Source of the DNA: an uncultured Verrucomicrobiae bacterium
Lineage (GTDB): Bacteria; Verrucomicrobiota; Verrucomicrobiia; Opitutales; Opitutaceae
Assembly (NCBI GenBank): GCA_963830965.1
Contig: CAWHOL010000021.1
Coordinates: 88,120 to 152,119, forward strand
Direction of reading: 5' to 3'
Length of the DNA stretch: 64,000 nt
Below the pieces are notes generated by a model. The model saw only the letters and a list, made by a program, of their open reading frames with translations. It had not been told where the DNA came from and did not search any database. Of the stretch, positions 1-64,000 are shown in pieces; position 1 is the first letter of the stretch, and the number at the start of each line of letters is the position of its first letter. A program made the translations under genes and the position numbers.

Positions 1-833
1 CGAGCCTCGGACTGGAAGAGGCCGGGGGCCCCGGGACGCTCAAAGGCGACGAGGAGCGCGTCATCGGCCGCGCGCTTGCCGACGACCACGTAGCGCTCGT
101 TGTCGGTGTTGGAGGGGACGCCGATCCCCCTGCGCTGGCCGAGGGTGAAGTAATGGAGCCCCCGATGGCGGCCGAGCTCCCTGCCGTCCGCGGCCCCGAT
201 GATCGGTCCCGGCCTGTCGGGAACGTAGGTGCGGAGGAAATCGGCCATCCTGACCTCGCCGATGAAGCAGATTCCCTGGCTGTCCCTCTTCTCGGCCGTC
301 GCGAGTCCGGCTTCCCGGGCGATCCGCCGGAGTGCGGGCTTCTCCAGGTCGCCTATGGGGAAGCGGGCGTCCCTCAGCTGCTCCTGGCGGAGAAGGGCGA
401 GAAAATACGTCTGGTCCTTGTTTGGGTCCGCGGCCTCGTAGAGCCCGACCGAGCCGTCGGCCGCGGCCTGCCTCCGGGCATAGTGGCCCGTGGCGACCGC
501 CGAAAAGCCGTGGTCGCGCGCCCAGGCTCGGAACACCCCGAACTTGATCTCCCGGTTGCACATGACGTCGGGATTCGGGGTGAGGCCGCGCGCGTAGCCG
601 TCGAGCAGGTATTGCACGACCTTCTCGCGGTAGTCCCGCATGAGATTGACCACCTGGAAGGGGATCCCCACCTGCTGGGCGACGCGGCGGGCGTCCTCGA
701 TGTCCTCCATCCAGGGACAGTGGCCGACCACCCCGTCCTCGTTGATCCAGTTCTTCATGTAGGCGCCCGTCACGTCGGCCCCCTGCCTCTTCAGGAGGAG
801 GGCCGCCACCGAGCTGTCGACGCCCCCGGACAT
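1..833 (-). CDS. mnmA: tRNA 2-thiouridine(34) synthase MnmA (3' end runs off the window start)
   Basis: I translated the minus frame from the ATG (revcomp of 831-833) by hand: [18 protein letters not shown]...[16 protein letters not shown]...ATGHYARR...KDQTYFL...[10 protein letters not shown]. This contains the PP-loop SGGxDS motif and the conserved MnmA Cys motifs. The frame stays open to position 1, so it is absent from the ORF track. Confidence 0.92.
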
Positions 834-907
834 GGCCACCAGAATTCGTTCACGTTCCTGCACGCCCCCCCACGACGGTCCGCCGCGGGGCCGCTGTCAA
901 TCCTCCC

Positions 908-1771
908 TCAGATCACCGGGCTCTCCGCCCGGGCCGCGTCCAGGCCCTGGGCGGGGGAGGTGTCCGTCTCGAGGTCCGCGGCCTCGAGCCCGTCGGCCGG
1001 CGCGTCGCCCTCGGGCATGGGAAACTCCTTCAGGAAGTCCGCGTACTCGAGCAGCTGGAAGCGGCCGTCCCAGTGCTCGACGACCGCCGTCAGCGACTCG
1101 ATCCAGTCGCCGGAATTGAGGTAGTGGATGTTCCCGAGCATCTTGTCGGCGGGCGTGTGGATGTGCCCGCACATGACCCCGGCGCAGTTGCGCGCGCGCG
1201 CCAGGTCCGCGATGTGCTCCTCGAAGTTCGAGACATGGCTTACGGCGGACTTCACGCGGGCCTTGATCGCCCGGCTGAGCGACCAGTACTCGAGGCCGCG
1301 CCACGACCTCCAGACGTTGTAGGCCCGGTTGATCGCAAGGAGCGCTTGGTAGCCCCAGTCGCCCAGGTGGGCGAGGAAGACGAAGTTCTTGGTGACCGTG
1401 TCGAATACGTCCCCGTGGAGGACGAGGTAGCGGCCCTTGACTCCCTCGTGGAGGTACTCGTCGACCACGAGCAGGTTCTCGAACTCGAGCGGCAGGAACT
1501 TCGAGAGGATGTCGTCGTGGTTTCCCCGCAGGTAGACGATCTGGGTGTCGCGCTTCTCGAGCATCTTCAGGACGATCCGGATGAAATGGGTGTGGGCCTT
1601 GGTCCACTGCCCGTTGCGCTTGAGCTGCCAGCCGTCGATGATGTCTCCGTTCAGGATCAGCTTCTCGCAGCGCATGTGCCGCAGGAAATGATTCACCTCC
1701 CGGACCTTGGAGTCGACGGTGCCGAGGTGGATGTCGGAGAGGATGACGGTCCTGACTCGCAGCTTTTTCAC
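908..1771 (-). CDS. LpxH-family metallophosphoesterase (UDP-2,3-diacylglucosamine diphosphatase-like)
   Basis: Part of ORF 908..2026. It starts at a GTG (revcomp 1769-1771) that overlaps the upstream stop as GTGA. Motifs ILSDIHLG, NGDIIDGW, GNHDD and GHIH are calcineurin-like phosphoesterase signatures in the LpxH/COG2908 arrangement. Confidence 0.7.
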   Translation of the reverse strand: MKKLRVRTVILSDIHLGTVDSKVREVNHFLRHMRCEKLILNGDIIDGWQLKRNGQWTKAHTHFIRIVLKMLEKRDTQIVYLRGNHDDILSKFLPLEFENLLVVDEYLHEGVKGRYLVLHGDVFDTVTKNFVFLAHLGDWGYQALLAINRAYNVWRSWRGLEYWSLSRAIKARVKSAVSHVSNFEEHIADLARARNCAGVMCGHIHTPADKMLGNIHYLNSGDWIESLTAVVEHWDGRFQLLEYADFLKEFPMPEGDAPADGLEAADLETDTSPAQGLDAARAESPVI

Positions 1772-2712
1772 GGCAGTTGCAGCGCAAATCCGTCCGCCGC
1801 GAGGTCCGCGGCGTGCACCGCCGCGGCGCAGTCGGGCGGGACGATGATCCGGAGGCTCCGGGGGAGGACCGCAACCTCGATCGTGGCCCCGGCGGAGTGG
1901 GTCTCCCCGTCGGTGTGGACGAGCCCCGGCGCCGGGCGCTCGATCTGAAAGCTCGCCCCCCGCATGCGGCGGACGCGGCTGCTCCGGTCGATCGACCCGA
2001 GGAACAGCCGGGCGCCGAGGAAGCACGCGGCGACGACCCCCACGGGGCGGATGATGACCAGGTCGAGGACCCCGTCGTCGACGCGCGCGTGCGGGGCGAT
2101 CTTCGCGTTGTTGCCGTACTGGTCGGAATTGGCGACGGCGATCAGGAGGATCTCCACCCGCTCCCGTCGGCCGGCCACGGCCACGGTGCAGTGCTCCGAC
2201 TTGCGCCCGAGGAAGGCGGAGAGGGCGGTCCGGGTGTAGGCGGGCAGGCCCCGGCGCGTCAGGCGGTTGAAGCGGCAGGCGACGTCGGCGTCGAGGCCGA
2301 GGCCCATGGCGTTCACGAAGGGGCGCCCGTTGACCGTGCCCGTGTCGATTTCCACGGCGCGGCCTCCGGGTCCGGCCGCCAGTTCGAGGGCCCGGGAGAA
2401 GGTCCTCGGCAGGCCCAGGTGGAGGGCGAGGCCGTTTCCGGAGCCGCAGGGGACCAGTCCCAGGGTGGCGGGGGTGTGGATGAGCGCCTGGGCCACCTCG
2501 TTCACCGTCCCGTCGCCGCCGACGGCGACGATCCTCTGGCAGCCTGCGGCGACCGCCTCGCGGGCGATCTCGGTGGCGTGGCCGGGTCCCTCGGTGCAGA
2601 CCAGGTCCGCATCGAGCGGCATCGACGCCACGAAATGGCGCAGCATGGGGAGAATGGGCGCGTTTCGGCGCGGCCTTCCCGAGCTCGGGTTGAAAATGAG
2701 GCGTACCTTCAT
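1768..2712 (-). CDS. Diacylglycerol/lipid kinase family protein (YegS/BmrU-like)
   Basis: Internal ATG of ORF 1768..3429 (MKVRLIFNPSSG...). It has the VAVGGDGTVNEV and PCGSGNGLA motifs of the DAGK catalytic domain. There is an ATGA overlap with the upstream gene. Confidence 0.8.
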   Translation of the reverse strand: MKVRLIFNPSSGRPRRNAPILPMLRHFVASMPLDADLVCTEGPGHATEIAREAVAAGCQRIVAVGGDGTVNEVAQALIHTPATLGLVPCGSGNGLALHLGLPRTFSRALELAAGPGGRAVEIDTGTVNGRPFVNAMGLGLDADVACRFNRLTRRGLPAYTRTALSAFLGRKSEHCTVAVAGRRERVEILLIAVANSDQYGNNAKIAPHARVDDGVLDLVIIRPVGVVAACFLGARLFLGSIDRSSRVRRMRGASFQIERPAPGLVHTDGETHSAGATIEVAVLPRSLRIIVPPDCAAAVHAADLAADGFALQLP

Positions 2713-3860
2713 CGGAGGGCGGGTGAGAGGCCGGAGCTTGGCGCCCCGGCTCCTCCGGCGGCGTGCGCCAGCACGTGGGCGGCGATCATGCGCGCCGCGT
2801 CGGGGCGCGCCATGGGCTCGAGCGCGGCCCGCCACTGGGCCCAGTCGCGGCCCTGGTCCCGGAACGCGCGCCCGAGGACCTCGATGACGGCCTCGGGGGT
2901 CGTCGCCAGCGCGCCGGCCCCGTGGCGAAGCAGAAGCTGGCAGTTGCCCTCCTCCTGGCCGGGGACCACCTGGTTGACGACCATGGGGCACCGCGCCGCG
3001 ATCGCCTCCTGGGTCGTCGCCCCGCCCGCCTTGCTGACGACGACATGATGGGTCATCAGCAGGTGGGGGATCTTGTCCGTCCAGCCGAGGATTTCCGCCT
3101 TGCGCGCCCTCCCGCCCGAAAGGGCGGTCAGGGTCCTGCGCAGCGACTCGTCGCGGCCCACCGTGCACGTCACCTCCCAGCCCTCCTCGGCGAGGAGGAG
3201 CCGGGCCGTCGCCTCGGCGTTGCGCGTCCCGGAGTTGACGATGTAGAGGATCCGGGGAGCCGCACCCTCGTCGAGGCGGGGCCTTGTGACGATGCCCTCG
3301 TTCCTTCGGAAGTAGGGCGTCACGGGAAACCCGAGGACATGCAGGCGCGAGGGGTCGACCCCGGCCTCGCGCATGACCTGCGCGGAATCCTCGTTTGGGA
3401 CGAACCATCCGTCGCATCCGGGCCTCCACCAGACCGAGTTGATGCTGATCGAGTCGGTCACGATGTTGAAATGGGGGATCGACAGCTGCTCCTCGGCGGC
3501 GAATCGCTGCAGGAGCGCCGCATAGGCGGGGAAAGTGCTGCAGATCGCCACGGGGCGCTCGCGCTCGATCACCCGCTCGAGCATGCGCGCCTGGGCGCGG
3601 AGCATCCAGACCCCGTTCTTCATGAATCCGGGCCTGTCCATAAGGGCGTAGAACCTGCTCCAGAGCCGGGGCGTCCCGTTGATCGCGGCCAGGTAGGCCC
3701 TGCGCACGAGCGTGTTGAGCCGCGGGCAGGTGAGCGCGAAGATATCGACCACAACCGCCGTCCCGGGCGCCTCTTCGTTGAAGGCCGTGGCGAGCGCGTG
3801 GGCGGCGGCGTTGTGGCCCTCTCCGTACGCCGCGGTCAGGATGAGGATGCGGTGCTTCAT
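2709..3860 (-). CDS. MGDG-synthase-like glycosyltransferase (GT28, UgtP/monogalactosyl- or glucosyl-diacylglycerol synthase family)
   Basis: Internal ATG of ORF 2709..4550 (MKHRILILTAAYGEGHNAAAHAL...). The N-terminal YGxGH motif and the C-terminal SKAGGATTQEA...P..PGQEEGN motif are typical of the MGDG synthase/UgtP family. There is an ATGA overlap with the GT4 gene. Confidence 0.75.
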   Translation of the reverse strand: MKHRILILTAAYGEGHNAAAHALATAFNEEAPGTAVVVDIFALTCPRLNTLVRRAYLAAINGTPRLWSRFYALMDRPGFMKNGVWMLRAQARMLERVIERERPVAICSTFPAYAALLQRFAAEEQLSIPHFNIVTDSISINSVWWRPGCDGWFVPNEDSAQVMREAGVDPSRLHVLGFPVTPYFRRNEGIVTRPRLDEGAAPRILYIVNSGTRNAEATARLLLAEEGWEVTCTVGRDESLRRTLTALSGGRARKAEILGWTDKIPHLLMTHHVVVSKAGGATTQEAIAARCPMVVNQVVPGQEEGNCQLLLRHGAGALATTPEAVIEVLGRAFRDQGRDWAQWRAALEPMARPDAARMIAAHVLAHAAGGAGAPSSGLSPALR

Positions 3861-5029
3861 GTTCCGGCGAGCACCGGCGCGCCCGCGAGCGGCGTGTGCA
3901 CGACGCCCGCCTCCCGCTCGAGGTCGCTCTCGAACGCAGCGATCACCTTCTCCCAGGACTGGGCCTCGACGGCGAGGCGGGCCGCCACGCCCAGGCGCGC
4001 CCGGAGCCCGTGATCGGTCGCGAGCCTCACCGCCGCCCGGACGAGGGCCTCGGGACGGTCGCAGGGAGCCGCGAGCCCGGTCTCGCCATCCTTCATGAAG
4101 ATCTTGGCCGCCGCGTAGTCGAAGCCCGCCACGGCCAGCCCGCTCGCCATGGCCTCGGTCAGGACGTTTCCGAAGGTCTCCGTGAGGCTTGCGTGGATAT
4201 AGATGTCCGCGGAGGCGTAGTACCTGCCGATCTCGTCGCGCGAGAAGAACCCGGCAAAGACGCAGTCCGGATAGGCCTTGATGAGCGCCCGCTTGAGCGG
4301 ACCCTCCCCCGCGAGGACGAAGCGGCAGGCCGGATTGGCCTCCTTCATCGCGGCATAGATGCGGAAGAGGAGGGGGTAGTTTTTTTCGGCGGCCATCCGT
4401 CCCACGTGGAGGACGACGGGATCGTCGGGACCGACGCGCCAGTCGGCGCGCAGCGACTGCGAGCGCCGTTCCGGCCGGAACTGCCGGGTGTCGACGCCCC
4501 GAGACAGCACGGAAAGGTTCCGGAAGCCCTCCCTCTCCAGCTCGGCGCACATGTCCGTGGTCGGGGCGAAGGTCCTCCGGGTGAGGTTGTGCACGTGCCG
4601 CAGCCAGCCGAGCGCGACGTCGCGCAGGAGCGAGATCTTGTAATGGCTCGTGTAGGCGTGGAAATTGGTGTGGAAGCTCGAGGTCACCGGGATCGCGAGC
4701 GTGCGGGCGGCCCGGATGGCCGACACGCCGAGCGGGCCCTCGGTGGCGACGTGGACCAAGTCGGGTCGGTCCGCCGTCCAGGCCCGCCTGAATTTTCCGC
4801 CAGCCGGGAGCCCGAGCCGAAGCAGCGGATAGCCGGGGATCGGGACACCCGCCATCGGGACCTGGCGGTAGTCGGGGGTCTGCGATTCCTTGGGGAGGTC
4901 CCGGCGCCAGGGCCGGTAAACTGCAACTGAATGTCCGCGGCGGCCGAGCTCGCTGGCGATGACCCCGAAGGTCATGGCCACCCCGTTTATTTCCGGGGGG
5001 AAGGTCTCAGTAACAATCGCGAGTTTCAC
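3857..5029 (-). CDS. GT4-family glycosyltransferase (retaining glycolipid/sulfolipid-type transferase fold)
   Basis: ORF 3857..5029 with a GTG start. It has N-terminal TETFPPEINGVA, and the C-terminal segment ...ASLTETFGNVLTEAMASGLAV matches the GT4 E-x7-E region. Confidence 0.85.
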   Translation of the reverse strand: MKLAIVTETFPPEINGVAMTFGVIASELGRRGHSVAVYRPWRRDLPKESQTPDYRQVPMAGVPIPGYPLLRLGLPAGGKFRRAWTADRPDLVHVATEGPLGVSAIRAARTLAIPVTSSFHTNFHAYTSHYKISLLRDVALGWLRHVHNLTRRTFAPTTDMCAELEREGFRNLSVLSRGVDTRQFRPERRSQSLRADWRVGPDDPVVLHVGRMAAEKNYPLLFRIYAAMKEANPACRFVLAGEGPLKRALIKAYPDCVFAGFFSRDEIGRYYASADIYIHASLTETFGNVLTEAMASGLAVAGFDYAAAKIFMKDGETGLAAPCDRPEALVRAAVRLATDHGLRARLGVAARLAVEAQSWEKVIAAFESDLEREAGVVHTPLAGAPVLAGT

Positions 5030-5052
5030 GGAATGCGTGGTTTACGCATTCC
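5030..5052. promoter_or_regulatory. Perfect 9-bp inverted repeat GGAATGCGT-N5-ACGCATTCC abutting the GT4 start codon
   Basis: Read directly: 5030-5038 GGAATGCGT, 5-nt spacer, 5044-5052 ACGCATTCC. It lies immediately 5' of the GTG at 5027-5029 (minus strand). It could be an operator or a 5'-UTR hairpin. Confidence 0.3.
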
Positions 5053-5206
5053 AATGTGCACCCGTCAGGTGCCAAATAGGTGTCAAATCTGTTACGACTT
5101 CGACAAATCTCCCCGGGCCGGCCATGGCCCGAAACCGGATCAGGGGCCAAGGAATTGGGCAAGCTCGCCGGCCGGCCCAAACGCATTTAGCGACAATTTG
5201 GCGCTC

Positions 5207-6052
5207 TCAGGCGCCCTGGCTGGGTGGACTCGCGGGCGCGCCGGCGGCGGGTTGCCCGTTTGTCAACGCGACGCATTGATACAGGACCCGGCCCCCCGGG
5301 TACTGGGTCAGCCCTGTGACGTAGATCTGGTGGCCTGCGCCGTAGAAGGGGCCGCAGCCGGCAAGCCGGAGCGGAAGGCCCTCCTCCTTCTCCAGGGCCG
5401 CCGACCAGTCCAGGTCGGCGCTGAGCACAAAGGGGCCCTGCGGCGGGGCCACCAGGACCGAGAAGGCGGTCGCCTTCGAGTCGACGCGCACGGGCGGATG
5501 GGCCACGTCGGCTCCCGAGGGACTCTGCGCCTGCTTGACCTCGAGCTTGATCATGCGGGCGACCGCCTCCGGGCCGCTGTCGCTCAGGACCGAGCTCACC
5601 CAGTCGAGCAGCAGGTTGCGGACGGCGTTCAGGTCCGGGGCTTTGGCGATCGGCTCGATGCCGCCGCTCTTGCGGATGGCCTTTACCAGGGTCGAGATCT
5701 CCTTCAGGTAGACGTTCTTCTGGGCGCCGGGAATGTAGTACATCACGGCCAGGTGGACCGGCATCCCGTCCGGGGAGCCGTAATCGATCCCCTGCGACGA
5801 CCAGCCGATGGCGCAGAAGAGCTCGCCCTCCTCCTGGCGCGCCCTGACGTGGGGCACGGCCACCCCGAGGCCGATGCCGGTGTTGCACTCCTGCTCGCGC
5901 CGGTTGATCTCCTCGATCACGTCCGTTCCCGCCTCGATCTTCGGGTTGGCGTCGAGGATGCGGGCGAGAAACGCCAGCACGCGCTCCTTGCCAGCGCCCT
6001 CGGGCAATTCGAAGAGCCGTCCGTCCTGAAGTGCGGTGAGAATACTGCGCAT
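5207..6052 (-). CDS. PTS EIIA type-2 (PtsN/EIIA-Ntr-like) domain protein with an additional uncharacterised ~125-aa C-terminal domain
   Basis: ORF 5207..6052. The N-terminal ~155 aa have the EIIA-2 pattern, including REQECNTGIGLGVAVPHVR (phospho-His context). The start is 3 nt downstream of the mgtA stop. Confidence 0.75.
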   Translation of the reverse strand: MRSILTALQDGRLFELPEGAGKERVLAFLARILDANPKIEAGTDVIEEINRREQECNTGIGLGVAVPHVRARQEEGELFCAIGWSSQGIDYGSPDGMPVHLAVMYYIPGAQKNVYLKEISTLVKAIRKSGGIEPIAKAPDLNAVRNLLLDWVSSVLSDSGPEAVARMIKLEVKQAQSPSGADVAHPPVRVDSKATAFSVLVAPPQGPFVLSADLDWSAALEKEEGLPLRLAGCGPFYGAGHQIYVTGLTQYPGGRVLYQCVALTNGQPAAGAPASPPSQGA

Positions 6053-6055
6053 AAA

Positions 6056-8645
6056 TTAGTCGGTGCCGAACCGCCGGTAGAACCATGTCTTCACGATGTG
6101 AGTCAGGGTGCAATACAGGAACGCGAACAGGAGAAGCCAGAGGAAGAAGATCGCGGGCATCGGAATGAGACCGAGGAACCTCGCCATGAGGGGAGTAGGG
6201 CAGCCAGATTCCCACGGCGATGATGATCATGGTCGTCAGGGTCATGGTCTTGCTCGCCCGGCTCTGGAAGAAGGGGATCCGGATCGAGCGGATGACGTGC
6301 ACGATCAGGGTCTGGGTGACCAGCGACTCCACGAACCAGGCCGTGTGGAACAATTTCTCGAAGTGGGCGTTGGCGCTCTCGCTTGTTCCCGGCTTTCCGA
6401 AGGCGATGCACCCGAAACCGTAGAGCATCAGGAAGAACGTAGCGTAGTCGAAGATCGAGCTCACGGGCCCGATGTAGAGCATGAAATTGCGGATGCTCTT
6501 GATGTTCCAGCGCCGCGGCTTGTCCAGGTACTCCTGGTCCACGTTGTCGAGCGGGATTCCGACCTGGGAGAAGTCGTAGAGAAGGTTGTTCACCAGAAGC
6601 TGGGTCGGCGTCATGCCGAGGAGGTTGGTCGGCAGCAGAAAGAGGCTGCCCACCATGCTGAACATGTTCCCGTAGTTGGAACTGGCCCCCATCTTGATGT
6701 ACTTGATGATATTGCCGAAGACCTTTCGGCCCTCGATGATCCCGTCCTCAAGGACAAGGAGGCTCTTCTCGAGGAGGATGATGTCCGCCGATTCCTTGGC
6801 CACGTCGACCGCGGTGTCGACCGATATGCCGACATCGGCCGCCTTCATGGCCAGGACGTCGTTGATGCCGTCTCCCATGAACCCGACCACGTGGCCCTGG
6901 GTCCTGAGCGACTTGATGACCTTCTCCTTCTGGTCGGGTGTCAGGCGGGCGAGCACGTTGGCCTCGATGACCTCCTTCGCGAAGGTCGCCTCGTCGAGCG
7001 CGGCAAGCTGCGGTCCGGTGATCAGCTTTGTGATGACCATGCCGACGTCGCTGCACACCTTCCGCGTGACGAGCTCGTTGTCGCCGGTCAGGATCTTGAC
7101 CGCGACCCCGGATCGGCCGAGGGCCGCGATCGCGCGGGCCGAGGTGTCCTTCGGCGGGTCGAAGAAGGCGACGTAGCCGAGCAGGGTGAGATCGGACTCG
7201 TCGGCGACCGCGAAGACGGGCTTCGATCGGTCGAACTCCCGGTAGGCGATCGCGAGGACCCGGTAGCCCTGGGCGCTCAGCGTGCGGTATTCGTCGAGGA
7301 GGTCGTCGCGGATCAGCTGGATCAGCGGGTTGATGTCGTCGTCGACCTGGTAGTTCTCGCAGACGGCGATGACCTCCTCGACCGCGCCCTTGCAGATCAG
7401 GACGTGGCGGTCCTCGTAGTCGATGACCACCGACATCCGCCGCCGCTTGAAGTCGAACGGGATCTCGTCGACCTTCCGGCAGTTGAGCTCCACGTCGAGA
7501 TCGGTGTGGGAGAGGATCGCGCGGTCGAGCAGGTTGCGAAGGCCCGTCTGGTAATAGCTATTCATGTACGCGTAGCGCAGGACGTCCTCGCTCACGCGGT
7601 TGGTCACGTCGACGTAGCGCTCGAGGACGACGTGGTCCTGCGTCAGGGTGCCCGTCTTGTCGGTGCAGAGGACATCCATCGCGCCGAAGTTCTGGATCGC
7701 GTGAAGGTGCTTCACGATGACCTTTTTCCGGGACATCATGAGGGCGCCCTTCGAGAGGCAGACCGTCATGATCATCGGCAGCATCTCCGGGGTCAGCCCC
7801 GCCGCGATCCCGAGGCTGTAGAGCATCGCCTCGAGCCAGTTATGGTCCCGGATCCCGTCGACCACGAAGACGAAGAGGACCATCGCGATCATGAACCGGA
7901 TCATGAGCCAGGTGAACCGCGAGATTCCCTTGTCGAAGCTCGTTGGGTCGCGCTTCGAAAGCATCTTCTCGGCGAGCGAGCCGAAATAGGTGTTTGCGCC
8001 GGTCGTGATCACGAGCGCCCGGGCCGAACCGCTCAGCACATTGCTCCCCATGAAGCACGCGTTCGTGTACTCGAACTGGACGCGGCCCGCGGGCTGGTTG
8101 TTGTCGGCCGTCTTTTCGACCGGCATCGACTCCCCGGTCAGCGCCGACTGCGACACGAAGAAATCCTTGGCCGTCAGGATGCGCAGGTCCGCCGGGATCA
8201 GGCTTCCGGCCGCGAGGACCACCACATCGCCGGGCACGACCTCCTCCAGCTGGATGTCGGTCTCCTTCCCGTCGCGCACGACCGTGACGGTCGTCTTCAC
8301 CATCTTCTGCAGCTTCTCGACCGCCCTCGACGAGCGGGTCTCCTGGAAGTAGGAGAGGAACACGCTCAGGAAGACCATGGCGCCCACGATCGAGGCCGAA
8401 GCCGGGTCGTCCGCCGCCCAGTAGAACAGCGCGCACATCACCAGCAGCTGGATGACGAGCGGGTTCTTGCAGCGGTGCAAGAGGTCCATCACGAGCGATT
8501 TGCGGCCGCCGGCGGCGACGGTATTCGGCCCGACCTCCTTCAGGAGCTTTTCCGCCTGTTCCGCCGTCAGTCCGTTCGACGAACTGCCCATCCGGTTGAG
8601 CAGGTCCAGTTCAAGGGTCGTGTAGAGGCTCGGGTCTATGGGCAC
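6056..8645 (-). CDS. mgtA: Mg2+-importing P-type ATPase MgtA (reading frame interrupted near 6190 as assembled)
   Basis: The long minus ORF contains TGES, DKTGTLT, MxGDGxNDxxA and the MgtA-type TM segments. After ...GIWLPYSP the frame degenerates. The last TM helix and tail (LMARFLGLIPMPAIFFLWLLLFAFLYCTLTHIVKTWFYRRFGTD*) are read in another frame that ends at TAA 6056-6058. The span is 3n+1. The start is uncertain: GTG 8645 or ATG 8591. Confidence 0.85.
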
Positions 8646-8891
8646 GGTGAAAAATGAGATACTTTGTCGGCGGCCACCGGAAGCCTGAACCGCGGCGCCA
8701 CGTACGAAAAAGCGTCGATTCTCTGCCGCGGGCGATCCTATTTTTCGGCAAATGGGCCCCGGTGCGTGAATTAACCTAACAGTCACATTGGCGGGCCCGA
8801 GGAGGCGACCCATTAGGGGCGCTAAATCGGGGCGCCTAAAATTCTGTTGCAGGCCTGCCCGGCTGGTATCTACGTTCAACCTTTTAGGTAA

Positions 8892-11542
8892 ATGCAAACC
8901 CACGGTCCGAAACGGGTGTATACGCCCCATTCGCTGGAATACTGGTTCGACATACTTGCGGACGACTGGTCGGAGACGTTCACCTCGAGCCAGCTGGACG
9001 AGGGGCGGCGCATCTACCGCAACGGCGAGGTGCGCGAGCTCGAGCTGACCGACCGGGATGCGATCATCCACCGGCGGATCGAGAAAAAGGACGAGTATGC
9101 GGTCATCGAATGGACCTCCGGGACCCTGTCGGTCCGGTCGTCGACGACCGACCGCGAGATTGCCCATGCCCTTGCTGTGGCGGGACTTCACGAAATAGAG
9201 GAGCTGGTGGCCGACGAGATTTCGCCGCTCCCGGCCGACCCCGAAACGCTCACCCGGCTCAGCGCGGGGGCAGGCAACGGAAAGGCGGCGGAGCGCGACG
9301 CTGCCCTGAGCGCGGCGGACCGGTTCCCCGGCTCAACGGCCCCTCCCGGCCGCTCATGCTCGTCTTCAAGATCAAGTCCTCCGGTCTCTCGTTCCAGGCC
9401 TGCTGGGTCGACAGCGACGGGAAGGCGCGCCATCCGGCGCTTGGTCCCGACGCCCACAGCCACGCCAATGGCAACGGCCATGTCTCATCGGGCGAGCGCG
9501 CCAAGCTGATCGGCCTGGCGGCGTACGCCCGCAAGGCCCATTTCCAGTACAACCAGGACACGGGGGCGTATCTCATGGAGTCCCTCGTCGAGATCCCCAA
9601 TTTCCTCAAGGTCACGCTGCCGCTCTGGAAGCGGGTCTTCTCGATCGAGCTCGATGACAAGACCGCTAACCTGCTCAAGGGAACCCGCAGCGTCGAGATC
9701 GAGGCGGTGGCGGAGCGCTCCCAGGGCGACGCGGGGCTCAACCTGCGCTGGATCTTCCGCACGGGCGAGCGGATGCTGACGGACGCGGAGGTGTCGTCGC
9801 TGCTCAAGCGCGGAGGCCAGCCGGTCATCCTGCCGAACCTCGGCATCGTGGCTCTCTCGGCGGAGAAGTGGGAGTCGTTCAGCTCGTGGCGCCGCAACCT
9901 GGCGGACACCCAGGAGGGCGGGGCGGCCCAGCTCCAGTACCTCATCTTCTCCCTGTTCAACGACGCCCGGCTCAAGCTCACGCTCTCGCCCGAGATGGAG
10001 GCCTGGCGCCAGAGGGTCCTCGCCGCGCCGCAGTCCCCGCCGCAGACGGCCGCGATCCTGCGCCCCTACCAGCGCCGGGGCGTCGAGTGGATGCACCACC
10101 TCTGCGAGGTCGACTGCCACGGGCTCCTGGCGGACGAAATGGGCCTCGGCAAGACGCTCCAGGTGCTCGCCCTCCTGGCCATCAGGGCCACGAAGGAGCG
10201 TCCGAGCGTCATCGTGTGCCCCGCCAGCGTCGTGCCGGTCTGGCGCGAGGAGGTCTCCAAGTTCTTCCCGGAGATCAGGGTCGACGTGCTGAAGACGGGC
10301 AACGACTTCAGCTCCAACAAGGACCCGGTGATCTGGCTGTGCAGCTACACGCAGATGAGGAAGCACCGCGCGCTCCTCGACAGCTTCGAGTTTGGATACG
10401 CCGTCCTCGACGAGGGGCAGTTCATCAAGAATCCCGATGCCAAGGTCACCCAGACCTGCTTTGCCATTCGGGCGCGCCACCGCATCGTGCTGACGGGGAC
10501 CCCGCTCGAGAACCGCCAGCTCGACCTCTGGAGCATCTTCCGGTTCCTGCTTCCCGGGCTCCTCGGCTCGCGCTCGTCGTTCGAGGCCGCCCTCAACACG
10601 GACCGCGAGGGGACCCTGGCGAGGCTGAGGGCGCAGCTGGCGCCGTTCATCCTCCGGAGGACCAAGAAGGAGGTCGCCCAGGAGCTTCCGCCGAAGGTCG
10701 AAATGGACCTGATCTGCCCGCTCACCGACGTGCAGCGCGCCGAGTACGCCCGGATCTGCACGGAGGGCCTGGAGAGGCTGGGCGACGACGTGGGCTCCGC
10801 CATGAGGGAGAAGTCGTTCGGGTTCCTGGCGCTCCTGACCCGGCTGCGCCAGACCTGCTGCGACCCCGACATGCTCCCGTGGCTGAAGGCGCCCCTGGCG
10901 GACTCGGGAAAGATCAACCTGCTGATGGAGAAGCTGGCGGAGATCGTCGGCAGCGGCCACAAGGTCGTCATCTTTTCCCAGTTCGTGATGCTGCTCGACC
11001 GCGTGCGCGCCGCGCTGATCCAGAACTTCCCCGACCTGGCGAGGTTCGAGCTGACGGGCATGACGCTGGACCGGCTGAAGCCGGTCCAGGCGTTCCAGGG
11101 CGCGCCCGGCGCCGCCGCCATGCTCGTTTCGCTCAAGGCGGCCGGCACCGGCATCACGCTCCACGCCGCGGACTATGTCTTCCTGCTGGATCCCTGGTGG
11201 AACCCCGCGGTCGAGGCGCAGGCCGTCGACCGGGTGCACAGGATCGGCCAGACGAACACCGTCTTCGTCTACCGCATGGTGACCGCGGGCACGGTCGAGG
11301 AGAGGATCCAGGCCCTCAAGGCCTCGAAGAGGGACCTCTTCGACCGGCTGGTCGGGGGCCTTGGCGGCGACTTCGACCTGAGCCAGCATTTCTCATCGAT
11401 GAAGAGCCTGGTCCAGCTAACGGCCTCGCCCGAGCAGGAGCTGCCGGAGCGTTGGCCCGAGACCCCCGCGCCTGGCGCGGCTGGCGGCGTCGGCGAGCAG
11501 CCTTCCCTCCCTCCTCAGGACGGCGAGGAGCGCGCAGGGTAG
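8892..11542 (+). CDS. SNF2-family DEAD/DEAH helicase with an N-terminal SNF2-associated domain (frame interrupted around 9320-9350 as assembled)
   Basis: ORF 9110..11542 carries LADEMGLGKT, DEGQFIKN, LTGTPLEN and the helicase-C motifs (LVSLKAAGTGITL, WWNPAVEAQAVDRVHRIGQ). ORF 8892..9509 encodes a plausible N-terminal domain up to about aa 145 and then junk. The two frames meet near a CCCC run at 9326-9329. An alternative in-frame ATG at 9356 would give a shorter protein. Confidence 0.85.
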
Positions 11543-11667
11543 GGCGAGCATGGCCGCGGCGAGGAAGGGCCCCGGCAGCCCCGAATGCCGCAGGGCGACC
11601 GGGCACAGCGCGGCTCCGCCGGCGACGAGGCAGGCCCTGAAGGCGCCCCTTCGGATCGCGGCAGCCC

Positions 11668-12129
11668 TCACGCCCCCGCTTTGGCGGCGCGGCGGGGACG
11701 CCTCGGCGCCTTGAATTCGGCGGACGCCTCGATCGACACGGCGGCGGAGGCGGGAGCCGCCGCCGGATTCGCCTCCTCCTCGGGGCGCCTGATGTGCAGG
11801 AACTGGACGTTCTCGGCGACGACCTTCATCCGCGAGCGCTTCGCGCCGCTGTGCCGGTCCTGCCACTGGTCGACGTCCATCCGGCCCTCGACAAGGACGA
11901 GCGAGCCGAGGGTCAGGAAATGGGCGCAGGCCTCGCCGGGCGGGCCCCAGACCTCGATGTCGTTGATGAAGGTCGTGCGCGTCACCTTTTCGCCGCTCTC
12001 GTCGCGGGTGTTCCGGTTGATCGCCACGTTGAGCAGGCAGAGGGCCTGCTTTTCCCCGCTCTGCTGGAAGCGCAGCTCGGGCGCCTTTGTCAGATTGCCG
12101 ATGAATGCGTATCGATTGAGGTAGGGCAT
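11668..12129 (-). CDS. ssb: Single-stranded DNA-binding protein with a non-canonical basic C-terminal tail
   Basis: ORF 11668..12129. The OB-fold region (NRYAFIGNLTKAPELRF...VEGRMDVDQWQD...KVVAENVQFL) matches bacterial SSB. The tail ends ...EFKAPRRPRRAAKAGA and has no D-D-D-I-P-F-like tip. Confidence 0.88.
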   Translation of the reverse strand: MPYLNRYAFIGNLTKAPELRFQQSGEKQALCLLNVAINRNTRDESGEKVTRTTFINDIEVWGPPGEACAHFLTLGSLVLVEGRMDVDQWQDRHSGAKRSRMKVVAENVQFLHIRRPEEEANPAAAPASAAVSIEASAEFKAPRRPRRAAKAGA

Positions 12130-12153
12130 GGGCCCGTTTTAAAAGTCACGTAA

Positions 12154-12167
12154 TTAGACAAGTCAAA
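12154..12167 (-). promoter_or_regulatory. 14-bp motif TTTGACTTGTCTAA (minus-strand reading), copy A, 25-38 nt upstream of the ssb start
   Basis: Plus strand reads TTAGACAAGTCAAA at 12154-12167. It is identical to the copy at 15754-15767. It contains the -35-like TTGACT, and TTTAAA lies 17 nt downstream. Confidence 0.4.
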
Positions 12168-12234
12168 GAAAATCAGCGGATGTGTTAATTTGCGGCCGCT
12201 GCGGGGCCCGCCGCGGACCGCCTCGCGGCCGGGG

Positions 12235-12846
12235 CTAGTCCCGGGGTTCCCCTGCCTCGGCTCGTCCCCCGGGGGGCTTCGCAGCCGCCGCCGGGCGGCT
12301 TGCGGCCTCGAGTTCGGCGATCCGGGCCTGCGCCCGGGCGAGCATTTCCGCCAGCTTCCGGGACTCCGCCTGGAGTTCGAGGGCCTGCGCGGAGAGCTCG
12401 CGGCTGCGCTCCATCACGGTTCCGAGGGCGTTGTCCATCCTGGCCGAGCTCTCGCGGTTGGCGGCGACCTCGGCGGCGAGTTCCTGCGGCAGGAGCGCGG
12501 GCTGGTAGGCGAGCTCTCCGCGCGCGATCTCTCCGGCCACGATCCGCATCGAGGTCGGGGCGCCCTCGAGCGATTGCGCGTCCGTCTCGCGGACAAGCGC
12601 CAGGCGGCCGTCGAGCAGCATGAGCCGGTAGGCCGCGGGCAGCGTGATCCGGTCCGGAAGCCGGACCGCCTCCCGGCCGGCATCGGGGCCCGGAGTGTCC
12701 GGCGGCCCGCTCAAGAGGCCTGCGTCCACGGGCGAGGCCGGCGCTCCCACATGGGCCGTCGCGGGCCCGGGCTGGCCCCGGTTGGGTCCCGCGCATCCCC
12801 CGGCGAGGGCGAGGCCCGCGAGCAGAGCTGTGGGGGCCGCCTTCAA
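12235..12846 (-). CDS. Lipoprotein with a C-terminal coiled coil (occupies the TraV/VirB7 position of the T4SS-core-like operon)
   Basis: ORF 12235..12846 with a TTG start that overlaps the upstream stop (TTGA). It has a signal peptide plus lipobox-like LALAGGC. The C-terminus is heptad-like (ELSAQALELQAESRKLAEMLARAQARIAELE). Confidence 0.65.
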   Translation of the reverse strand: MKAAPTALLAGLALAGGCAGPNRGQPGPATAHVGAPASPVDAGLLSGPPDTPGPDAGREAVRLPDRITLPAAYRLMLLDGRLALVRETDAQSLEGAPTSMRIVAGEIARGELAYQPALLPQELAAEVAANRESSARMDNALGTVMERSRELSAQALELQAESRKLAEMLARAQARIAELEAASRPAAAAKPPGGRAEAGEPRD

Positions 12847-14045
12847 CCGGTTTGCCGGCGCCCCGCCGGAAGCTTGAGCCCGACCGCCGCGGCGCCCGGG
12901 TCGATCGTCTGTTCAACGAACAGGTAGAATTCCTTGCCGGCCGGAACCCGCACGTAGACGCCCCGCTTTGAGATCTCCTCGCGAATTCGGCTGACGATCT
13001 GGTTCATGACCTCGGTCGTGGCGCCTCCAAGGGAGCTGGCGGCGGCGTTGCCGATCGTCGGTGCGATCTGGGTGGCGCCGAGGACGCCGGAAACCCCCGC
13101 GGCCGGCTGCTGGCGCTCGGCCACGGCCGCGATGCCCTGCGCCATGCCGCTGATCGCCGCGGCCGCGAAGAGCTTGATTTCACGGTCGTCGAGGGACGAG
13201 AGCGTGTAGCCCACAAGCCCGTCCGTGCCGTCGTCGAGCCCCCACGAGCGGGCCTGGCCGCGGTCGCCGACGACCGTCTCGCGCCGGTCGAGGGCCCGGG
13301 CCTTCAGGACGAGCTCGCGTCCGTTGGCGCGGGCGCCCTCTTCGGGAAGCACCAGGGTCCATTCGCCCTCGTCCACAAGCCGCCCGACGCCCGACGCGTC
13401 GATGACGGGCTCGGGCTTCGCATAGCTGAAGACCTCCGTCCCCGCCGGGATGATCACGTCGCCGTTCCAGTCGAGGTCCTGGGTCACCAGGGCGACGATG
13501 GGCTCCGACCGGGCGGTCACGCTGTCCAGGGTGGCGATGAGCTGGCACTTGAGGAGGCGGCCAAAGGGGGCGAAGGCGGCCGCCGGGGATGGGGCCGATT
13601 CGGCGCGGGGCTGCGCGCGGGCCGCAGGGGGCGGCGCGGCTGCGGCCGCGGCCCCCGGGTCGGGGGGCATCCGGAAGATCTCGGGCAGCGTCCTCTTCTC
13701 GTCCCTTCGCCGGTTTGCGGGGCCGCCTGGGTTCGGGTCGGGCGAGCCGGTGTCCTTGGCCGGGACGCCGTCCGCAAGATTCTGGACCGGCTTCGGCCGC
13801 TCGACCTCGCGCCGGTAGCCGCTCGAAACCGGGGAGGCTTCCCGCTCCGCCTCCGACGGGCTGATCTGCTCGGCCGGCAGGCGGGTGGGGAACGCCGCCT
13901 GCGGCAGTTCGGCGCGGGCCGGCGCGGGCCGGCTCCGAGCCTGCCAGATGAGCGCCGCCGCGAGGGCCGCGGCGCCGAGCATGAGGGCGCGCCCCCTCAG
14001 CGAGATTCGGGGGGGGCGCGCGGGTTCCGTCTCGGGCTCGTTCAC
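12843..14045 (-). CDS. VirB10/TrbI/TraB-like T4SS core protein
   Basis: Part of ORF 12843..14624. The GTG start at 14045 lies 5 nt after the upstream stop. The architecture is a short N-terminal tail, one TM helix (ALMLGAAALAAALIW), a Pro/Ala-rich linker, and a C-terminal domain that fits the TrbI pattern (LLKCQLIATLDSV...VIIPAGTEVFSY; DDGTDGLVGYT; LFAAAAISG; VYVRVPAGKEFYLFVEQTID). Confidence 0.62.
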   Translation of the reverse strand: MNEPETEPARPPRISLRGRALMLGAAALAAALIWQARSRPAPARAELPQAAFPTRLPAEQISPSEAEREASPVSSGYRREVERPKPVQNLADGVPAKDTGSPDPNPGGPANRRRDEKRTLPEIFRMPPDPGAAAAAAPPPAARAQPRAESAPSPAAAFAPFGRLLKCQLIATLDSVTARSEPIVALVTQDLDWNGDVIIPAGTEVFSYAKPEPVIDASGVGRLVDEGEWTLVLPEEGARANGRELVLKARALDRRETVVGDRGQARSWGLDDGTDGLVGYTLSSLDDREIKLFAAAAISGMAQGIAAVAERQQPAAGVSGVLGATQIAPTIGNAAASSLGGATTEVMNQIVSRIREEISKRGVYVRVPAGKEFYLFVEQTIDPGAAAVGLKLPAGRRQTG

Positions 14046-14050
14046 GGGTT

Positions 14051-15025
14051 TCAGGGGATCTCGAGCGGCATCCGCCTGACGGGCCTCGGATTCGCCGAGG
14101 CCCGGACGAGGGCACTGATCTCGAAGACATTGTCGGGCAGGAGCCGCGTCGGCCCTCCGTCGGGCCCGCGCGCGAGGACAAGGAACACAGGCTCCGCGGC
14201 CCCGGGGCCGAGTTCGCCGCCGAAGTCGACCGTGCGCACGGGGTAGACCCTGTCGCCGACGCGGACGACCCAGCCCGTGGGATCGAACAGGAGAACGCGC
14301 GCGGTCGCGTTCGCGACGCTTGCACAGATGCCGAGCGTGTCGGTGGACCCGTCCCTGAGCGCGAAGCGGGGGGCGACCGTGAAATCCCCAAAGCTCCGGG
14401 GGACCCCGTCGAGCGCGGCCAGCTCGAGCGCGGGGTTGGCCCCTACGAAACCCCGGGCGGACTCCGCGGTGGAATTGAGCACGAGGCGCAGGGTCTCGAT
14501 GAGCCCGATCTCCGACTCCGGGCTCGGCTCCCTCAGGCGGGTCCCCGGGGGCCTCGGGGAGAGCGAAACGGCGAGCCTCGGCTCCGGGCTCGGCCTGTCG
14601 GCGCCAAAGACCACCTTGCGCCACGCCAGGCCCGCCGGAGCCGGCACGAATTCCACGGGGACGCTCCGGGTCGAGCCGCCGGGCTCGGCGAGCACGATGT
14701 CAAGGACCCGGTGCGCGCCGGCGGCAACCGGCGTCACGAAGAGGCGCGCCTTGCCGCGGTTCGCCTCGATCACGAAGTCGCCCGCGAACTTCTCGGCGTC
14801 CGGGGTGAATCCGCGTCCCGCCCAGTCCTCAAGGGGCCACGGGAAGTCGAGCTCGACCGTGTTTTCGGGCTCGGTCGGAACCTCGATGGGCTGGCGCTCC
14901 TCGGACTCGGGCTTGAGGGCGATCCGGACGATGCTCTGGAGCGGGGAGCCGTCTGGGGCGGGCGCGGAGGCGCGCGCCGCGCACGCGGCCGCGGACGCTG
15001 CGAGGAGCGCGCGCGCAAGGCTCAC
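14051..15025 (-). CDS. Secreted VirB9/TraK-like protein (tentative)
   Basis: ORF 14051..15025 with a GTG start that overlaps the upstream stop (GTGA). It has a cleavable signal peptide (AAACAARA-SAP). The N-terminal beta-rich segment (...ARLFVTPVAAGAHRVLDIVLAEPGGSTRSVPVEFVPA) resembles the VirB9/TraK N-domain pattern. The call rests on position and pattern only. Confidence 0.38.
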   Translation of the reverse strand: MSLARALLAASAAACAARASAPAPDGSPLQSIVRIALKPESEERQPIEVPTEPENTVELDFPWPLEDWAGRGFTPDAEKFAGDFVIEANRGKARLFVTPVAAGAHRVLDIVLAEPGGSTRSVPVEFVPAPAGLAWRKVVFGADRPSPEPRLAVSLSPRPPGTRLREPSPESEIGLIETLRLVLNSTAESARGFVGANPALELAALDGVPRSFGDFTVAPRFALRDGSTDTLGICASVANATARVLLFDPTGWVVRVGDRVYPVRTVDFGGELGPGAAEPVFLVLARGPDGGPTRLLPDNVFEISALVRASANPRPVRRMPLEIP

Positions 15026-15723
15026 GGGACCTCCTTGTCCCCCGGCCAGCGCACGGCGGCCCGGTGCCTCACGACGACGAAGGGATAGCGGCCCATCTGC
15101 ATGGCGTCCTCCTGGGCGGCCAGCTCGACGACGAGGTGGAACTCGCCGGGAGGCGGCTGGTAGGGGAGGCCCTCGATCGCGCCCGAGCGGACGACGAAGC
15201 CGCGGACCCGGTAACGCGGGGAGCTCCCTTCATCCAGCACCTCGATTCCCTCGACCTCGGGATGGTCGTACAGGTTCCGGCGCTTGCGCTCGGGCAGTTC
15301 CGAGCGCACCTCGGCGTCCAGCGCCCGCCAGCTCTCGCCGACGAAGATCCTGCGCGCAACCTCCGGGTAGGAGAGGCCCGAGGGGTTGCGTGTGAAGCAC
15401 GCCTGCGCGGCCTGAAGGAGGATCTCGCGGAAAAGGGAGCTTCTGGCCTCCGCGGGCTTTACGGGGCCGTAATGGATGGTCCCGGCCCCGTCGACCGAGT
15501 AGGCCCAGACGCCCTCACGCAGATTTGCGGTGCCCCGCTCGAGGATGAGGAGGCAGGCGAGCGGGCACACCGTCGCGACCGCCATGCAGAGGACCTTGAT
15601 CTGGTGCTCCGCGACCCAGCGCTGGGCCGGGCTGAAGGGCGACGCGAGGGCGTGCTCGGTCCGCGGGCCCGCGTTGGCGGGCCTGCGCGGCACCTCCGGC
15701 TGTTCGGTATCGCCCTCCTTCAT
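15022..15723 (-). CDS. Bitopic VirB8/TraE-like protein (tentative)
   Basis: ORF 15022..15723, 233 aa. It has a ~40-aa cytoplasmic N-terminus, a single TM helix (VLCMAVATVCPLACLLIL) and a ~170-aa periplasmic domain, which is VirB8-like size and topology. It is the first gene of the coupled operon. Confidence 0.38.
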   Translation of the reverse strand: MKEGDTEQPEVPRRPANAGPRTEHALASPFSPAQRWVAEHQIKVLCMAVATVCPLACLLILERGTANLREGVWAYSVDGAGTIHYGPVKPAEARSSLFREILLQAAQACFTRNPSGLSYPEVARRIFVGESWRALDAEVRSELPERKRRNLYDHPEVEGIEVLDEGSSPRYRVRGFVVRSGAIEGLPYQPPPGEFHLVVELAAQEDAMQMGRYPFVVVRHRAAVRWPGDKEVP

Positions 15724-15753
15724 CGGGCGCGCAGGAGAGCACGCCCGAGATTG

Positions 15754-15767
15754 TTAGACAAGTCAAA
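15754..15767 (-). promoter_or_regulatory. 14-bp motif TTTGACTTGTCTAA (minus-strand reading), copy B, 31-44 nt upstream of the VirB8-like start
   Basis: Plus strand reads TTAGACAAGTCAAA at 15754-15767. It is identical to copy A and overlaps the stop codon (15763-15765) of the upstream 107-aa ORF. Confidence 0.4.
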
Positions 15768-16086
15768 CTTTACGCTTTAATCGGCGGGACTTCGGCTTCG
15801 GGCCCGGGGCCACGGGGGGGCGCCCCTCCCCGGTTTCCACCCACTTCTCCGCCCGCCTGAGCGCGGCGTTCGCCGGCCCGCCCAGCTCGACGAGGCGCGG
15901 GCCTGAACGCGCCCCTGTGGTGGCGTTCAGGAAGTAAATCGTCTCCGCCGGGTCCTCCCCCGGCAGCGGCGGCGGCGGCAGCCTGCGGATCGTCCCGACG
16001 TAGCCGAGGCCGAGGCGCTTGGAACGCCCCTTCGCAAGGCCCGTCAGGAAGCGTTCGAAGGCGGCACGTCGCTGGGAGGGATTCAT
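15763..16086 (-). CDS. Hypothetical small basic protein (107 aa)
   Basis: ORF 15763..16086. It has high third-position GC, no TM segment or signal peptide, and a Lys/Arg-rich C-terminus (KPKSRRLKRKV). I recognise no family. Confidence 0.5.
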   Translation of the reverse strand: MNPSQRRAAFERFLTGLAKGRSKRLGLGYVGTIRRLPPPPLPGEDPAETIYFLNATTGARSGPRLVELGGPANAALRRAEKWVETGEGRPPVAPGPKPKSRRLKRKV

Positions 16087-16147
16087 TTTTTGCGGGAAAA
16101 GCTGAAGAGAAAGCGGTTGCTAAACGTGTCCAATCAGGCTAGATAAA

Positions 16148-16193
16148 TTTTCACTCGTTTTCAACCATCTTATAACCTAATTGATCCCATCAA
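16148..16193 (+). promoter_or_regulatory. Candidate sigma70-type promoter (TTTTCA-17 nt-TATAAC) followed by the palindrome TTGATCCCATCAA upstream of the 16200 gene
   Basis: AT-rich divergent intergenic region 16087-16199. The -35-like element is at 16148-16153, the -10-like element at 16171-16176, and the 13-bp palindrome at 16181-16193, just before the ATG at 16200. Confidence 0.3.
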
Positions 16194-16199
16194 AACTCC

Positions 16200-16823
16200 A
16201 TGAGTGACAAGACCAAAACGAATGAGGCGCCGCTTAAGGGCCTCTCCGCCTCGGCCGCCGCCTCGCGCGGGATGGCGGAACCCGATGTCGTCGATTTCCT
16301 GCCTCTGCCCGTGTATCCGCTCCTCGGCGTGCAGGTCCACTGCGTGCGCTGGCAGAAGATCGTCCAGGGAATGAGGAAAAAGGGCGTCATCGTCCGGGTG
16401 CACCGCGAGAGCGACCGGGGCGGCCTCTTCAAGGCGGCCTCAAGGGTCGGCGTAAAGCTGACGAGCCGCCGGTGCGCCGGCTCCGAGGGGCCGAGCTGGC
16501 TCGTGCGGATCCGGGACTCCGGCGCCAGGAACGCCGCCGACATCGACGCCGCCGACCCGACCGCGTCGGACCGCGGGCGCTACCGGGCGCTCGGCCTCCT
16601 CGTCCTCGAGCGCGGATCCCTTCCCATCCAGCGGCGCGACATGGCCACCGCCCTCCACCGCTCGCTCAGGGAGTTCATCCGCGAGAATGCGCTCGCCGGG
16701 CGCCGGCAGCGCAATGCGGTCGTGGTGACGGCGCAGTCGGGAGGCGAGTTCGTCGTGTCGGTCGCTCCGAGCATCCGGGCGGCCTTCGCGGCGCGCGAGA
16801 GGAACAAGAGTCCCGCCGCTTGA
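16200..16823 (+). CDS. Hypothetical protein (207 aa), upstream partner of the AAA+ ATPase
   Basis: ORF 16200..16823. It has a strong GC3 bias typical of coding sequence here, no TM segment, and no family I recognise. It ends 34 nt before the AAA+ gene. Confidence 0.6.
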   Translation: MSDKTKTNEAPLKGLSASAAASRGMAEPDVVDFLPLPVYPLLGVQVHCVRWQKIVQGMRKKGVIVRVHRESDRGGLFKAASRVGVKLTSRRCAGSEGPSWLVRIRDSGARNAADIDAADPTASDRGRYRALGLLVLERGSLPIQRRDMATALHRSLREFIRENALAGRRQRNAVVVTAQSGGEFVVSVAPSIRAAFAARERNKSPAA

Positions 16824-16857
16824 CGAGGGACCCCGCCTCGGCCAAGAAGGCTCGGAA

Positions 16858-17826
16858 ATGGCGGGGACATCGAACGAACCGGGGGGCCTCGCCCTCTACC
16901 GCGGCCTGCGCGCCCACCTGGGGGGCGCGGTCCTCGGCCAGGAGGAGGCCGTCTCCGGGCTCGCCGACGCCCTGCTCGCGGGAGAGATGGGCCATACGCC
17001 GCCCGGGAGGCCGAGAAGCCTGGTCCTTGTCCTCGGGCCGACGGGAACCGGCAAGACGAAGGCCGTCACGGCGGCGAGCCGCTACCTTTACGGCACCGAG
17101 GCGACCGCGCGGATAAACGCGGCCGAGTTCTCCTCGGAGGCGCGGGTCCCGCTCCTTCTGGGGACGCCGGGCGAGCCCGGCCTCCTCGGCAGGCGGATCG
17201 GGGAACTCAGGCGGGCCGGCGGGCGAATCCTCCTCCTCGACGAGATCGAGAAGGCCCACCCGAGCGTTTCCGACTACCTGCTTGGGATCGAGGAGGCCCA
17301 GGTCACGCTCTCGAGCGGCGAGACGCTCGACCTTTCGGACCTCCATATCGTCGCGACCTCCAACATCGGCTCCGCCGGCGTGATCGAGATGGAGGGGGTG
17401 GCCCGGGCCTCGGTCCGGAGGTTTGTCGAGCAGGAGGCAGCGGCCCATTTCAGGCCGGAGGTGCTCGCGCGATTCACGTCGATCCTCGTCTTCGGCCACC
17501 TGACGCGCGACATCCAGCTTGGCATCTGCAGGCAGATGCTAGAGCAGGAGCTCTTGTTCCAGTCGGGGGTGCTTTCGGGCAGGTTTGGCCATCCGCACAG
17601 GGTCCGGGCCGCGGCCGACGTCGGCCGCAGGCTCGTGAGCGAGGGATGGCACCGAAAGCTCGGGGCGCGGCCGATGCGCAATGTCGTCGAGCGCCGCGTC
17701 CGGACGGCCCTCGTGGATTCGCAGCTCCGCGGGGCCCTGGGTCCGGGCGTCCGGGAATCGGTGCTGGTCGTGGACGCAGCCGGGGGCATCCGCGCCGCCG
17801 TGGCGCGGGCCCCAGTCACGCTTTGA
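16858..17826 (+). CDS. Stand-alone AAA+ ATPase of the ClpA/ClpB D2 (AAA_2) type
   Basis: ORF 16858..17826. It has Walker A (GPTGTGKT), Walker B (LLLDEIEKAH), sensor-1 (ATSN) and sensor-2 (GARPMRN), and is colinear with the ClpB D2 large and small subdomains. It has no N-domain, D1 or middle domain. Confidence 0.8.
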   Translation: MAGTSNEPGGLALYRGLRAHLGGAVLGQEEAVSGLADALLAGEMGHTPPGRPRSLVLVLGPTGTGKTKAVTAASRYLYGTEATARINAAEFSSEARVPLLLGTPGEPGLLGRRIGELRRAGGRILLLDEIEKAHPSVSDYLLGIEEAQVTLSSGETLDLSDLHIVATSNIGSAGVIEMEGVARASVRRFVEQEAAAHFRPEVLARFTSILVFGHLTRDIQLGICRQMLEQELLFQSGVLSGRFGHPHRVRAAADVGRRLVSEGWHRKLGARPMRNVVERRVRTALVDSQLRGALGPGVRESVLVVDAAGGIRAAVARAPVTL

Positions 17827-17870
17827 TCGCCGCGGGCGTTCCGTTCCGCCCGCCCGGCCCGAGGAGGGCG

Positions 17871-20800
17871 TCAGCTCCGGTCCGGGTAGGGCGGGGGGGG
17901 CGGGACCGACTGCGCGTGCGTCTTCAGCTCGAGGAGGATCTCCTCGATGCCCCGGTCGAGCTGCTGGTCGACGCCCGAGAATTCCTTCGCGGGGTCGTTG
18001 TCCACGACGATGTCGGGATCCACGCCGTGCCCCTCGACGGGCCATTCCTTGCCGTCCTTCGAATAGGGAGCGAATTCCGGCTTGTTGAGGAAGCCCCCGT
18101 CGACGATCGGCAGGGTCTCCCTGATCCCGACGACGCCGCCCCAGCTGCGCTTGCCGATCAGCTTGCCGAGGCCGTCCGACTTGAAGCGGAAGGGGAAGAT
18201 GTCGCCGTCCGAGGCCGAGAACTCGTCCATCAGGACGACCTTCGGCCCGAGCTGCATGTCCGCGGGGTTCGTCTGCGGGGTCGCGTTCCTCGCCTTCTCA
18301 AACATCACGAGCTCGCGAGAGAGCCGTTCGATCACCATCGGCGAGACGAAGCCGCCCCCGTTGCCGCGGTCGTCGATGATGAGCGCCTTCTTGTGGAGCT
18401 GCGGGTAGAAGTGCTTCGCGAACTCGTCGAGGCCCCCGAATCCCATGTCGGGTATGTGGATGTAGCCGACCTGCCCGCCCGTCTTCTCGGTGACGTAGTC
18501 GGTGTTGTGCTGGACCCACGTGCGGTAGTAGAGGGGGGCCTCGTCGGCCGTCGGCACCACCGTGACATTGCGCGCGCCGTCGTCGACCGGCTTCGAGTTG
18601 ACCCGCAGGACGACCTGCTTGCCCGCCTTGCCGATCAGCGCGGAATAGATGTTCGAGAGTCCGCTGACGGGCTTGCCGTCGACAGCGAGGATGTAGTCGC
18701 CCTCGCTCACGTTCACGCCGATCTCGGTGAGCGGGGAGCGCTCGGCCTCGACCCAGTTCTCGCCGCGGAGAATCTTGTCGATCCGGTAGGCGCGGCTCTG
18801 CGGGTCGCGCGAGAGCTGCGCGCCGAGGAGCCCCAGGGGCACCTTCGGCGCCTGGGGGCGGTCGCCGCCGCCGACATAGGTGTGGCCGCTGTGGATCTCC
18901 CCGATCAGCTCCCCGATCAGGTAGGTCAGGTCGTAGCGAGTCTGGGCGTAGGGGACCAGGGCCGCGTACTTTGCGCGCATGGCCGGCCAGTCCACGCCGT
19001 TCATGGTCGGCGAGAAGAAGTAGTCGCGCATCTGGCGCCAGCACTCGTCATAGATCTGCGCCCACTCGGCGTGCCGATCGAGGTTCATCTCGAGGGCGCC
19101 GAACGAGAGCTTGTCCTTCACCTCGAACTTGGCCGTCGGCAGGTCGATGATGGCGAAGTCCTTACCCACGGCGACCAGCATCTTCTTGCCGTCGTGGCTG
19201 ACCTCATAGCCCGCGACCGCGCCGAGCTCGGTCTCCTTCTGGTCCTTCAGGTTGTAGACAAGGAGGGTCTTGTCCGGCGCCCCTCCGCCCTCGTCGTCCC
19301 CGGCCCCGTCCGAATCGCTTCGCAGGTAGTACACGTTGTCGCCGACCCCGGTCAGGGTGTCGTAGTTGGCCGCCTTGATGGGGAGCCCGACCAAGCGGTC
19401 CTTGATGCCGTCCGGGTCCACCTTGACGACAACCGCCTTCGGGGCGCTGTCCTTCTTGGCATCCTTCGCGTCGGCGGCCTTGTCGTCGGCCTTGGGGGCG
19501 GCCGGCGCGATCTGCACCTCGTCGCTCTTCGGCTTGAACGGTGACTCGGTGTCCTTCGCGAGCGTGATCAGGTACACCCGCTCGAGGTCCTTGTAGATGT
19601 GCTCGAGCTCGAAATCGCTCAGCGTCGGCTTGAAGTCGCGGCCGGAGGCGAAGAGCAGGTACTTCCCGTCGTCGCTGAAGCTGGGGCTGCTGGCCTCATA
19701 CCAGCCGTCCGTGGCCGCGAACTTCACGCCGTCCTTGAGCCCGTAGAGCCACACCTTCGTCAGCGATTGGTCCTCCGGCCTAGACCACGTGATCCACTCG
19801 CTGTCGGGGGACCAGGCGTACTGGCGGATCTCGAAGGCCGTCGCCGTGTCGACGAGCGTCACCGCCTTTGTCTCCACGGTGACGTAGCGCAGCCGCTGGA
19901 GCCGGTCGGACCAGAGCAGCTTCTTGCTGTCGGGCGACCAGAGCGGGTTGTAATAGTAGGTGTCGGCACCCTTCGTGAGCTGCTCCGGCGAGCCGGTTCC
20001 GTCCTGGGCCCGGACGTAGAGCTCGTTCTCGCCCGACTCGTCGGAGACGTAGGCGATCCACTTGCCGTCGGGCGACCAGACGGCGTCCCGCTCGTGGACG
20101 CCCGACTTTGTGCTCAGGTTGCGCGTGGCGCCGTCCTTGGCGGGGACCGTGAAGGTGTTTCCCCGGGCGTTCACGACCGCGCGCTTGCCGTCGGGCGACA
20201 GCGAGACATTGGCGACAAAGGCGGCGACGTTGACGATCGCCGAGCGCGAGGTGACGAAATCATCCCTGACCTCGATCGGCAGGCGCTTGGTCGCGCCCGT
20301 CTTGAGGTCGAACGACCAGATGTAGCCGGCCTCCTCGAACACGATGAGCCCTCCGCCGAGCGACGGGAACTTGATGTCAAAGTCCTTGAAGTGGGTGTGC
20401 TGCGCGGTCGCCTTGGTCGCCAGGTCGTAGCTGTAGAGGTTCAGCCTCTTCGCCCCTTCGGAAAGCCGGTCGGAAAGGAAGTAGATCCGGTTGTTCGGCG
20501 CCCACATCGGGATGATGTCCTGGGCGGGGTTGTTCGTGATGTCCTCGATCGCGCCGGTCTTGAAGTCGTAGATCCAGATGTCGTCGGCCATTCCGCCGCG
20601 GTAGTCCTTCCAGGTCCGGAATTCCCGGAAGATGCGGTTGTAGGCCATCTTGGAGTCGTCGGGCGACATCGACAGGAAGCCGCCGCGCGGCACGGGAAGC
20701 ACCTTTGGAAGGTCGCCGTCCGCTCCGACGCAGAAGAGCTGCCCGTTGAACGGGTCGAAGGAGCGCATCCTCGAGCGGAACACGACCTCGGGAGAGGTGT

Positions 20801-21191
20801 TCTTCCAGGCCATCACGATGTTGTTCGGGCCCATGCGGTCCCCGAGGTCGTCGCGCCCCACGGTCGCCGTGTACGTGAGCCTCTTCGGCGTGCCGCCCTC
20901 GGCGGGCATGAGATAAACCTCCGTGTTGCCGTCATACTGGGCCGTGAACGCGAGCTGGCCGCCGTCCGGCGAGAACCGCGGGAAGATGGCGTACCCCGGG
21001 CCGTTCGTCAGACGCCTGGCCAAGCCGCCGTCGACGCCGACCGTGTAGAGCTGGTCGGCATAGGAGAAGACGACCTGTTTCCCGTTGGTGGCGGGAAAGC
21101 GCAGGAGGCGCGTCTCGTCCGCGGGGGTGTCCGAGCGCAGCGGGCTCGCGAGGAGCATGAGCGCCGCGAGGGGGAGGATGAATTTCATCAT
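17871..21191 (-). CDS. Tricorn protease homolog (peptidase S41B, beta-propeller + PDZ + S41 domains)
   Basis: Part of ORF 17871..21251, starting MMKFILPLAALMLLA (signal peptide). The N-terminus has LLRFPATNGKQVVFSYADQLYTV...SPDG repeats. The C-terminus has an S41 region with ...IDDRGNGGG... The length is 1106 aa. Confidence 0.88.
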   Translation of the reverse strand: MMKFILPLAALMLLASPLRSDTPADETRLLRFPATNGKQVVFSYADQLYTVGVDGGLARRLTNGPGYAIFPRFSPDGGQLAFTAQYDGNTEVYLMPAEGGTPKRLTYTATVGRDDLGDRMGPNNIVMAWKNTSPEVVFRSRMRSFDPFNGQLFCVGADGDLPKVLPVPRGGFLSMSPDDSKMAYNRIFREFRTWKDYRGGMADDIWIYDFKTGAIEDITNNPAQDIIPMWAPNNRIYFLSDRLSEGAKRLNLYSYDLATKATAQHTHFKDFDIKFPSLGGGLIVFEEAGYIWSFDLKTGATKRLPIEVRDDFVTSRSAIVNVAAFVANVSLSPDGKRAVVNARGNTFTVPAKDGATRNLSTKSGVHERDAVWSPDGKWIAYVSDESGENELYVRAQDGTGSPEQLTKGADTYYYNPLWSPDSKKLLWSDRLQRLRYVTVETKAVTLVDTATAFEIRQYAWSPDSEWITWSRPEDQSLTKVWLYGLKDGVKFAATDGWYEASSPSFSDDGKYLLFASGRDFKPTLSDFELEHIYKDLERVYLITLAKDTESPFKPKSDEVQIAPAAPKADDKAADAKDAKKDSAPKAVVVKVDPDGIKDRLVGLPIKAANYDTLTGVGDNVYYLRSDSDGAGDDEGGGAPDKTLLVYNLKDQKETELGAVAGYEVSHDGKKMLVAVGKDFAIIDLPTAKFEVKDKLSFGALEMNLDRHAEWAQIYDECWRQMRDYFFSPTMNGVDWPAMRAKYAALVPYAQTRYDLTYLIGELIGEIHSGHTYVGGGDRPQAPKVPLGLLGAQLSRDPQSRAYRIDKILRGENWVEAERSPLTEIGVNVSEGDYILAVDGKPVSGLSNIYSALIGKAGKQVVLRVNSKPVDDGARNVTVVPTADEAPLYYRTWVQHNTDYVTEKTGGQVGYIHIPDMGFGGLDEFAKHFYPQLHKKALIIDDRGNGGGFVSPMVIERLSRELVMFEKARNATPQTNPADMQLGPKVVLMDEFSASDGDIFPFRFKSDGLGKLIGKRSWGGVVGIRETLPIVDGGFLNKPEFAPYSKDGKEWPVEGHGVDPDIVVDNDPAKEFSGVDQQLDRGIEEILLELKTHAQSVPPPPPYPDRS

Positions 21192-21340
21192 GAGAGGATG
21201 TTTGGGTTGATTTGTGGCGCCAAGTTGGCCCAAAAGTGCGGCCAATGCCAATTATTCTGTAGCCCCCCTGCGCGCCGGCCTCCGGCCCGCCTCCGGAGAG
21301 CGAAGTTGCCGCACGGCCCACTTTCTGCGTAAGAGGGGCG

Positions 21341-23641
21341 ATGCAAACTCGTTGGGCCCCGTGGCTGGAAGACCGGGCTTGCGCTGCGTGGAGGGGCTCC
21401 TCGATCCGCCGGTTCTCCGAGCAGTCACCGCGGGCAGCCCTCCTCCTTGCGGCCCTTCTGGCGGCGTCCTTCTCGACGGCATGGCTCCTTCTGCAGGCCC
21501 CGAATTTCCTGTCGGGGTTTGATTTCATGCGCATGCATTTCTTCTACAAGGCGTATTTCAGGGAGGCGGTCGCCGCCGGGCGCCTGCCGCTCTGGAATCC
21601 GTTCGTGGGCCTCGGCCGGCCGTTCATGGCGGACATAGAGACCGCGAGCCTCTACCCCCCGAACCTGCTCGTGCTGCCGTTCGGCGTCTACGGGGGGGTC
21701 GCGCTCATGGTGCTCCTCCACCAGGCGCTCGCGATCTACGGGGGCGTGCGCCTCGGCCAGGTGATCGGGGCCTCCCCGGCCGCGGGGTGGATCGTGGGCG
21801 CAGGGGTCGCGCTCGCCGGCCCGTTCTCCGCGCGCCTTTCGGTCGGCATTGTGGAGGGCTACTTCACGCTCTGCTGGATGCCGGCCCTCCTCTGGCTTGC
21901 CGCGCGGCTGCAGGACGGATGGGACCGGAGGCTCGGCGCGGCGTTCGCCGTGTCGGTCGCCCTGTCGATCCTCGCCGGTCAGCCGCCGCTCCTCTACGTC
22001 GTGATTCTGGGCCTGCTTGTTTTCGTCGCCGCCAGGCAGAGCTGGCCCGGGGACGCGGCCGGCCGCCGCCGGGCGGGGAGAAATCTCCTCGGGCTCGCGG
22101 CCACGGGCCTGCTCGGCGCGGGCCTTGCCGCCATCGAGCTCCTGCCGTTCCTCGAGCTGGTCGGCCAGGGCAACAGGCCCCTCATGGCCCCCGGTTTCGC
22201 GGTCGCAAACGGGATGCCGCCGGCGAGCTGGCTGTCCCTGATCACGCCGGCGTCCGATGCGTTCGCCCCGAATTGGGAGTACGACCTGCACTGCGGCCTG
22301 GTGCCCCTGTTCGCGGCCGCGTGCGGCCTCTGCCTGTGGAGGGACCGCAACGGGCGGGCGCTCCTCGCCATGGGCGGGGTGGGCGCCCTCCTCGCGGCGG
22401 GGGACCGCTCCCCGGTCCTCGGCTGGGTCGTGCACGTGTTTCCGGGCGCCGCGGCGCTCAGGATCCCGTCGCGCTACGGGATCCTGTTTGCGGTTGGGCT
22501 CCTCGGGCTGGGCTCGCTCGCCCTGACGCGCCGGACCAGGCGACCTGCCCTTTTCCTGGCGCCGGTGTTCCTGGCCGGAGCCGGCCTCGTCGTCTGGCTC
22601 AAGCCCTACCTAAGAACGGGACCCGGCCGGGGCGACGGCTTCGTCCTCGCCGACATCGCGGCCCTGGCGGCCGCGGCGCTTCTCGTCGGGCTCTGGCAGG
22701 CCAGGGACCGGCTTCCCCGGGGGTCGCGTGCGGTCGGGTGCCTGCTCTGGGTTTTCTGCGGGGCGAACTGGTTCTGGGCCGTTGCGCTTCAGTCCCCGGT
22801 TTATTCGGCCTACGGCTTCCGGACGGACGAAAAGGCGGTGCACGCCGCGCTCCTGGAGAAGGGGCTCCTGCGTCAGGGCGCCCCTCCGCCGCGGATCGCA
22901 TTCAGCCCGGCCGACCTCTGCGAAAACGCCGGAATGACGGAGGGCTTCAGCACGTACAACAGCTACGTGGCCCCCTCGCTCCGGCGGACGTGGGGCTATG
23001 TGCACGCGGCGGCGGGTGTCCGGGAATCCACAACGGACTTCATCCGCATGCCGGCGGCCCTCGGCGCCGATGCGGAGCGCTGGGGCTCGCTCAACCTGGT
23101 CGCGGTGCTCAGCCACCCATCCCGCGAGCTCGTATTCGAGGCCAGCCCCGACCCACGGGCCTACATCGCGTTTGACATCGAGCGCGTGGCCGACGCGGAG
23201 GAGGCCGAGGCGAGGATGGAGGCGCGCGGCGATTTCCACAGGCGGGCGCTTGTCGAGGCGGCGACGGCGCCGGCCTTCGTCCCCGCGAGCGGCGCCGCCT
23301 CGGGAAGGGCCGAGATTGTCCAGTTTTCACCCGAGCGGGTCGTCGTGCGGGCGAGCGCGTCGTCTCCCGGCATCCTTGTGCTGGCGGAGGCCTGGTATCC
23401 CGGATGGGAGGCCACGGTATCGGGGCGTCCGTCGCGGGTGTTCCCGGTCAACGGATGGATGCGGGCAGTCCTGGTGCCGGCGGGCGAGAGCGAGGTGGTG
23501 CTGCACTACCATTCGCGTTTCCTCGCGGCGGGGGCCGCCGCGAGCGTTGTGAGCGCGCTGGTCCTGGCGGTCCTCTGCGCGGGGGTGGACCTCCCCCAGG
23601 GGCCGCCCCGAAGGAGCCTGAGGGCGCCGTTCGGGCGCTGA
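21341..23641 (+). CDS. YfhO-family polytopic membrane protein (GT-C-like), copy 1
   Basis: ORF 21341..23641, 766 aa. It has a multi-TM N-terminal two-thirds and a soluble C-terminal region ending in a final TM helix. The WNP...G.P...D and ...AWYPGW...V.G... blocks are typical of YfhO proteins. Confidence 0.75.
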   Translation: MQTRWAPWLEDRACAAWRGSSIRRFSEQSPRAALLLAALLAASFSTAWLLLQAPNFLSGFDFMRMHFFYKAYFREAVAAGRLPLWNPFVGLGRPFMADIETASLYPPNLLVLPFGVYGGVALMVLLHQALAIYGGVRLGQVIGASPAAGWIVGAGVALAGPFSARLSVGIVEGYFTLCWMPALLWLAARLQDGWDRRLGAAFAVSVALSILAGQPPLLYVVILGLLVFVAARQSWPGDAAGRRRAGRNLLGLAATGLLGAGLAAIELLPFLELVGQGNRPLMAPGFAVANGMPPASWLSLITPASDAFAPNWEYDLHCGLVPLFAAACGLCLWRDRNGRALLAMGGVGALLAAGDRSPVLGWVVHVFPGAAALRIPSRYGILFAVGLLGLGSLALTRRTRRPALFLAPVFLAGAGLVVWLKPYLRTGPGRGDGFVLADIAALAAAALLVGLWQARDRLPRGSRAVGCLLWVFCGANWFWAVALQSPVYSAYGFRTDEKAVHAALLEKGLLRQGAPPPRIAFSPADLCENAGMTEGFSTYNSYVAPSLRRTWGYVHAAAGVRESTTDFIRMPAALGADAERWGSLNLVAVLSHPSRELVFEASPDPRAYIAFDIERVADAEEAEARMEARGDFHRRALVEAATAPAFVPASGAASGRAEIVQFSPERVVVRASASSPGILVLAEAWYPGWEATVSGRPSRVFPVNGWMRAVLVPAGESEVVLHYHSRFLAAGAAASVVSALVLAVLCAGVDLPQGPPRRSLRAPFGR

Positions 23642-23678
23642 GAGCGAAGTTGCCGCACCCGGCACTTTATGCATCGCT

Positions 23679-25977
23679 ATGCGGATGCTCAATCGCTGGG
23701 GTGCCGCCGCTCGGGTCCGTTCGCCGGCCGCCTGGAGGGACTCCTCGATCCGCCGGTTTTCGGAGGCCTCGCCTGAAGCCGCCCTGGCTCTTGCCGCGCT
23801 CCTCGTCGCGGCCTTCTCAACCTCGTGGTTCCTCCTCCAGTCCCCGAATTTCTTCTCGGGATACGACTTCGTGCGGATGCACGCCTTTTACAAGGCCTTC
23901 TTCAGGGAGTCCCTGCTCGCGGGAAAACTGCCTCTTTGGAATCCGTTCGTCGGGCTTGGCCGCCCGTTCATGGCGGACATCGAGACGGCGACACTCTATC
24001 CGCCGAACCTGCTCGTGCTGCCCTTCGGCGTCTACGGGGGCGTCGCGCTCATGGTGCTCCTCCACCAGGCGCTCGCCGTCTACGGAGGCGTGCGCTTCGG
24101 AAGGGTATTGGGAGCCGGCTGGGCGGCAAGCTGGCTCCTGGGGAGCGGGATCGCGGTGTGCGGTCCGCTTTCGGCCCGCCTCTCGGTCGGGATTGTGGAG
24201 GGGTATTTCGCGCTCTGCTGGGTGCCGGCGCCTGCTCTGGCTTGGCGCCCGCCTGCAGGACGGGTGGGATCCGAAGGCCGGCGCTGCGTTTGCGCTGTCG
24301 GTCGCCCTCTCGATCCTCGCCGGCCAGCCGCCGCTCCTCTACGTCGCCTACCTGGGCCTCGGGGTGTTTCTTGCCTTCAGGCAGCGCTGGCCGGCGGACG
24401 GGCCCGACCGGCGACTCGCCGCGAAGAATCTCCTTGGGCTCCTCTTATCCGGACTCCTTGGTCTGGGACTCGCCGGGGCGGAGCTCCTGCCGTTCCTTGA
24501 GCTGGTCGGCCAGGGCAACCGCCCGCTGAACGCGGCCGGATTCGCCCTGCCGAACGGGATGTCCGCGGCCAACTGGCTGTCCCTTCTGGTCCCGCCTTCG
24601 CCGGCGTTCGACCTGAACTGGGAGTACGATGCCTACTGCGGACTGGTGCCTCTGCTCGCCGCGGCGGGGGGCCTGTCTCTCTGGCGCGAGCGCAACGTGC
24701 GCGCGCTTGCCGCCATGGGGCTCGCGGGGGCGCTCCTTTCGGCGGGCGACCGCGCCCCGTTCCTCGGCTGGGTCCTGCACGTCCTTCCCGGCGCGGGCGC
24801 GCTCCGAATCCCGTCGCGCTACGGCATCTTGACGGGGATTTCGCTTCTGGGATTGGCCTCGATCTCGCTGACGCGGGGGCCGCGGCGTCCGGCCCAGGTT
24901 CTCGTTCCCGCCCTCCTGGCGGGCGCCGTCCTGATGGCATGGCTCAGGCCCTACACGGTCGACGGAACGGGCGTGGCGGCGGGCTACCTTCTCACCCGCC
25001 TCGGGCCGCTGGCGGCCGCGGCTCTCCTCGTGGGCCTCTGGCAGGCCCGCGAGCGCCTGAAGCGTTCGTCTTGGGCCGTGGGCTGCCTTCTCTGGGCCTT
25101 CTGCGCGGGCAATTGGATCTGGGCCATCGCCCTCGAGTCGCCCATCTATTCGGCCCGGGGATTTGAGACGCTCGAGAAGCCCGTCCATGCAGCGCTTGAG
25201 GCGAGGGGCCTCCTCGGCGCGGGTGCCGCACCCCCGCGAATCGCGTTCAGCCCGGCCGACCTCTGCGAGAACGCGGGCATGACCCAGGGATTCAGCACCT
25301 CCAACAGCTACGTGGCCCCCGCGCTATATCGGACCTGGAGCTACGTCCACGCGGCCTCGGGCGCGGCAAGCTCGGCGGTCGACTTCATCAACATGCCGCT
25401 CGAGTCCGGCGGGGCGGCGGTTCGCTGGGACGCGATAAACCTTGCGGCGATCGTGGACCACAACACCCGGACGATCCTCTTCAAGACGCAACCGGACCCC
25501 AGGGCCTACATGGTGTTCGACGTGGAGCGCGTGGCCGATGCAGAGGAAGCCAACCAGAGACTGGCGTCGCGCCGCGGTTTCCGCAGCCGAGCACTCCTTG
25601 AGCGCGGCGTGGCCGAGGGTTTTCAGCCCGCCGCGGGCAGTCCCGGATCCGACGCGGTGATCGACGCGTTTTCGCCGGAGCGGATCTCCGTGAGCACCCG
25701 CGCCGAGGCCGCCGGCATCCTTGTCCTCTCCGAGGCATGGTATCCCGGCTGGACGGCGAGGGTCGATGGCCGGCCGGCCCCGGTGTTCCCGGTCAACGGG
25801 TGGATGCGCGGGACGCTGGTGCCGGCGGGCGCGCACGCGGTAACGCTCGAATTCCACTCGCGCTACCTGGCCGCCGGCGCCGCCTTGAGCCTGCTCTCGG
25901 CCGCGCTCGTCGCCGCGCTGGCGGCGGGACGGCTGGCCCCTGGCGGGCGCCCTCAGGCCGACTCGAGGATCTTGTAG
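23679..25977 (+). CDS. YfhO-family polytopic membrane protein, copy 2 (+1 frame break near 24228 as assembled)
   Basis: ORF 23679..24500 matches copy 1 up to ...VEGYFALCWVPA. The continuation (LLWLGARLQDGWD...) is in the frame of ORF 23404..25977. DNA alignment with copy 1 shows one extra nucleotide (CCGGCGC-CTGCTC versus CCGGCC-CTCCTC). The span is 3n+1. Confidence 0.75.
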
Positions 25978-27794
25978 AGGCGCTTCACCATCGCCGAGGC
26001 GTCGTCGAGGAGCCCGGCCGAGATCAGGGCGTTGTCGAGTATCTGCTCCGCGACGAGCTTGCCCTTTTCCTGGGCGGACGTCCTCAGCTCCGCGAGGTGC
26101 TTGATCACGGCGTGTCGCGGGTTGATCTCGAGATTCACGCGCAGCGGCGCGTTTGCCTCCTCCTTGTTCATGGCCTTCATGAGGCGCCGCATGTGCGGCG
26201 ACATGAACTTGTCGGCATTGAGCGCAAGGGCGGGGGAGTCGACAAGGCGGTCGCTCGCCTTCACCTCCGAGACCCGTTCGCCAAGCGTGTCCTTAAGCCA
26301 GCCGCAGAGCGCCTTGACCTCGTCGTCGGCGAGGGAACCCTCCGCCTTCGGCTGCTCCGAGAGCTTGACGTCGGCATGGTCGGCCGCGGCGAGCTTCTTG
26401 CCGTCGAATTCGCGCACGTTGTTCATCACGTATTCGTCGACGGCCTCGTAGCAGAAGAGGACCTCGAGGCTGCGCGCCTTGAAGCCCTCGAGGTACGGTC
26501 CGGCCTCGATCGACTCCCTGCTCGGGCCCATGAGGTAATAAATCTCCTTCTGGTCGGCGCCCATGCGCGTGACATAGTCCGCCAGCGAGGTCGTCTTGCC
26601 CTTCTCGGTCAGGGAGGATTCGAACCTGAGGAGCTTCGTGACCGCCTCCTTGTTCGCAAAGTCGAGCGCCGCGCCCTCCTTGAGGAACACGCCGAACTCC
26701 TTGTAGAATTCGGCGTAAACGTCGGGCCTGTTCTTCGACTCCTCGTCGAGGAACTTCAGGAACCGCTTCGTGATGACCCGGTTGAGCTTCTCGACGAGCG
26801 TGCGGTCCTGCATCGTCTCCCTCGAGATGTTGAGCGGCAGGTCCTCGCTGTCGACGACGCCCTTGAGGAAGCGAAGCCACTCCGGAAGGAGGTCCTTCGG
26901 CCGTGCATCGATCAGGATCTTCCGGCAGTAGAGCGCGACGGCGGGCTCGAGCCGGGCGAGCCCGAGCTTCTCGGTGTTTGATTCCGGCACGAAGAGCAGC
27001 GCGTTGATCGAGAGCGGCGCGTCGGCGCTGAAGTGCAGGCGCAGGCGGGGCTTCTCGGTGTCGTGGGCCTGGAACTTGTAGAACTCGTCGTACTCCTCCT
27101 CCTTGATCTCGCTCTTGCCGCGAAGCCAGAGGGCCTGGACCGTGTTGATCCGCTTGCCGTTCAGGTTGATCGGGAATGTGACGAAGGCGCTGTAGCGCTC
27201 GATGATCTCCTTCACCCGCCACTCCTGGCTGAACTCGGAGCACTCGTCCTTCAGCTCGACCACGATCTTGCAGCCCCTTCGCTCGCCGGAGCTCTCCTCA
27301 ATGGCGTAGCTCCCCGCCCCGTCGCTCGTCCAAAGGAGCCCTGGCTCGGCCTCGCGCCAGGAATGGGTGTACACCTTGACGGTCTTCGCGACCATGAACG
27401 CCGAATAGAAGCCGACCCCAAACTGGCCGATGAGCCCGGCGGCCTTCTGGTCGCCCTCGCCGAGCGCCTTCAGGAAGGCCTTCGAGCCGGAATGGGCGAT
27501 TGTGCCCAGGTTCTCGACCAGCTCGGCCTGGGTCATTCCGATTCCGAAGTCCTGTATGGTGAAGGTCTTGGCCTTGTCGTCGGTCGTGATGTTGATCTCG
27601 AGCTCGAGCTTGTCGTCGTAGATTCCCTTCTCGGTCAGGCCCAGGTGCCTCTGCTTCTCGAGCGCATCCGAGGCGTTGGAGACCAGCTCGCGAACAAAGA
27701 TCTCCTTTTCCGTGTAAAGCGAATGGATGACGATATCGAGCAGCTGCTTGATTTCGGCCTGGAACTCGAAGGTCTGTGGAGTGGCGGTGGACAT
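25953..27794 (-). CDS. htpG: Molecular chaperone HtpG (Hsp90)
   Basis: Internal ATG of ORF 25953..27935 (MSTATPQTFEFQAEIKQLLDIVIHSLYTEKEIFVRELVSNASDALEK...). It contains the GHKL ATPase motifs (GQFGVGFYSAFMVA). Confidence 0.95.
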   Translation of the reverse strand: MSTATPQTFEFQAEIKQLLDIVIHSLYTEKEIFVRELVSNASDALEKQRHLGLTEKGIYDDKLELEINITTDDKAKTFTIQDFGIGMTQAELVENLGTIAHSGSKAFLKALGEGDQKAAGLIGQFGVGFYSAFMVAKTVKVYTHSWREAEPGLLWTSDGAGSYAIEESSGERRGCKIVVELKDECSEFSQEWRVKEIIERYSAFVTFPINLNGKRINTVQALWLRGKSEIKEEEYDEFYKFQAHDTEKPRLRLHFSADAPLSINALLFVPESNTEKLGLARLEPAVALYCRKILIDARPKDLLPEWLRFLKGVVDSEDLPLNISRETMQDRTLVEKLNRVITKRFLKFLDEESKNRPDVYAEFYKEFGVFLKEGAALDFANKEAVTKLLRFESSLTEKGKTTSLADYVTRMGADQKEIYYLMGPSRESIEAGPYLEGFKARSLEVLFCYEAVDEYVMNNVREFDGKKLAAADHADVKLSEQPKAEGSLADDEVKALCGWLKDTLGERVSEVKASDRLVDSPALALNADKFMSPHMRRLMKAMNKEEANAPLRVNLEINPRHAVIKHLAELRTSAQEKGKLVAEQILDNALISAGLLDDASAMVKRLYKILESA

Positions 27795-27918
27795 GGTATT
27801 GGAAATAGGGGAGGTGAACTTACCGCTCCCCGGACGAAAATCAATGTCGCAGGGCGGACGGAAAAGGGGGGCGAGGTTGAAGCCGGGGGACAAATGGGCA
27901 TGATTTGGGGCCATCACC

Positions 27919-28425
27919 ATGCCGACCTCCCCCAAATCCCGCCCAATCCATCCCGAAACGAGGATCGGACACGTTCATCTCAAGGTCGCCGACCTCGAGC
28001 GGTCGCTGGGGTTCTATTGCGGCGTCCTCGGCTTCGAGCTCATGCAGCGGTTTGGATCGAGCGCGGCGTTCGTCTCGGCGGGCGGCTACCACCACCACAT
28101 AGGCCTGAACACGTGGGAGAGCCTGGGAGGGTCGCCGCCCCCGGCCGGCTCTACCGGCCTCTACCACGTCGCCATCCTCTATCCGGGGCGCGCCGAGCTG
28201 GCCGACGCGCTGCGCCGCCTCATCGCGGCGAGGCTTTTTCTCGACGGCGCCTCCGACCACGGCGTGAGCGAGGCCCTCTACCTGAGGGACCCGGACCAGA
28301 ATGGCGTGGAGCTCTACCGGGACCGCCCGCGCGACGAGTGGCCCCGGGGGCTAAAGGGGGAGCTGGCGATGCACACCCGCCCGCTGGACCTCGATCTTCT
28401 CCTCTCCGAGGCGCCGAGCCCGTAG
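27919..28425 (+). CDS. VOC-family protein (glyoxalase/bleomycin-resistance/extradiol dioxygenase fold)
   Basis: ORF 27919..28425. It has IGHVHLKVADLERSLGFYCGVLGFEL and a second ...HVAILY... half-site, which is the usual paired beta-alpha-beta-beta-beta module pattern. Confidence 0.8.
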   Translation: MPTSPKSRPIHPETRIGHVHLKVADLERSLGFYCGVLGFELMQRFGSSAAFVSAGGYHHHIGLNTWESLGGSPPPAGSTGLYHVAILYPGRAELADALRRLIAARLFLDGASDHGVSEALYLRDPDQNGVELYRDRPRDEWPRGLKGELAMHTRPLDLDLLLSEAPSP

Positions 28426-28432
28426 CGGGACG

Positions 28433-29140
<708 letters not shown>

Positions 29141-29143
29141 GGG

Positions 29144-29935
29144 TCAGGAGCCGGCAAAGCCCTTTTGGTGGGGCTCCCCGAGGTAGGCCTCGATCACCTT
29201 CGGGTCGTTCTGGATCTCCGCCGGTGTTCCCTCGGCTATCTTGACGCCGTAGTCGAGGACCGCGACGCGGTGGCAGACCCCCATGACCACCTTCATCGAA
29301 TGCTCGACGAGGAGGATGGAGAGCTTGAATTCCCTGTGGATCCGGTCGATCAGGGCCATGAGCTCGACCTTTTCCGAGGGGTTCATGCCCGCGGCGGGCT
29401 CGTCGAGGAGGAGCAGCTTCGGCTCCGTGGCGAGGCAGCGGACGATTTCGAGGCGGCGCTGCTCCCCGTAGGGAAGGCTCGTCGCCGCCTTGTCCTTGAA
29501 CCTCCCGAGGTGGAAAAGCTCAAGGAGGTCGCCGGCCCTTTGCGCGATCGCATTCTCGTCGTCGTGGTAGGCACGACCCCTCACGAGGGTCTGCAGGGGG
29601 CTCGTCCTGCGGTGCAGGTTGCAGGCGACCCGCACATTGTCGAAGACCGACAGGCTCTTGAAAAGTCGGATGTTCTGGAAGGTCCGGGCGATGCCCGCCT
29701 CGGCGATCTCGTTCACGCTGAGGCCTCCCAGGTCCGCGCCGTCCGAGCGAACGACGCCGCTCGTCGGCGGGTAGACGCCGGTCACCAGGTTGAACACCGT
29801 CGTCTTGCCCGCCCCGTTCGGCCCGATGAGGCCGACCAAGTCCCCGGTGTCGACCACCAGGTCCAGGGCGCTCACGGCCGTCAGGCCGCCGAAGCGGATC
29901 GTCACCTTGTCGAGCTGGAGGATGGGCTCGGGCAT
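29144..29935 (-). CDS. livG: Branched-chain amino acid ABC transporter ATP-binding protein LivG
   Basis: ORF 29144..29935. It has GPNGAGKTT, LPYGEQRRLEI and LLLDEPAAGMNP, plus the LivG-type C-terminal extension. Confidence 0.92.
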   Translation of the reverse strand: MPEPILQLDKVTIRFGGLTAVSALDLVVDTGDLVGLIGPNGAGKTTVFNLVTGVYPPTSGVVRSDGADLGGLSVNEIAEAGIARTFQNIRLFKSLSVFDNVRVACNLHRRTSPLQTLVRGRAYHDDENAIAQRAGDLLELFHLGRFKDKAATSLPYGEQRRLEIVRCLATEPKLLLLDEPAAGMNPSEKVELMALIDRIHREFKLSILLVEHSMKVVMGVCHRVAVLDYGVKIAEGTPAEIQNDPKVIEAYLGEPHQKGFAGS

Positions 29936-29941
29936 GGGATC

Positions 29942-30916
29942 CTAACCTCGCGCCCTCCGGAGCCTGCGCACGAGACGGGAGGCGATGGCGGCGTAGTCGA
30001 AGTTGAAGAGCCCCTTCGGTCGAACGAGCATGAGGACAATCAGGAGGAGCGAATAGAGGACCATCCGGTACTGGTCCACCGCCCGGAGGACCTCGGGAAG
30101 GACGGTGAGGAGAATGGCGGCAAGGATCACGCCGGGCGTGTTGCCCATGCCGCCGAGGATGACCATGACGACAATCTCGATGCTCTTCGTGAAGTCGAAC
30201 CCGGTGGGCGTGATCGTCAGCTTGAAATGACCGTAGAGGCCGCCCGCGACGCCGGCAAAGAAGGCCCCGACCACGAAGGCGACGATCTTGTAGCGGGTCG
30301 TGTTGAGCCCGACCGACTCGGAAGCGATCTCGTCGTCGCGGGTCGCCAGGAAGCCCCGGCCGTAGGTGGACCGCACGAGGCACACGACCGTGAAGACCGT
30401 CAGCGCCGCGAACGAATACACCCAGAAGACGGTCGTGTAGTTCGGGATGCCGTTCAGGCCGAGCGCGCCGCCGAGCGACTCCACATTCTGGAAGACGACG
30501 CGGATGATCTCCCCGAATCCCAGGGTGACGAGGGCCAGATAGTCCCCCTTGAGGCGCAGCGAGGGAATTCCCACGGCGAGTCCGGCGAGCGCGGCGCCGA
30601 GGCCCCCGGCGATGAGGGCCCCGAGGAAGACGAGGCCCTGGGCGAGGTCCGAGCCGCCCGAGTCCCCGAGGAGCTTGGGTCCGAGAAGGAGCGTGACGGC
30701 GGCCGAGAGGTAGGCCCCGACCGACATGAAGCCCGCGTGGCCCAGGGAGAATTGCCCCGTGTAGCCGTTCACGAGGTTCAGCGAGACGGCGAGGATCACG
30801 TTGATCCCGACGCCCGTGATGACGTCCAGGTAGTAGGGGTCGATGTGGTCGGAGAAGTGCGAGACCCCGAAGGCGAGGAGAACGGTGGCGATGAGCGCTA
30901 TGAGCGGCTTCGGCAT
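29942..30916 (-). CDS. livM: Branched-chain amino acid ABC transporter permease LivM
   Basis: ORF 29942..30916. It is polytopic, with ...NGYTGQFSLGHAGFMSVGAY... typical of LivM. Confidence 0.9.
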   Translation of the reverse strand: MPKPLIALIATVLLAFGVSHFSDHIDPYYLDVITGVGINVILAVSLNLVNGYTGQFSLGHAGFMSVGAYLSAAVTLLLGPKLLGDSGGSDLAQGLVFLGALIAGGLGAALAGLAVGIPSLRLKGDYLALVTLGFGEIIRVVFQNVESLGGALGLNGIPNYTTVFWVYSFAALTVFTVVCLVRSTYGRGFLATRDDEIASESVGLNTTRYKIVAFVVGAFFAGVAGGLYGHFKLTITPTGFDFTKSIEIVVMVILGGMGNTPGVILAAILLTVLPEVLRAVDQYRMVLYSLLLIVLMLVRPKGLFNFDYAAIASRLVRRLRRARG

Positions 30917-30923
30917 CGCAGTT

Positions 30924-31814
30924 CTATACCTTCTCGGCCGCGAACCTTCCGAGAAGGCCCGCGGGGCGGAAAAGGAGGATCCCGATCAGGATCGCGAAGG
31001 CGATCGCGTCCTTGTAGGTCGACCAGCGCGACCCGTCGACAAAGGTCTCCACCATGCCGAGGATGAGGGCGCCGAGCGCGGCGCCGGGGATGTTGCCTAT
31101 TCCGCCGAGCACGGCGGCGACGAAGGCCTTGAGCCCGGGGACGACGCCCATCAGCGGATCGATGGACGGGTAGTTGAGGGCGTAGAGGACGCCGCCCGCC
31201 GCCGCGAGCATCGAGCCGAGACCGAAGGTGAACGAAATCACGACGTCCACGTTGATGCCGACGAGCTGCGCGGCCTTGGGGTTGAGCGCGACGGCCCTCA
31301 TCGCCGTCCCTATCTTCGTGCGGTAGACGGTGAACTCGAGGGCGACCATGAGCACGGCCGCCACCAGGATCACGATCACCTGGTTCATCGATATGATGAG
31401 GCCGTGCACCTCGACCACCTTCGCCGGGAAGATCGAGGGGAATGCGCGCGGCGTGGCCCCGAACACGAGCTGGCCCGTGTATTCGAGAAAAAGAGACATG
31501 CCGATCGCGGTGATGAGGACGTTGAGCGTCGGGCCGCCGCGGAGCGGGCGGTAGACGATCCGCTCGATAAGGATTCCGAGCACGGCGCACCCGGCCATCG
31601 CCGCCGCGAGGACGACGAGGCCTCCCGTGATCGTGCCGCTAGGCAGGCGCTCCCCCACGTAGAATCCGATGAAGGCGCCCACCATGAAGACGTCCGAGTG
31701 CGCGAAATTGATGAAGCGCAGGACCCCGTAGACCATCGTGTAGCCGAGCGCGATGAGCGCGTAGATCGCGCCCAGCGAGAGACCGTTCAGGAGTTGCTGA
31801 AGGAACTCCGTCAT
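30924..31814 (-). CDS. livH: Branched-chain amino acid ABC transporter permease LivH
   Basis: ORF 30924..31814. It has MTEFLQQLLNGLSLGAIYALIALGYTMVYG...INFAHS, typical of LivH. Confidence 0.9.
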   Translation of the reverse strand: MTEFLQQLLNGLSLGAIYALIALGYTMVYGVLRFINFAHSDVFMVGAFIGFYVGERLPSGTITGGLVVLAAAMAGCAVLGILIERIVYRPLRGGPTLNVLITAIGMSLFLEYTGQLVFGATPRAFPSIFPAKVVEVHGLIISMNQVIVILVAAVLMVALEFTVYRTKIGTAMRAVALNPKAAQLVGINVDVVISFTFGLGSMLAAAGGVLYALNYPSIDPLMGVVPGLKAFVAAVLGGIGNIPGAALGALILGMVETFVDGSRWSTYKDAIAFAILIGILLFRPAGLLGRFAAEKV

Positions 31815-31835
31815 GCCGCCGGGCTTAGCATCGGG

Positions 31836-32967
31836 CTAGGGGGCGACGCTCTCCACGAACTTGAACTTGCCGTCCTTCACCATGATCACGACCGCAGCCT
31901 TGGAGGCGTTCCGGTCCTTGTCCATCGTCGTCGCGCCCGTGACGCCCTGGAAATTCCTGGTCGCCGCAAGGGCGTCCCGGATCGCCGGGCCCTCGGTGGA
32001 TCCGGCCCTGCGTATCGCGTCCGCCATCACCAGGGCCGAATCGTAGCCGAGCGCAGCCATCGCATCGGGAACCTCCCCGTCGTAGCGGGCGCCGAAGCGG
32101 GCGACAAACGCCCTGACGGCGGGGGTGTTCACCTGGGGGGAGTAGTGGGTCGAATAGTAGCAGCCCTCGACGGCGGTTCCGCCGATCTGGATCAGTTCGG
32201 GGGCCTCCCAGCCGTCGCCGCCGAAGAGAGGGACCGACATGTCGAGCTCGCGGGCCTGCCTGCAGATGAGGGCCGCCTCCGTGTAGTAGCCCGGCACAAA
32301 GATGCCCTCGACCCCTGCGGCCTTGATCGCCGTCAGCTGCGCGTTGAAGTCCTTGTCGCCCTCCGTGAACTTCTGCTCGATCACGACCTCGCCGCCGTCG
32401 GAGGTGAACTGCTCCTTGAAGTACTTTGCCAGGCCGACGCTGTAGGCGGAGGAGACCGAGGTAAGGACGGCGACCCGGTGGATCTTCAGCGTGTTCTTGG
32501 CGAACTTCGCCATGACCGTGCCCTGGAAAGGGTCGATGAAGCAGACCCTGAAGATGTAGTTGCCGATCTCGGTCACCTTCGGGTTGGTCGACGACGGGGA
32601 GATCATGGGGGTCTTGTAGGCCTGGCAGATCGGGGCTGCCTCGAGCGAGCGCATCGACGCCACCTCGCCCAGGATCCCGACCACCTTGTCGCGGAAGATC
32701 AGCTTCTTGACGATCGTCGCGGACTCGCCCTGCTTTGATTGGTTGTCCTCGGTGATGAGCTCGATCTTGCGGCCGAGGACGCCTCCTGCCGCGTTTATCT
32801 CCTCGACCGCGAGGAGGGTTCCCTTGTGGGAGGACTGCCCGAAGGCAGCCTCCTTCCCGGTCAGGGAGGCGTACTCGCCGATCTTGATGGTCTCCTGTGC
32901 GGCGGCTGCACCAGGCGAGGGCAACTGCGGCCGCTAGCGCCATTAGGATGCGGAAAGGCTTTGACAT
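31836..32967 (-). CDS. ABC transporter substrate-binding protein (Leu/Ile/Val-binding family). The signal/lipoprotein peptide is in a different frame from the mature domain as assembled.
   Basis: ORF 31836..32924 encodes the mature type-I periplasmic binding-protein (PBP) fold (IKIGEYASLTGKEAAFG...EEINAAGGVLGRKIEL...). The only signal peptide (MSKPFRILMALAAAVALAWCS) is read from ATG 32967 in the frame of ORF 31825..32991. The frames meet around 32900-32910. The span is 3n+1. Confidence 0.85.
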
Positions 32968-33032
32968 GAGAATTTGCGTGGCCGCAGCCAAGGGCAGGAG
33001 GGGGACGGTTTCAACCGAATTGCCATACTTGT

Positions 33033-34181
33033 TTGATAATGGGGCAGGCTCCTGCTTGCGTCGGCGGGTTGAACACGTTCGACCGGCATCTCCTTCGAGA
33101 ATGGCTGACGATCCTAGGCCTCATGCTCGTGCTCGCGTGCGGCCTCCTTCTCGTGCACGTCATGCTCGATGATTTCCGGGACCTGCGCGATGCGGGCGCC
33201 ACGGTGGGCGACCTGGGAATCTACAGCCTCGTGGCGATACCGGGCTTCCTGGCCTTCACGCTGCCGATCGTCCTCCTCCTCTCGACCCTCTATGTCCTCG
33301 GGAAGCTCCACAAGGCGAACGAGCTGACGGCGATGCGCGCCGCAGGCGTCGGCTTCGGCCGCCTGATGGCCCCGATCTGGCTGGCGGGGTTCCTCTTCTG
33401 CGGCCTCTCGTACTGGCTCAATTCCTACGTGGTGCCATGGTCGGTCGAGAAGACGCGCCTCATGAAGGAGGAGTTCCAATTCAGGGCGCAGGCCCAGTCG
33501 CTGCCGGTCGACAGGATCGGGGCCGTCTACAGCGTCGGCTTCGACAACCCCTATCCCCGGCGAATGTGGTTCTTCAACCGGTACAGCAAGTTCACAAAAA
33601 AGGCCTACGGGGCCAATGTCGCCGAGATGGACGTGCGCGGACGCGAGACCAACCGGATCATCGCGACCGAAGCCTGGTATGACGAGGCGCGGAGGGCCTG
33701 GGTCTTCAAGGATGGCCGCGAGATGGGCTTTGATCCCGAGAACGGGATCAACACATCCTCGGTGCCGTTCACAGAGAAGGTCGTCCCGCGGTTCCAGGAG
33801 GACCCGAAGCTCATGATGCTGATCGACCGCAGGCCGATCGACCTTTCCTCCACCGAGCTCAAGGAGCTGGACGACTACCTCGCGAGCGAAAACAATCCAA
33901 AGGGAATCCCCTATGCCGTCCGCTACTACGGGCTCATCGCCGACATCCTCTCGCCGCTGATCGTGATCGGGATCGCGGTCCCGTTCGCCGCCGCGGGGGT
34001 CCGGACCAACCCTGCGGTCGGGGTGTCGAAGGCCATCGGCCTCTTTTTCCTCTACTTCATCCTGCAGAATCTCGCGGCGTCCCTGGCCACCAAGCAGCTC
34101 GTCGATCCGGGTCTCGCGGCGTGGCTTCCCAACATAGGCATGACCGGGCTGGCGATCATCCTCTTTGCGAGGCTCCGGTAG
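33033..34181 (+). CDS. LptF/LptG-family LPS export permease
   Basis: ORF 33033..34181. It has FDRHLLREWL...TAMRAAGV..., a periplasmic beta-jellyroll insert and six TM helices (YjgP/YjgQ family). The start could also be the TTG at 33069. Confidence 0.82.
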   Translation: MIMGQAPACVGGLNTFDRHLLREWLTILGLMLVLACGLLLVHVMLDDFRDLRDAGATVGDLGIYSLVAIPGFLAFTLPIVLLLSTLYVLGKLHKANELTAMRAAGVGFGRLMAPIWLAGFLFCGLSYWLNSYVVPWSVEKTRLMKEEFQFRAQAQSLPVDRIGAVYSVGFDNPYPRRMWFFNRYSKFTKKAYGANVAEMDVRGRETNRIIATEAWYDEARRAWVFKDGREMGFDPENGINTSSVPFTEKVVPRFQEDPKLMMLIDRRPIDLSSTELKELDDYLASENNPKGIPYAVRYYGLIADILSPLIVIGIAVPFAAAGVRTNPAVGVSKAIGLFFLYFILQNLAASLATKQLVDPGLAAWLPNIGMTGLAIILFARLR

Positions 34182-34184
34182 CCG

Positions 34185-34949
34185 CTAGGTCCTCAGGTAG
34201 GAGGCGCCGTTCACATCGATCACGGCCCCGGTCATCGCGGCCGGCGCATCGAGGGCGCAGAAAACGGCCGCTAGCGCGACCTCGCCCGCGTGCGTCACGC
34301 GCCCGAGCGGATGCTGGCTGCGGATCTCGTCGCCCTGCGGGCCCTTCAGGAAAGCCGCGGCCATCTCGGTCTCCACCCAGCCCGGCGCGATGCAGTAAAC
34401 CAGGACCCCGTGAGGGGCGAGGGCCTTTGCGAACGACTGGCTGAGCGCGTTGACGCCGGCCTTGCTGGCCCCGTAGGCCGGGGAATCCGGCTCGCCCCGG
34501 AAGGCTCCCCGGGAGGAGATGTTGACGATCCTCCCGCCGCCCGAGGCGGCCATCGAGCGCGCCGCAAAATAGGAGAGGTTGGCGGGCCCGCACAGGTTGG
34601 CGGCGAGGATCGCCTCCCACGACTTGCGCCAGGCCCTGTAATCGGTCGACAGGGGGTGGTGGTTGCCGTGCACGGCGGCATTGTTGACGACGATGCCGAT
34701 CGGGCCCAGGCGCCGGCTGGCCCGCCTCCACAGGCGCTCGACGCTGTCCGCGTCGGCGATGTCCGCCTGGAACATCGCGTGGCCCTTGCCCGGCAGCGCG
34801 GCAAGGACGGACCGGGCGGCGGACCGGTTCTTCAGATAGTGGACGCCGACCCTGACCCCCCTGGCCGCCAGGTGGAGGGCGATCTGGCGTCCGATTCCTC
34901 GGGAGGCCCCGGTGACAAGGGCCGAAAGGGGTCTCTTTTTCGTGGGCAT
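34185..34949 (-). CDS. SDR-family oxidoreductase
   Basis: Internal ATG of ORF 34185..35219 (MPTKKRPLSALVTGASRGIGRQIA...). It has TGxxxGIG, NNAA and the catalytic YGASK. Confidence 0.88.
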   Translation of the reverse strand: MPTKKRPLSALVTGASRGIGRQIALHLAARGVRVGVHYLKNRSAARSVLAALPGKGHAMFQADIADADSVERLWRRASRRLGPIGIVVNNAAVHGNHHPLSTDYRAWRKSWEAILAANLCGPANLSYFAARSMAASGGGRIVNISSRGAFRGEPDSPAYGASKAGVNALSQSFAKALAPHGVLVYCIAPGWVETEMAAAFLKGPQGDEIRSQHPLGRVTHAGEVALAAVFCALDAPAAMTGAVIDVNGASYLRT

Positions 34950-35140
34950 GGGGTTCTCGGGGTGTGGGGCGGCTCGGGCCCTCTGGGAGCCGATCGGCGC
35001 ATTCCTGCAATCAGCCAACCCGGCCCCCGGGTCAACCGAACTCGGCACATGACGGCTGGACGTCGATGGGGCGGGTCGTAAGACTTCCTGGGCCCGGATT
35101 CGCGCGGCCCGCGCGAACCCCCGGAGGCCGAACCCCCGCC

Positions 35141-36502
35141 ATGAATCCCCCCTCCCGAATATCCCGCCGCGGATTTCTGCGCACGGCAGCCGGCGCAGCC
35201 GCGTTTGCCTCGATTCCAACGGTGATCCCTTCCCGCCTTCTGGGCGCGAACGCGCCGAGCAACCGCCTGCGCCTCGGGCAGATAGGCGCCGGCCGGATCG
35301 CGAGGGTCCACGACATTCCTGCCGTGCTTGCGGCGGATCTCGGCGACTACGTGGCGATCTGCGACCTCGACTCGAGGCGGCTTGCCGAGGGCAGGGCGCT
35401 GATCGAGCAGTCGACGGCCGGAGGCCCCCCGGTGCCGGCCGTCTCGGCCTATGGCGACTACCGGGAGCTCATCGCTAGGAGCGACATCGACGCCGTCGTC
35501 ATCAGCACGCCCGACCACTGGCACGCCGAGCTCGCCATGGCCGCGGTCCTGGCCGGCAAGGACCTCTACCTGCAGAAGCCGATGACGATGACGATCGAGG
35601 AGGGGATCCTGCTGCGCGACGCGGTCCAGGCCCACGGCCGGGTGTTCCAGCTCGGAAGCCAGCAGCGCTCGACCTCGCAGTTCCGCCTCGCCTGCGAGCT
35701 CGTGCGCAGCGGGCGCGTCGGCCGACTCAGGCGGGTCGAGATCGGGCTTCCCCTCGACCCGACCGCGCCCGACCAGCCGGAGGAGAGCGTTCCCCGGAAC
35801 CTCGACTATGACCGCTGGCTTGGTCCGACGCCCCGGGCCTACTACACCGAGCAGCGCGTGCACCCCCAGAAGGGCTACGACCGGCCGGGCTGGATGCGCA
35901 ACGACGCGTTCTGCCTCGGCATGATCACCGGCTGGGGCGCCCACCACTTCGACATCGCGCACTGGGGCATGGACCTCGAGCTGAGCGGCCCCTACCGGGT
36001 CGAGGGCACGGCCGACTTCCCGCGCAACAAGATCTGGAATGTGCACGGCGCCTACCACGTCGAGCTCATGTACCCGGGGGAGATCAGGCTAACGGTGTCC
36101 AACACGTTCGAGAACGGCATCCGGTTCTTCGGCGACGACGGCTGGATCTTCGTGTCGCGCGGGGAGGCGGACGCGACCTCCCAGAGGGTCTCGAAGGCGC
36201 TCGATGCGAGCCGACCGGCGCTCCTTGACGCAAAAGGGCTCACGGTGCGCCTGCCGCGCAGCCGCGAGCACCACCGGAATTTCCTCGAGTGCGTGCGCTC
36301 GCGCGCGGCGACGATGTCGCCGGCCCCGATCGCGCACCGGGCCAACACGGCCTGTGTCGTCAGCTGGATCGCGATGAAGCTCGGTCGGCCCCTCAGGTGG
36401 GACGTGAAGGCCGAGCGTTTCGTGGGAGATCCCGGGGCGGATGCGATGCTCTCGAGACCCGAGCGCGCGCCCTACGGGGTGCACCGTCTCCTCAGGGCCT
36501 AG
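35141..36502 (+). CDS. Gfo/Idh/MocA-family oxidoreductase with a twin-arginine (TAT) signal
   Basis: Internal ATG of ORF 34964..36502 (MNPPSRISRRGFLRTAAGAAAFA...). It has the Rossmann motif LGQIGAGRIA and DAVVISTPDHWH. Confidence 0.88.
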   Translation: MNPPSRISRRGFLRTAAGAAAFASIPTVIPSRLLGANAPSNRLRLGQIGAGRIARVHDIPAVLAADLGDYVAICDLDSRRLAEGRALIEQSTAGGPPVPAVSAYGDYRELIARSDIDAVVISTPDHWHAELAMAAVLAGKDLYLQKPMTMTIEEGILLRDAVQAHGRVFQLGSQQRSTSQFRLACELVRSGRVGRLRRVEIGLPLDPTAPDQPEESVPRNLDYDRWLGPTPRAYYTEQRVHPQKGYDRPGWMRNDAFCLGMITGWGAHHFDIAHWGMDLELSGPYRVEGTADFPRNKIWNVHGAYHVELMYPGEIRLTVSNTFENGIRFFGDDGWIFVSRGEADATSQRVSKALDASRPALLDAKGLTVRLPRSREHHRNFLECVRSRAATMSPAPIAHRANTACVVSWIAMKLGRPLRWDVKAERFVGDPGADAMLSRPERAPYGVHRLLRA

Positions 36503-36539
36503 CAGCCCGCCTCATTGGGCCCGTTTCCCCCTTTCCCCC

Positions 36540-37715
36540 ATGAACCGAAGAAATTTCCTCTCCCAGGCGGCCACGCTCGTCGCCGCGGGCGCCGTCATCC
36601 CCAGGGCCCTTGCGGCAGCGGGGCAGGACGCGCCCCCGGCGCCCGCCAGCGGGATGACCTACGCCCCGAAGGGCGCCTTCCGCCCCGTCGTCAAGCCCGG
36701 CGAATTCCCGATCGGCGTCGCGCACCTGGACCACGGGCACATCTACGGGATGTGCAACGGGCTCACCGAGGCCGGGGCCACGGTCAAGTGGGTCTTCGAT
36801 CCGGACGAGGCGAAGGTGCGGGCCTTCACGGCCAGGTACCCCCAGGCGAGGGTGGCCCGCTCGCTTGACGAGATTCTCGCGGACGCCGGGACGAGGCTCG
36901 TGGCGGCGGCGGCCGTGACCTCGCTGCGCGGGCCCCTGGGCTGCCGCGTCATGGAGGGCGGCAAGGACTACTTCACCGACAAGGCGCCGTTCACCACGCT
37001 TGAGCAGCTCGAGGACGCCCGGGCCGTCGTCGCGCGCACGGGGCGCAAGTACATGGTCTATTACAGCGAGCGCCTGCACAATGAGTCGGCGATGTACGCC
37101 CTCGACCTGATCCAGGGGGGCGCCCTCGGCAGGATCATCCAGGTCACCTCGATCGCGCCGCACCGGCTCAGCAAGGCGTCGCGCCCCGCATGGTTCTTCG
37201 AGCGGGCGAAGTACGGCGGAATCCTCTGCGACATCGGCAGCCACCAGTTTGAGCAGTACCTCGCCTACACCGGCGCCACCGAGGCCACGATCACGCAGGC
37301 CGTGGTTGCGAACATCGCCAACCCCGACCATCCCGAGTTTGAGGACTACGGCGAAGCCTCGCTGCTCGGTGACAATGCGACGTCCAACTACATCCGGGTC
37401 GACTGGTTCACGCCGGACGGCCTGAGCACCTGGGGCGACGGCAGGACATTCATCCTGGGGACGAAGGGGTTCATCGAGCTGCGCAAGTACGTCGATCTCG
37501 CCCGCGACAAGGCGGGCGACCACGTCTACATGGCCGACGGCCAGGGCGAGCGCCGGATCGATGTGGCGGGCAAGGTGGGATACCGCTTTTTCGGGGAGCT
37601 TATCCTCGACTGCCTGAACCGTACGGAGAAGGCGATGACCCAGGCGCACGCGTTCAAGGCGGCCGAGCTCGCGCTCCGCGCGCAGAATGCGGCGCGGCGG
37701 ATGGGCGCCTGCTAG
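36540..37715 (+). CDS. Gfo/Idh/MocA-like oxidoreductase with a TAT-type signal
   Basis: Internal ATG of ORF 36441..37715 (MNRRNFLSQAATLVAAGAV...). It has a Gfo/Idh/MocA-like fold pattern. Confidence 0.75.
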   Translation: MNRRNFLSQAATLVAAGAVIPRALAAAGQDAPPAPASGMTYAPKGAFRPVVKPGEFPIGVAHLDHGHIYGMCNGLTEAGATVKWVFDPDEAKVRAFTARYPQARVARSLDEILADAGTRLVAAAAVTSLRGPLGCRVMEGGKDYFTDKAPFTTLEQLEDARAVVARTGRKYMVYYSERLHNESAMYALDLIQGGALGRIIQVTSIAPHRLSKASRPAWFFERAKYGGILCDIGSHQFEQYLAYTGATEATITQAVVANIANPDHPEFEDYGEASLLGDNATSNYIRVDWFTPDGLSTWGDGRTFILGTKGFIELRKYVDLARDKAGDHVYMADGQGERRIDVAGKVGYRFFGELILDCLNRTEKAMTQAHAFKAAELALRAQNAARRMGAC

Positions 37716-38125
37716 GGCGCCTCCTCGTCGGCCTCGAGGACCGAGAACACCGTCTCCAAATTCCGCGCCGAGAGATGCCGGTAGGTCGTCGAAAGGCCGA
37801 CCGGCAGGCGATCGGCCAAAGGGAACCCGGGCCGCCCGAGGTTGACCGCGACGTGGTTCCACGCGGCGATCTGGACGTCGCCGGCCGATGGAAGCGACGC
37901 GAACCAGAGGGCCGCCTCCTCGTCCGCCAGGCCGGCGGCGCGGACGATATCCTCGCGCGAGAGCCCGAAGAAGGTGAGGAATTCCGAGTCGACGCTGGAG
38001 GGCTGGCAGAAGCGCCCCGCGTACTCCGCGGGCAATCTCCCCGAGGCGAGGAGCCTGGCCTTCTCAAGGATGCGGGGAAGCCAGATGCATCCGGCGAGCG
38101 TGTCGGTCGGCCTCGGCAGCTTCAT
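37712..38125 (-). CDS. DUF5069-like protein
   Basis: ORF 37712..38125. The sequence ...LAGCIWLPRILEKARL...LPAEY...EFLTFFGLS... resembles the DUF5069 pattern as I remember it. Confidence 0.55.
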   Translation of the reverse strand: MKLPRPTDTLAGCIWLPRILEKARLLASGRLPAEYAGRFCQPSSVDSEFLTFFGLSREDIVRAAGLADEEAALWFASLPSAGDVQIAAWNHVAVNLGRPGFPLADRLPVGLSTTYRHLSARNLETVFSVLEADEEAP

Positions 38126-38493
38126 GGCTTATGCGGCCTTCCGTCGGCCCCGTCCATCAGCTTGGCCACGAGCTTCGCGGCCCGGGTGATCAGGAAAAGG
38201 CCGGCGCCCCAGTAAAGGAGGAACCGCAGGAGGCACCCGGCAAGGTCGAGCTGCGCGGCAAGCCGGTCGTCCGCCGCCGGGTGGGGGGCCTCGAAGTTCC
38301 GCCAGTAGGAATGGAAATAGGTCAGGTTGACCATGCCGTAAAACAGGAGAATGAGGCCCTGCACCCTGACCAGCGCGACCACGGCAGAAACCAGGGTGTG
38401 GGAACGCCCGGGGACGCGCGCGGCCTCCGCCGGAGCGGCTTGGGTTTCGGGGGCTTTCGAGAGGGGATCGGGCATGGCGTCGGGGTGGTTCAA
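38122..38493 (-). CDS. Small hypothetical membrane protein (two predicted TM helices)
   Basis: ORF 38122..38493. It has hydrophobic segments (LVSAVVALVRVQGLILLFYGMV and LLRFLLYWGAGLFLI). Its stop overlaps the DUF5069 start. Confidence 0.5.
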   Translation of the reverse strand: MNHPDAMPDPLSKAPETQAAPAEAARVPGRSHTLVSAVVALVRVQGLILLFYGMVNLTYFHSYWRNFEAPHPAADDRLAAQLDLAGCLLRFLLYWGAGLFLITRAAKLVAKLMDGADGRPHKP

Positions 38494-38539
38494 TTCCGAT
38501 CCCGGGCAAATTGCAAACCGTGCGCTGGCTCCACGGCCG

Positions 38540-38981
38540 TCAGCCCGCCGGCCTCGCGTATGCGGGCCGCTTGAGGATTTCCATCAGCGACTCGGGCCTT
38601 CGCACGGGGGTGAAGCCATGCTTCTCGTAGAGCTTGTGCGCGTCGCGGGTCGCGAGGATGAAGCGGCGAAGTCCCTGCAGATCGGGATGCGCCGCGATGG
38701 CCCCGAGCATCCACGAGGCGAGGCCCCGGCCGCGGTGCTCCTCGAGGACGTAGACGTCGCAGAGGTAGGCGAAGATCGTCAGGTCGGACACGATCGCGGG
38801 CAAAGCCCACCTGATCGCCCCTGTGGAACACCCCGACGCACAGCGAATTCGCGATCGAGCGCTCCACCAGCGAGAGCGGAATCCCCTGGGACCAGTAGGA
38901 GCGCACGAGGTAGGCGTGGATGCGCTCGGCCTGCTGGGCCGAGCGCGAGAAATCAAGCGTGTAGTCACCGCGGGTTTCCAT
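38540..38981 (-). CDS. GNAT-family N-acetyltransferase (frame break near 38791-38800 as assembled)
   Basis: The N-terminal half (METRGDYTLDF...VGVFHRGDQVGFAR) is in the frame of ORF 38490..39347. The C-terminal half (IVSDLTIFAYLCDVYVLEEHRGRGLASWML..., the acetyl-CoA motif A R-G-x-G) is in the frame of ORF 38540..39046. The span is 3n+1. Confidence 0.8.
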
Positions 38982-39060
38982 GCGTCTGGCGCAGTATCCT
39001 GAGCCCCGGAGCGCCCGGGCGCGAATCTTTCCCAAGCAAAACCCATGCGAAGGGGGCCGC

Positions 39061-39963
39061 CTAGAGGAAGCGGCCCACGGACGAGGCAAAGGACTCAACC
39101 GCCGACCACCCGGTCCGCTCCTTGAACCGGCTCGAATCGACGGGCTGGCTCGCATACATGCGCTCCACGGCGTCCGCAGGCAGCGACTGCTCCCAGTGCG
39201 CGCGCGGCTTCCTTGTGACGCGCCCGGATCCCAGCCGGGAGGCCAGGGACTCGTAAAACTCGATTGCGCCGACCGGAGCGTCCTCGGCCACGACGAAGAA
39301 ATCGCCCGGGCGGCCGCGCCGCAGGAGTGCGAGGTACGCGCGCGCAAGGTCCCCCGCCTCGATGACGGACCACTGCACAGACGGGTCGTCGATCACCTCG
39401 ATGTCCCCCGACCTCAGGCGGTCCGCCGCGTCCCTCAGGGCCCCTTCAGCCCCGTAGACCACGCTTGGAGGGCAGAGCTGCGCCCACCCGTCCCCCGTCC
39501 GCTGCCTGAGCTCCGCGACGAGCGAAGCCCGCCCCCTCGCCGCCTCGAAGGGGTTCAATGGAGTCGATTCGCTGATCCGCCGGCCGGACCCGACCGCGCC
39601 GAAGATCCAGACGCCGCTTGTATAGACCATGAGTCTCGTGGCGGCGCTCCGCAGGAGCTCGAGATTGGCGACGGCAGCCCGGTCGAGCCGGTCGATCTCC
39701 TCGTTTGAGTGGCGGCGCGAGTCGGCCTGGGCGATGTGGACCACGTAATGGTAGGGGCGGCGGTCCCGAAGCTCCTCGAAGAGGCCGCGGTCTTCCATGG
39801 CGCCCCGTACCGGAAGGCCGCCAAGGCTCGCGACCAGGGACTCCGCCGCCCCGGAGCGCGCCAGGCAATGGACCTCGAATTCCCCGGTCGCTGCGAGGGC
39901 CCTGAGGACCGGCTTTCCCAGGGTTCCGGAGGCCCCGGTCAGAAAGATGTTCTGCTTGCCCAT
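39061..39963 (-). CDS. NAD-dependent epimerase/dehydratase-family protein
   Basis: ORF 39061..39963. It has the N-terminal Rossmann motif FLTGASGTLG and an extended-SDR layout. Confidence 0.8.
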   Translation of the reverse strand: MGKQNIFLTGASGTLGKPVLRALAATGEFEVHCLARSGAAESLVASLGGLPVRGAMEDRGLFEELRDRRPYHYVVHIAQADSRRHSNEEIDRLDRAAVANLELLRSAATRLMVYTSGVWIFGAVGSGRRISESTPLNPFEAARGRASLVAELRQRTGDGWAQLCPPSVVYGAEGALRDAADRLRSGDIEVIDDPSVQWSVIEAGDLARAYLALLRRGRPGDFFVVAEDAPVGAIEFYESLASRLGSGRVTRKPRAHWEQSLPADAVERMYASQPVDSSRFKERTGWSAVESFASSVGRFL

Positions 39964-40006
39964 GCTGCGGGCCCCGGGAGCCGGACGGCGAATCCTCCAG
40001 GGCCCC

Positions 40007-40648
40007 TCATTCGGGCCCCTTTCCGGGACGGGCCGACCCCCAATTGTAGTTGAAGCTCACGCTGATCCGCTCCCCCTCGACCCGGTTCTGCGCGACCTCG
40101 TGCCTGAGCCAGCTCTCAAAAAGGATGAGGCCCCCGGCTCGCGCCGGGTACGTCACATGGGTCCGGTTCAAGGCGCGCGCCTTCGGAAGGCGGGGCGGGG
40201 CGGCCATGAACCGGTCGAGCCTCGGGTCCTCGAACTTGAGCCCCGGGCACCCCTCCGGCGTCGAGACGTAATAGGTGCCGCTCACGAAGGAGAGCGGGTG
40301 AAGGTGGAGCGAGTGGGCCGCGGCCGTCGGCATGATGTTGACCCAGAAGTCCGTCATCCGGATCTCGCTGCCCCGCAGATCCAGCTCGAGCGCGCGGGCG
40401 AACCTGCGGACGTGGCGGGTGATCCGGCGTTCAAGGAGCGCGAACGTGCTTGAGAACCGGTGGAGCTCGTTGAGCGATGCGTAGCTCGTGTAGCCGCCGG
40501 GGTAGTTCGTCCTCGACCACGCCCGGCCGGCCCGGTCGAAATCCCTGAGCGCGCGGCATTCCTTGGCGAGCTCCGCATTGAATCTGCCGAGGCCCGATGG
40601 GGTGAGCGGTTCGGAATAGATGAGCGTCGGGAACCAGGCGCGGATCAT
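40007..40648 (-). CDS. TIGR02466 / 2OG-Fe(II) oxygenase-like family protein
   Basis: ORF 40007..40648. It has ...FPTLIY..., a metal-site-like segment ...HSLHLHPLSFVSGTYYV, and ...LILFESWLRHEV..., which is characteristic of the PF13759/TIGR02466 family. Confidence 0.7.
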   Translation of the reverse strand: MIRAWFPTLIYSEPLTPSGLGRFNAELAKECRALRDFDRAGRAWSRTNYPGGYTSYASLNELHRFSSTFALLERRITRHVRRFARALELDLRGSEIRMTDFWVNIMPTAAAHSLHLHPLSFVSGTYYVSTPEGCPGLKFEDPRLDRFMAAPPRLPKARALNRTHVTYPARAGGLILFESWLRHEVAQNRVEGERISVSFNYNWGSARPGKGPE

Positions 40649-40805
40649 CGCGGGCCCCCCCGAACCGCGGATCCGCGGCCCTCCATTCGCTTCGCTCGGT
40701 CGCGGGGCGCCGGCGCACCCCTCCGTGCTGGGTCTCGTTCCATGGGCGTGATCGTGCCGCCGGCCGACCCCGGCGCAAATCCGAAAGGGGCTCGGGTGCG
40801 GCGGA

Positions 40806-42236
40806 TCAGTCGTCCTTCTCGGGCGCCTTGGGAGGCGCCGCCATCGCCGCCCCGTCTTTGGGCCGAAGGCGCCTGAAAAGGAACGATGTGCCGATCGTCA
40901 TCAATCCGAGCGTCAGAAACGTCCAATGGATTCCCGAGATCATTCCCGCCGGGCCGGGCCGGTGCTCCCCGCCGAGGAAAAGGACGGCCAGGAGCGAGGC
41001 GACCGCCACCCCGAAGCTCATCGACATCTGCTGGACCGTGCTCGAGATGCTGCTCCCGGGGCTTGCGTCGGCGTCCGAGAGGTCGGCGAACACGAGCGTG
41101 TTGATCGAGGTGAACTGCATGGAGGAGACGAACCCGAGGGCGAAGGCCATGAGGACGATCTGCGTCACCGGGGTCCCTGCGCCGACCGTCATGAAGAGGA
41201 TGATCAGCGAGCCGATGGCCGTCGTGTTGAAGATCAGCACGCGCCGATAGCCGAACCGGTTCAGGATCTTCGGCATCAGCATCTTCATGCTCATGGCGGC
41301 GAGAGGCTGGGGCATGATGAGGAGACCGGACTGGACGGGGGTGTAGCCAAGCCCCACCTGGTAGAGGAGCGGCAGGAGAAAGGGCATCCCGCCGACGCCG
41401 AGCCGGGTGGCGAAGCTTCCCACGACCGAGACGCGGAAGGTCCGCACGCGGAAGAGCCACAGCTTCAGGAGCGGATGCTCGGAACGGAGCGCATGGGTGG
41501 CGTAGGCGCCCAGGAGAAGGACCGAGAGCACCAGGAGGAAGACAATGCTCTTCACCCCGAGCGCATGCTCTCCGAAGATTTCGAGGACATATGAAAGCAG
41601 GGCGACGCCCGATCCGAAGAGGATGAGGCCCACAAAGTCGATCGGAACGCTTTTTTCGGCACGGTAATTTGGCATGTGCCTGAAAACAAGATACATACCC
41701 ATGAGCCCCATCGGGATATTGACGAAAAAGATCATTCGCCAGTGGAGGTATCCGACGATCAGGCCGCCGGCCAGGGGCCCAATCAGGGGGCCGATGAGCC
41801 CGGGGATCGCGACAAAGCTCATCGCGCGCACGAGCTCCGAACGGGGAAAGGTCCTCACCATCGTGATGCGGCCGACCGGCATCATGAGCGCCCCGCCGCA
41901 TCCCTGGAGGATGCGCGCGCCGACGAGCATCGGCATGTTGACCGAGAGCCCGCAGACGAGCGAGCCGACCGAGAAGACGCCGATGGCGGTGAAGAAAACC
42001 CACCGCGTGCCGTAGCGGTCCGCGATCCAGCCGCTGATCGGGATGAATACGGCGAGGCTTAGCGTGTAGCTCGTGAGCGCCGCTTTCATGCTCAGCGGCG
42101 CAATGCCGAGCGCATCGGCGATGGTCGGAACCGCCGTGTTCAGGATCGTCGTGTCGAGCGACTCCATGAAGAAGGCGACGGCGACCAGCCACGGGAGAAG
42201 CCGTTTTGCGGTTTCCATGGGCAAGGGTGCGGTCAT
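40806..42236 (-). CDS. MFS transporter, DHA2 (EmrB/QacA-like, 14-TMS) family
   Basis: Internal ATG of ORF 40806..42428 (MTAPLPMETAKRLLPWLVAVAFFMESLDTTILNTAVPTIA...SGWIADRYGTR). The start could also be 42218. Confidence 0.85.
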   Translation of the reverse strand: MTAPLPMETAKRLLPWLVAVAFFMESLDTTILNTAVPTIADALGIAPLSMKAALTSYTLSLAVFIPISGWIADRYGTRWVFFTAIGVFSVGSLVCGLSVNMPMLVGARILQGCGGALMMPVGRITMVRTFPRSELVRAMSFVAIPGLIGPLIGPLAGGLIVGYLHWRMIFFVNIPMGLMGMYLVFRHMPNYRAEKSVPIDFVGLILFGSGVALLSYVLEIFGEHALGVKSIVFLLVLSVLLLGAYATHALRSEHPLLKLWLFRVRTFRVSVVGSFATRLGVGGMPFLLPLLYQVGLGYTPVQSGLLIMPQPLAAMSMKMLMPKILNRFGYRRVLIFNTTAIGSLIILFMTVGAGTPVTQIVLMAFALGFVSSMQFTSINTLVFADLSDADASPGSSISSTVQQMSMSFGVAVASLLAVLFLGGEHRPGPAGMISGIHWTFLTLGLMTIGTSFLFRRLRPKDGAAMAAPPKAPEKDD

Positions 42237-42535
42237 GCTGGGGCCTCGATGGGAATGGCTTCCGGGGAGCAATGCAACCTGCGGCCCCGGGGTTCGCGCT
42301 GGCACAGGCCGTGCTGATCGTGGGCGCCATGTCGCGAAGCCCATCCTTGGCCGAGCCGGAGCCCGCCGCGAAACGGCAGCGGGCCATGGGGGGAATACCT
42401 TACTGCCTGAATCCCCATGACATGCCAATCGATCCCGAATGAATCGCTTGAAAATCGCTTGCGTCGCAGCCCCGGCGTAGAGGAAACTCCGGGGCGTCTG
42501 TCACCACCGGACGCGAACCGTGCACCTCTGACTAC

Positions 42536-44248
42536 ATGGACGACGACGCTTCCAAGGCCAATCCGACAGCGGATTTCAACAAAATCGACTTAAGCCAACT
42601 TCAGGGCTTCAGCTTTGGAACACAATGGGCCAAGGACAAGGACTCGCCGTCCCAGGTCAGGGAGCATTCGGACCGCCCGCACCGCGACGACCGGGCGGCG
42701 GGGCCGGGCGGACCCGACCGCCGGGATCGGCGCGCCTTCCGCAAGCCGGCGGGTGAGGGCCCCTCGGGCCCGCCCAGGGAGCCCGCACAGGACCGCGGAC
42801 CCCGGAGGGAGTCCGGGGAATACTCCGGCCAGCGGCGAAGCGGTCCGGAAATGGACCGCCGGGAGCGCCAGGACCGCGGACCCTACGACAGCCCCTATTT
42901 CAACGCGGCCTTTTTCCCGGAGGACACGAGCTTCAACGCCTTGGTGAAGACCATCCGGACTTCGGCCCGCACGATCGAGCTTTTTGAGATCGCCCGGACC
43001 GTCCTCGGAAAGCTCGACCGGTTCGTCGTCGTCGTGGCGAGGAAGCCGCGCGCGGGCGACCCGGCGGGCGCCGCGCCGCAGCCCCTCTTTGTCTCGGTGC
43101 CCGACGGCGTGCCCTTTGAGACCGAGGACGCCGCCGTCTCCTACGTCATCAGCACGTACCTCGACACCTTCTTCACCCGGGCCGACGTCGAGGTCGAGCC
43201 GCCCAAGGGAAATTATCTGGTGATCAACCGCTGCGGGGTGACCGGGGAACTCCTCGGGCCGCCGAATTACCACCGCTACAGCCAGATCATGCAGCAGCAT
43301 TTCGCGGCCAAGGTGAGCCGGATGCCGTTCGAGGCGTTCAGGGCGAGGATCGAGACGGTGCGCGATCCGGAGGTCGTGAAGGAGTGGCTCGAGAAGATGA
43401 AGAAGGTGACCCGCTATACCAGCAAGGCCCCGGTACCGGAGGGCCAGACTGCGCCCAGCTTCGACAGCCTTGAGGACGCGAAGGCCTACCTGCTCGCCAA
43501 CGCCCGCGACAGCGTGGTGAAGGCCGTGGACCATGCCCGATTCCATGGCAAGGTCCTCGAGACCATGCCCCGGGGCGAGATCCTGATGGCGATCGAGGGC
43601 GCCTATGAGCGCCAGCTTCGCTTCCCCCTCGATACGGCCAACCAATTGCGCGGCCGGCTGCGCCGGGAGCACTTCACGATATTCAAGAAAGGCTCGAAGG
43701 GCGTGTCGTACGTGTGCGCCGTCAAGCGCAAGTTCCGCGTGCCCGGGCAGGTCTTCGGCGAAAGCATCGGCCGGCTCATCACCTTCATCGAGGAGCATCC
43801 GCTGGTCAAGGCGGGGGAGCTCGCCTCGAAGATGCTCGGAATCGACGTGCCCGCGGAGGGGGCCTCGTACACGCTCGAGCAGAAGGAGAAGATCATGCGC
43901 ACCCAGGGCGACCTGATCTGGCTGGTGCGCGAGGGCTACGTGACCGAATTCATCGACGGGGGGCTCTATGCGCCGCCGCCGATGGTCGAGGCGCGCAAGA
44001 AGGAGGTCGAGGCCGAGGACATCGACCCCGAGAACTTTCCCGAGGCGCCGCGCCCTGCGGCCGAGCCGCCCGCTCCCCAGGCCGGCCCGGCCGAGGTTGC
44101 GGCCGCCGAGGCCCCGGTCTCGGAGGTCCCGGCGCCCGCAGCGGCCGCGCCCGAGGCTCCGGCCCCGAACGGCGTCCCCCAGGAGGCGCCGGCCCCGGTC
44201 GCCGCCGAGCCGAGCGCGCCCCCTCCCACCGAGCCGTCGGTCGCCTAG
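42536..44248 (+). CDS. Conserved-looking hypothetical protein (570 aa): folded core flanked by an Arg/Asp/Gly-rich N-terminal region and a Pro/Ala-rich C-terminal region
   Basis: ORF 42536..44248. It has strong coding GC3, and the core (about aa 120-480) is non-repetitive. I recognise no family. Confidence 0.7.
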   Translation: MDDDASKANPTADFNKIDLSQLQGFSFGTQWAKDKDSPSQVREHSDRPHRDDRAAGPGGPDRRDRRAFRKPAGEGPSGPPREPAQDRGPRRESGEYSGQRRSGPEMDRRERQDRGPYDSPYFNAAFFPEDTSFNALVKTIRTSARTIELFEIARTVLGKLDRFVVVVARKPRAGDPAGAAPQPLFVSVPDGVPFETEDAAVSYVISTYLDTFFTRADVEVEPPKGNYLVINRCGVTGELLGPPNYHRYSQIMQQHFAAKVSRMPFEAFRARIETVRDPEVVKEWLEKMKKVTRYTSKAPVPEGQTAPSFDSLEDAKAYLLANARDSVVKAVDHARFHGKVLETMPRGEILMAIEGAYERQLRFPLDTANQLRGRLRREHFTIFKKGSKGVSYVCAVKRKFRVPGQVFGESIGRLITFIEEHPLVKAGELASKMLGIDVPAEGASYTLEQKEKIMRTQGDLIWLVREGYVTEFIDGGLYAPPPMVEARKKEVEAEDIDPENFPEAPRPAAEPPAPQAGPAEVAAAEAPVSEVPAPAAAAPEAPAPNGVPQEAPAPVAAEPSAPPPTEPSVA

Positions 44249-44254
44249 CGGCGC

Positions 44255-44695
44255 CTAAACCAGGCGGATCGAATGGCCGCCGTCGGCCTCGATCCCGAGA
44301 TCAAGGTGGAAGGCGTCGCCCGCGATCCAGCCCCGAAGCCGCTCGGGCCATTCGACCGCGAGGCACCAGGGACTGACGAGGAACTCCTCGAGCAGGAGGT
44401 CCTCGGCCTCACCCGGGCCTCCGAGGCGGTATGCGTCGAGATGCGCAAGCATCCGGTTCCCCCCCCGGTGGATCGTGTAGATCGTATAGGTGGGGCTCGT
44501 CACGGGCTCCGTGATCCCGAAGCCCTGCGCAAGGCCCTGCACCCAGGTCGTCTTTCCCGCGCCCAGGTCGCCGTGGAGGGCGACGGTCGTATCCGGGGGA
44601 AGCTCCCAAGCCCACGCGCGCGCAAGGGCGCGCGTCTCCTCCGCCGACCGCGTCGTCACGCCGCCGCGCAGCTTATCGCAGATGTTCGTAGCCAC
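44255..44695 (-). CDS. tsaE: tRNA t6A37 biosynthesis ATPase TsaE (YjeE)
   Basis: ORF 44255..44695. It has the Walker A motif LHGDLGAGKTTWVQG, SPTYT and HLDAYRL, the hallmark TsaE motifs. Confidence 0.9.
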   Translation of the reverse strand: MATNICDKLRGGVTTRSAEETRALARAWAWELPPDTTVALHGDLGAGKTTWVQGLAQGFGITEPVTSPTYTIYTIHRGGNRMLAHLDAYRLGGPGEAEDLLLEEFLVSPWCLAVEWPERLRGWIAGDAFHLDLGIEADGGHSIRLV

Positions 44696-45608
44696 GGAGG
44701 TTGCCTAGCGTGAGCGCGTGGGGGGGGACCTGCCCCGCGCGGACAAACCGCCCGATGCAGGTGAGCCGGGTGCGCGGGAAGGCCCGGCTCCACGCCTTCT
44801 CGAAGGAGGGGCGCGCGGCGCCCGAGGCCAGGCCGAAGGCGAGCTCGTAATCCTCGCCGTCGCACAGGGCCTCGCGGAGGCTTGCGCCCGCGCGGAGCGG
44901 GAGCACGGGAGCAAAGAGCGCCGCCTCGGCCCCGCGCGGCGTCAGGGCCGGCAGGTCCTTCGCGAGTCCGTCGCTTAGGTCCATCAGGGAGCGGACCTCG
45001 GCGCGCCGGGCGAGCCACGCGCCCTCGGCAAGCCTCGGCGCGAAGCGGTGGTGGTGGCCGGTCGGCAGACTCCGCCCGAGGCTCCCCGTGACGTAGATCC
45101 AGTCGCCCGGCCTCGAGCCGGTGCGGGTGAGGATCCGGCCGGCCGCCTCGCCGGCCAGCGCGACCGTCGCCACGAACGAGCCCGGAAGCCTCGCCACGTC
45201 GCCCCCGACGATCGGGACACGGTAGCGGCGGCTTTCGCGGGCCATCCCCTTGTAGAACCGGGCGAGCCAGGCCAGCGACACCCTGCCGTCGAGCGCCAGC
45301 GCAACGACGGCCGCCCGGGGCCGTCCCCCCATCGCAGCGATATCGCTCAGGTTTCGCTTGAGGAGCTTGGCCCCGACGGCCCCGGGCGGCACCCGCCCGT
45401 CGAAGTGGATCCCGAGGACGACCGGATCGACCGTCAGGAGTTCGCGCCCCCGGCCCGGGCGGACGACGGCGCAGTCGTCGCCGATTCCGGCGGGCGCTCC
45501 GGGGCAGGCGCGGCCGAGCCAGCGCCGGATCCTAAGGATCAGCGCCGCCTCGCCGATCGAGGCCACCGATCCCTTGCGGCTTGCCGAGAATAGGGGCGGG
45601 TTCTTCAC
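44673..45608 (-). CDS. thiL: Thiamine-monophosphate kinase ThiL
   Basis: Part of ORF 44673..45773. The GTG start at 45608 overlaps the upstream stop (GTGA). It has IGDDCAV, the AIR-synthase-like fold, and VGGDV... motifs. Confidence 0.85.
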   Translation of the reverse strand: MKNPPLFSASRKGSVASIGEAALILRIRRWLGRACPGAPAGIGDDCAVVRPGRGRELLTVDPVVLGIHFDGRVPPGAVGAKLLKRNLSDIAAMGGRPRAAVVALALDGRVSLAWLARFYKGMARESRRYRVPIVGGDVARLPGSFVATVALAGEAAGRILTRTGSRPGDWIYVTGSLGRSLPTGHHHRFAPRLAEGAWLARRAEVRSLMDLSDGLAKDLPALTPRGAEAALFAPVLPLRAGASLREALCDGEDYELAFGLASGAARPSFEKAWSRAFPRTRLTCIGRFVRAGQVPPHALTLGNLRGYEHLR

Positions 45609-46438
45609 GATCCGATGCCGGCCAAGACGAGGACGAACGTGTTCAGGTTGAAGAGGGCGTGCGCGACGATGGTCGTGCCGATCCTCCCGGTGCGCTCGTA
45701 GGCCAGGCAGAAGACGATCGCGAGGACGAAGAGCGGCAGGAGGCTCGGAAGGCCCGCCATGTGGTCGCCCCATGAGACGTGCAGCGCGCCGAAGAGCGCC
45801 GACGTCAGCACGATCGAGAGCCAGCGCGGCGCCCGGGTCCTGAAGTACCGGAAGAGGCCCGCGCGGAACAGGATCTCCTCGCTGAACGGGACGATGACGG
45901 TGGCCACGGCCAGCAACGTTAGCTTGAGCGCCGCGGAATGCGAATTCTCAAGGATGCCGACCATCTCCTGCTGCTCGTCCGGGAATCCCGCCTTGCGCAG
46001 GAGGTACCCCCATCCGAGGTCCGTGGCGTACACGAGCGGAAGCGCGGCCAGGAACGTGACGAATCCGCTGACGAGCACGGGCGGCGGGGACGCCGACGGA
46101 TCCGTCAGGCGGGCCTTGGCCCCGTAAAGGAGGAAGAAGGCCGCGAGCCCGGCGAGGACGCCAACGTGCATGATCCCGCCGCCCGCGACGAGCGCGAGGT
46201 CGGGATCGAGGTGGACGGGCCTGAGGAGGTATCCCGCCGCCGAGCTCACGGTCGTGGCGCCGACGAACGCGCAGGCGATGAAGCACGCGAAATCGACCGG
46301 CGGGAGCGCCCACTCGCGCAGCCGGGAGGGGCGCGACGCGCGGCCCGGAGAGAACTTCCAGCAGAGCCAGGCTCCGCTGATCAGCTCGATGGCTAGGATG
46401 GCGAGCGCGGCGGGCGAGATTTCGTCCGCCTGGCTCAC
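45605..46438 (-). CDS. CPBP-family intramembrane glutamic endopeptidase (CAAX protease-like)
   Basis: Part of ORF 45605..46564. The GTG start at 46438 overlaps the pyrC stop (GTGA). It has the EEILFRAGLF, FGALH and AHALFN motifs. Confidence 0.82.
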   Translation of the reverse strand: MSQADEISPAALAILAIELISGAWLCWKFSPGRASRPSRLREWALPPVDFACFIACAFVGATTVSSAAGYLLRPVHLDPDLALVAGGGIMHVGVLAGLAAFFLLYGAKARLTDPSASPPPVLVSGFVTFLAALPLVYATDLGWGYLLRKAGFPDEQQEMVGILENSHSAALKLTLLAVATVIVPFSEEILFRAGLFRYFRTRAPRWLSIVLTSALFGALHVSWGDHMAGLPSLLPLFVLAIVFCLAYERTGRIGTTIVAHALFNLNTFVLVLAGIGS

Positions 46439-47721
46439 GATTCCGCAAACGGGAAGACAACCCGGCCGTCGACGAGGGTCGTCTTCACCCGGCCCCTGAG
46501 GGTGCGCCCGCTCCAGGGCGAATTGCTCGACTTGCTCTGTCCGGCCTTGGCGTCGTAGGTCCACTCCTCGTCCGGGTCGAAGAGGCAGATGTCGGCCGCG
46601 GCGCCGGGCAGGAGCGTGCCCGCGGGCAGCCCGAGGACCCCGGCCGGCCTGCGGGTCATCAGGTCTATCGCGAGGGAGAGCTTGAAGCGGCGTTCACGCA
46701 CGAGCACCTGGAGAACGACGGCGAGCGCCGTCTCGAGGCCGAGGATCCCGTTCGGGGCGTAGTCGAACTCCTTGTCCTTCTCGAAGTCCTTGTGCGGGGC
46801 GTGGTCGGTCGAGATGCAGTCGAGCGTCCCGTCCCTTAGCCCGGCGATGATCGCCCTGCGATCCGCCTCGGTCCTCAGCGGCGGGTTCATCTTGAAGTTC
46901 GGATCGTAGCCCGAGAGCGCCTCGTCCGTGAACGCTATGTGGTGGGGGGTCGCCTCGGCCGTGACCCGCACGCCGTCGGCCTTGGCCCTTCGGACGATGT
47001 CGACCGAGAGCGCGGAGGAGATGTGCTGCATGTGGATGTGGGCGCCGGTGTAGGCCGACAGGATCACGTTCCTCGAGACGATCACGTCCTCGGCCGCATT
47101 CGGCCAGCCCCGCAGGCCGAGCCGGATCGAGACGTTGCCCTCGTTCATGACCGCGCCGTCGGTCATCGACTGGTCCTGGCAGTGGTCGAGGACGGGAAGG
47201 TCGAACATCTTCGCGTACTCGATCGCGCGCCGCATGAGCTCGTTCGACTGGACGCAGTTTCCGTCGTCGGTGATGGCGACGACGCCGGCCCGCTTCAGGG
47301 AGCCGATGGGGGCGAGGGTGTCGCCCTTCATCCCCGAGGTGATGCAGCCGGTCGGCAAGACCTTGACGACCGCGTCGCGGCGGACGGCGTCGAGGATGTA
47401 CTGGATCGTGCCCGCGTTGTCCGCGCTGGGGCTCGTGTTCGGCATGCAGACGACCGTGGTGAAGCCGCCGGCGGCCGCCGCACGCGAGCCGGTCGCGATC
47501 GTCTCCTTGTGGGTCTGGCCGGGCTCGCGGAAATGAACATGGATGTCGACGAGACCCGGGGCCGCGACGAGGCCCCGCGCATCGATCTTGCGCGAGCGCC
47601 TGCGGTCCTTGGGCGAAAGCCGCGCCACCATCTTTCCGTCGAGGGCGAACAGGTCGCCGACCGCGTCGCGCTTGGCGGCGGGGTCCACGATGCGTGCGTT
47701 TTTTATCCAGAGTGCGGGCAT
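46435..47721 (-). CDS. pyrC: Dihydroorotase
   Basis: ORF 46435..47721. It has the DIHVHFREPG metal site, ...TAEATPHH..., and ...STDHAPH... Confidence 0.93.
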   Translation of the reverse strand: MPALWIKNARIVDPAAKRDAVGDLFALDGKMVARLSPKDRRRSRKIDARGLVAAPGLVDIHVHFREPGQTHKETIATGSRAAAAGGFTTVVCMPNTSPSADNAGTIQYILDAVRRDAVVKVLPTGCITSGMKGDTLAPIGSLKRAGVVAITDDGNCVQSNELMRRAIEYAKMFDLPVLDHCQDQSMTDGAVMNEGNVSIRLGLRGWPNAAEDVIVSRNVILSAYTGAHIHMQHISSALSVDIVRRAKADGVRVTAEATPHHIAFTDEALSGYDPNFKMNPPLRTEADRRAIIAGLRDGTLDCISTDHAPHKDFEKDKEFDYAPNGILGLETALAVVLQVLVRERRFKLSLAIDLMTRRPAGVLGLPAGTLLPGAAADICLFDPDEEWTYDAKAGQSKSSNSPWSGRTLRGRVKTTLVDGRVVFPFAES

Positions 47722-47729
47722 GGGTCGTG

Positions 47730-48677
47730 TTATTCCGTGGAGGAGATGACGTGCTCGGGCTGGTTGCCCGCGCAGAGGTAGAGGACGGCCATGCGGACGG
47801 CGATGCCGTTGGTCACCTGCTCAAGGATCACGCTGCGCTCGCCGTCGGCCAGCTCGCTGTCGATCTCGACTCCGCGGTTGATCGGGCCCGGGTGCATGAT
47901 GATCGCGTGGGGGTTCAGCCACGAGGCCCGGGTCTTGTTGAGGCCGAACATGCTGGTGTATTCGCCGAGCGAGGGGAAGTGCCTGTGGCCCTGGCGCTCG
48001 TGCTGGATGCGCAGGAGCATCACCACGTCCGCGTCGGCGAGCGCCGACTTGAGGTCGTGCGAGACCTGGGCCCCGAGCGTCGTGAACCCGTGCGGGACGA
48101 GGGTCGACGGGCCCACAAGCGTGACGGCGGCCCCCATCTTCGTCAGGGCGTAGATGTTCGAGCGGGCGACGCGGCTGAAGAGGATGTCGCCGAGGATCGC
48201 GACCTTGCGGCCCTTGAGGGAGCCGAGGTGCTCCTTCATCGTGAAGGTGTCGAGAAGGCCCTGCGTCGGGTGCTCGTGGGCCCCGTCCCCCGCGTTGATC
48301 ACCGGAATGTCCAGGATCTTGCTCAGGTAGAGGGGGGAGCCCGCGGCGGCGTGGCGGATCACGATCATGTCGGCGTTGAGCGCCTGGATGTTCTCGGCGG
48401 TGTCGCGGAGGGTTTCGCCCTTCTGCGTCGAGGAGCTGGCGGCGTCGAAGGCGATCACGTCCGCGCTCAGGCGCTTGGCCGCCATGTCGAACGCCATCCG
48501 CGTCCGGGTGCTCGGCTCGAGGAAGAGGTTGACGATCGTCTTGCCGCGCAGCGCAGGCACCTTCTTCACGCTGCGCTGGAGGATCTTCTTGAACGCCGAG
48601 GCGGTGGCGTGGATCTGCTCGATCTCGAGCAGGCTCAGCTCCTCGATCGTTATAAGGTGTCGGCGTGTCCAGGTCAT
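47730..48677 (-). CDS. pyrB: Aspartate carbamoyltransferase catalytic subunit
   Basis: ORF 47730..48677. It has the STRTR, HPTQ and HPGP motifs. Confidence 0.95.
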   Translation of the reverse strand: MTWTRRHLITIEELSLLEIEQIHATASAFKKILQRSVKKVPALRGKTIVNLFLEPSTRTRMAFDMAAKRLSADVIAFDAASSSTQKGETLRDTAENIQALNADMIVIRHAAAGSPLYLSKILDIPVINAGDGAHEHPTQGLLDTFTMKEHLGSLKGRKVAILGDILFSRVARSNIYALTKMGAAVTLVGPSTLVPHGFTTLGAQVSHDLKSALADADVVMLLRIQHERQGHRHFPSLGEYTSMFGLNKTRASWLNPHAIIMHPGPINRGVEIDSELADGERSVILEQVTNGIAVRMAVLYLCAGNQPEHVISSTE

Positions 48678-49225
48678 TGAATGGGGGAGGGGCGGCGCGC
48701 CCGGCCCGCGCGCGGGCGGATCTCGATCCTGTCGTGCGACGGGTTGTCGCTGAGCGAGACGACCACATCCTCGTCCTCGCCGGCATCGATCTTGGTCCCG
48801 GAGAAATCGGCCACGATCGGGAGCCGTCGGCTCCCCCGGTCGACAAGGACGGCGAGCTCGACGGTCCCGGGGCGGCCGTGGTCGAAAAGCTCGTCGAGGG
48901 CCGCCTTCGCCGTCCGGCCGGTGAAGAGCACGTCGTCGACGAGCAGCACCGCCGCCCCGTTTACGTCCCCGGGAAGGAGCGAGGGCGTGAATTCCTTGGG
49001 AATCGGGTGGTGGCCTATGTCGTCGCGGTGAAACGAGATATCCAGGTCGCCGATGCGCTTGGCGCCCAGCTTTGCCCCGAGCCTGCGGGCCAGCGCGATC
49101 CCCCCGTTCGCTATGCCGAGGACCAGGAGTTTTTTCGCCTGCCCGTGGCGGGCCTGAATGGCGGCTGCGAGCCGTTCTATCGCGGCGTGAACCTCCCTGG
49201 AGCCGATGGTCTTGGGTGAAGACAC
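48674..49225 (-). CDS. pyrR: Bifunctional pyrimidine operon regulator / uracil phosphoribosyltransferase PyrR
   Basis: Part of ORF 48674..49678, starting at GTG 49225. It has the PRPP-binding motif VLLVDDVLFTGRT. There is an ATGA overlap with pyrB. Confidence 0.88.
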   Translation of the reverse strand: MSSPKTIGSREVHAAIERLAAAIQARHGQAKKLLVLGIANGGIALARRLGAKLGAKRIGDLDISFHRDDIGHHPIPKEFTPSLLPGDVNGAAVLLVDDVLFTGRTAKAALDELFDHGRPGTVELAVLVDRGSRRLPIVADFSGTKIDAGEDEDVVVSLSDNPSHDRIEIRPRAGRARRPSPIQ

Positions 49226-49275
49226 TGCTTCACAAGTAGTGCACCCACGCGGAGTCCCGGTAAAGAGAAATAGGG

Positions 49276-51599
49276 CTACTCGCCGCGGCCGAGCCACGCA
49301 TCGAGGTCGTCGTCCTCGAGAATCTTCCGGCCCGTGCGGTATTCCGGAGCGAGGAGGCGCTCGTAGCCGGGCTCCGCAAAGCGCCTGCAATGGAGAAGCA
49401 CCCGGGCGCGCTGGCCCGGGGCGCGGACAAGCCGCCCGAGCGCCTGGTTCACCTTCTGCATGCCGGGGATCCGGTAAACCCGGTCGAATCCGACGTCGCG
49501 ACCCTCCCCGGCGAGGGCGTCGAGCCGGGCCCGCTGCACGGGGTTCACCTCGGGGAGCGCGGGGCCGACGACCATGGCGTGGGCCACGCGGCCGCCGAGC
49601 AGATCGATCCCCTCGGCGAAACCCGAGCCGAGGACGAGGAAGAGGGCCTGGCCCCGGTCGAGCGCCCCGGCGATCCATGCGGACTGGGCCGAGAGGTCGC
49701 TCCTCCTAGGCTGGAGGGCCGCCCCCCCACCTCGGCATGGACCGCCTCGGCGTAGGCGTAGCTCGGAAAGAAGACGGCGATCGGGGCCCCGGATCCCGCC
49801 GAGCGGTGCAGCCGCTCGACCGTGCGGGCGGTCGCCGAGAGGTGGCGCTGGCGGTGCTGGAACGTCGTGTCGACCCTCAGGTCGACGGCGACATCGTAGG
49901 CCCTGTCCCTCCACGGGGTGGGGGCCCGGATCACGGTGAGCGGTCCGAGTCCGCAGGCCTGCGCGAAGCGCTCCGCGGGCCCCGGCGTCGCCGTGGCTAG
50001 GACGACGCCCCCAAACTCGCGCAGCGCCGCCCCGATCGCGGGAGCCGCATCGAGGCAGGTGATCGAAAGAAGCCCGTCATGGGGGCTCCACCAGAGTCTT
50101 GGAAGCTCGGCTTCGCCGAGCCCGGCCGCCGCCGAAGGGATGCGCCAGATGAGGCCCGAGATGTGGGGCCCGAGCGCGGCGTAGTCGAGCGGATGGGAGG
50201 CCGCGGCCTCGGCCAGCCGGCCCAGCTGCTCGCGGGCGTCCTCGCGTTCGCCCTCGGAAAGCGAGGCCGTCTTCGTGCGCGACTCGAGGAAACGGGCCCA
50301 GCCGTCCCAGGGCCCGGTCCACTTTGCGTGGGCCCCGACCTGCCGGAGGGCCTCGCAGACGCTGCGCGCGTCGGCCGAGTCGAACGAATGCGAATGCGCG
50401 TCGGCGGCCCTGGAAGGCAGGTTGTGGGCCTCGTCGATGAGGACGAGGGTCCGCGCCGGGTCGAATCCCGGCCTTTCGTAGAAGAGCGCCCGGCTGTCGG
50501 GGGAGAAGACGTAGTTGTAGTCCCCGATCCAGACGTCGTTGAACGCGAGCGCGGCCCGCGTGATCTCATAGGGGCAGATGCGGGCTCCGATCCCCGCGCT
50601 CCGGAGCGCGGCAAGGTCGCACTTCTGGTCCTCGATCAGGTAGAAGCGCGAAAGGCCGCTCGAGGGCCAGCGCTTCTCGGCGCCGTCCAGGTAGGCGCAG
50701 GCCTCCCGCACGCACTGGAACACGGAGTTGACGCAGTGCTCGGACTTGTTGCGGACGTGCCACGCCGCGACCGGCGCGCCGCCTCCGAGGTCCGGTCCCG
50801 GCGCCGTCATCGCGCGAAGCGTCTCGGCCACCTGGAGCTGGCCCGTGGATTTTCCCGTCAGGTAAAGCACGCGCTCGAACGCACCCCCTCGGAGTTCGCC
50901 GAGCGCGCGCTCGAGGAGGACGCCGGTCTTTCCAAAGCCCGTCGGGGCCTCGAGGAGGATCGCGGACCGGCCCTGGCCGATGGCCTCCGCGAGCTCTCCC
51001 AGCGCCTCCGCCTGTCCGACGCGAGGCTCGGCGAACGCCGGACGGAACCTGAGGCGTCGCAGCCTCTCCCGGGCCCGCAGCCGCAGGTCGAGGAACTCGG
51101 TGACGCGGCCGAGGCTTTCATCGAGGAGCCGGTCGTCGTCCGCGCGGAGCGCGACGGGCTGCGCAAGCCCGGTGTCCGCCTCGACGAAAACGAGCTCGCA
51201 CGCCTCCCGCCGCCCGCGAAGCGCCGCGTAGGCCGCCAGCTGCACGAAATAGGCGGGATAGTCGGCCCGCAGCTCCGCCTCGTTTGCCGGGAGGGTCCGC
51301 GTCACGGTCTTGATCTCGCGAAGGACGGTCCGCCCTGCGGAGCGCACGACCTGGTCGATCCTGCCCGCAAGCGCCACGGTCCAGCCGCGGCGCGCGATCA
51401 GGCCCGACACCGCGACCTCGAAGTCCGCGTCGGCGTGGTCCGCGAGCGCCTGGGCCCGGAGCTCGCGGTGCCAGAGGGTGCCGAGCTGGGCACGCCAGAG
51501 CCCGCCCCCCGCGCCCGAGGACCCCTGCGGACCGATCGAGAAGTCGGACAGGTCGCCGACGCTCATTTCAATGCGGCGCTTGTCGAGGTCGTACCTCAC
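49276..51599 (-). CDS. PD-(D/E)XK nuclease / DinG-XPD (Rad3)-family Fe-S helicase fusion (frame break in a homopolymer near 49722-49728 as assembled)
   Basis: ORF 49545..51752 carries an N-terminal nuclease-like domain (GRIDQV...LREIKT...QLAAYA), Walker A (APTGFGKTG), a four-Cys cluster (HCVNSVFQCVREAC...ICPYE) and DEAH (LIDEAHNL). The helicase C-terminus (...LFLVLGSGFAEGIDL...RIPGMQKVNQALGRLVR...) is in the frame of ORF 49276..49914. The junction falls at a C7 run. A GTG start at 51599 overlaps the recO-like stop (GTGA). An alternative start is the ATG at 51565. Confidence 0.8.
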
Positions 51600-52213
51600 G
51601 GGATCACGATTTCCGTCCTCTCGCCAAGGTAGGATTCGAGGCTCTTCCTGACCCTTGACACCTCGTCGGCCGGCGCCGTCTGACCCGAAAGGGGAAGGTT
51701 CAGGAGTTCCCCCGCCACCCGGGCGCTCCGCGCCGAGAGCGAAGGGATCCATTCCTGCTTGACCGGGTATCCCTCGTCTCGGGCGAACACGTAGAGACTC
51801 TTTACGTAGACGATGTCGGGGCGCGCCGACGTGCCGAATGCGCCGAGCGCCGTGCGCAGGAGCTCCGCGACGTTTTCGCGGCTCTCCTCGTGCACGGGGT
51901 TGCGGCTGATGATGCTGACGAGGGCCGAGGCGAACCGGAGCGCATCGTAGCTTCTGCCGATCTGCGTCCGCCTCGTGTCGATCCGGACCTCCTTCATGAA
52001 CCAGGTGCGGCCCTGGTTCGAGCTCTCGAGCATCGCGGAGACCTCGTCGAAGAGGTCCGGCGCCACCTGGGTCGACGAGGCCTTCCTCGGGATGCGCTGG
52101 AGGGCCAGGAGGTTCCCATGCAGGGCGGAGAAGAGCCCGAAGGCCTGGAAGGCGTCGGTCGGGGGCCGCTTCTCGATGACGAACGCCTCAGTCGTGAGCG
52201 TCTGGCCTGGCAC
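51596..52213 (-). CDS. recO: RecO-like DNA repair protein (tentative)
   Basis: ORF 51596..52213. The N-terminus is OB-like (TEAFVIEKRPPTDAFQAFGLFS...) and the C-terminal helical region is RecO-like (...VYVKSLYVFARDEGYP...). It is the right size and sits next to a repair helicase. The call is by pattern only. Confidence 0.5.
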   Translation of the reverse strand: MPGQTLTTEAFVIEKRPPTDAFQAFGLFSALHGNLLALQRIPRKASSTQVAPDLFDEVSAMLESSNQGRTWFMKEVRIDTRRTQIGRSYDALRFASALVSIISRNPVHEESRENVAELLRTALGAFGTSARPDIVYVKSLYVFARDEGYPVKQEWIPSLSARSARVAGELLNLPLSGQTAPADEVSRVRKSLESYLGERTEIVIP

Positions 52214-52231
52214 CAGGGATCGTCGCGCGGG

Positions 52232-52912
52232 CTAGTTCGCCTCGCGGACCTTTTCGGGTTCTACTGCGGGCCAGGGGGGGGTCACGGCGCCCCCGGAGAT
52301 GATCATCTTCATCCCTTCGCCGACCGCCATGTCGAGCTCGATGACCTCGGCCCTCGGCATCATCAGCAGGAAGCCGCTCGTGGGGTTCGGGGTCGTCGGC
52401 ACGAAAATCGTCCAAATCTCCTTGCCCGCCTTCTCCTGCGCCTCGCCCTGGACCGTGTTGGTGAGGAATCCGATCGTCCAGGAGCCCTTTCGGGGGAACT
52501 CGACCAGCACGACCTTGTTGAACATGTGCCGGCTCTGGGAGCTGAACGTGTTCACGATCTGCCGGACCGTGTTGTACACGGCGTTGACGCCGGGGATCGT
52601 CTGGATGAAGCGATCGCCCATGCTGAAGAAGAACTTGCCGAAGACGTAGCGCGAGACGTAGCCGAGGAGGGTCACCAGGGCCATGACGATCAGGGTCGCC
52701 AGGATGGACCAAACGGCGTCGAGGCCGGGCCGGTCGCGAAGCCCGCCGGGAACGAACACGAGGAAGAGCGGCTTGAACGTCCCCCCGACGAAGTCGATGA
52801 TCTTGCTGAAGACCCAGACAGTCAGGCAGATCGGCGCGACGAGGATGACGCCTGAAAAGAACGCGTTTCGGATCGAAACGTAGCGCGAGATTGAGGGAGT
52901 GGCGTCGGCCAT
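52232..52912 (-). CDS. DUF502-domain membrane protein
   Basis: ORF 52232..52912. It has two N-terminal TM helices plus ...IPGVNAVYNTVRQI...VVLVEFPRKG.W.IGF...VPTTPNPTSGF..., matching DUF502. Confidence 0.8.
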   Translation of the reverse strand: MADATPSISRYVSIRNAFFSGVILVAPICLTVWVFSKIIDFVGGTFKPLFLVFVPGGLRDRPGLDAVWSILATLIVMALVTLLGYVSRYVFGKFFFSMGDRFIQTIPGVNAVYNTVRQIVNTFSSQSRHMFNKVVLVEFPRKGSWTIGFLTNTVQGEAQEKAGKEIWTIFVPTTPNPTSGFLLMMPRAEVIELDMAVGEGMKMIISGGAVTPPWPAVEPEKVREAN

Positions 52913-52945
52913 GGTCGGATGATTGGTCGTAGCGGCCGCGGGGCG

Positions 52946-53412
52946 ACTACGCCAGCTTGAACCGGGGAATGCACGCGCTCCGCTCGAGAAGCCTCATCGC
53001 GCGGGACTCGGCCCTGCGCATCGCGCGCCTCGCGGCGGGCGCCGTGTCATCGTAGCCGGCGAGATGGAGCCAGCCGTGGACGACATAGAGGGTCAGCTCC
53101 CTGGAATAGTCCCGCGCCGACCCTCCCGCATGGCGCAGCGGCGGCGTCGGCCGAGACGCAGATCTCGCCGGCCTGCCCGAGCGCGGGATCCCCGGCGAAC
53201 GTGATCACGTCGGTCGGGGACGCGTCGTCCAGGAATCGCCCGTGGAGGCGCGCAAGCGCCCCGTCCGTGAGAAACGCGACCGACAGGTCCCCGGGGGGGC
53301 AACCGCCCATGAAGCCCCCCGCGTTCCGGTCGAGGAGCCCGACGGCGGCCGCAATCGCCCTTCGGTCGGCCTTCAGGCGGGGATGCCGAATCGCTGCTTC
53401 AAGGAGGCGCAC
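52946..53412 (-). CDS. ybeY: rRNA maturation endoribonuclease YbeY (frame break near 53133-53145 as assembled)
   Basis: The N-terminal part is in ORF 53047..53412 (...DVITFAGDPALGQAGEICVSADAA...). The catalytic part (YSRELTLYVVHGWLHLAGYDD...RFKLA*) is read in another frame that ends at TAG 52946-52948. The span is 3n+2. Confidence 0.82.
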
Positions 53413-53420
53413 GGCGCCCT

Positions 53421-55760
53421 TCAGGCCTTGGCCTCGTGGGGCGGGTCGCCCGCCGTGGAATACGCCACCCGCGAGTGGAGCATGTTCAGGAGCGTGAACG
53501 TGAAGCTGTTCTTGATCTTGGCGAGGTCCTCAAACGTGAGCGGGGCCTCGTCCAATTGCCCGTCGGCCACGCGGTCGGCGACCAGCCGGTCGATCAGCGC
53601 CCCCAGTTTCTCGGCGGTGATGGTGCGGACCGAGCGCGTGATGGCCTCGACGCCGTCGGCCAGCGAGACGACTGCGCTCTCCTTGAACTGGGGCTTCGGA
53701 CCCTCGTAACGGAAGGGCGCGTCCGGGACCGGCGGGGGCTCGACCCCGGGGAACGGAGACTGGGACAGGGCGAGGGCGCGCTCGTAGAAGAACTTCACGA
53801 GGGTCGTCCCGTGGTGCTGGCGGATCACGTCGATCACGGCGCGCGGAAGGTGGTGCTTGGCGGCGAGGTCGACGCCGTCGGCCACGTGCTGTCGGATGAT
53901 GGACGCGGATGCGGCCGGGTCCTTCTCGTTGTGGGGATTGCCGCCGTTTCGCTGGTTCTCCGTGAAAAAGCCCGGGTTCGCGGCCTTGCCGATGTCGTGG
54001 AAGAGGGCGCAGGCGCGGGCGAGGAGCGGATTGGCCCCGATCGCGTTGCACGCGTTCTCGGAAAGCTGGGCGACGACCAGGGAATGGTGGTAGGTTCCCG
54101 GCGCCTCGAGCTGCATCCGCCGGAGCAGCGGGTGGTTGAAGTCCGTGAGCTCGAGGAGCGTGATGTCGGTCGTTCGCTTGAAGAGGGCCTCGAGGACCGG
54201 CAGGAGGCCGACGACGGCGACGCCCGTGAGGACGCCGGTCAGGAGCCCCGCGGCCATCTGCCACATCAGGGTCTCGTACGGCGTCTGCTCGGCGACGCCG
54301 ACCATCGCCGCGAACGCGGCCACCGTGAGGCCCCCCGTTCCCGCGGCCCTGACGACCCGCCCGCGCCTGCGCGCGTCGCGGCACACGAAGATCGCGACCA
54401 TCGAGGCGAGGAACGTGAGGACCAGCAGGTCGAGGCGGTTCCCGTAGATGACGCCGGTGAAGATCGAGATGAGGAGCGCCATGAAGATGGCGGAGCCCGC
54501 GTCGATCAGGATCGCGACGATCAAGGGGGCGAGCGCCGTCGGCGCAAGGTAGGGGAGGGCCGAGGCCCAGGTCGGGTCGCGGATGAAGAGCTCGGCCCCG
54601 CCGATCGAGTAGACGGCGCGGACGAGCGCAAGGTTGAAGATGACGACGAGCGCCAGGAGACCCAGGCGCACGTTGCTCGCGAGGGTCTCCGGGTCCTCGA
54701 GCCGGACGTAGAGGATGGACGCCAGCACCATCGCGAGGACGAGGAGCACGCGGCCGAAGAGCTCGAGGCCCTGGTCGAGCTCCGCTGCGCCGCCCTCCAG
54801 GGCCGCCCTTCGGTACGCGCTCGCCATCTCGTACTGGTCCTCCGTCACGCGGTCGCCGGCGTCGACGATCATCTTGCCCGGGGCGACGCTGACGGTCACG
54901 GGCTTCAGCTTTCCGAGAACCTCGGCCTCGCGGGCGGCGGCGGCCGTCCGGTCAAACACGAGGTTCGGCTGCACGGCGCTCCGGAAAAGGCGGAAGAGTG
55001 CGTGCGCCGCGGGTCCCGGGACGCCCTCCGAGGCGAGGCTCACCCTCAGAAACGTGAGCGCGTCCTCCATCGATTGCACCTGGCGGGCGGCGACGCCCCC
55101 GAGGGGGCGCTCGATCTCAAACATCATGACGGCGTCGGGCCCGGTGCCCGGAGCCGCCGAGTCGTGGACGCCCACGCTGTAGATCTGCCTCAGGGCGGCG
55201 AACCCGTTCTCAAAGAGCGCGGCGCGGGCCGCGGCGTCGCCCGCGGTCAGGAGGGAGGCGAGGTCGTCGGCGTTCGTTTCGTAGGGGCCGCGGGCGTTGA
55301 ACTCATCGGCCAGTGCCGAAAGGTCCCGGCGCCGCTCGAAGAGCTTGGCGGACGGGTCGGGGTGGGACGACTCGAAGGCCGCGAGCTTGCCCAGAAGGTC
55401 GCGGGCGGCGGTCTCAAAACGGTCAAGGGGGGTGGTGTCGAGGCGATAGATGGGCGGAAGCCTGCTCAGGCTCTGCTCGCGCTCGGCCCGCGTCCTGGCC
55501 GGGCTCACGTAGGTGAACGGGACCCCGGCGACAATCCGCACGGGCGCGATCTGGTTGGGTAGGACCGGCAGGTCAAGCACCCTCATGCCGGCCGAGCTCA
55601 CGATCACAATGGCCGCCACCGTCACGACAAAGATGAGGCCCGCGACAAGCCGGCTCTGGTCCAGGAAGTCCCTGAAACCGCTGCCCGGCTGGGTGGACGC
55701 GTCGGTGCGGTGCGCGCTCAACCCCCCGACGAGAAGCCTGAGCTGGTTGCGGACGGACAT
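53421..55760 (-). CDS. 7TM-receptor HD/HDIG phosphohydrolase (PgpH/YqfF-like)
   Basis: ORF 53421..55760. It has an extracellular N-domain, seven TM helices and a C-terminal HD domain (HSLVVAQLSE...LFHDIGK). It sits in the conserved phoH-HD-ybeY gene order. Confidence 0.88.
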   Translation of the reverse strand: MSVRNQLRLLVGGLSAHRTDASTQPGSGFRDFLDQSRLVAGLIFVVTVAAIVIVSSAGMRVLDLPVLPNQIAPVRIVAGVPFTYVSPARTRAEREQSLSRLPPIYRLDTTPLDRFETAARDLLGKLAAFESSHPDPSAKLFERRRDLSALADEFNARGPYETNADDLASLLTAGDAAARAALFENGFAALRQIYSVGVHDSAAPGTGPDAVMMFEIERPLGGVAARQVQSMEDALTFLRVSLASEGVPGPAAHALFRLFRSAVQPNLVFDRTAAAAREAEVLGKLKPVTVSVAPGKMIVDAGDRVTEDQYEMASAYRRAALEGGAAELDQGLELFGRVLLVLAMVLASILYVRLEDPETLASNVRLGLLALVVIFNLALVRAVYSIGGAELFIRDPTWASALPYLAPTALAPLIVAILIDAGSAIFMALLISIFTGVIYGNRLDLLVLTFLASMVAIFVCRDARRRGRVVRAAGTGGLTVAAFAAMVGVAEQTPYETLMWQMAAGLLTGVLTGVAVVGLLPVLEALFKRTTDITLLELTDFNHPLLRRMQLEAPGTYHHSLVVAQLSENACNAIGANPLLARACALFHDIGKAANPGFFTENQRNGGNPHNEKDPAASASIIRQHVADGVDLAAKHHLPRAVIDVIRQHHGTTLVKFFYERALALSQSPFPGVEPPPVPDAPFRYEGPKPQFKESAVVSLADGVEAITRSVRTITAEKLGALIDRLVADRVADGQLDEAPLTFEDLAKIKNSFTFTLLNMLHSRVAYSTAGDPPHEAKA

Positions 55761-55761
55761 G

Positions 55762-56745
55762 TCAGCGGCCCGCGACGGAGCTGCCGTCGCCGAGCGGGTT
55801 CTTGTAGTGGTCGTACGCCTCGATGATCCGCTGGACCAGCGGATGGCGCACGACGTCCTGGCTGCCGAACGTGTGGAAGACGATTCCGGGCAAGTCCTGG
55901 AGGATGCGGCGCACCTCGAGCAGCCCGGAAACCTTCGAGCGCGGAAGGTCGATCTGGGTGATGTCCCCGGTCACGACCATCCTCGAGTCCTCCCCAAGGC
56001 GCGTCAGGAACATCATCATCTGCTCCGGGGTCGTGTTCTGCGCCTCATCGAGGACGATGAAGGCGCGCGAGAGCGTCCTGCCCCGCATGTAGGCCAGCGG
56101 GGCGATCTCGATGATGCCCTTCTCGGTCAGCCTCACCACCTCCTCCGGATCAAGCATGTCGTGGAGCGCATCGTAGAGAGGGCGTAGGTACGGCAGGATC
56201 TTCTCGCGGAGGTCGCCCGGCAGGAATCCCAGGGCCTCCCCCGCCTCGACCGCGGGTCTTGTGAGCACAATCCGTTCCACCTCGTGGTTGAGGAGCGCCG
56301 ACACGGCGGCGGCCATCGCCAGGTAGGTCTTCCCGGTTCCGGCGGGCCCGATCGCGATCACGATCGGCTCCTTCAGGACCGACTTCAGGTACTCCTTCTG
56401 GCCTATCGTTTTCGGCACCACGCTCTTGCGGTTCGTGGCGATGACGAGCGGCTCGTCGAGGAACGCCTGCCAGCGGTCGCCCTCGCCCTTGGCGAACGAG
56501 TCGACGAGGCGGGCGAAGTCGGGGGTGCGGATGTTCATGCCCTGGCTGCGGGCCGCGTTCAGGAACGCGAAGAATTCCTCGGCGAGGGCCAGCGGCTCCT
56601 GGGCGGCCTCGATCTTGAGCCAGTCCTCGCGGGTCACGAGCTTCACTCCGAGGGCCTTCTCGGCATGGGCGAGGTTCTCGGCCTTCCCCGCATAGAGCTG
56701 GCTCAGGTGCCTCGGGCTCTGGAAATGGAGGGTCTTTGCGGGCAC
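55762..56745 (-). CDS. phoH: PhoH-family ATPase (PhoH/YbeZ)
   Basis: ORF 55762..56745. It has Walker A (GPAGTGKTYLA) and ...FIVLDEAQN...TGDITQIDLP. Confidence 0.92.
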   Translation of the reverse strand: MPAKTLHFQSPRHLSQLYAGKAENLAHAEKALGVKLVTREDWLKIEAAQEPLALAEEFFAFLNAARSQGMNIRTPDFARLVDSFAKGEGDRWQAFLDEPLVIATNRKSVVPKTIGQKEYLKSVLKEPIVIAIGPAGTGKTYLAMAAAVSALLNHEVERIVLTRPAVEAGEALGFLPGDLREKILPYLRPLYDALHDMLDPEEVVRLTEKGIIEIAPLAYMRGRTLSRAFIVLDEAQNTTPEQMMMFLTRLGEDSRMVVTGDITQIDLPRSKVSGLLEVRRILQDLPGIVFHTFGSQDVVRHPLVQRIIEAYDHYKNPLGDGSSVAGR

Positions 56746-56754
56746 GGGAGTGGC

Positions 56755-57255
56755 TCAGGAATTGGGGGCGAGGCCGCCCAGCGCCGAGGCCAGCCGCTCC
56801 CAGGTCGCATCCAGGGACTGCGGGAGGATCCGGGTCTGGCCGAGAACGGGCATGAAGTTGTTGTCGCCGTTCCATCGGGGGACGATATGGCCGTGCAGGT
56901 GCGCGATGCTGCCCCCCGCGGCCGAGCCCAGGTTGAAGCCGATGTTCACCCCGTCGGGCTTCATCGCGGCGGTGAGGAGCCTCTTGCCGAAGAGGATCTC
57001 CTCGGAAAGGTCCGTCCGCTCCTCCCTCGAAAGCTCCTCCAGCTCCACGACTTCGCGGAACGGGACCGCGAGCAGGTGGCCCGGATTGTACGGGAAGCGG
57101 TTCAGGAGCAGGTAGGAGAGTTTCGAGCGGTGGACGATCAGGGCGGCCCTGTCATCGCCCAATCTCGGGAGCTCCGTGAACGGTCGCTTCATCGCAGCCG
57201 GATAGCGCGGCGCCTCAATGTATTCCATGCGCCAGTAGGCGTGAAGCTGCTGCAT
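56755..57255 (-). CDS. HIT-family nucleotide hydrolase/transferase
   Basis: ORF 56755..57255. It has the histidine-triad motif AHLHGHIVPRW. Confidence 0.85.
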   Translation of the reverse strand: MQQLHAYWRMEYIEAPRYPAAMKRPFTELPRLGDDRAALIVHRSKLSYLLLNRFPYNPGHLLAVPFREVVELEELSREERTDLSEEILFGKRLLTAAMKPDGVNIGFNLGSAAGGSIAHLHGHIVPRWNGDNNFMPVLGQTRILPQSLDATWERLASALGGLAPNS

Positions 57256-57340
57256 CGTGAAAAGCCCCTCATCCGATCACAAGAGGGGGACAAAGTCAAA
57301 GACTTGCCAATCGGCGCGCAGTTTGTGTGCTTCAGGGCCT

Positions 57341-58660
57341 ATGCAGGCAAACTCATCGGCCCGAAGGGTCGCCATCACGGGCCTCGGAGCGGTCACGCCC
57401 GTGGGCAACACCGCTCGATTGACCTGGTCGGCGCTCATTGCGGGAAAGAGCGGCATTGGGCCAATAACCCATTTCGATCCAACAGGTTGCACTGCAAGGA
57501 TCGCCGGGGAGGTCCGGGGCTACAACCCGACGGAAAGCGTCGGCTCCGCGGTCCATCCGCGGGGTCAGGGATCCGAACCGGTGACGGCACCCCTAAATCC
57601 AAAGGACGTGCGCAAATTGGGGCGTTTCACCCACTTGGGAATCGGGGCGGGCCTTGAGGCCTACATCGATTCCGGCCTCGACCCGCACCGGGCTTCGATT
57701 CCGTCCGAGCGGATCGGGATCAACCTGGGCGTCGGCCTGGGGGGCCTGCCCGAGATTGTCGCCACGCATGAGACCTGGCGGACGGGCGGCTGGCGGAAGA
57801 TATCGCCCTTTTTCATCCTGCAGACGGCGCCCAACATCCTGGCCGGCCAGCTTGCGATCCTCCTCAACTGCCGGGGCCCCAACATGAGCATCGCCTCGGC
57901 ATGCGCGACAAGCGGGCATGCGCTCGGCGAATCCGCGCGCGCCATCCAGCGGGGCGACGCCGACGTCATCCTTGCGGGCGGCGCCGAGGCGGTCATCACC
58001 CCTGTGGCGGTCGGCGCGTTCGCTCAGATGAAGGCCCTATCCACCCGCAACGACGCCCCGGAAAAGGCGTCCCGCCCCTACGACGCGGACCGGGACGGAT
58101 TCGTGATCGGGGAGGGGGCGGTTGTCTTCGTCCTGGAGGAGATGGAGCTGGCGAGGCGGCGCGGTGCGAGGATCTACGCGGAAATCCTCGGCTACGGGGC
58201 CACGGCGGACGCCCACCACCTCTCGTCGCTGGCGCCGGAGGCCGAGGGGTCCCGCCGATCGATGCAGCTTGCCCTCGAGGACGCGCGCATCGCGTCCGAC
58301 TCGATCGGGTATGTCTCGGCGCACGCCACCTCGACGCCCGGCGGCGACGGCGAGGAGGCCGCTGCGATTGCCGCGGTGTTCCCCGGGGGCCGGGGCCGGC
58401 TCCACGTGAGCGCGGTCAAGTCCATGACCGGGCACCTCCTGGGCGCCGCGGGCGCCCTCGGCGCGTTCGCCGCGGTCCTTGCGATCGACCGGGGCGTCAT
58501 TCCTCCGACCCTCAACCTGGAAAACCTGGACCCTGCGTGCGCCGCCCTCGGCCTCGACTTCACGGCGAACTCGGCCGTCGAGAAGCGGGTCGACTTCGCG
58601 CTTGCGAACAGCTTCGGCTTCGGGGGAACGAACGCCTCGCTCCTCTTCGGCAGGGCCTAG
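57341..58660 (+). CDS. fabF: Beta-ketoacyl-ACP synthase II
   Basis: Internal ATG of ORF 57257..58660 (MQANSSARRVAITGLGAVTPVG...). It has the active-site ...SIASACATSGHA..., HATSTPGGD and ...KSMTGHLLGAAG..., with C-terminal NSFGFGGTNASL. Confidence 0.93.
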   Translation: MQANSSARRVAITGLGAVTPVGNTARLTWSALIAGKSGIGPITHFDPTGCTARIAGEVRGYNPTESVGSAVHPRGQGSEPVTAPLNPKDVRKLGRFTHLGIGAGLEAYIDSGLDPHRASIPSERIGINLGVGLGGLPEIVATHETWRTGGWRKISPFFILQTAPNILAGQLAILLNCRGPNMSIASACATSGHALGESARAIQRGDADVILAGGAEAVITPVAVGAFAQMKALSTRNDAPEKASRPYDADRDGFVIGEGAVVFVLEEMELARRRGARIYAEILGYGATADAHHLSSLAPEAEGSRRSMQLALEDARIASDSIGYVSAHATSTPGGDGEEAAAIAAVFPGGRGRLHVSAVKSMTGHLLGAAGALGAFAAVLAIDRGVIPPTLNLENLDPACAALGLDFTANSAVEKRVDFALANSFGFGGTNASLLFGRA

Positions 58661-61566
58661 GGAGGCCCCGGCGGGGACGGCTCAGAGGCCGTCGGGAGGG
58701 GGGCGAAGGGTGGGCGACGGTCCTCAGCGGGCTTGCCGCGGGCACCAGGTACGGGTGGATGGTGACCCGCGAGGCCTTCTCCGGCGAAAGATAGGCCTTC
58801 GCCAGGGCGTCGACGTCCGCCAAGCTGATCGACTCGAAGTCCGCGCGCCGGCTCCTCGCCCAGTCGAGGACCTCGGGCCGCTCCTGGGCCCTCAGGAGGA
58901 CGGTCATCCAGTACTTGTTGGTCCGCTCGGATTCGCGCTCGGCGGTGAGCTTCGGCTTCTTCGCCCGCTCGAGTTCGTCCTGGGTCGCCCCGTGGGCGCT
59001 CAGGTCCGCGGCCACGCCGATGATCACGTCCTCGATCTGCTTCGATCTTGGCCGGGTCGACGATGACGGTGGCCTCGATGTAGCCGTAGCCCGGGAAGAC
59101 GTCGCTGGCGAAGCTCGTCGCGGTCGGCGAGTAGCTGCTGCCGAGCTGCTCGCGCACCTTCACCCGGAGCCGGTCCGCAAGGACATCGGCGAGCATGTTC
59201 AGGCGGCGCGCCCGGTGGACGTCGGTGCCGTCGGCCGTCGGCCAGTAGATCGCGACCACGCCCTTCGGGATCTCGGTGTCGATTCCGTAGTCCTCCCTGA
59301 AGGGGACGGACGGAAACGACACCCGCTTCAGCTCGTCGAGCCGGGGCCTGGGGTCGCGCATGGGAAGCGTTCCGATCGTCTTGGCGGCGACGCCGATCAC
59401 CGCATCGACGTCGATGTCGCCGAGGACCGACACCTCGAGGGCGCCGCTCGCCAGCTGCGGGGCGAGCCACGCCTTCACCTCGTCCAGGTTGCGCGCCAGC
59501 ATCTGCTCCCTCGGCGGCAGCCCGAAGCGGGTGTCGCCGCCGGCGAGGATCTGGGGAACCTTCAGGTTCATGGGCCCGTGCTCGGTGTGCGCGAAGGAGA
59601 GATAGGCCGCGTCAATGCGCTTGCGGGCGGTGCGCAGCGCCTCCGGGCGGTAGCCCGGGTCCTTGATCGAGGCGGTCAGCAGCTGGAATTCGAGGGCAAG
59701 GTCGTCCTTGTTCGTGTCGCCCTCGAAGATGAACGCGTCGGTCGTGGAGCTGAAGAGGACGCCGACCGTCTTGCCGGCCAGGATCTGCTGGAGGTCGTCC
59801 GCGCCGTGCTTGCCGAGGCCGCCCGCGGAGAAGGTAAGGGAGGCGAACCTCGAGAGACCCGGCTCGGTCGGGGGCTCCGTCAGGAGCCCCGTTCCGATCC
59901 GCGCCGCGACGTGGATCGTGTTGGCCTCGAAGTCGGTCTTCTTCAGGTTGAGCCGGACGCCGTTCGCAAACACGACCTCCGTGATGTCGAGGTCGTCGAT
60001 GTGGGTCTTGCTCGCCACGGCCCCGGGGGGGCCGAAGTCGGAATAGGCCCAGGTGACCTCGGCGCGCGCGCCCGAGGGCTTAATTTCGACGGCGCGGGCC
60101 CGGTTGTAGGCGGCGGCGACGATCGCGTTGGTCGCGTTCTGGGGCCCCACGAGCTTCAGGTTGCCCGCAACCATGACGTAGCGGCCGGCGCTCGACCAGG
60201 CGGCGCGGAAGGCCGAGGCGCAGTCGGCCAGCGTCACCTTGTCGAGCGCGGGCCCGTAGAGCGCAAGGTCGTCCTGCGGGGACGTGAACACCTCGCGGTC
60301 GACGAGGCTGTCGGCGACTTCGCCCGCGAGATCATCGGACCTGCGGGTCGATGCCGTCTTCGCGGCCTGCTCGAGCGAATTGCGGAAATCCGAGACCACC
60401 TGCTTCAGCTCGTCCTCGTGGAACCCGAACATGAAGGCCCTCCGAAACTCATGGTCGGCGACGTTCATGGCGTCGAGCCATTGCTCTGCCTTGCAGACAA
60501 CCTCGATATTGGCCTCGCGGTAGAGGTTGAACGACTCGTCGATGCTTGCGCTCGCGCGGATGAAGGGCGCGTTCTCCTTCTTGGCGAGAATGCCGAGGCG
60601 CAGATTGAGCATGTCGACCGCGAGCATCCTCGGCAGGTACTTCAGCCGCGTCGCCGCGGTGTCGGGCTCGTGGGTGTAGGGCACGGTCGACGCGAGGACG
60701 ATCCGGGTGTCCGGGGCCTCGGGCTCGCCGTGGTAGTTCGCCTTGAGGCCGGTGAAGACCGGCACCTGGCCGAGGTCGACCGCGGGCGGCTCGGGGCTGC
60801 GCGGGGCGATCCCGGAGAAGCCGTCGACGATCTGCTTCTCGATCGAGGCGCCGTCGATGTCGCCGACGACGATCACCACCATCCTGTCGGGGCGGTACCA
60901 GGTGTTGTAGAAGTCGACAAACTGCTCGCGGCTCGCCTTCTCGATCACGTCGGTCTTGCCGATCGGCAGCCGCTTCGGGATGCGCGTGCCCGCCGTCAGG
61001 AATTCGAGCTCGGAGACGAACGTGCGGTAGCCGACGGAGTCGCGCGCGCGCTTCTCGCTCAGAATGATCCCGCGCTCCTTGTCGACCATCTTCTGCTCGA
61101 GGAGGAGCCCCCCGCAGTAGTCGGAGAGGATCTGGAGGCCCTCGGCGAGGGTGCCGGGCGCGGTGTCGGGAAGCTCCAGCTGATAGATCGTGTGGTCGAA
61201 CGAGGTGGCCGCGTTCGTGTCGGCGCCGAAGCCCATCCCGAGGCGCTGAAGCCTCTCGACCAGCGTTCCGGGCGCGAAGTGGGTGCTCCCGTTGAAGGCC
61301 ATGTGCTCGAGGTAGTGGGCGAGGCCCTGCTGCGAGTCCGTCTCCTCGAGGGAGCCGGCGAGCACGAGAAGGCGCAGCGAGACGCGGCCCTTCGGCTCGT
61401 GGTTGGGCATGACGACGTAGCGGAGCCCGTTCGGAAGCGTTCCAAACTTCGCCGCCGGGTCGGCGCGCAGGTCGCTTTCGGCCTGGGGAAACGGGATCGG
61501 CGCCGCGAAGCAGGCCGATGCCGCGAGAAGGACCGCCAGCGCGGTGATGAGGGGGAGACGGCGCAT
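58560..61566 (-). CDS. M16-family zinc peptidase, pitrilysin-like, two M16 units (frame break near 59040-59050; 3' end uncertain)
   Basis: ORF 58657..61800, starting at ATG 61566 with a signal peptide (MRRLPLITALAVLLAASACFA). It has the inverted zinc motif HYLEHMAFNGS. After ...VDPAKIE the frame turns to junk, and the conserved tail (QIEDVIIGVAADLSAHGATQDELERAKK...AKAYLSPEKASRVTIHP) is in the frame of ORF 58560..59027. That frame has no convincing stop before it overlaps the fabF 3' end, so the true end lies somewhere in 58560-58760. Confidence 0.8.
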
Positions 61567-61692
61567 GATGAGGCCGCGATCCTTATATGGGGGCGGCACC
61601 CTCTTACAGCAAAAAAGCTGCAGCTGAAACTTGTTGTGGCCTTGCCCGCCTGTTTCGGCGTGGATCGGGGTCTGCATGAGCGCAGAGAGACC

Positions 61693-64000
<2,308 letters not shown>

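Follow-up and report, generated by a model that had tools for sequence, protein, structure and literature searches.

How does a short, exactly repeated DNA element come to lie both in front of an accessory ssb gene and in front of a type IV secretion (T4SS)-like gene cassette in an uncultured member of the Opitutaceae? An initial annotation of a 64,000-nucleotide stretch of this genome (hereafter the window) had pointed out an identical 14-bp motif at these two places and had proposed either a shared promoter or operator that co-regulates ssb and the cassette, or att-like or target-duplication repeats that mark the ends of a ~3.6-kb insertion. To test if the repeat is real, we searched the window and the 4.33-Mb, 64% G+C genome. 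TTAGACAAGTCAAA occurs at 12154-12167 and 15754-15767 on the + strand and nowhere else exactly in the genome, where we estimate from base composition that about 0.003 exact copies would be expected. No further match with up to 2 mismatches exists in the window (expected 0.05 by shuffling). The observation is therefore confirmed. On the coding (-) strand the element reads TTTGACTTGTCTAA, and it is separated by 24 nt from the ssb ATG (12129) and by 30 nt from the VirB8-like ATG (15723). Two points required correction, as the dyad is TTAGAC-NN-GTCTAA, from which the window copies depart at one position (A3 to T on the coding strand), and a degenerate third copy lies in a neighboring intergenic region. 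The features of the locus are as follows.

11668..12129 (-), accessory ssb, the second SSB paralogue of the genome (Pfam SSB 4e-22); the housekeeping ssb is at 3941-4255 of contig C11, and the accessory copy is absent from cassette-less genomes.
12138..12143 (-), TTTAAA, the -10 proposed for ssb by the initial annotation, 17 nt after TTGACT.
12154..12167 (-), motif copy A, a predicted regulon operator that contains a -35-like TTGACT; position weight matrix (PWM) score 28.6 bits.
12181..12189 (+), TGTGTTAAT, the regulon's extended -10 consensus string, on the + strand side of copy A and displaced 8 nt from the canonical spacing.
12235..12846 (-), lipoprotein-like 203-aa coiled-coil protein with a signal/lipobox-like N-terminus, the last gene of the core cassette; no family hit, syntenic in relatives.
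12843..14051 (-), VirB10/TrbI-like protein, start codon uncertain (Pfam TrbI 3.2e-12, above its cut-off).
14051..15025 (-), VirB9-like protein, as assigned by the initial annotation; no HMM hit, but distant homologues sit beside VirB6-like and VirB8-like genes in other T4SS-like clusters.
15022..15723 (-), VirB8-like protein, as assigned by the initial annotation; no HMM hit, but orthologues at 74-83% identity in 14 of 24 genus genomes searched and 27-32% homologues in T4SS-like clusters elsewhere.
15725..15746 (-), G+C-rich hairpin between copy B and the VirB8-like start codon, predicted to fold in all 15 orthologues (-10 to -25 kcal/mol) with compensatory changes.
15754..15767 (-), motif copy B; best PWM score in the genome, 33.3 bits.
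15763..16086 (-), p107, a small basic 107-aa protein and first gene of the cassette operon, whose TGA stop (15763-15765) is overlapped by copy B; conserved at 52-68% identity, with an AF2 model (pLDDT 78) of alpha-beta3-alpha topology that gave no structural match.
15776..15781 (+), TTTAAT, a -10-like box at the regulon's canonical spacing from copy B, facing away from virB8 and toward p207 and the AAA+ gene.
16120..16133 (+), the degenerate third copy, CTAAACGTGTCCAA, in the divergent p107/p207 promoter region, followed 10 nt later by TAAATT (16144-16149), facing p207.
16200..16823 (+), p207, a 207-aa orphan and candidate motif-binding regulator, from a rare family with a tentative LAGLIDADG-like fold.
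16858..17826 (+), stand-alone ClpB/ClpA D2-type AAA+ ATPase, predicted to be cotranscribed with p207 (Pfam AAA_2 1.3e-20 and ClpB_D2-small; NCBIfam ClpB D2 region).

To assess if the two copies mark the ends of an inserted cassette, we compared the locus across the genus. The two copies do have the same orientation and lie just outside the first and last genes of the VirB8-lipoprotein block. However, the whole locus, from a tricorn protease to a P-type ATPase, is syntenic in all 14 relatives that carry the cassette, and six of 15 cassette-bearing genomes lack the ssb copy. The block missing from other genus members runs from ssb to the AAA+ gene (about 11.6-17.8 kb), not from motif to motif, and its flanking genes lie on different contigs there. 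The initial annotation had asked if relatives lacking the cassette retain a single motif copy at an empty site, and we found no copy next to the flanking genes in these genomes, and no empty site exists. As no integrase lies at the locus and six further copies of the motif lie at unrelated promoters, we consider the insertion reading refuted.

To determine if the element is more widespread, we scanned the genome with a PWM built from relatives. Exactly 8 sites scored 19 bits or more, with the next best scoring 15.8, and these are copies of a 14-bp palindrome, TTAGAC-WW-GTCTAA, of which the window sequence is a variant. All eight sites lie in A/T-rich spots at gene starts, namely those of the VirB8-10-like cassette, ssb, radC, a type IV coupling-protein (T4CP) gene, a surface-protein/TrwC-relaxase operon, a VirB4-like operon, a secretin/type IV pilus operon, and a small ORF plus recA. 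In addition to SSB and TrbI, profile searches of the downstream genes identified RadC (6e-39), Secretin (6e-33), an N_methyl pilin, T2SSE (7e-86), T2SSF and TrwC (4e-12), with weak TraG-D_C and TrwB hits; the TrwC/TraI relaxase domain was also matched in PDB (6e-9), and recA was recognized by its N-terminal sequence. The proposal of a shared promoter or operator for ssb and the cassette is thus right in kind but too narrow, and the initial interpretation is only partly supported.

We next asked if the sites are conserved at orthologous positions in metagenome-assembled genomes of the same genus. Copy B is identical in 10 of 14 orthologous loci and has 1-3 mismatches in the rest, although the spacer next to it varies. 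Copy A is present upstream of ssb in 9 of 15 cassette-bearing genomes as TTTGAC(A/T)TGTC(T/C)AA. Sites before the T4CP, surface-protein, radC, secretin, VirB4-operon and recA genes are conserved in 2-7 genomes each. Across the genus, the 21 genomes with p207 have 3-13 pattern hits each, while 12 of the 18 without it have none and the other six have 1-5, five of them in a 64%-complete genome; the reversed-pattern control gives 0-4. The exact palindrome was found in none of 194 genomes from 62 other genera of the family. As all system-bearing genomes form a single clade, the co-occurrence of motif, p207 and T4SS counts as one evolutionary event, not many.

To examine how the palindrome is positioned relative to promoters, we aligned 21 gene-oriented sites. 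At these sites the palindrome covers the -35 and upstream spacer of a sigma-70-like promoter (TAGACT, 17 nt, TGn-TAATnn), with TTAA at motif positions 24-27 in 15-20 of 21 sites, preceded by TG.G. The right half of the dyad (G9 T10 C11 T12 A13 A14), which falls in the promoter spacer, is about as conserved as the left half (21, 21, 21, 20, 16 and 20 of 21), which points to a symmetric protein and is not explained by sigma factor contacts alone. We also considered that the motif is the promoter of a dedicated alternative sigma factor (ECF or competence-type) with incidental symmetry. The fixed geometry between the motif and a downstream TTAAT box, and an ECF sigma/anti-sigma pair divergent from the secretin operon in this genome, are in line with this idea. 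However, given the conservation of both halves, the occurrence of the element in either orientation relative to genes, hexamers that fit the housekeeping TTGACA/TATAAT pattern, and the absence of the ECF pair next to the secretin operon in G004, the one relative with enough upstream sequence, we regard this possibility as very unlikely.

At the two exact copies in the window this geometry is reversed. The two window copies and the VirB4-operon site lack the -10 box on the side of the T4SS genes and carry it on the opposite side. For copy B, the box PWM scores +5 to +16.5 on the p207 side in 12 of 14 orthologues, against -11 to -23 on the virB8 side, and from the sequences we read the box as kept in three genomes where p107 ends at or before it. 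These copies may therefore fire antisense, they may act only as operators or roadblocks, or the box may have another role. The TTTAAA of the ssb promoter proposed in the initial annotation (TTGACT-17 nt-TTTAAA, giving a near-leaderless mRNA) is present in this genome, but the proposed promoter is not conserved, as most relatives have a purine-rich, Shine-Dalgarno-like box at that place, and a strict sigma-70 scan finds nothing.

From these data, we propose that the two 14-mers are copies of a clade-specific cis-regulatory palindrome that serves as the operator of a dimeric or pseudo-dimeric DNA-binding protein and is built into the promoters of a chromosomally dispersed DNA-transfer and recombination regulon; we give this reading a probability of roughly 0.85. 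In this genome the regulon would comprise p107 with the VirB8/9/10-like genes, a lipoprotein and the accessory ssb; a small membrane protein, a VirB4-like ATPase and a VirB6-like protein; a type IV coupling protein; a surface protein and a TrwC-type relaxase; a secretin with PilB, a pilin and PilC; radC; a small ORF followed by recA; and, in some relatives, a tyrosine recombinase. In this model, the palindrome at most sites spans about -36 to -23, its left half supplies the -35 (TAGACT, or TTGACT in the window copies), a TGn-TAATnn -10 follows after a 17-nt spacer, and the start codon lies only 27-45 nt beyond the motif. A protein bound there would block RNA polymerase, so we infer a repressor that keeps the whole apparatus silent until induced. 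The recurrence, conservation, dyad symmetry, promoter geometry and phyletic pattern of the element are direct results of our sequence analysis, whereas the action of a repressor rather than an activator, the identity of the binder and the transcription start sites are inferences.

An alternative is that the palindrome binds an activator that recruits RNA polymerase to promoters with a weak -35 (TAGACT), as PhoB-type or class II activators do. The -35 is suboptimal at 20 of 21 canonical sites, and A3 is kept although a T would give TTGAC. At recA the palindrome is atypical, lying 8 nt upstream of a TTGACT, a consensus -35, which is an activator-like position, and the good -35 and missing sense-side -10 of the two window copies could mean that they depend on a factor. 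However, the center of the dyad lies near -29.5 and covers the -35 and the spacer, the usual place of occluding repressors, whereas class II activators center near -41.5 and MerR types need 19-20-nt spacers. In addition, the motif overlaps the start codon at the VirB4-operon site and at a remote p207-like gene. An activator therefore remains possible but unlikely.

As recA, ssb and a tyrosine recombinase, all classical SOS genes, carry the motif in several genomes, we tested if it could be a LexA box. The only S24-peptidase/LexA gene (contig C19, about 21.9-22.5 kb) has no such site upstream, and the motif is missing from sister species that lack the T4SS, within the limits of the pattern counts given above. 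The motif does not match the TGTTC-N4-GAACA motif of Verrucomicrobia, of which this genome has no copy, and is not known to match other LexA motifs. An SOS box is therefore highly unlikely. We also considered a centromere-like or relaxosome site (parS/KorB-type or oriT-type) that lies near promoters only incidentally, as short palindromes in several copies are typical of ParB/KorB sites, which also silence transfer promoters on IncP-1 plasmids (PMC11790492, PMC2680271), and a relaxase belongs to the regulon. However, all eight copies sit at fixed distances from start codons within a promoter-like grammar, no ParB-like gene turned up in the operons examined, and the sites are spread over at least four chromosomal contigs, making this reading very unlikely as well.

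To identify a candidate for the protein that binds the motif, we examined p207, which lies in the co-inherited block. The 113-bp p107/p207 intergenic region is nearly invariant in 16 genomes and holds the degenerate motif copy, most genomes having CTAAACGTGTCTAA, N10, TAAGTT. Foldseek places p207 nearest the two-domain LAGLIDADG proteins I-DmoI and WhiA-N (E 4e-4), although with TM-scores of only 0.25-0.30 on a model of pLDDT 72, and no sequence profile recognizes a DNA-binding domain in it. The family has only 12 clusters among 1.84 billion representatives. Remote homologues on a conjugative-element-like contig and a plasmid-like contig carry the same GAC-WW-GTC core at or just before their own start codon and before two other genes. 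By our count from the gene table, all 3 copies on the first contig are intergenic, where 10% of the DNA is intergenic. One of these contigs keeps the same AAA+ partner, in the same operon as the p207 homologue, at 47% identity. We propose that p207 is the most likely binder, that it is probably autoregulated through the degenerate copy in its own promoter, and that it works with its AAA+ partner.

We compared this predicted regulon with the closest known systems. The KorA/KorB/TrbA global operators of IncP-1 plasmids (RK2) are likewise short palindromes repeated at many promoters of transfer and maintenance genes, some overlapping the -35 or -10, which gives one coordinated switch for a conjugation apparatus (PMC2680271, PMC11790492). 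Here, the sites are chromosomal and vertically inherited within a clade, the motif sequence is unrelated, no ParB/KorB homologue was seen, and the candidate binder belongs to a rare family with no characterized member that we could find. In the CRP-S/Sxy competence regulon of Haemophilus and other gamma-proteobacteria, a palindromic site marks a regulon that combines pilus and secretin genes with the cytoplasmic DNA-handling genes ssb and radC (PMC1635313). CRP-S is a 22-bp activator site, however, while the regulon described here holds a relaxase, a coupling protein and VirB-like genes; ComEC was not found in the 93%-complete genome, and dprA carries no site. EcxR/ApxR/ErxR of Anaplasmataceae bind the promoters of several dispersed virB/D operons and of their own gene (PMC9657007), but those systems secrete effectors in obligate intracellular bacteria, and both regulator family and motif differ from those of this system, which carries relaxase, SSB and RecA functions in free-living soil Verrucomicrobiota. 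A further comparison is the Helicobacter pylori ComB system (PMC7366825). There, VirB8/9/10-type genes sit in a chromosomal operon apart from the VirB2-4-type operon, both serving DNA transfer, but ComB has no relaxase or coupling protein, works in uptake, and is not known to have a common operator.

WhiA, a transcription factor derived from a LAGLIDADG homing endonuclease, has a C-terminal helix-turn-helix domain and occurs in Gram-positive bacteria, whereas p207 has no such domain, pairs with an AAA+ ATPase and occurs on or near conjugation genes. If the fold assignment holds, p207 would be a second case of a catalytically degenerate two-domain LAGLIDADG scaffold used as a regulator. Together, these analyses indicate that the repeated motif is not an insertion scar but a conserved, putative regulatory site in front of about eight scattered operons in one clade of uncultured peat-soil Opitutaceae, which ties an apparently orphan secretion cassette to its missing partners and points to a rare, uncharacterized protein as their candidate regulator.

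To test whether the repeated motif is real and how widely it occurs, we first searched the window for matches with up to two mismatches. We observed TTAGACAAGTCAAA at two positions on the + strand and no other match in the window, where shuffled sequence gives 0.05 matches, confirming the observation made in the initial annotation. On the coding strand the motif reads TTTGACTTGTCTAA. The features of the window that bear on this analysis are as follows.

12154-12167, + strand: motif copy A, separated by 24 nt from the ssb ATG.
15754-15767, + strand: motif copy B, separated by 30 nt from the ATG of the VirB8-like gene and overlapping the stop codon of p107, the 107-aa ORF.
15725-15746: conserved G+C hairpin that abuts the VirB8-like start codon.
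15776-15781, + strand: -10-type box at the canonical spacing from copy B, overlapping the last codons of p107.
16087-16199: p107/p207 intergenic region with a degenerate copy of the motif.

To ask if the motif has relatives elsewhere, we searched the whole 4.33-Mb, 64% G+C assembly of 23 contigs with mismatches and found near-perfect palindromes, TTAGAC-WW-GTCTAA, on contigs C7, C11 and C8 of this genome, all in A/T-rich spots directly before start codons. Homologous sequences derive from uncultured Opitutaceae (Verrucomicrobiota) MAGs from palsa, bog and soil. We then built a position matrix from 47 sites of relatives and scanned the genome with it. Exactly eight sites score 19 bits or more (19.4-33.3 bits), whereas the next best scores 15.8, and all eight lie at the starts of DNA-transfer or recombination operons.

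The eight high-scoring sites and the genes downstream of each.
Window copy B: p107 (ends at the site), VirB8-like, VirB9-like, VirB10/TrbI, lipoprotein.
Window copy A: accessory ssb, a second paralogue; the housekeeping gene is on C11.
C7:102255: radC.
C7:126426: coupling-protein-like ATPase (membrane N-terminus, GATGSGKT).
C7:124200: Pro/Thr-rich surface protein, then a TrwC-type relaxase (Pfam 4e-12, PDB TrwC 6e-9).
C11:87418: 94-aa membrane protein, 940-aa VirB4-like ATPase, lipoprotein, polytopic VirB6-like protein.
C11:185867: secretin, PilB-type ATPase, pilin, PilC.
C8:527574: conserved small ORF followed by recA.

The strength of these gene assignments differs. The relaxase domain and TrbI/VirB10 are clear, but the coupling protein (T4CP) and VirB4 rest on Walker motifs, size, gene context and sub-threshold hits, and a search of the VirB4-like protein against PDB sequences returned nothing. 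VirB8 and VirB9 rest on context only; searches of Pfam and NCBIfam with p107, p207 (the 207-aa protein encoded divergently from p107), the VirB8-like and VirB9-like proteins and the lipoprotein gave no family. Distant VirB8-like and VirB9-like homologs (27-32% identity) lie beside a VirB6-like polytopic protein in lower-G+C clusters of three genomes (G019 contig C3, G025 and G035); these clusters lack the motif and are probably conventional conjugative elements of the same T4SS type. The coupling-protein-like gene (C7:124232-126399) is frame-broken in this assembly by one extra base near C7:125915 compared with the intact ortholog in the relative G022, and the surface-protein gene behind C7:124200 also changes frame after its signal peptide; these could be assembly indels or decay.

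The recA site lies about 50 nt before a conserved ORF of about 107 aa that precedes recA (C8:527197-527587, and loci L071, L074 and L084), and it is followed 8 nt later by TTGACTT, which could be a second half-site or a -35, with CTGGCT conserved 17 nt further on. In three relatives (G020, G017 and G018; loci L081, L088 and L097) a tyrosine recombinase (Phage_int_SAM_4 plus Phage_integrase) also carries a perfect copy upstream. Its ortholog in the genome studied here, at a contig end (C3:35779-36801), has a different perfect palindrome, ACGACATGTCGT, with the same GACATGTC core.

To assess conservation, we compared orthologous loci. The VirB8-like protein has orthologs (74-83% identity) in 14 of the 24 genus genomes first searched, and in all 14 the locus is syntenic: tricorn protease, AAA+, p207, p107, VirB8, VirB9, VirB10, lipoprotein, ssb, SNF2 helicase, P-type ATPase. 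Copy B is identical in 10 of 14 loci and nearly so in the rest, while the eight bases after it vary freely. Copy A is present in 9 of 15 cassette-bearing genomes; in the other six, ssb follows the lipoprotein gene after a short G+C-rich spacer with no motif. The other sites are conserved before their orthologous genes in two to seven genomes each. In one relative (G021, positions 2521-3219 of locus L089, C31:1-9000), p107, the motif, the hairpin and the virB8 start codon are kept, but the virB8 body and about the first third of virB9 are missing, a deletion of roughly 1.1 kb.

We next asked how the motif is distributed. Across 39 genus genomes, the 21 with p207 have 3-13 pattern hits each, whereas of the 18 without p207, 12 have none and six have 1-5, the five hits being in a genome that is only 64% complete; a reversed-pattern control gives 0-4. 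The exact palindrome was found in none of 194 genomes from 62 other genera of the family. Trees of the two flanking genes place all system-bearing genomes in one well-supported clade, so the co-occurrence is real but reflects a single gain or loss.

These comparisons also bear on the second proposal of the initial annotation, that the two copies are att-like or target-site direct repeats at the ends of an inserted cassette. The segment that varies among relatives does not coincide with the repeats, as genus members without the system lack the whole block from ssb to the AAA+ gene, and one repeat is dispensable, given the six of 15 genomes that have the cassette without copy A. No empty site with a single copy was found: in genomes lacking the block the SNF2 and tricorn genes lie on different contigs, with no motif within 1.5 kb. 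Furthermore, there is no integrase at the locus, and the same sequence sits at six unrelated promoters. This reading is refuted.

To determine how the element is built, we aligned 21 sites of four gene classes (T4CP, surface protein/relaxase, radC, secretin) with the gene placed downstream. The consensus is TTAGAC-TT-GTCTAA, then ..TG.G TTAAT at motif positions 20-28. This reads as a housekeeping-type promoter, with a -35 TAGACT at motif positions 2-7, a 17-nt spacer and an extended -10, TGn-TAATnn. The dyad therefore spans about -36 to -23, and its right half falls in the spacer, where sigma factors make no base-specific contacts, yet it is nearly as conserved as the left half (16-21 of 21 sites). 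We take this as the signature of a symmetric DNA-binding protein. As a protein bound at that position should exclude RNA polymerase, we favor a repressor (probability about 0.6) over an activator, which we consider possible but unlikely. Start codons follow 27-45 nt after the motif, from which we infer, by sequence alone, leaders of only about 4-20 nt, and no Shine-Dalgarno sequence is visible at these genes.

The two window copies depart from this arrangement. Both read TTTGAC on the coding strand, which gives a near-consensus -35 (TTGACT, or TTGACA in several ssb orthologs), but the -10 box is missing on that side. A -35/-10 pair at the expected spacing is found only on the + strand for copy B and in most relatives for copy A, and not on the coding strand. 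A strict sigma-70 and terminator scan of 11500-16400 found no promoter and one terminator-like site, no more than chance would give, and an Rfam search found no family within 9000-19000 at E up to 1. Before virB8 there is instead the G+C hairpin, which abuts, and in some relatives includes, the start codon, and which folds in all 15 orthologs with compensatory changes; it may be a translational or mRNA-stability element. Before ssb most relatives have a purine-rich, Shine-Dalgarno-like box.

On the opposite side, the -10-type box is present at the canonical spacing, with scores of +5 to +16.5 in 12 of 14 virB8 copies, against -11 to -23 on the sense side, and of +3.4 to +9.8 in 6 of 8 ssb copies. 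The same holds for the VirB4-operon site, where we found no conserved ORF on the far side: in G018 the box faces a 430-aa membrane protein gene about 100 nt away (locus L094 on contig C6, 2666-4071), whereas the neighbor is different in the genome studied here and in the relative G006. We read the copy B box as kept in three genomes where p107 stops at or before it, so the constraint acts on the DNA. Copy B may therefore fire on the + strand, antisense to p107 and onward into p207 and the AAA+ gene. Alternatively, the box may serve as an UP-like element of a sense promoter, or these copies may be operators only. This does not change the main conclusion, but it weakens the specific promoter that the initial annotation had proposed for ssb.

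To identify a candidate binder, we considered possible regulators in this genome. The only S24 gene, the canonical lexA, has no such site upstream, no TGTTC-N4-GAACA occurs in the genome, and the motif is absent from 12 genus genomes, counted without regard to whether they carry lexA; the motif does not behave as a LexA box. Membership in a natural-competence regulon is likewise not supported, as ComEC (PF03772) was not found in the 93%-complete genome, and dprA is present but carries no site. The ECF sigma gene next to the secretin operon is not there in G004, the one relative with enough upstream sequence for the comparison. None of the operon genes has a recognizable DNA-binding domain. For p107, a confident small alpha-beta3-alpha model found no structural neighbor, so it is not excluded as a regulator.

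The best candidate is p207, which lies in the co-inherited block and is 77-88% identical across the clade. Its 113-bp promoter region is almost invariant in 16 genomes, more so than the flanking proteins, and contains the direct repeat GTTTTCA-N3-GTTTTCA as well as a degenerate operator-like copy, CTAAACGTGTC(T/C)AA, followed after 10 nt by TAAGTT or TAAATT facing p207, which fits autoregulation. The AF2 model of p207 (pLDDT 72) has two alpha-beta repeats, and Foldseek ranks the two-domain LAGLIDADG proteins I-DmoI, WhiA-N, PI-SceI and the bI3 maturase first (E 4e-4, probability 0.99), but with TM-scores of only 0.25-0.30. A viral library gives weak hits to intein-bearing proteins, and neither Pfam nor a search of PDB sequences, including one with a p207 profile, returned a hit.

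The p207 family is rare, as an HMM search of 1.84 billion representatives finds only 12 clusters. Remote members, at 24-31% identity, carry a helix ending ...ALALAAIADG followed by a strand (VVVIEG), which resembles a LAGLIDADG motif. One lies on a conjugative-element-like 35-kb contig (Logan SRR33230216; 63% G+C; 20.7 kb examined) in the operon p207-like, topoisomerase, ClpB-D2-type AAA+ (47% identical to that of the window), near a TrwC relaxase and together with an Xre-type antitoxin, showing that the p207/AAA+ pair is a mobile-element module. Another lies next to a RepA_C plasmid initiator. GAC-WW-GTC occurs three times in the first contig, where all three copies are intergenic and just before gene starts and include GGAGACTTGTCAATG overlapping the p207-like ATG and GGAGACATGTCTAA 45 nt before another gene, and once in the second contig, in the p207-like upstream region; composition predicts 0.97 and 0.22 copies. 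The motif core thus travels with the protein family across unrelated elements, which is the strongest indirect evidence that p207 reads it, although this is still an inference.

Together, these analyses provide evidence that the motif is a new, predicted operator that defines a clade-specific regulon for a dispersed conjugation-type apparatus plus recombination genes, with a plausible and unusual candidate regulator. The first proposal of the initial annotation, a shared promoter or operator for ssb and the cassette, is right in kind and its second is refuted; its interpretation as a whole is partly supported. The recurrence of the motif, its conservation, symmetry, promoter-like layout and distribution come directly from the sequences, whereas transcription start sites, the sign of regulation, binding by p207 and any role of the reversed geometry at the T4SS-core operons are inferred.

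The closest analogs work alike but are not the same family. KorA/KorB/TrbA operators of IncP-1 plasmids are many palindromic operators coordinating transfer genes; the CRP-S competence regulon places ssb, radC, pilus and secretin genes under one palindromic site; EcxR in Anaplasmataceae controls scattered virB/D loci by one regulator; and WhiA is a homing-endonuclease fold turned regulator. No paper in the library searched contains any of the four 14-mers, and a search on Verrucomicrobia, type IV secretion and natural competence found nothing specific.

A bolder and only tentative hypothesis is that a subclade of uncultured peat and soil Opitutaceae has domesticated a conjugation-type machine (T4SS, type IV pilus, MOBF-type relaxase, coupling protein), scattered its genes around the chromosome, and wired them together with recA, an accessory ssb, radC and a tyrosine recombinase into a single gene-exchange regulon. 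In this view, the switch would be a previously unrecognized regulator family, a catalytically dead LAGLIDADG-like protein that reads GAC-WW-GTC palindromes, teamed with a ClpB-D2-type AAA+ ATPase that may strip or remodel it, and the module would be inherited from conjugative plasmids. The reversed promoter geometry at the T4SS-core operons would then be part of a convergent-transcription or feedback circuit.

These findings nominate a very rare protein family as a candidate sequence-specific regulator of conjugation modules, a proposal that short oligonucleotides and a small protein are enough to test in vitro without culturing the organism. They would also give an example of operon dispersal, showing how a mobile element's regulatory sites can persist after its genes are dispersed and host genes such as recA are recruited. 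Finally, the motif is a handle on the rest of an apparently orphan T4SS core cassette, as the predicted motor ATPase, coupling protein, relaxase, pilus and recombination genes lie elsewhere in the genome under what we infer to be the same control. This would turn a puzzling fragment into a complete, testable DNA-transfer system in abundant but uncultured Verrucomicrobiota of thawing peat and soil, where routes of gene exchange are poorly known.

What the first reader, a model, noticed from the sequence alone, without database searches (positions are those of the whole stretch)
12235..15723. Orphan, translationally coupled T4SS envelope-core module (VirB8/TraE-like, VirB9/TraK-like, VirB10/TraB-like, lipoprotein) without any T4SS motor, pilin, relaxase or coupling protein
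Four minus-strand genes are fused by start/stop overlaps: GTGA at 15022-15025, a 5-nt gap at 14046-14050, and TTGA at 12843-12846.

Their predicted topologies and order match the envelope-spanning part of F/G-type T4SS operons (traE-traK-traB-traV):
- a bitopic 233-aa protein
- a signal-peptide-bearing 324-aa protein
- a 400-aa protein with one TM helix, a Pro-rich linker and a TrbI/VirB10-like C-terminal domain
- a lipoprotein with a coiled-coil tail

No VirB4/TraC, VirB11, VirD4/TraD, VirB6, pilin or relaxase is present 12 kb to the left or 48 kb to the right, and flanking genes are housekeeping. Codon usage looks native and the ORFs are intact, even though other genes in this assembly carry frame breaks.

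This could be a repurposed outer-membrane channel (for example ComB-like DNA uptake, or export with a different motor) or a remnant of an integrated element that kept only its core complex. I do not know of a described stand-alone system of this composition.
Basis: partly seen in the sequence, partly recalled or inferred. Interest (0 to 1): 0.75.

Follow-up and report, generated by a model that had tools for sequence, protein, structure and literature searches.

The report
Half of a split chromosomal T4SS
The four genes are a real, well-conserved envelope-core operon of a very divergent type IV secretion system in peat and soil Opitutaceae. It is not an orphan, because closely related genomes (MAGs) of the same population that carry this cassette also encode the missing VirB4-type ATPase operon elsewhere on the chromosome, behind the same control sequence.

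Summary
Four translationally coupled minus-strand genes sit at the stated coordinates. C is a TrbI/VirB10-family protein above Pfam's cut-off. B folds like DotH, a VirB9 homologue. D is a conserved lipoprotein. A is bitopic, but its VirB8 fold is unproven. The 64-kb window holds no T4SS ATPase, coupling protein or relaxase.

The functional unit is larger than reported. It also includes a small upstream gene (F), a divergent pair (E plus a ClpB-D2-like AAA+ ATPase, G) and an atypical ssb.

The "orphan, motor-less" reading fails at genome level. In at least five closely related Opitutaceae MAGs, a VirB2/3/4/7/5?/6-like operon lies at a second locus; in the one MAG where it can be gauged that locus is about 900 genes away. 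A 14-bp palindromic motif precedes that operon and also precedes A, ssb and the E/F promoter region.

The cassette's next-closest relatives lie on conjugative plasmids (Opitutaceae TAV5) and other mobile elements. In this clade it is fixed in one chromosomal position in 19 loci (16 of them GTDB species-representative MAGs) and is under purifying selection.

So this is one half of a domesticated, split T4SS, laid out like Helicobacter ComB. The substrate is unknown. DNA handling is the favoured guess.

The parts
11668..12129 (-). Atypical ssb paralogue. It has an OB-fold SSB domain and a basic Arg-rich C-terminal tail instead of the acidic DDDIPF-type tip.
   Evidence: - Pfam SSB 78.7 bits and TIGR00621 95 bits.
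- The basic tail is present in nearly all orthologues with a complete C-terminus.
- It lies directly downstream of D in the chromosomal loci.
- dN/dS is 0.15.
- The operator motif lies upstream.
12154..12167 (-). Operator-like motif TTTGACTTGTCTAA, 25 nt upstream of the ssb start.
   Evidence: - The exact 14-mer occurs only twice in 64 kb (expected 0.02).
- Variants of it are conserved upstream of ssb in the orthologous loci.
12235..12846 (-). D: outer-membrane lipoprotein candidate with a C-terminal coiled-coil-like tail. It occupies the VirB7/TraV-like role by position only.
   Evidence: - The lipobox (L-A-G-G-C) Cys is conserved in the 14 chromosomal sequences examined and in the L020, L021 and TAV5 homologues.
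- Profile hits to the mobile-element homologues have E 1e-35 to 1e-17.
- There is no Pfam family, only weak coiled-coil hits.
- dN/dS is 0.32.
12843..14045 (-). C: VirB10/TrbI-family protein. It has an N-terminal hydrophobic anchor, a Pro-rich linker and a C-terminal TrbI domain.
   Evidence: - PF03743 at 48.5 bits, above the 35-bit cut-off.
- 260 close homologues of about 400 aa.
- Only 567 representative clusters in 1.84e9 proteins match the profile.
- No match to solved VirB10 sequences.
- dN/dS is 0.26.
14051..15025 (-). B: periplasmic protein with two beta-sandwich domains, a VirB9/DotH-like fold.
   Evidence: - AF2 model with pLDDT 79.8.
- The best Foldseek PDB hits are 7muc_AH, 7muc_VH and 7mue_AH (E 2.7e-8 to 1.7e-5).
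- The lengths of 7muc_AH and 7mue_AH (258 and 160) equal the DotH residues modelled in those entries (104-361 and 104-263), as given in PMC8486379.
- No Pfam or PDB sequence hit.
- dN/dS is 0.24.
15022..15723 (-). A: bitopic inner-membrane protein in the VirB8/DotI position. Its fold is unresolved.
   Evidence: - One TM segment at 42-60.
- Mean column identity across 36 homologues is 85%.
- The AF2 model is poor (pLDDT 48.7) and its fold search is meaningless.
- Homologues lie immediately upstream of the B homologues in L020, L021 and the TAV5 plasmid (E 1e-67 to 1e-49).
- dN/dS is 0.18.
15754..15767 (-). Operator-like motif TTTGACTTGTCTAA. It overlaps the stop codon of F and lies 30 nt upstream of the A start.
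   Evidence: -.
- The exact motif sits at the same position in 13 orthologous loci, and with 1-3 mismatches in the rest.
15763..16086 (-). F: small soluble basic protein and first gene of the operon. It is a candidate regulator or accessory protein.
   Evidence: - Present in all 19 loci.
- Weak profile similarity to the small ORF immediately upstream of the A homologue on the TAV5 plasmid (E 1.3e-4) and in L020 (E 0.011).
- dN/dS is 0.28.
- No family hit.
16087..16199 (.). Divergent F/E promoter region. It is strongly conserved at the nucleotide level and contains a third operator-like site, TTGGACACGTTTAG, at 16120-16133 (minus strand).
   Evidence: - Alignment of 19 intergenic regions.
- The degenerate motif TTDGACWYGTYTAR has exactly 3 hits in the window, all in this unit (expected 0.00).
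16200..16823 (+). E: 207-aa soluble protein of unknown family, always found upstream of the AAA+ gene.
   Evidence: - About 80% identity across loci.
- dN/dS is 0.15.
- Weak profile match (E 2e-3) to the 173-aa ORF upstream of the AAA+ gene on the TAV5 plasmid.
- No family hit.
16858..17826 (+). G: stand-alone ClpB/ClpA-D2-like AAA+ ATPase. Walker A is GPTGTGKT and Walker B is LLLDEIEKA.
   Evidence: - PF07724 AAA_2 at 74.5 bits plus ClpB_D2-small.
- TIGR03346 ClpB residues 561-839.
- A homologue 49% identical lies next to the cassette on the TAV5 plasmid.
- A distant, split homologue lies near the C-like gene on the T. mucosus plasmid.
- dN/dS is 0.21.

Best explanation
**What it is**
F-A-B-C-D is the envelope-core operon of a highly divergent type IV secretion system that is native to Opitutaceae. 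The proposed roles are:
- A: an inner-membrane anchor in the VirB8 position.
- B: a VirB9/DotH-like periplasmic ring protein.
- C: a VirB10-family protein that spans the envelope.
- D: an outer-membrane lipoprotein.

**Origin**
The system derives from conjugative-plasmid or mobile-element T4SSs. In this peat and soil clade it has been fixed in the chromosome and split into at least two loci. This locus also carries the accessory pair E plus AAA+ G, and a dedicated SSB paralogue. The second locus, about 900 genes away in the one MAG where this can be gauged, carries VirB2-like, VirB3-like, VirB4-like ATPase, lipoprotein, a secreted helical protein and a VirB6-like polytopic protein.

**Regulation**
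A shared 14-bp palindromic operator (TTAGACATGTCTAA and variants) precedes all of these transcription units. They would therefore be switched together by one still unidentified DNA-binding protein.

**How it would work (inferred)**
The products assemble into one trans-envelope machine powered by the VirB4-like ATPase. G may act as an auxiliary unfoldase or assembly ATPase.

**Function (inference only)**
The layout parallels H. pylori ComB (comB2-4 plus comB6-10). With the co-regulated SSB paralogue, this makes DNA translocation across the envelope the most likely job, either uptake or release. I put that at roughly 0.5, against roughly 0.25 for protein or effector secretion.

**Shown versus inferred**
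- Shown: gene content, homology, conservation, co-occurrence of the two loci, and the shared motif.
- Inferred: physical assembly, regulation by one factor, and the substrate.
For: 1. **Core identity.** TrbI domain in C. DotH/VirB9 fold in B. Conserved lipobox in D. Bitopic A.
2. **Mobile-element ancestry.** A-D homologues at 34-43% identity sit in the same order on the TAV5 plasmid CP007054.1 and in two other mobile elements, L020 and L021. The plasmid also encodes a VirB4-like ATPase, a T4CP, a TrwC relaxase, RepA and SSB.
3. **Vertical fixation.** The gene order tricorn-G-E|F-A-B-C-D-ssb-snf2 is identical in 19 loci, 16 of them GTDB species representatives. The F-A-B-C-D, E-G and ssb parts of it recur in two more distant clusters.
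4. **Purifying selection.** dN/dS is 0.15-0.32 for all seven genes, the same range as the neighbours.
5. **Second locus.** 44 metagenome loci carry a VirB4-like gene that is 48-58% identical to the plasmid's (about 50% over full-length matches), at 62-72% GC. Several lie on long contigs beside aroB. The NCBIfam top hits are VirB4_CagE and TrbE. The locus also has a polytopic VirB6-like protein and a lipoprotein.
6. **Same genomes.** Locus tags ABSF76_04135/04140/04145 (second locus) occur with ABSF76_08675/08680/08690 (A, B, D). The same holds for WCA95_12045/12050 with WCA95_15010, WAN79_03920 with WAN79_15215, WAK51_03650 with WAK51_09650, and VGG34_10895 with VGG34_05680.
7. **Shared operator.** There are 3 sites in the window and none elsewhere in 64 kb. 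The palindrome also lies just upstream of the first gene of the VirB4 operon.
8. **ComB precedent.** A chromosomal T4SS split into two operons (PMC7366825), with a further component encoded far away (PMC13395361).
Against: - No physical or expression data exist. Co-regulation is inferred from a motif that I derived from these same sites.
- The VirB8 assignment of A is unproven.
- The VirB4-like protein scores far below the family cut-offs and matches no solved structure by sequence.
- I could not search whole genomes for a coupling protein, a relaxase, VirB11, ComEC or DprA. The substrate and its direction are therefore guesses.
- SSB genes and the operator are also features of the ancestral plasmids. 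Their presence could be inherited baggage rather than a clue to present function.
- Co-occurrence of the two loci is shown for close relatives of the window's genome (A is 100% identical in MAG GCA_049516095.1). It is not shown for the window's own assembly.
Confidence: 0.75

Rival explanations
1. Truly autonomous module. A-D form a stand-alone outer-membrane channel or scaffold that works with the adjacent AAA+ ATPase G (and E) as its only motor, independently of the VirB4-like locus.
For: - E and G are adjacent to the cassette in all chromosomal loci.
- A G homologue also lies near the cassette on the TAV5 plasmid, and a distant one lies on the T. mucosus plasmid.
- No VirB4 gene lies within the window.
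Against: - Closely related genomes that carry the cassette also keep a VirB2-B7-like operon, about 80% identical between members, comparable to the cassette genes.
- That operon carries the same operator motif.
- On the TAV5 plasmid, G coexists with a VirB4-like ATPase and a T4CP. G is therefore an accessory of this T4SS type, not a substitute motor.
Confidence: 0.1
2. Part of a still-functional conjugation machinery. The split chromosomal T4SS retains a coupling protein and a relaxase elsewhere in the genome and transfers DNA to other cells, in the manner of an ICE or Hfr strain, or a GGI-like ssDNA secretion system.
For: - The closest non-chromosomal relatives are on a plasmid with a MOBF relaxase and a T4CP.
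- An SSB paralogue is retained and appears co-regulated.
Against: - No T4CP or relaxase homologue lies within about 10 kb of either locus.
- Both loci are embedded among housekeeping genes at fixed positions in many species. That is not typical of an element that excises and transfers.
- This could not be tested genome-wide.
Confidence: 0.2
3. Decaying remnant of an integrated plasmid or ICE with no present function.
For: - Mobile-element ancestry.
- Only part of the ancestral gene set is present at this locus.
Against: - All seven ORFs are intact in nearly all of the 19 loci.
- dN/dS is 0.15-0.32, comparable to the flanking tricorn protease at 0.28.
- Non-coding control regions are conserved.
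- GC3 is fully ameliorated.
Confidence: 0.03

Closest known systems
Helicobacter pylori ComB DNA-uptake T4SS (comB2-comB4 and comB6-comB10)
   Same: - It is a chromosomal, non-island T4SS split into two operons. One has pilin-like/VirB3/VirB4 genes and the other has VirB8/9/10 plus a lipoprotein.
- No coupling protein or relaxase lies at either locus.
- Further components can be encoded far away (PMC7366825; PMC13395361).
   Different: - There is no detectable sequence similarity beyond the VirB10 and VirB4 superfamilies.
- Here VirB6-like and VirB7-like genes sit with VirB4 rather than with VirB8-10.
- This system has an associated ClpB-D2-like AAA+ ATPase, protein E, protein F and an SSB paralogue.
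- Competence is untested.
- The host is a free-living verrucomicrobium.
Conjugative T4SS of the Opitutaceae bacterium TAV5 plasmid CP007054.1 (uncharacterised; PLSDB types it only as 'mobilizable, MOBF')
   Same: - It has homologues of F, A, B, C and D in the same order, plus E- and G-like genes, SSB and a VirB4-like ATPase 50% identical to the chromosomal one.
- It has related TGACTTGTC sites.
   Different: - It is plasmid-borne and has a T4CP, a TrwC relaxase and RepA.
- Its G homologue is circularly permuted.
- Identity to the window proteins is only 34-49%.
Legionella Dot/Icm (type IVB) core: DotI-DotH-DotG
   Same: - B's only significant T4SS-related structural matches are to DotH, both to its periplasmic-ring N-terminal domain and to the two-domain chain.
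- The gene order matches: a bitopic protein, then a VirB9-like protein, then a VirB10-domain protein.
   Different: - There is no sequence-level match.
- TM-scores are modest (0.29-0.53).
- No DotC, DotD, DotF or DotK equivalents were identified.
- C is 400 aa, against the very large DotG.
Rickettsiales rvh and Wolbachia split vir operons (from my own knowledge, not tested here)
   Same: It is a vertically inherited chromosomal T4SS with genes scattered in several operons, virB8-9-10 together and virB3-4-6 elsewhere.
   Different: - Those systems keep recognisable VirB/VirD4/VirB11 sequences and secrete effectors in obligate intracellular bacteria.
- No such context exists here.

Membership tests
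VirB10/TrbI family (Pfam PF03743) | TrbI C-terminal domain scoring above the curated gathering cut-off | tested here: met
   C scores 48.5 bits against a cut-off of 35, E 1.2e-12, residues 161-382. The precomputed PF03743 hit is present on all 120 listed homologues.
VirB10/TrbI family (Pfam PF03743) | N-terminal membrane anchor plus a Pro-rich linker before the C-terminal domain | tested here: met
   This is read directly from the sequence and from alignment A1. There is a hydrophobic stretch at about residues 20-35 and a Pro/Ala-rich region at 40-160. The anchor falls below my strict hydropathy threshold.
VirB10/TrbI family (Pfam PF03743) | Two-helix antenna that forms the outer-membrane pore | not tested
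VirB9 / DotH / TraK / CagX family | Secreted protein with N- and C-terminal beta-sandwich domains that structurally match a solved VirB9-type protein | tested here: met
   The AF2 model has pLDDT 79.8 and two beta-sandwich domains. The top Foldseek hits are the DotH chains of 7MUC and 7MUE, with E 2.7e-8 to 1.7e-5.
VirB9 / DotH / TraK / CagX family | Sequence-profile membership (Pfam CagX PF03524 or TraK models; similarity to solved VirB9 sequences) | tested here: not met
   There are no Pfam or NCBIfam hits for B or its distant homologues. A profile search against PDB sequences gave nothing relevant.
VirB8 / DotI / TraE family (PF04335, NTF2-like periplasmic domain) | Bitopic topology, with the gene immediately upstream of the VirB9-like gene | tested here: met
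   A has one TM segment at 42-60. A precedes B here and in L020, L021 and the TAV5 plasmid.
VirB8 / DotI / TraE family (PF04335, NTF2-like periplasmic domain) | NTF2-like fold or a sequence-profile match | tested here: inconclusive
   - There is no Pfam, NCBIfam or PDB sequence hit.
- The AF2 model is poor (pLDDT 48.7) and its fold search is noise.
- hhalign against F-plasmid TraE was uninformative, because the positive control (C against TraB) also failed.
F-type T4SS core (TraE-TraK-TraB-TraV) | Specific similarity of the four proteins to the F-type components | tested here: not met
   - There are no TraE, TraK or TraV Pfam hits.
- No F-type chain is among the Foldseek hits for B with E<=1e-3.
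- hhalign showed nothing.
- The match in gene order is generic to all T4SS types.
Complete T4SS (the operational criterion of CONJScan/TXSScan, from my own knowledge: a VirB4-family ATPase plus core components in one genome) | A VirB4-family ATPase in the same genome | tested here: met
   - A VirB4-like protein of 908 aa has NCBIfam top hits VirB4_CagE at E 1.5e-11 and TrbE at 2.3e-10, though far below the cut-offs.
- It is present in the same MAGs as the cassette, by shared locus-tag prefixes ABSF76, WCA95 and WAN79. For WAK51 and VGG34 only the adjacent operon genes were seen.
- It is at a different locus.
Complete T4SS (the operational criterion of CONJScan/TXSScan, from my own knowledge: a VirB4-family ATPase plus core components in one genome) | Coupling protein (VirD4) and relaxase, which would mark the system as conjugative | not testable with these tools
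   None lies within about 10 kb of either locus.
ComB-type DNA-uptake T4SS | Chromosomal split into a B2-B4 operon and a B8-B10 operon, with no T4CP or relaxase at either locus | tested here: met
   compared with PMC7366825. This is an architectural resemblance only.
ComB-type DNA-uptake T4SS | Requirement for natural transformation, and a functional link to ComEC/DprA | not testable with these tools
   This needs genetics in a cultured host and whole-genome searches.
   A second locus encoding these is present in at least five MAGs that also carry the cassette.

The most novel reading that the evidence does not exclude
A second, independently evolved case of a conjugative T4SS that has been domesticated into a chromosomal, regulon-controlled DNA-uptake (competence) machine, this time in free-living peat and soil Verrucomicrobiota. 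It would belong to a T4SS lineage so divergent that standard typing tools miss it. It would come with its own SsbB-like protein, and with a Clp-type AAA+ ATPase where other systems use VirB11.
Probability: 0.2. Interest if true: 0.75.

Novelty: new variant of a known kind. Interest (0 to 1): 0.45.

Why it matters
- **Untyped T4SS lineage.** Of the proteins tested, profile libraries recognise only the VirB10 domain, weakly the VirB4-like ATPase, and on the TAV5 plasmid the coupling protein and relaxase. PLSDB types that plasmid as merely "mobilizable". Surveys of conjugation and secretion in soil Verrucomicrobiota are therefore probably undercounting.
- **Domestication.** Fixation of such a system in the chromosome is a clear case of domestication of conjugation machinery. 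It sits at one position across at least 16 species-level lineages, is split into two loci under what looks like one operator, and is under purifying selection.
- **ComB.** If the function is DNA uptake, ComB would no longer be unique.
- **Method.** "Missing" T4SS parts must be sought genome-wide, and with lineage-specific profiles, before a module is called orphan.

Tried and rejected
- **Defence or phage origin.** PADLOC and PHROGs scans of the seven proteins found nothing relevant; only generic AAA+ hits for G.
- **PDB sequence-profile searches.** Searches for A, B, C and the VirB4-like protein gave no useful hits.
- **Structure of A.** The AF2 model is too poor to use and its Foldseek output is noise.
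- **Pfam on divergent homologues.** Scanning the divergent A, B, D and F homologues from mobile elements at E<=10 found no VirB8, VirB9, TraK or TraV signal.
- **hhalign against F-plasmid proteins.** Broadened A-D profiles were compared with F-plasmid TraE, TraK, TraB and TraV. The result is uninformative because the C-against-TraB control also failed. R388 and F accessions BR000038 and AP001918 are not in the collection.
- **RNA hairpin.** The conserved leader between the operator and the A start yields only 4 predicted pairs with minimal covariation, so I do not claim a hairpin.
- **Literature.** Searches for T4SSs in Verrucomicrobia or Opitutaceae found nothing relevant.
- **Taxonomy of distant relatives.** Cluster names gave no information.
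- **ssb as plain housekeeping.** I considered and rejected this. Its tail is basic, it is found next to D in nearly all chromosomal loci examined, and it carries the operator.

Full report
**1. Observation**

The window has 62-73% GC. Named homologues place it in an uncultured Opitutaceae bacterium, phylum Verrucomicrobiota. The four minus-strand ORFs exist exactly as described:
- A = 15022-15723 (233 aa)
- B = 14051-15025 (324 aa)
- C = 12843-14045 (400 aa, GTG start)
- D = 12235-12846 (203 aa, TTG start)

The junctions are a GTGA overlap, a 5-nt gap and a TTGA overlap.

C reaches Pfam TrbI/VirB10 at 48.5 bits against a cut-off of 35. A, B, D and the small upstream ORF F (15763-16086) match no Pfam or NCBIfam family; A, B, D and F also match nothing in PADLOC or PHROGs. 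The large ORFs between 21 and 64 kb that have Pfam matches are housekeeping: tandem YfhO, HtpG, pyrimidine genes, PhoH, FabF, GAPDH and others; four of the 20 scanned have no match. So the local absence of T4SS ATPases and relaxase is real.

**2. What the proteins are**

- **B.** An AlphaFold2 model built on 36 homologues (pLDDT 79.8) shows a signal-like helix, two beta-sandwich domains and a helical linker. Of its six Foldseek matches in the PDB with E<=0.001, the three best are chains of the Legionella Dot/Icm core, 7MUC and 7MUE (E 2.7e-8 to 1.7e-5); the other three are unrelated beta-sandwich proteins. The lengths of two of those chains (258 and 160) equal the DotH residues modelled in those entries. 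The paper describing them calls DotH a bona fide structural homologue of VirB9 (PMC8486379).
- **D.** It has a lipobox cysteine that is conserved in every orthologue examined and in the distant homologues.
- **A.** It has a single strong TM segment. Its model is too poor to use (pLDDT 48.7). The VirB8 label therefore rests on topology and position only.
- **C.** It is a very divergent VirB10. Its profile matches no solved VirB10 sequence. It matches only 567 representative clusters among 1.84 billion. It matches only two of 72,556 plasmids, both from termite-gut Opitutaceae.

**3. The unit is bigger than reported, and it is conserved**

In 19 loci, 16 of them GTDB species-representative MAGs and all Opitutaceae, the gene order is identical: tricorn protease, G, E | F, A, B, C, D, ssb, SNF2. 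The F-A-B-C-D, E-G and ssb parts of this arrangement recur in more distant clusters.

- G (16858-17826) is a stand-alone ClpB-D2-like AAA+ ATPase.
- E (16200-16823) is an unknown soluble protein.
- Pairwise dN/dS is 0.15-0.32 for F, A, B, C, D, E and G. It is 0.28 for the tricorn protease and 0.09 for SNF2.
- GC3 equals that of the neighbours.
- Nothing is decaying.

**4. Where the cassette comes from**

Contexts of more distant C relatives are mobile elements.
- L020 carries ParA, SSB, DciA and a protelomerase.
- L021 and two other contexts carry large VirB4/TraG-like ATPases and LPD1 polyvalent proteins.
- The 99.8-kb plasmid of Opitutaceae bacterium TAV5 is the best-resolved case.

On the TAV5 plasmid, A, B, C and D homologues (34-41% identity; profile E 1e-31 to 1e-106) lie in the same order. 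They are preceded by a small F-like ORF, with an E-like ORF and a G homologue a few kb upstream. The plasmid also encodes a 918-aa VirB4/TraC-like ATPase, a T4CP, a TrwC relaxase, RepA and SSB. The cassette is therefore the core operon of a lineage-specific conjugative T4SS type. PLSDB's MOB-suite typing reports no mating-pair-formation type for this plasmid and lists it only as "mobilizable".

**5. The orphan claim fails genome-wide**

The VirB4-like proteins of TAV5 and L021 are 50% identical. A metagenome scan with their alignment returned 44 loci at 62-72% GC. Several are on contigs of 100-350 kb from the same peat sample series.

These loci share the following operon:
- a 90-94-aa protein with two hydrophobic segments (VirB2-like)
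- a 150-aa membrane protein (VirB3-like)
- a 908-aa VirB4-like ATPase (NCBIfam top hits VirB4_CagE at E 1.5e-11 and TrbE at 2.3e-10)
- a 100-aa lipoprotein
- a roughly 300-aa secreted helical protein
- a 490-590-aa protein with at least 5 TM segments (VirB6-like)
- DUF2937, followed by aroB

No cassette gene lies within 10 kb of the operon.

Exact-sequence look-ups tie both loci to the same NCBI MAGs:

| MAG prefix | Second locus | Cassette |
|---|---|---|
| ABSF76 (GCA_049516095.1) | ABSF76_04135 (lipoprotein), _04140 (VirB4-like), _04145 (152 aa) | ABSF76_08675 (A, 100% identical to the window), _08680 (B), _08690 (D) |
| WCA95 | WCA95_12045, _12050 | WCA95_15010 |
| WAN79 | WAN79_03920 | WAN79_15215 |
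| WAK51 | WAK51_03650 | WAK51_09650 |
| VGG34 | VGG34_10895 | VGG34_05680 |

- In MAG ABSF76 the two loci are about 900 genes apart by locus-tag numbering.
- Chromosomal VirB4-like proteins are 78-84% identical to one another, the same level as A.
- The linkage is shown for close relatives of the window's genome, not for the window's own assembly.

**6. A shared control element**

The 14-mer TTTGACTTGTCTAA occurs exactly twice in the window, where 0.02 is expected: upstream of A and upstream of ssb.

The degenerate form TTDGACWYGTYTAR has three hits in the window, where 0.00 is expected. The third lies in the highly conserved divergent E/F promoter region. These sites are conserved in the orthologous loci.

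The perfect palindrome TTAGACATGTCTAA lies just before the first gene of the VirB4 operon in at least ten loci. Related TGACTTGTC sites occur on the TAV5 plasmid and upstream of the SSB gene in L020.

I derived the degenerate pattern from these same sites, so its statistics are partly circular. Its exclusivity within 64 kb and its positional conservation in independently retrieved loci are not circular. I read it as an operator that links both loci and ssb into one regulon.

**7. The ssb**

The adjacent SSB has a basic, Arg-rich C-terminus in nearly all orthologues with a complete C-terminus, instead of the acidic tip typical of bacterial SSBs. That the acidic tip is typical is my own knowledge. 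I consider it a dedicated paralogue that derives from the mobile-element ancestor. SSBs 45-46% identical to it occur in L020 and on the TAV5 plasmid.

**8. Mechanism and comparison**

- **Shown:** homology, gene order, conservation, co-occurrence of the two loci, and the motif.
- **Inferred:** the products of both loci assemble into one envelope-spanning T4SS. A would sit in the inner membrane. B, C and D would form the periplasmic and outer-membrane ring. The VirB4-like ATPase would be the motor and G an accessory AAA+ ATPase.

The layout mirrors H. pylori ComB, a chromosomal T4SS in two operons (comB2-4 and comB6-10) that lacks VirD4 (PMC7366825). A further ComB component was recently found far from both operons (PMC13395361).

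With a co-regulated SSB paralogue, DNA translocation (uptake or release) is my preferred function. That is inference only. I could not test for a T4CP, relaxase, VirB11, ComEC or DprA genome-wide.

**9. Verdict**

The T4SS-core reading is right. The "stand-alone, motor-less" reading is not. What remains of interest is a divergent, untyped T4SS lineage of Opitutaceae that has been domesticated into a split chromosomal regulon. I rate it a new variant of a known kind, of moderate interest.

Noticed in passing
L023:1049-2101 (TAV5 plasmid CP007054.1), compared with window 16858-17826: The plasmid's homologue of the AAA+ ATPase G is circularly permuted. The ClpB_D2-small lid comes first and the AAA_2 core second, whereas the window protein has the usual order.
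   Followed up: partly
L020 (Logan SRR6913656 contig, 37 kb): An A-B-C-D homologous module sits in an element that carries ParA, DciA, SSB and a ResT/TelK protelomerase. This suggests a linear plasmid or plasmid-prophage with this T4SS type. A prepilin-type (N_methyl) protein and a cpYpsA protein follow the D homologue here, and both also follow it in one of the two other contexts for which no DNA could be retrieved (P0511 context).
   Followed up: no
L027 (Termitidicoccus mucosus plasmid NZ_CP109797.1, 75.7-102.4 kb): A distant C-like gene (28% identity) is followed by T2SS-F-family and PilT/PilU genes. A frameshifted G-like AAA+ gene lies 8 kb upstream. This looks like a hybrid of a T4SS core and type IV pilus genes.
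   Followed up: partly
window 15724-15753 and the orthologous loci: The leader between the operator and the A start codon is strongly conserved (GGGCGTGCTCT..TGCGCGCCCGATG). RNAalifold supports only a 4-bp stem with minimal covariation, so its role is unclear.
   Followed up: partly
window 16513-16599 (-): ARAGORN reports a 'tRNA-???' with a two-base anticodon inside the coding sequence of E. It is almost certainly spurious.
   Followed up: no
window 21341-25977 (+): Two overlapping or adjacent large ORFs (766 and 857 aa) each match only the C-terminal end of the YfhO model. They are probably tandem paralogues rather than one gene broken by a frameshift.
   Followed up: no
window 5187-9191 (-): This long ORF translates to what looks by eye like a P-type (MgtA-like) ATPase core; I did not scan it against a family library.
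   Followed up: no
window 40645-42387 (-), 42536-44248 (+), 62115-62951 (-): These are sizeable ORFs with coding-like GC3 but no Pfam family at E<=1e-5.
   Followed up: no
L040:3919-3932: A copy of the operator-like motif (TTTGACATGTCTAA) lies about 6 kb upstream of the VirB4 operon. It sits directly before an ORF that starts MLVRYRFRVYPG, which by my recollection looks like a TnpB/OrfB N-terminus.
   Followed up: no
L048:17075-17728 and its orthologues (217-aa protein downstream of aroB): This protein is very highly conserved and has no Pfam hit. It is always found a few kb downstream of the VirB4-like operon. I used it only as a marker to link the loci to MAGs.
   Followed up: no
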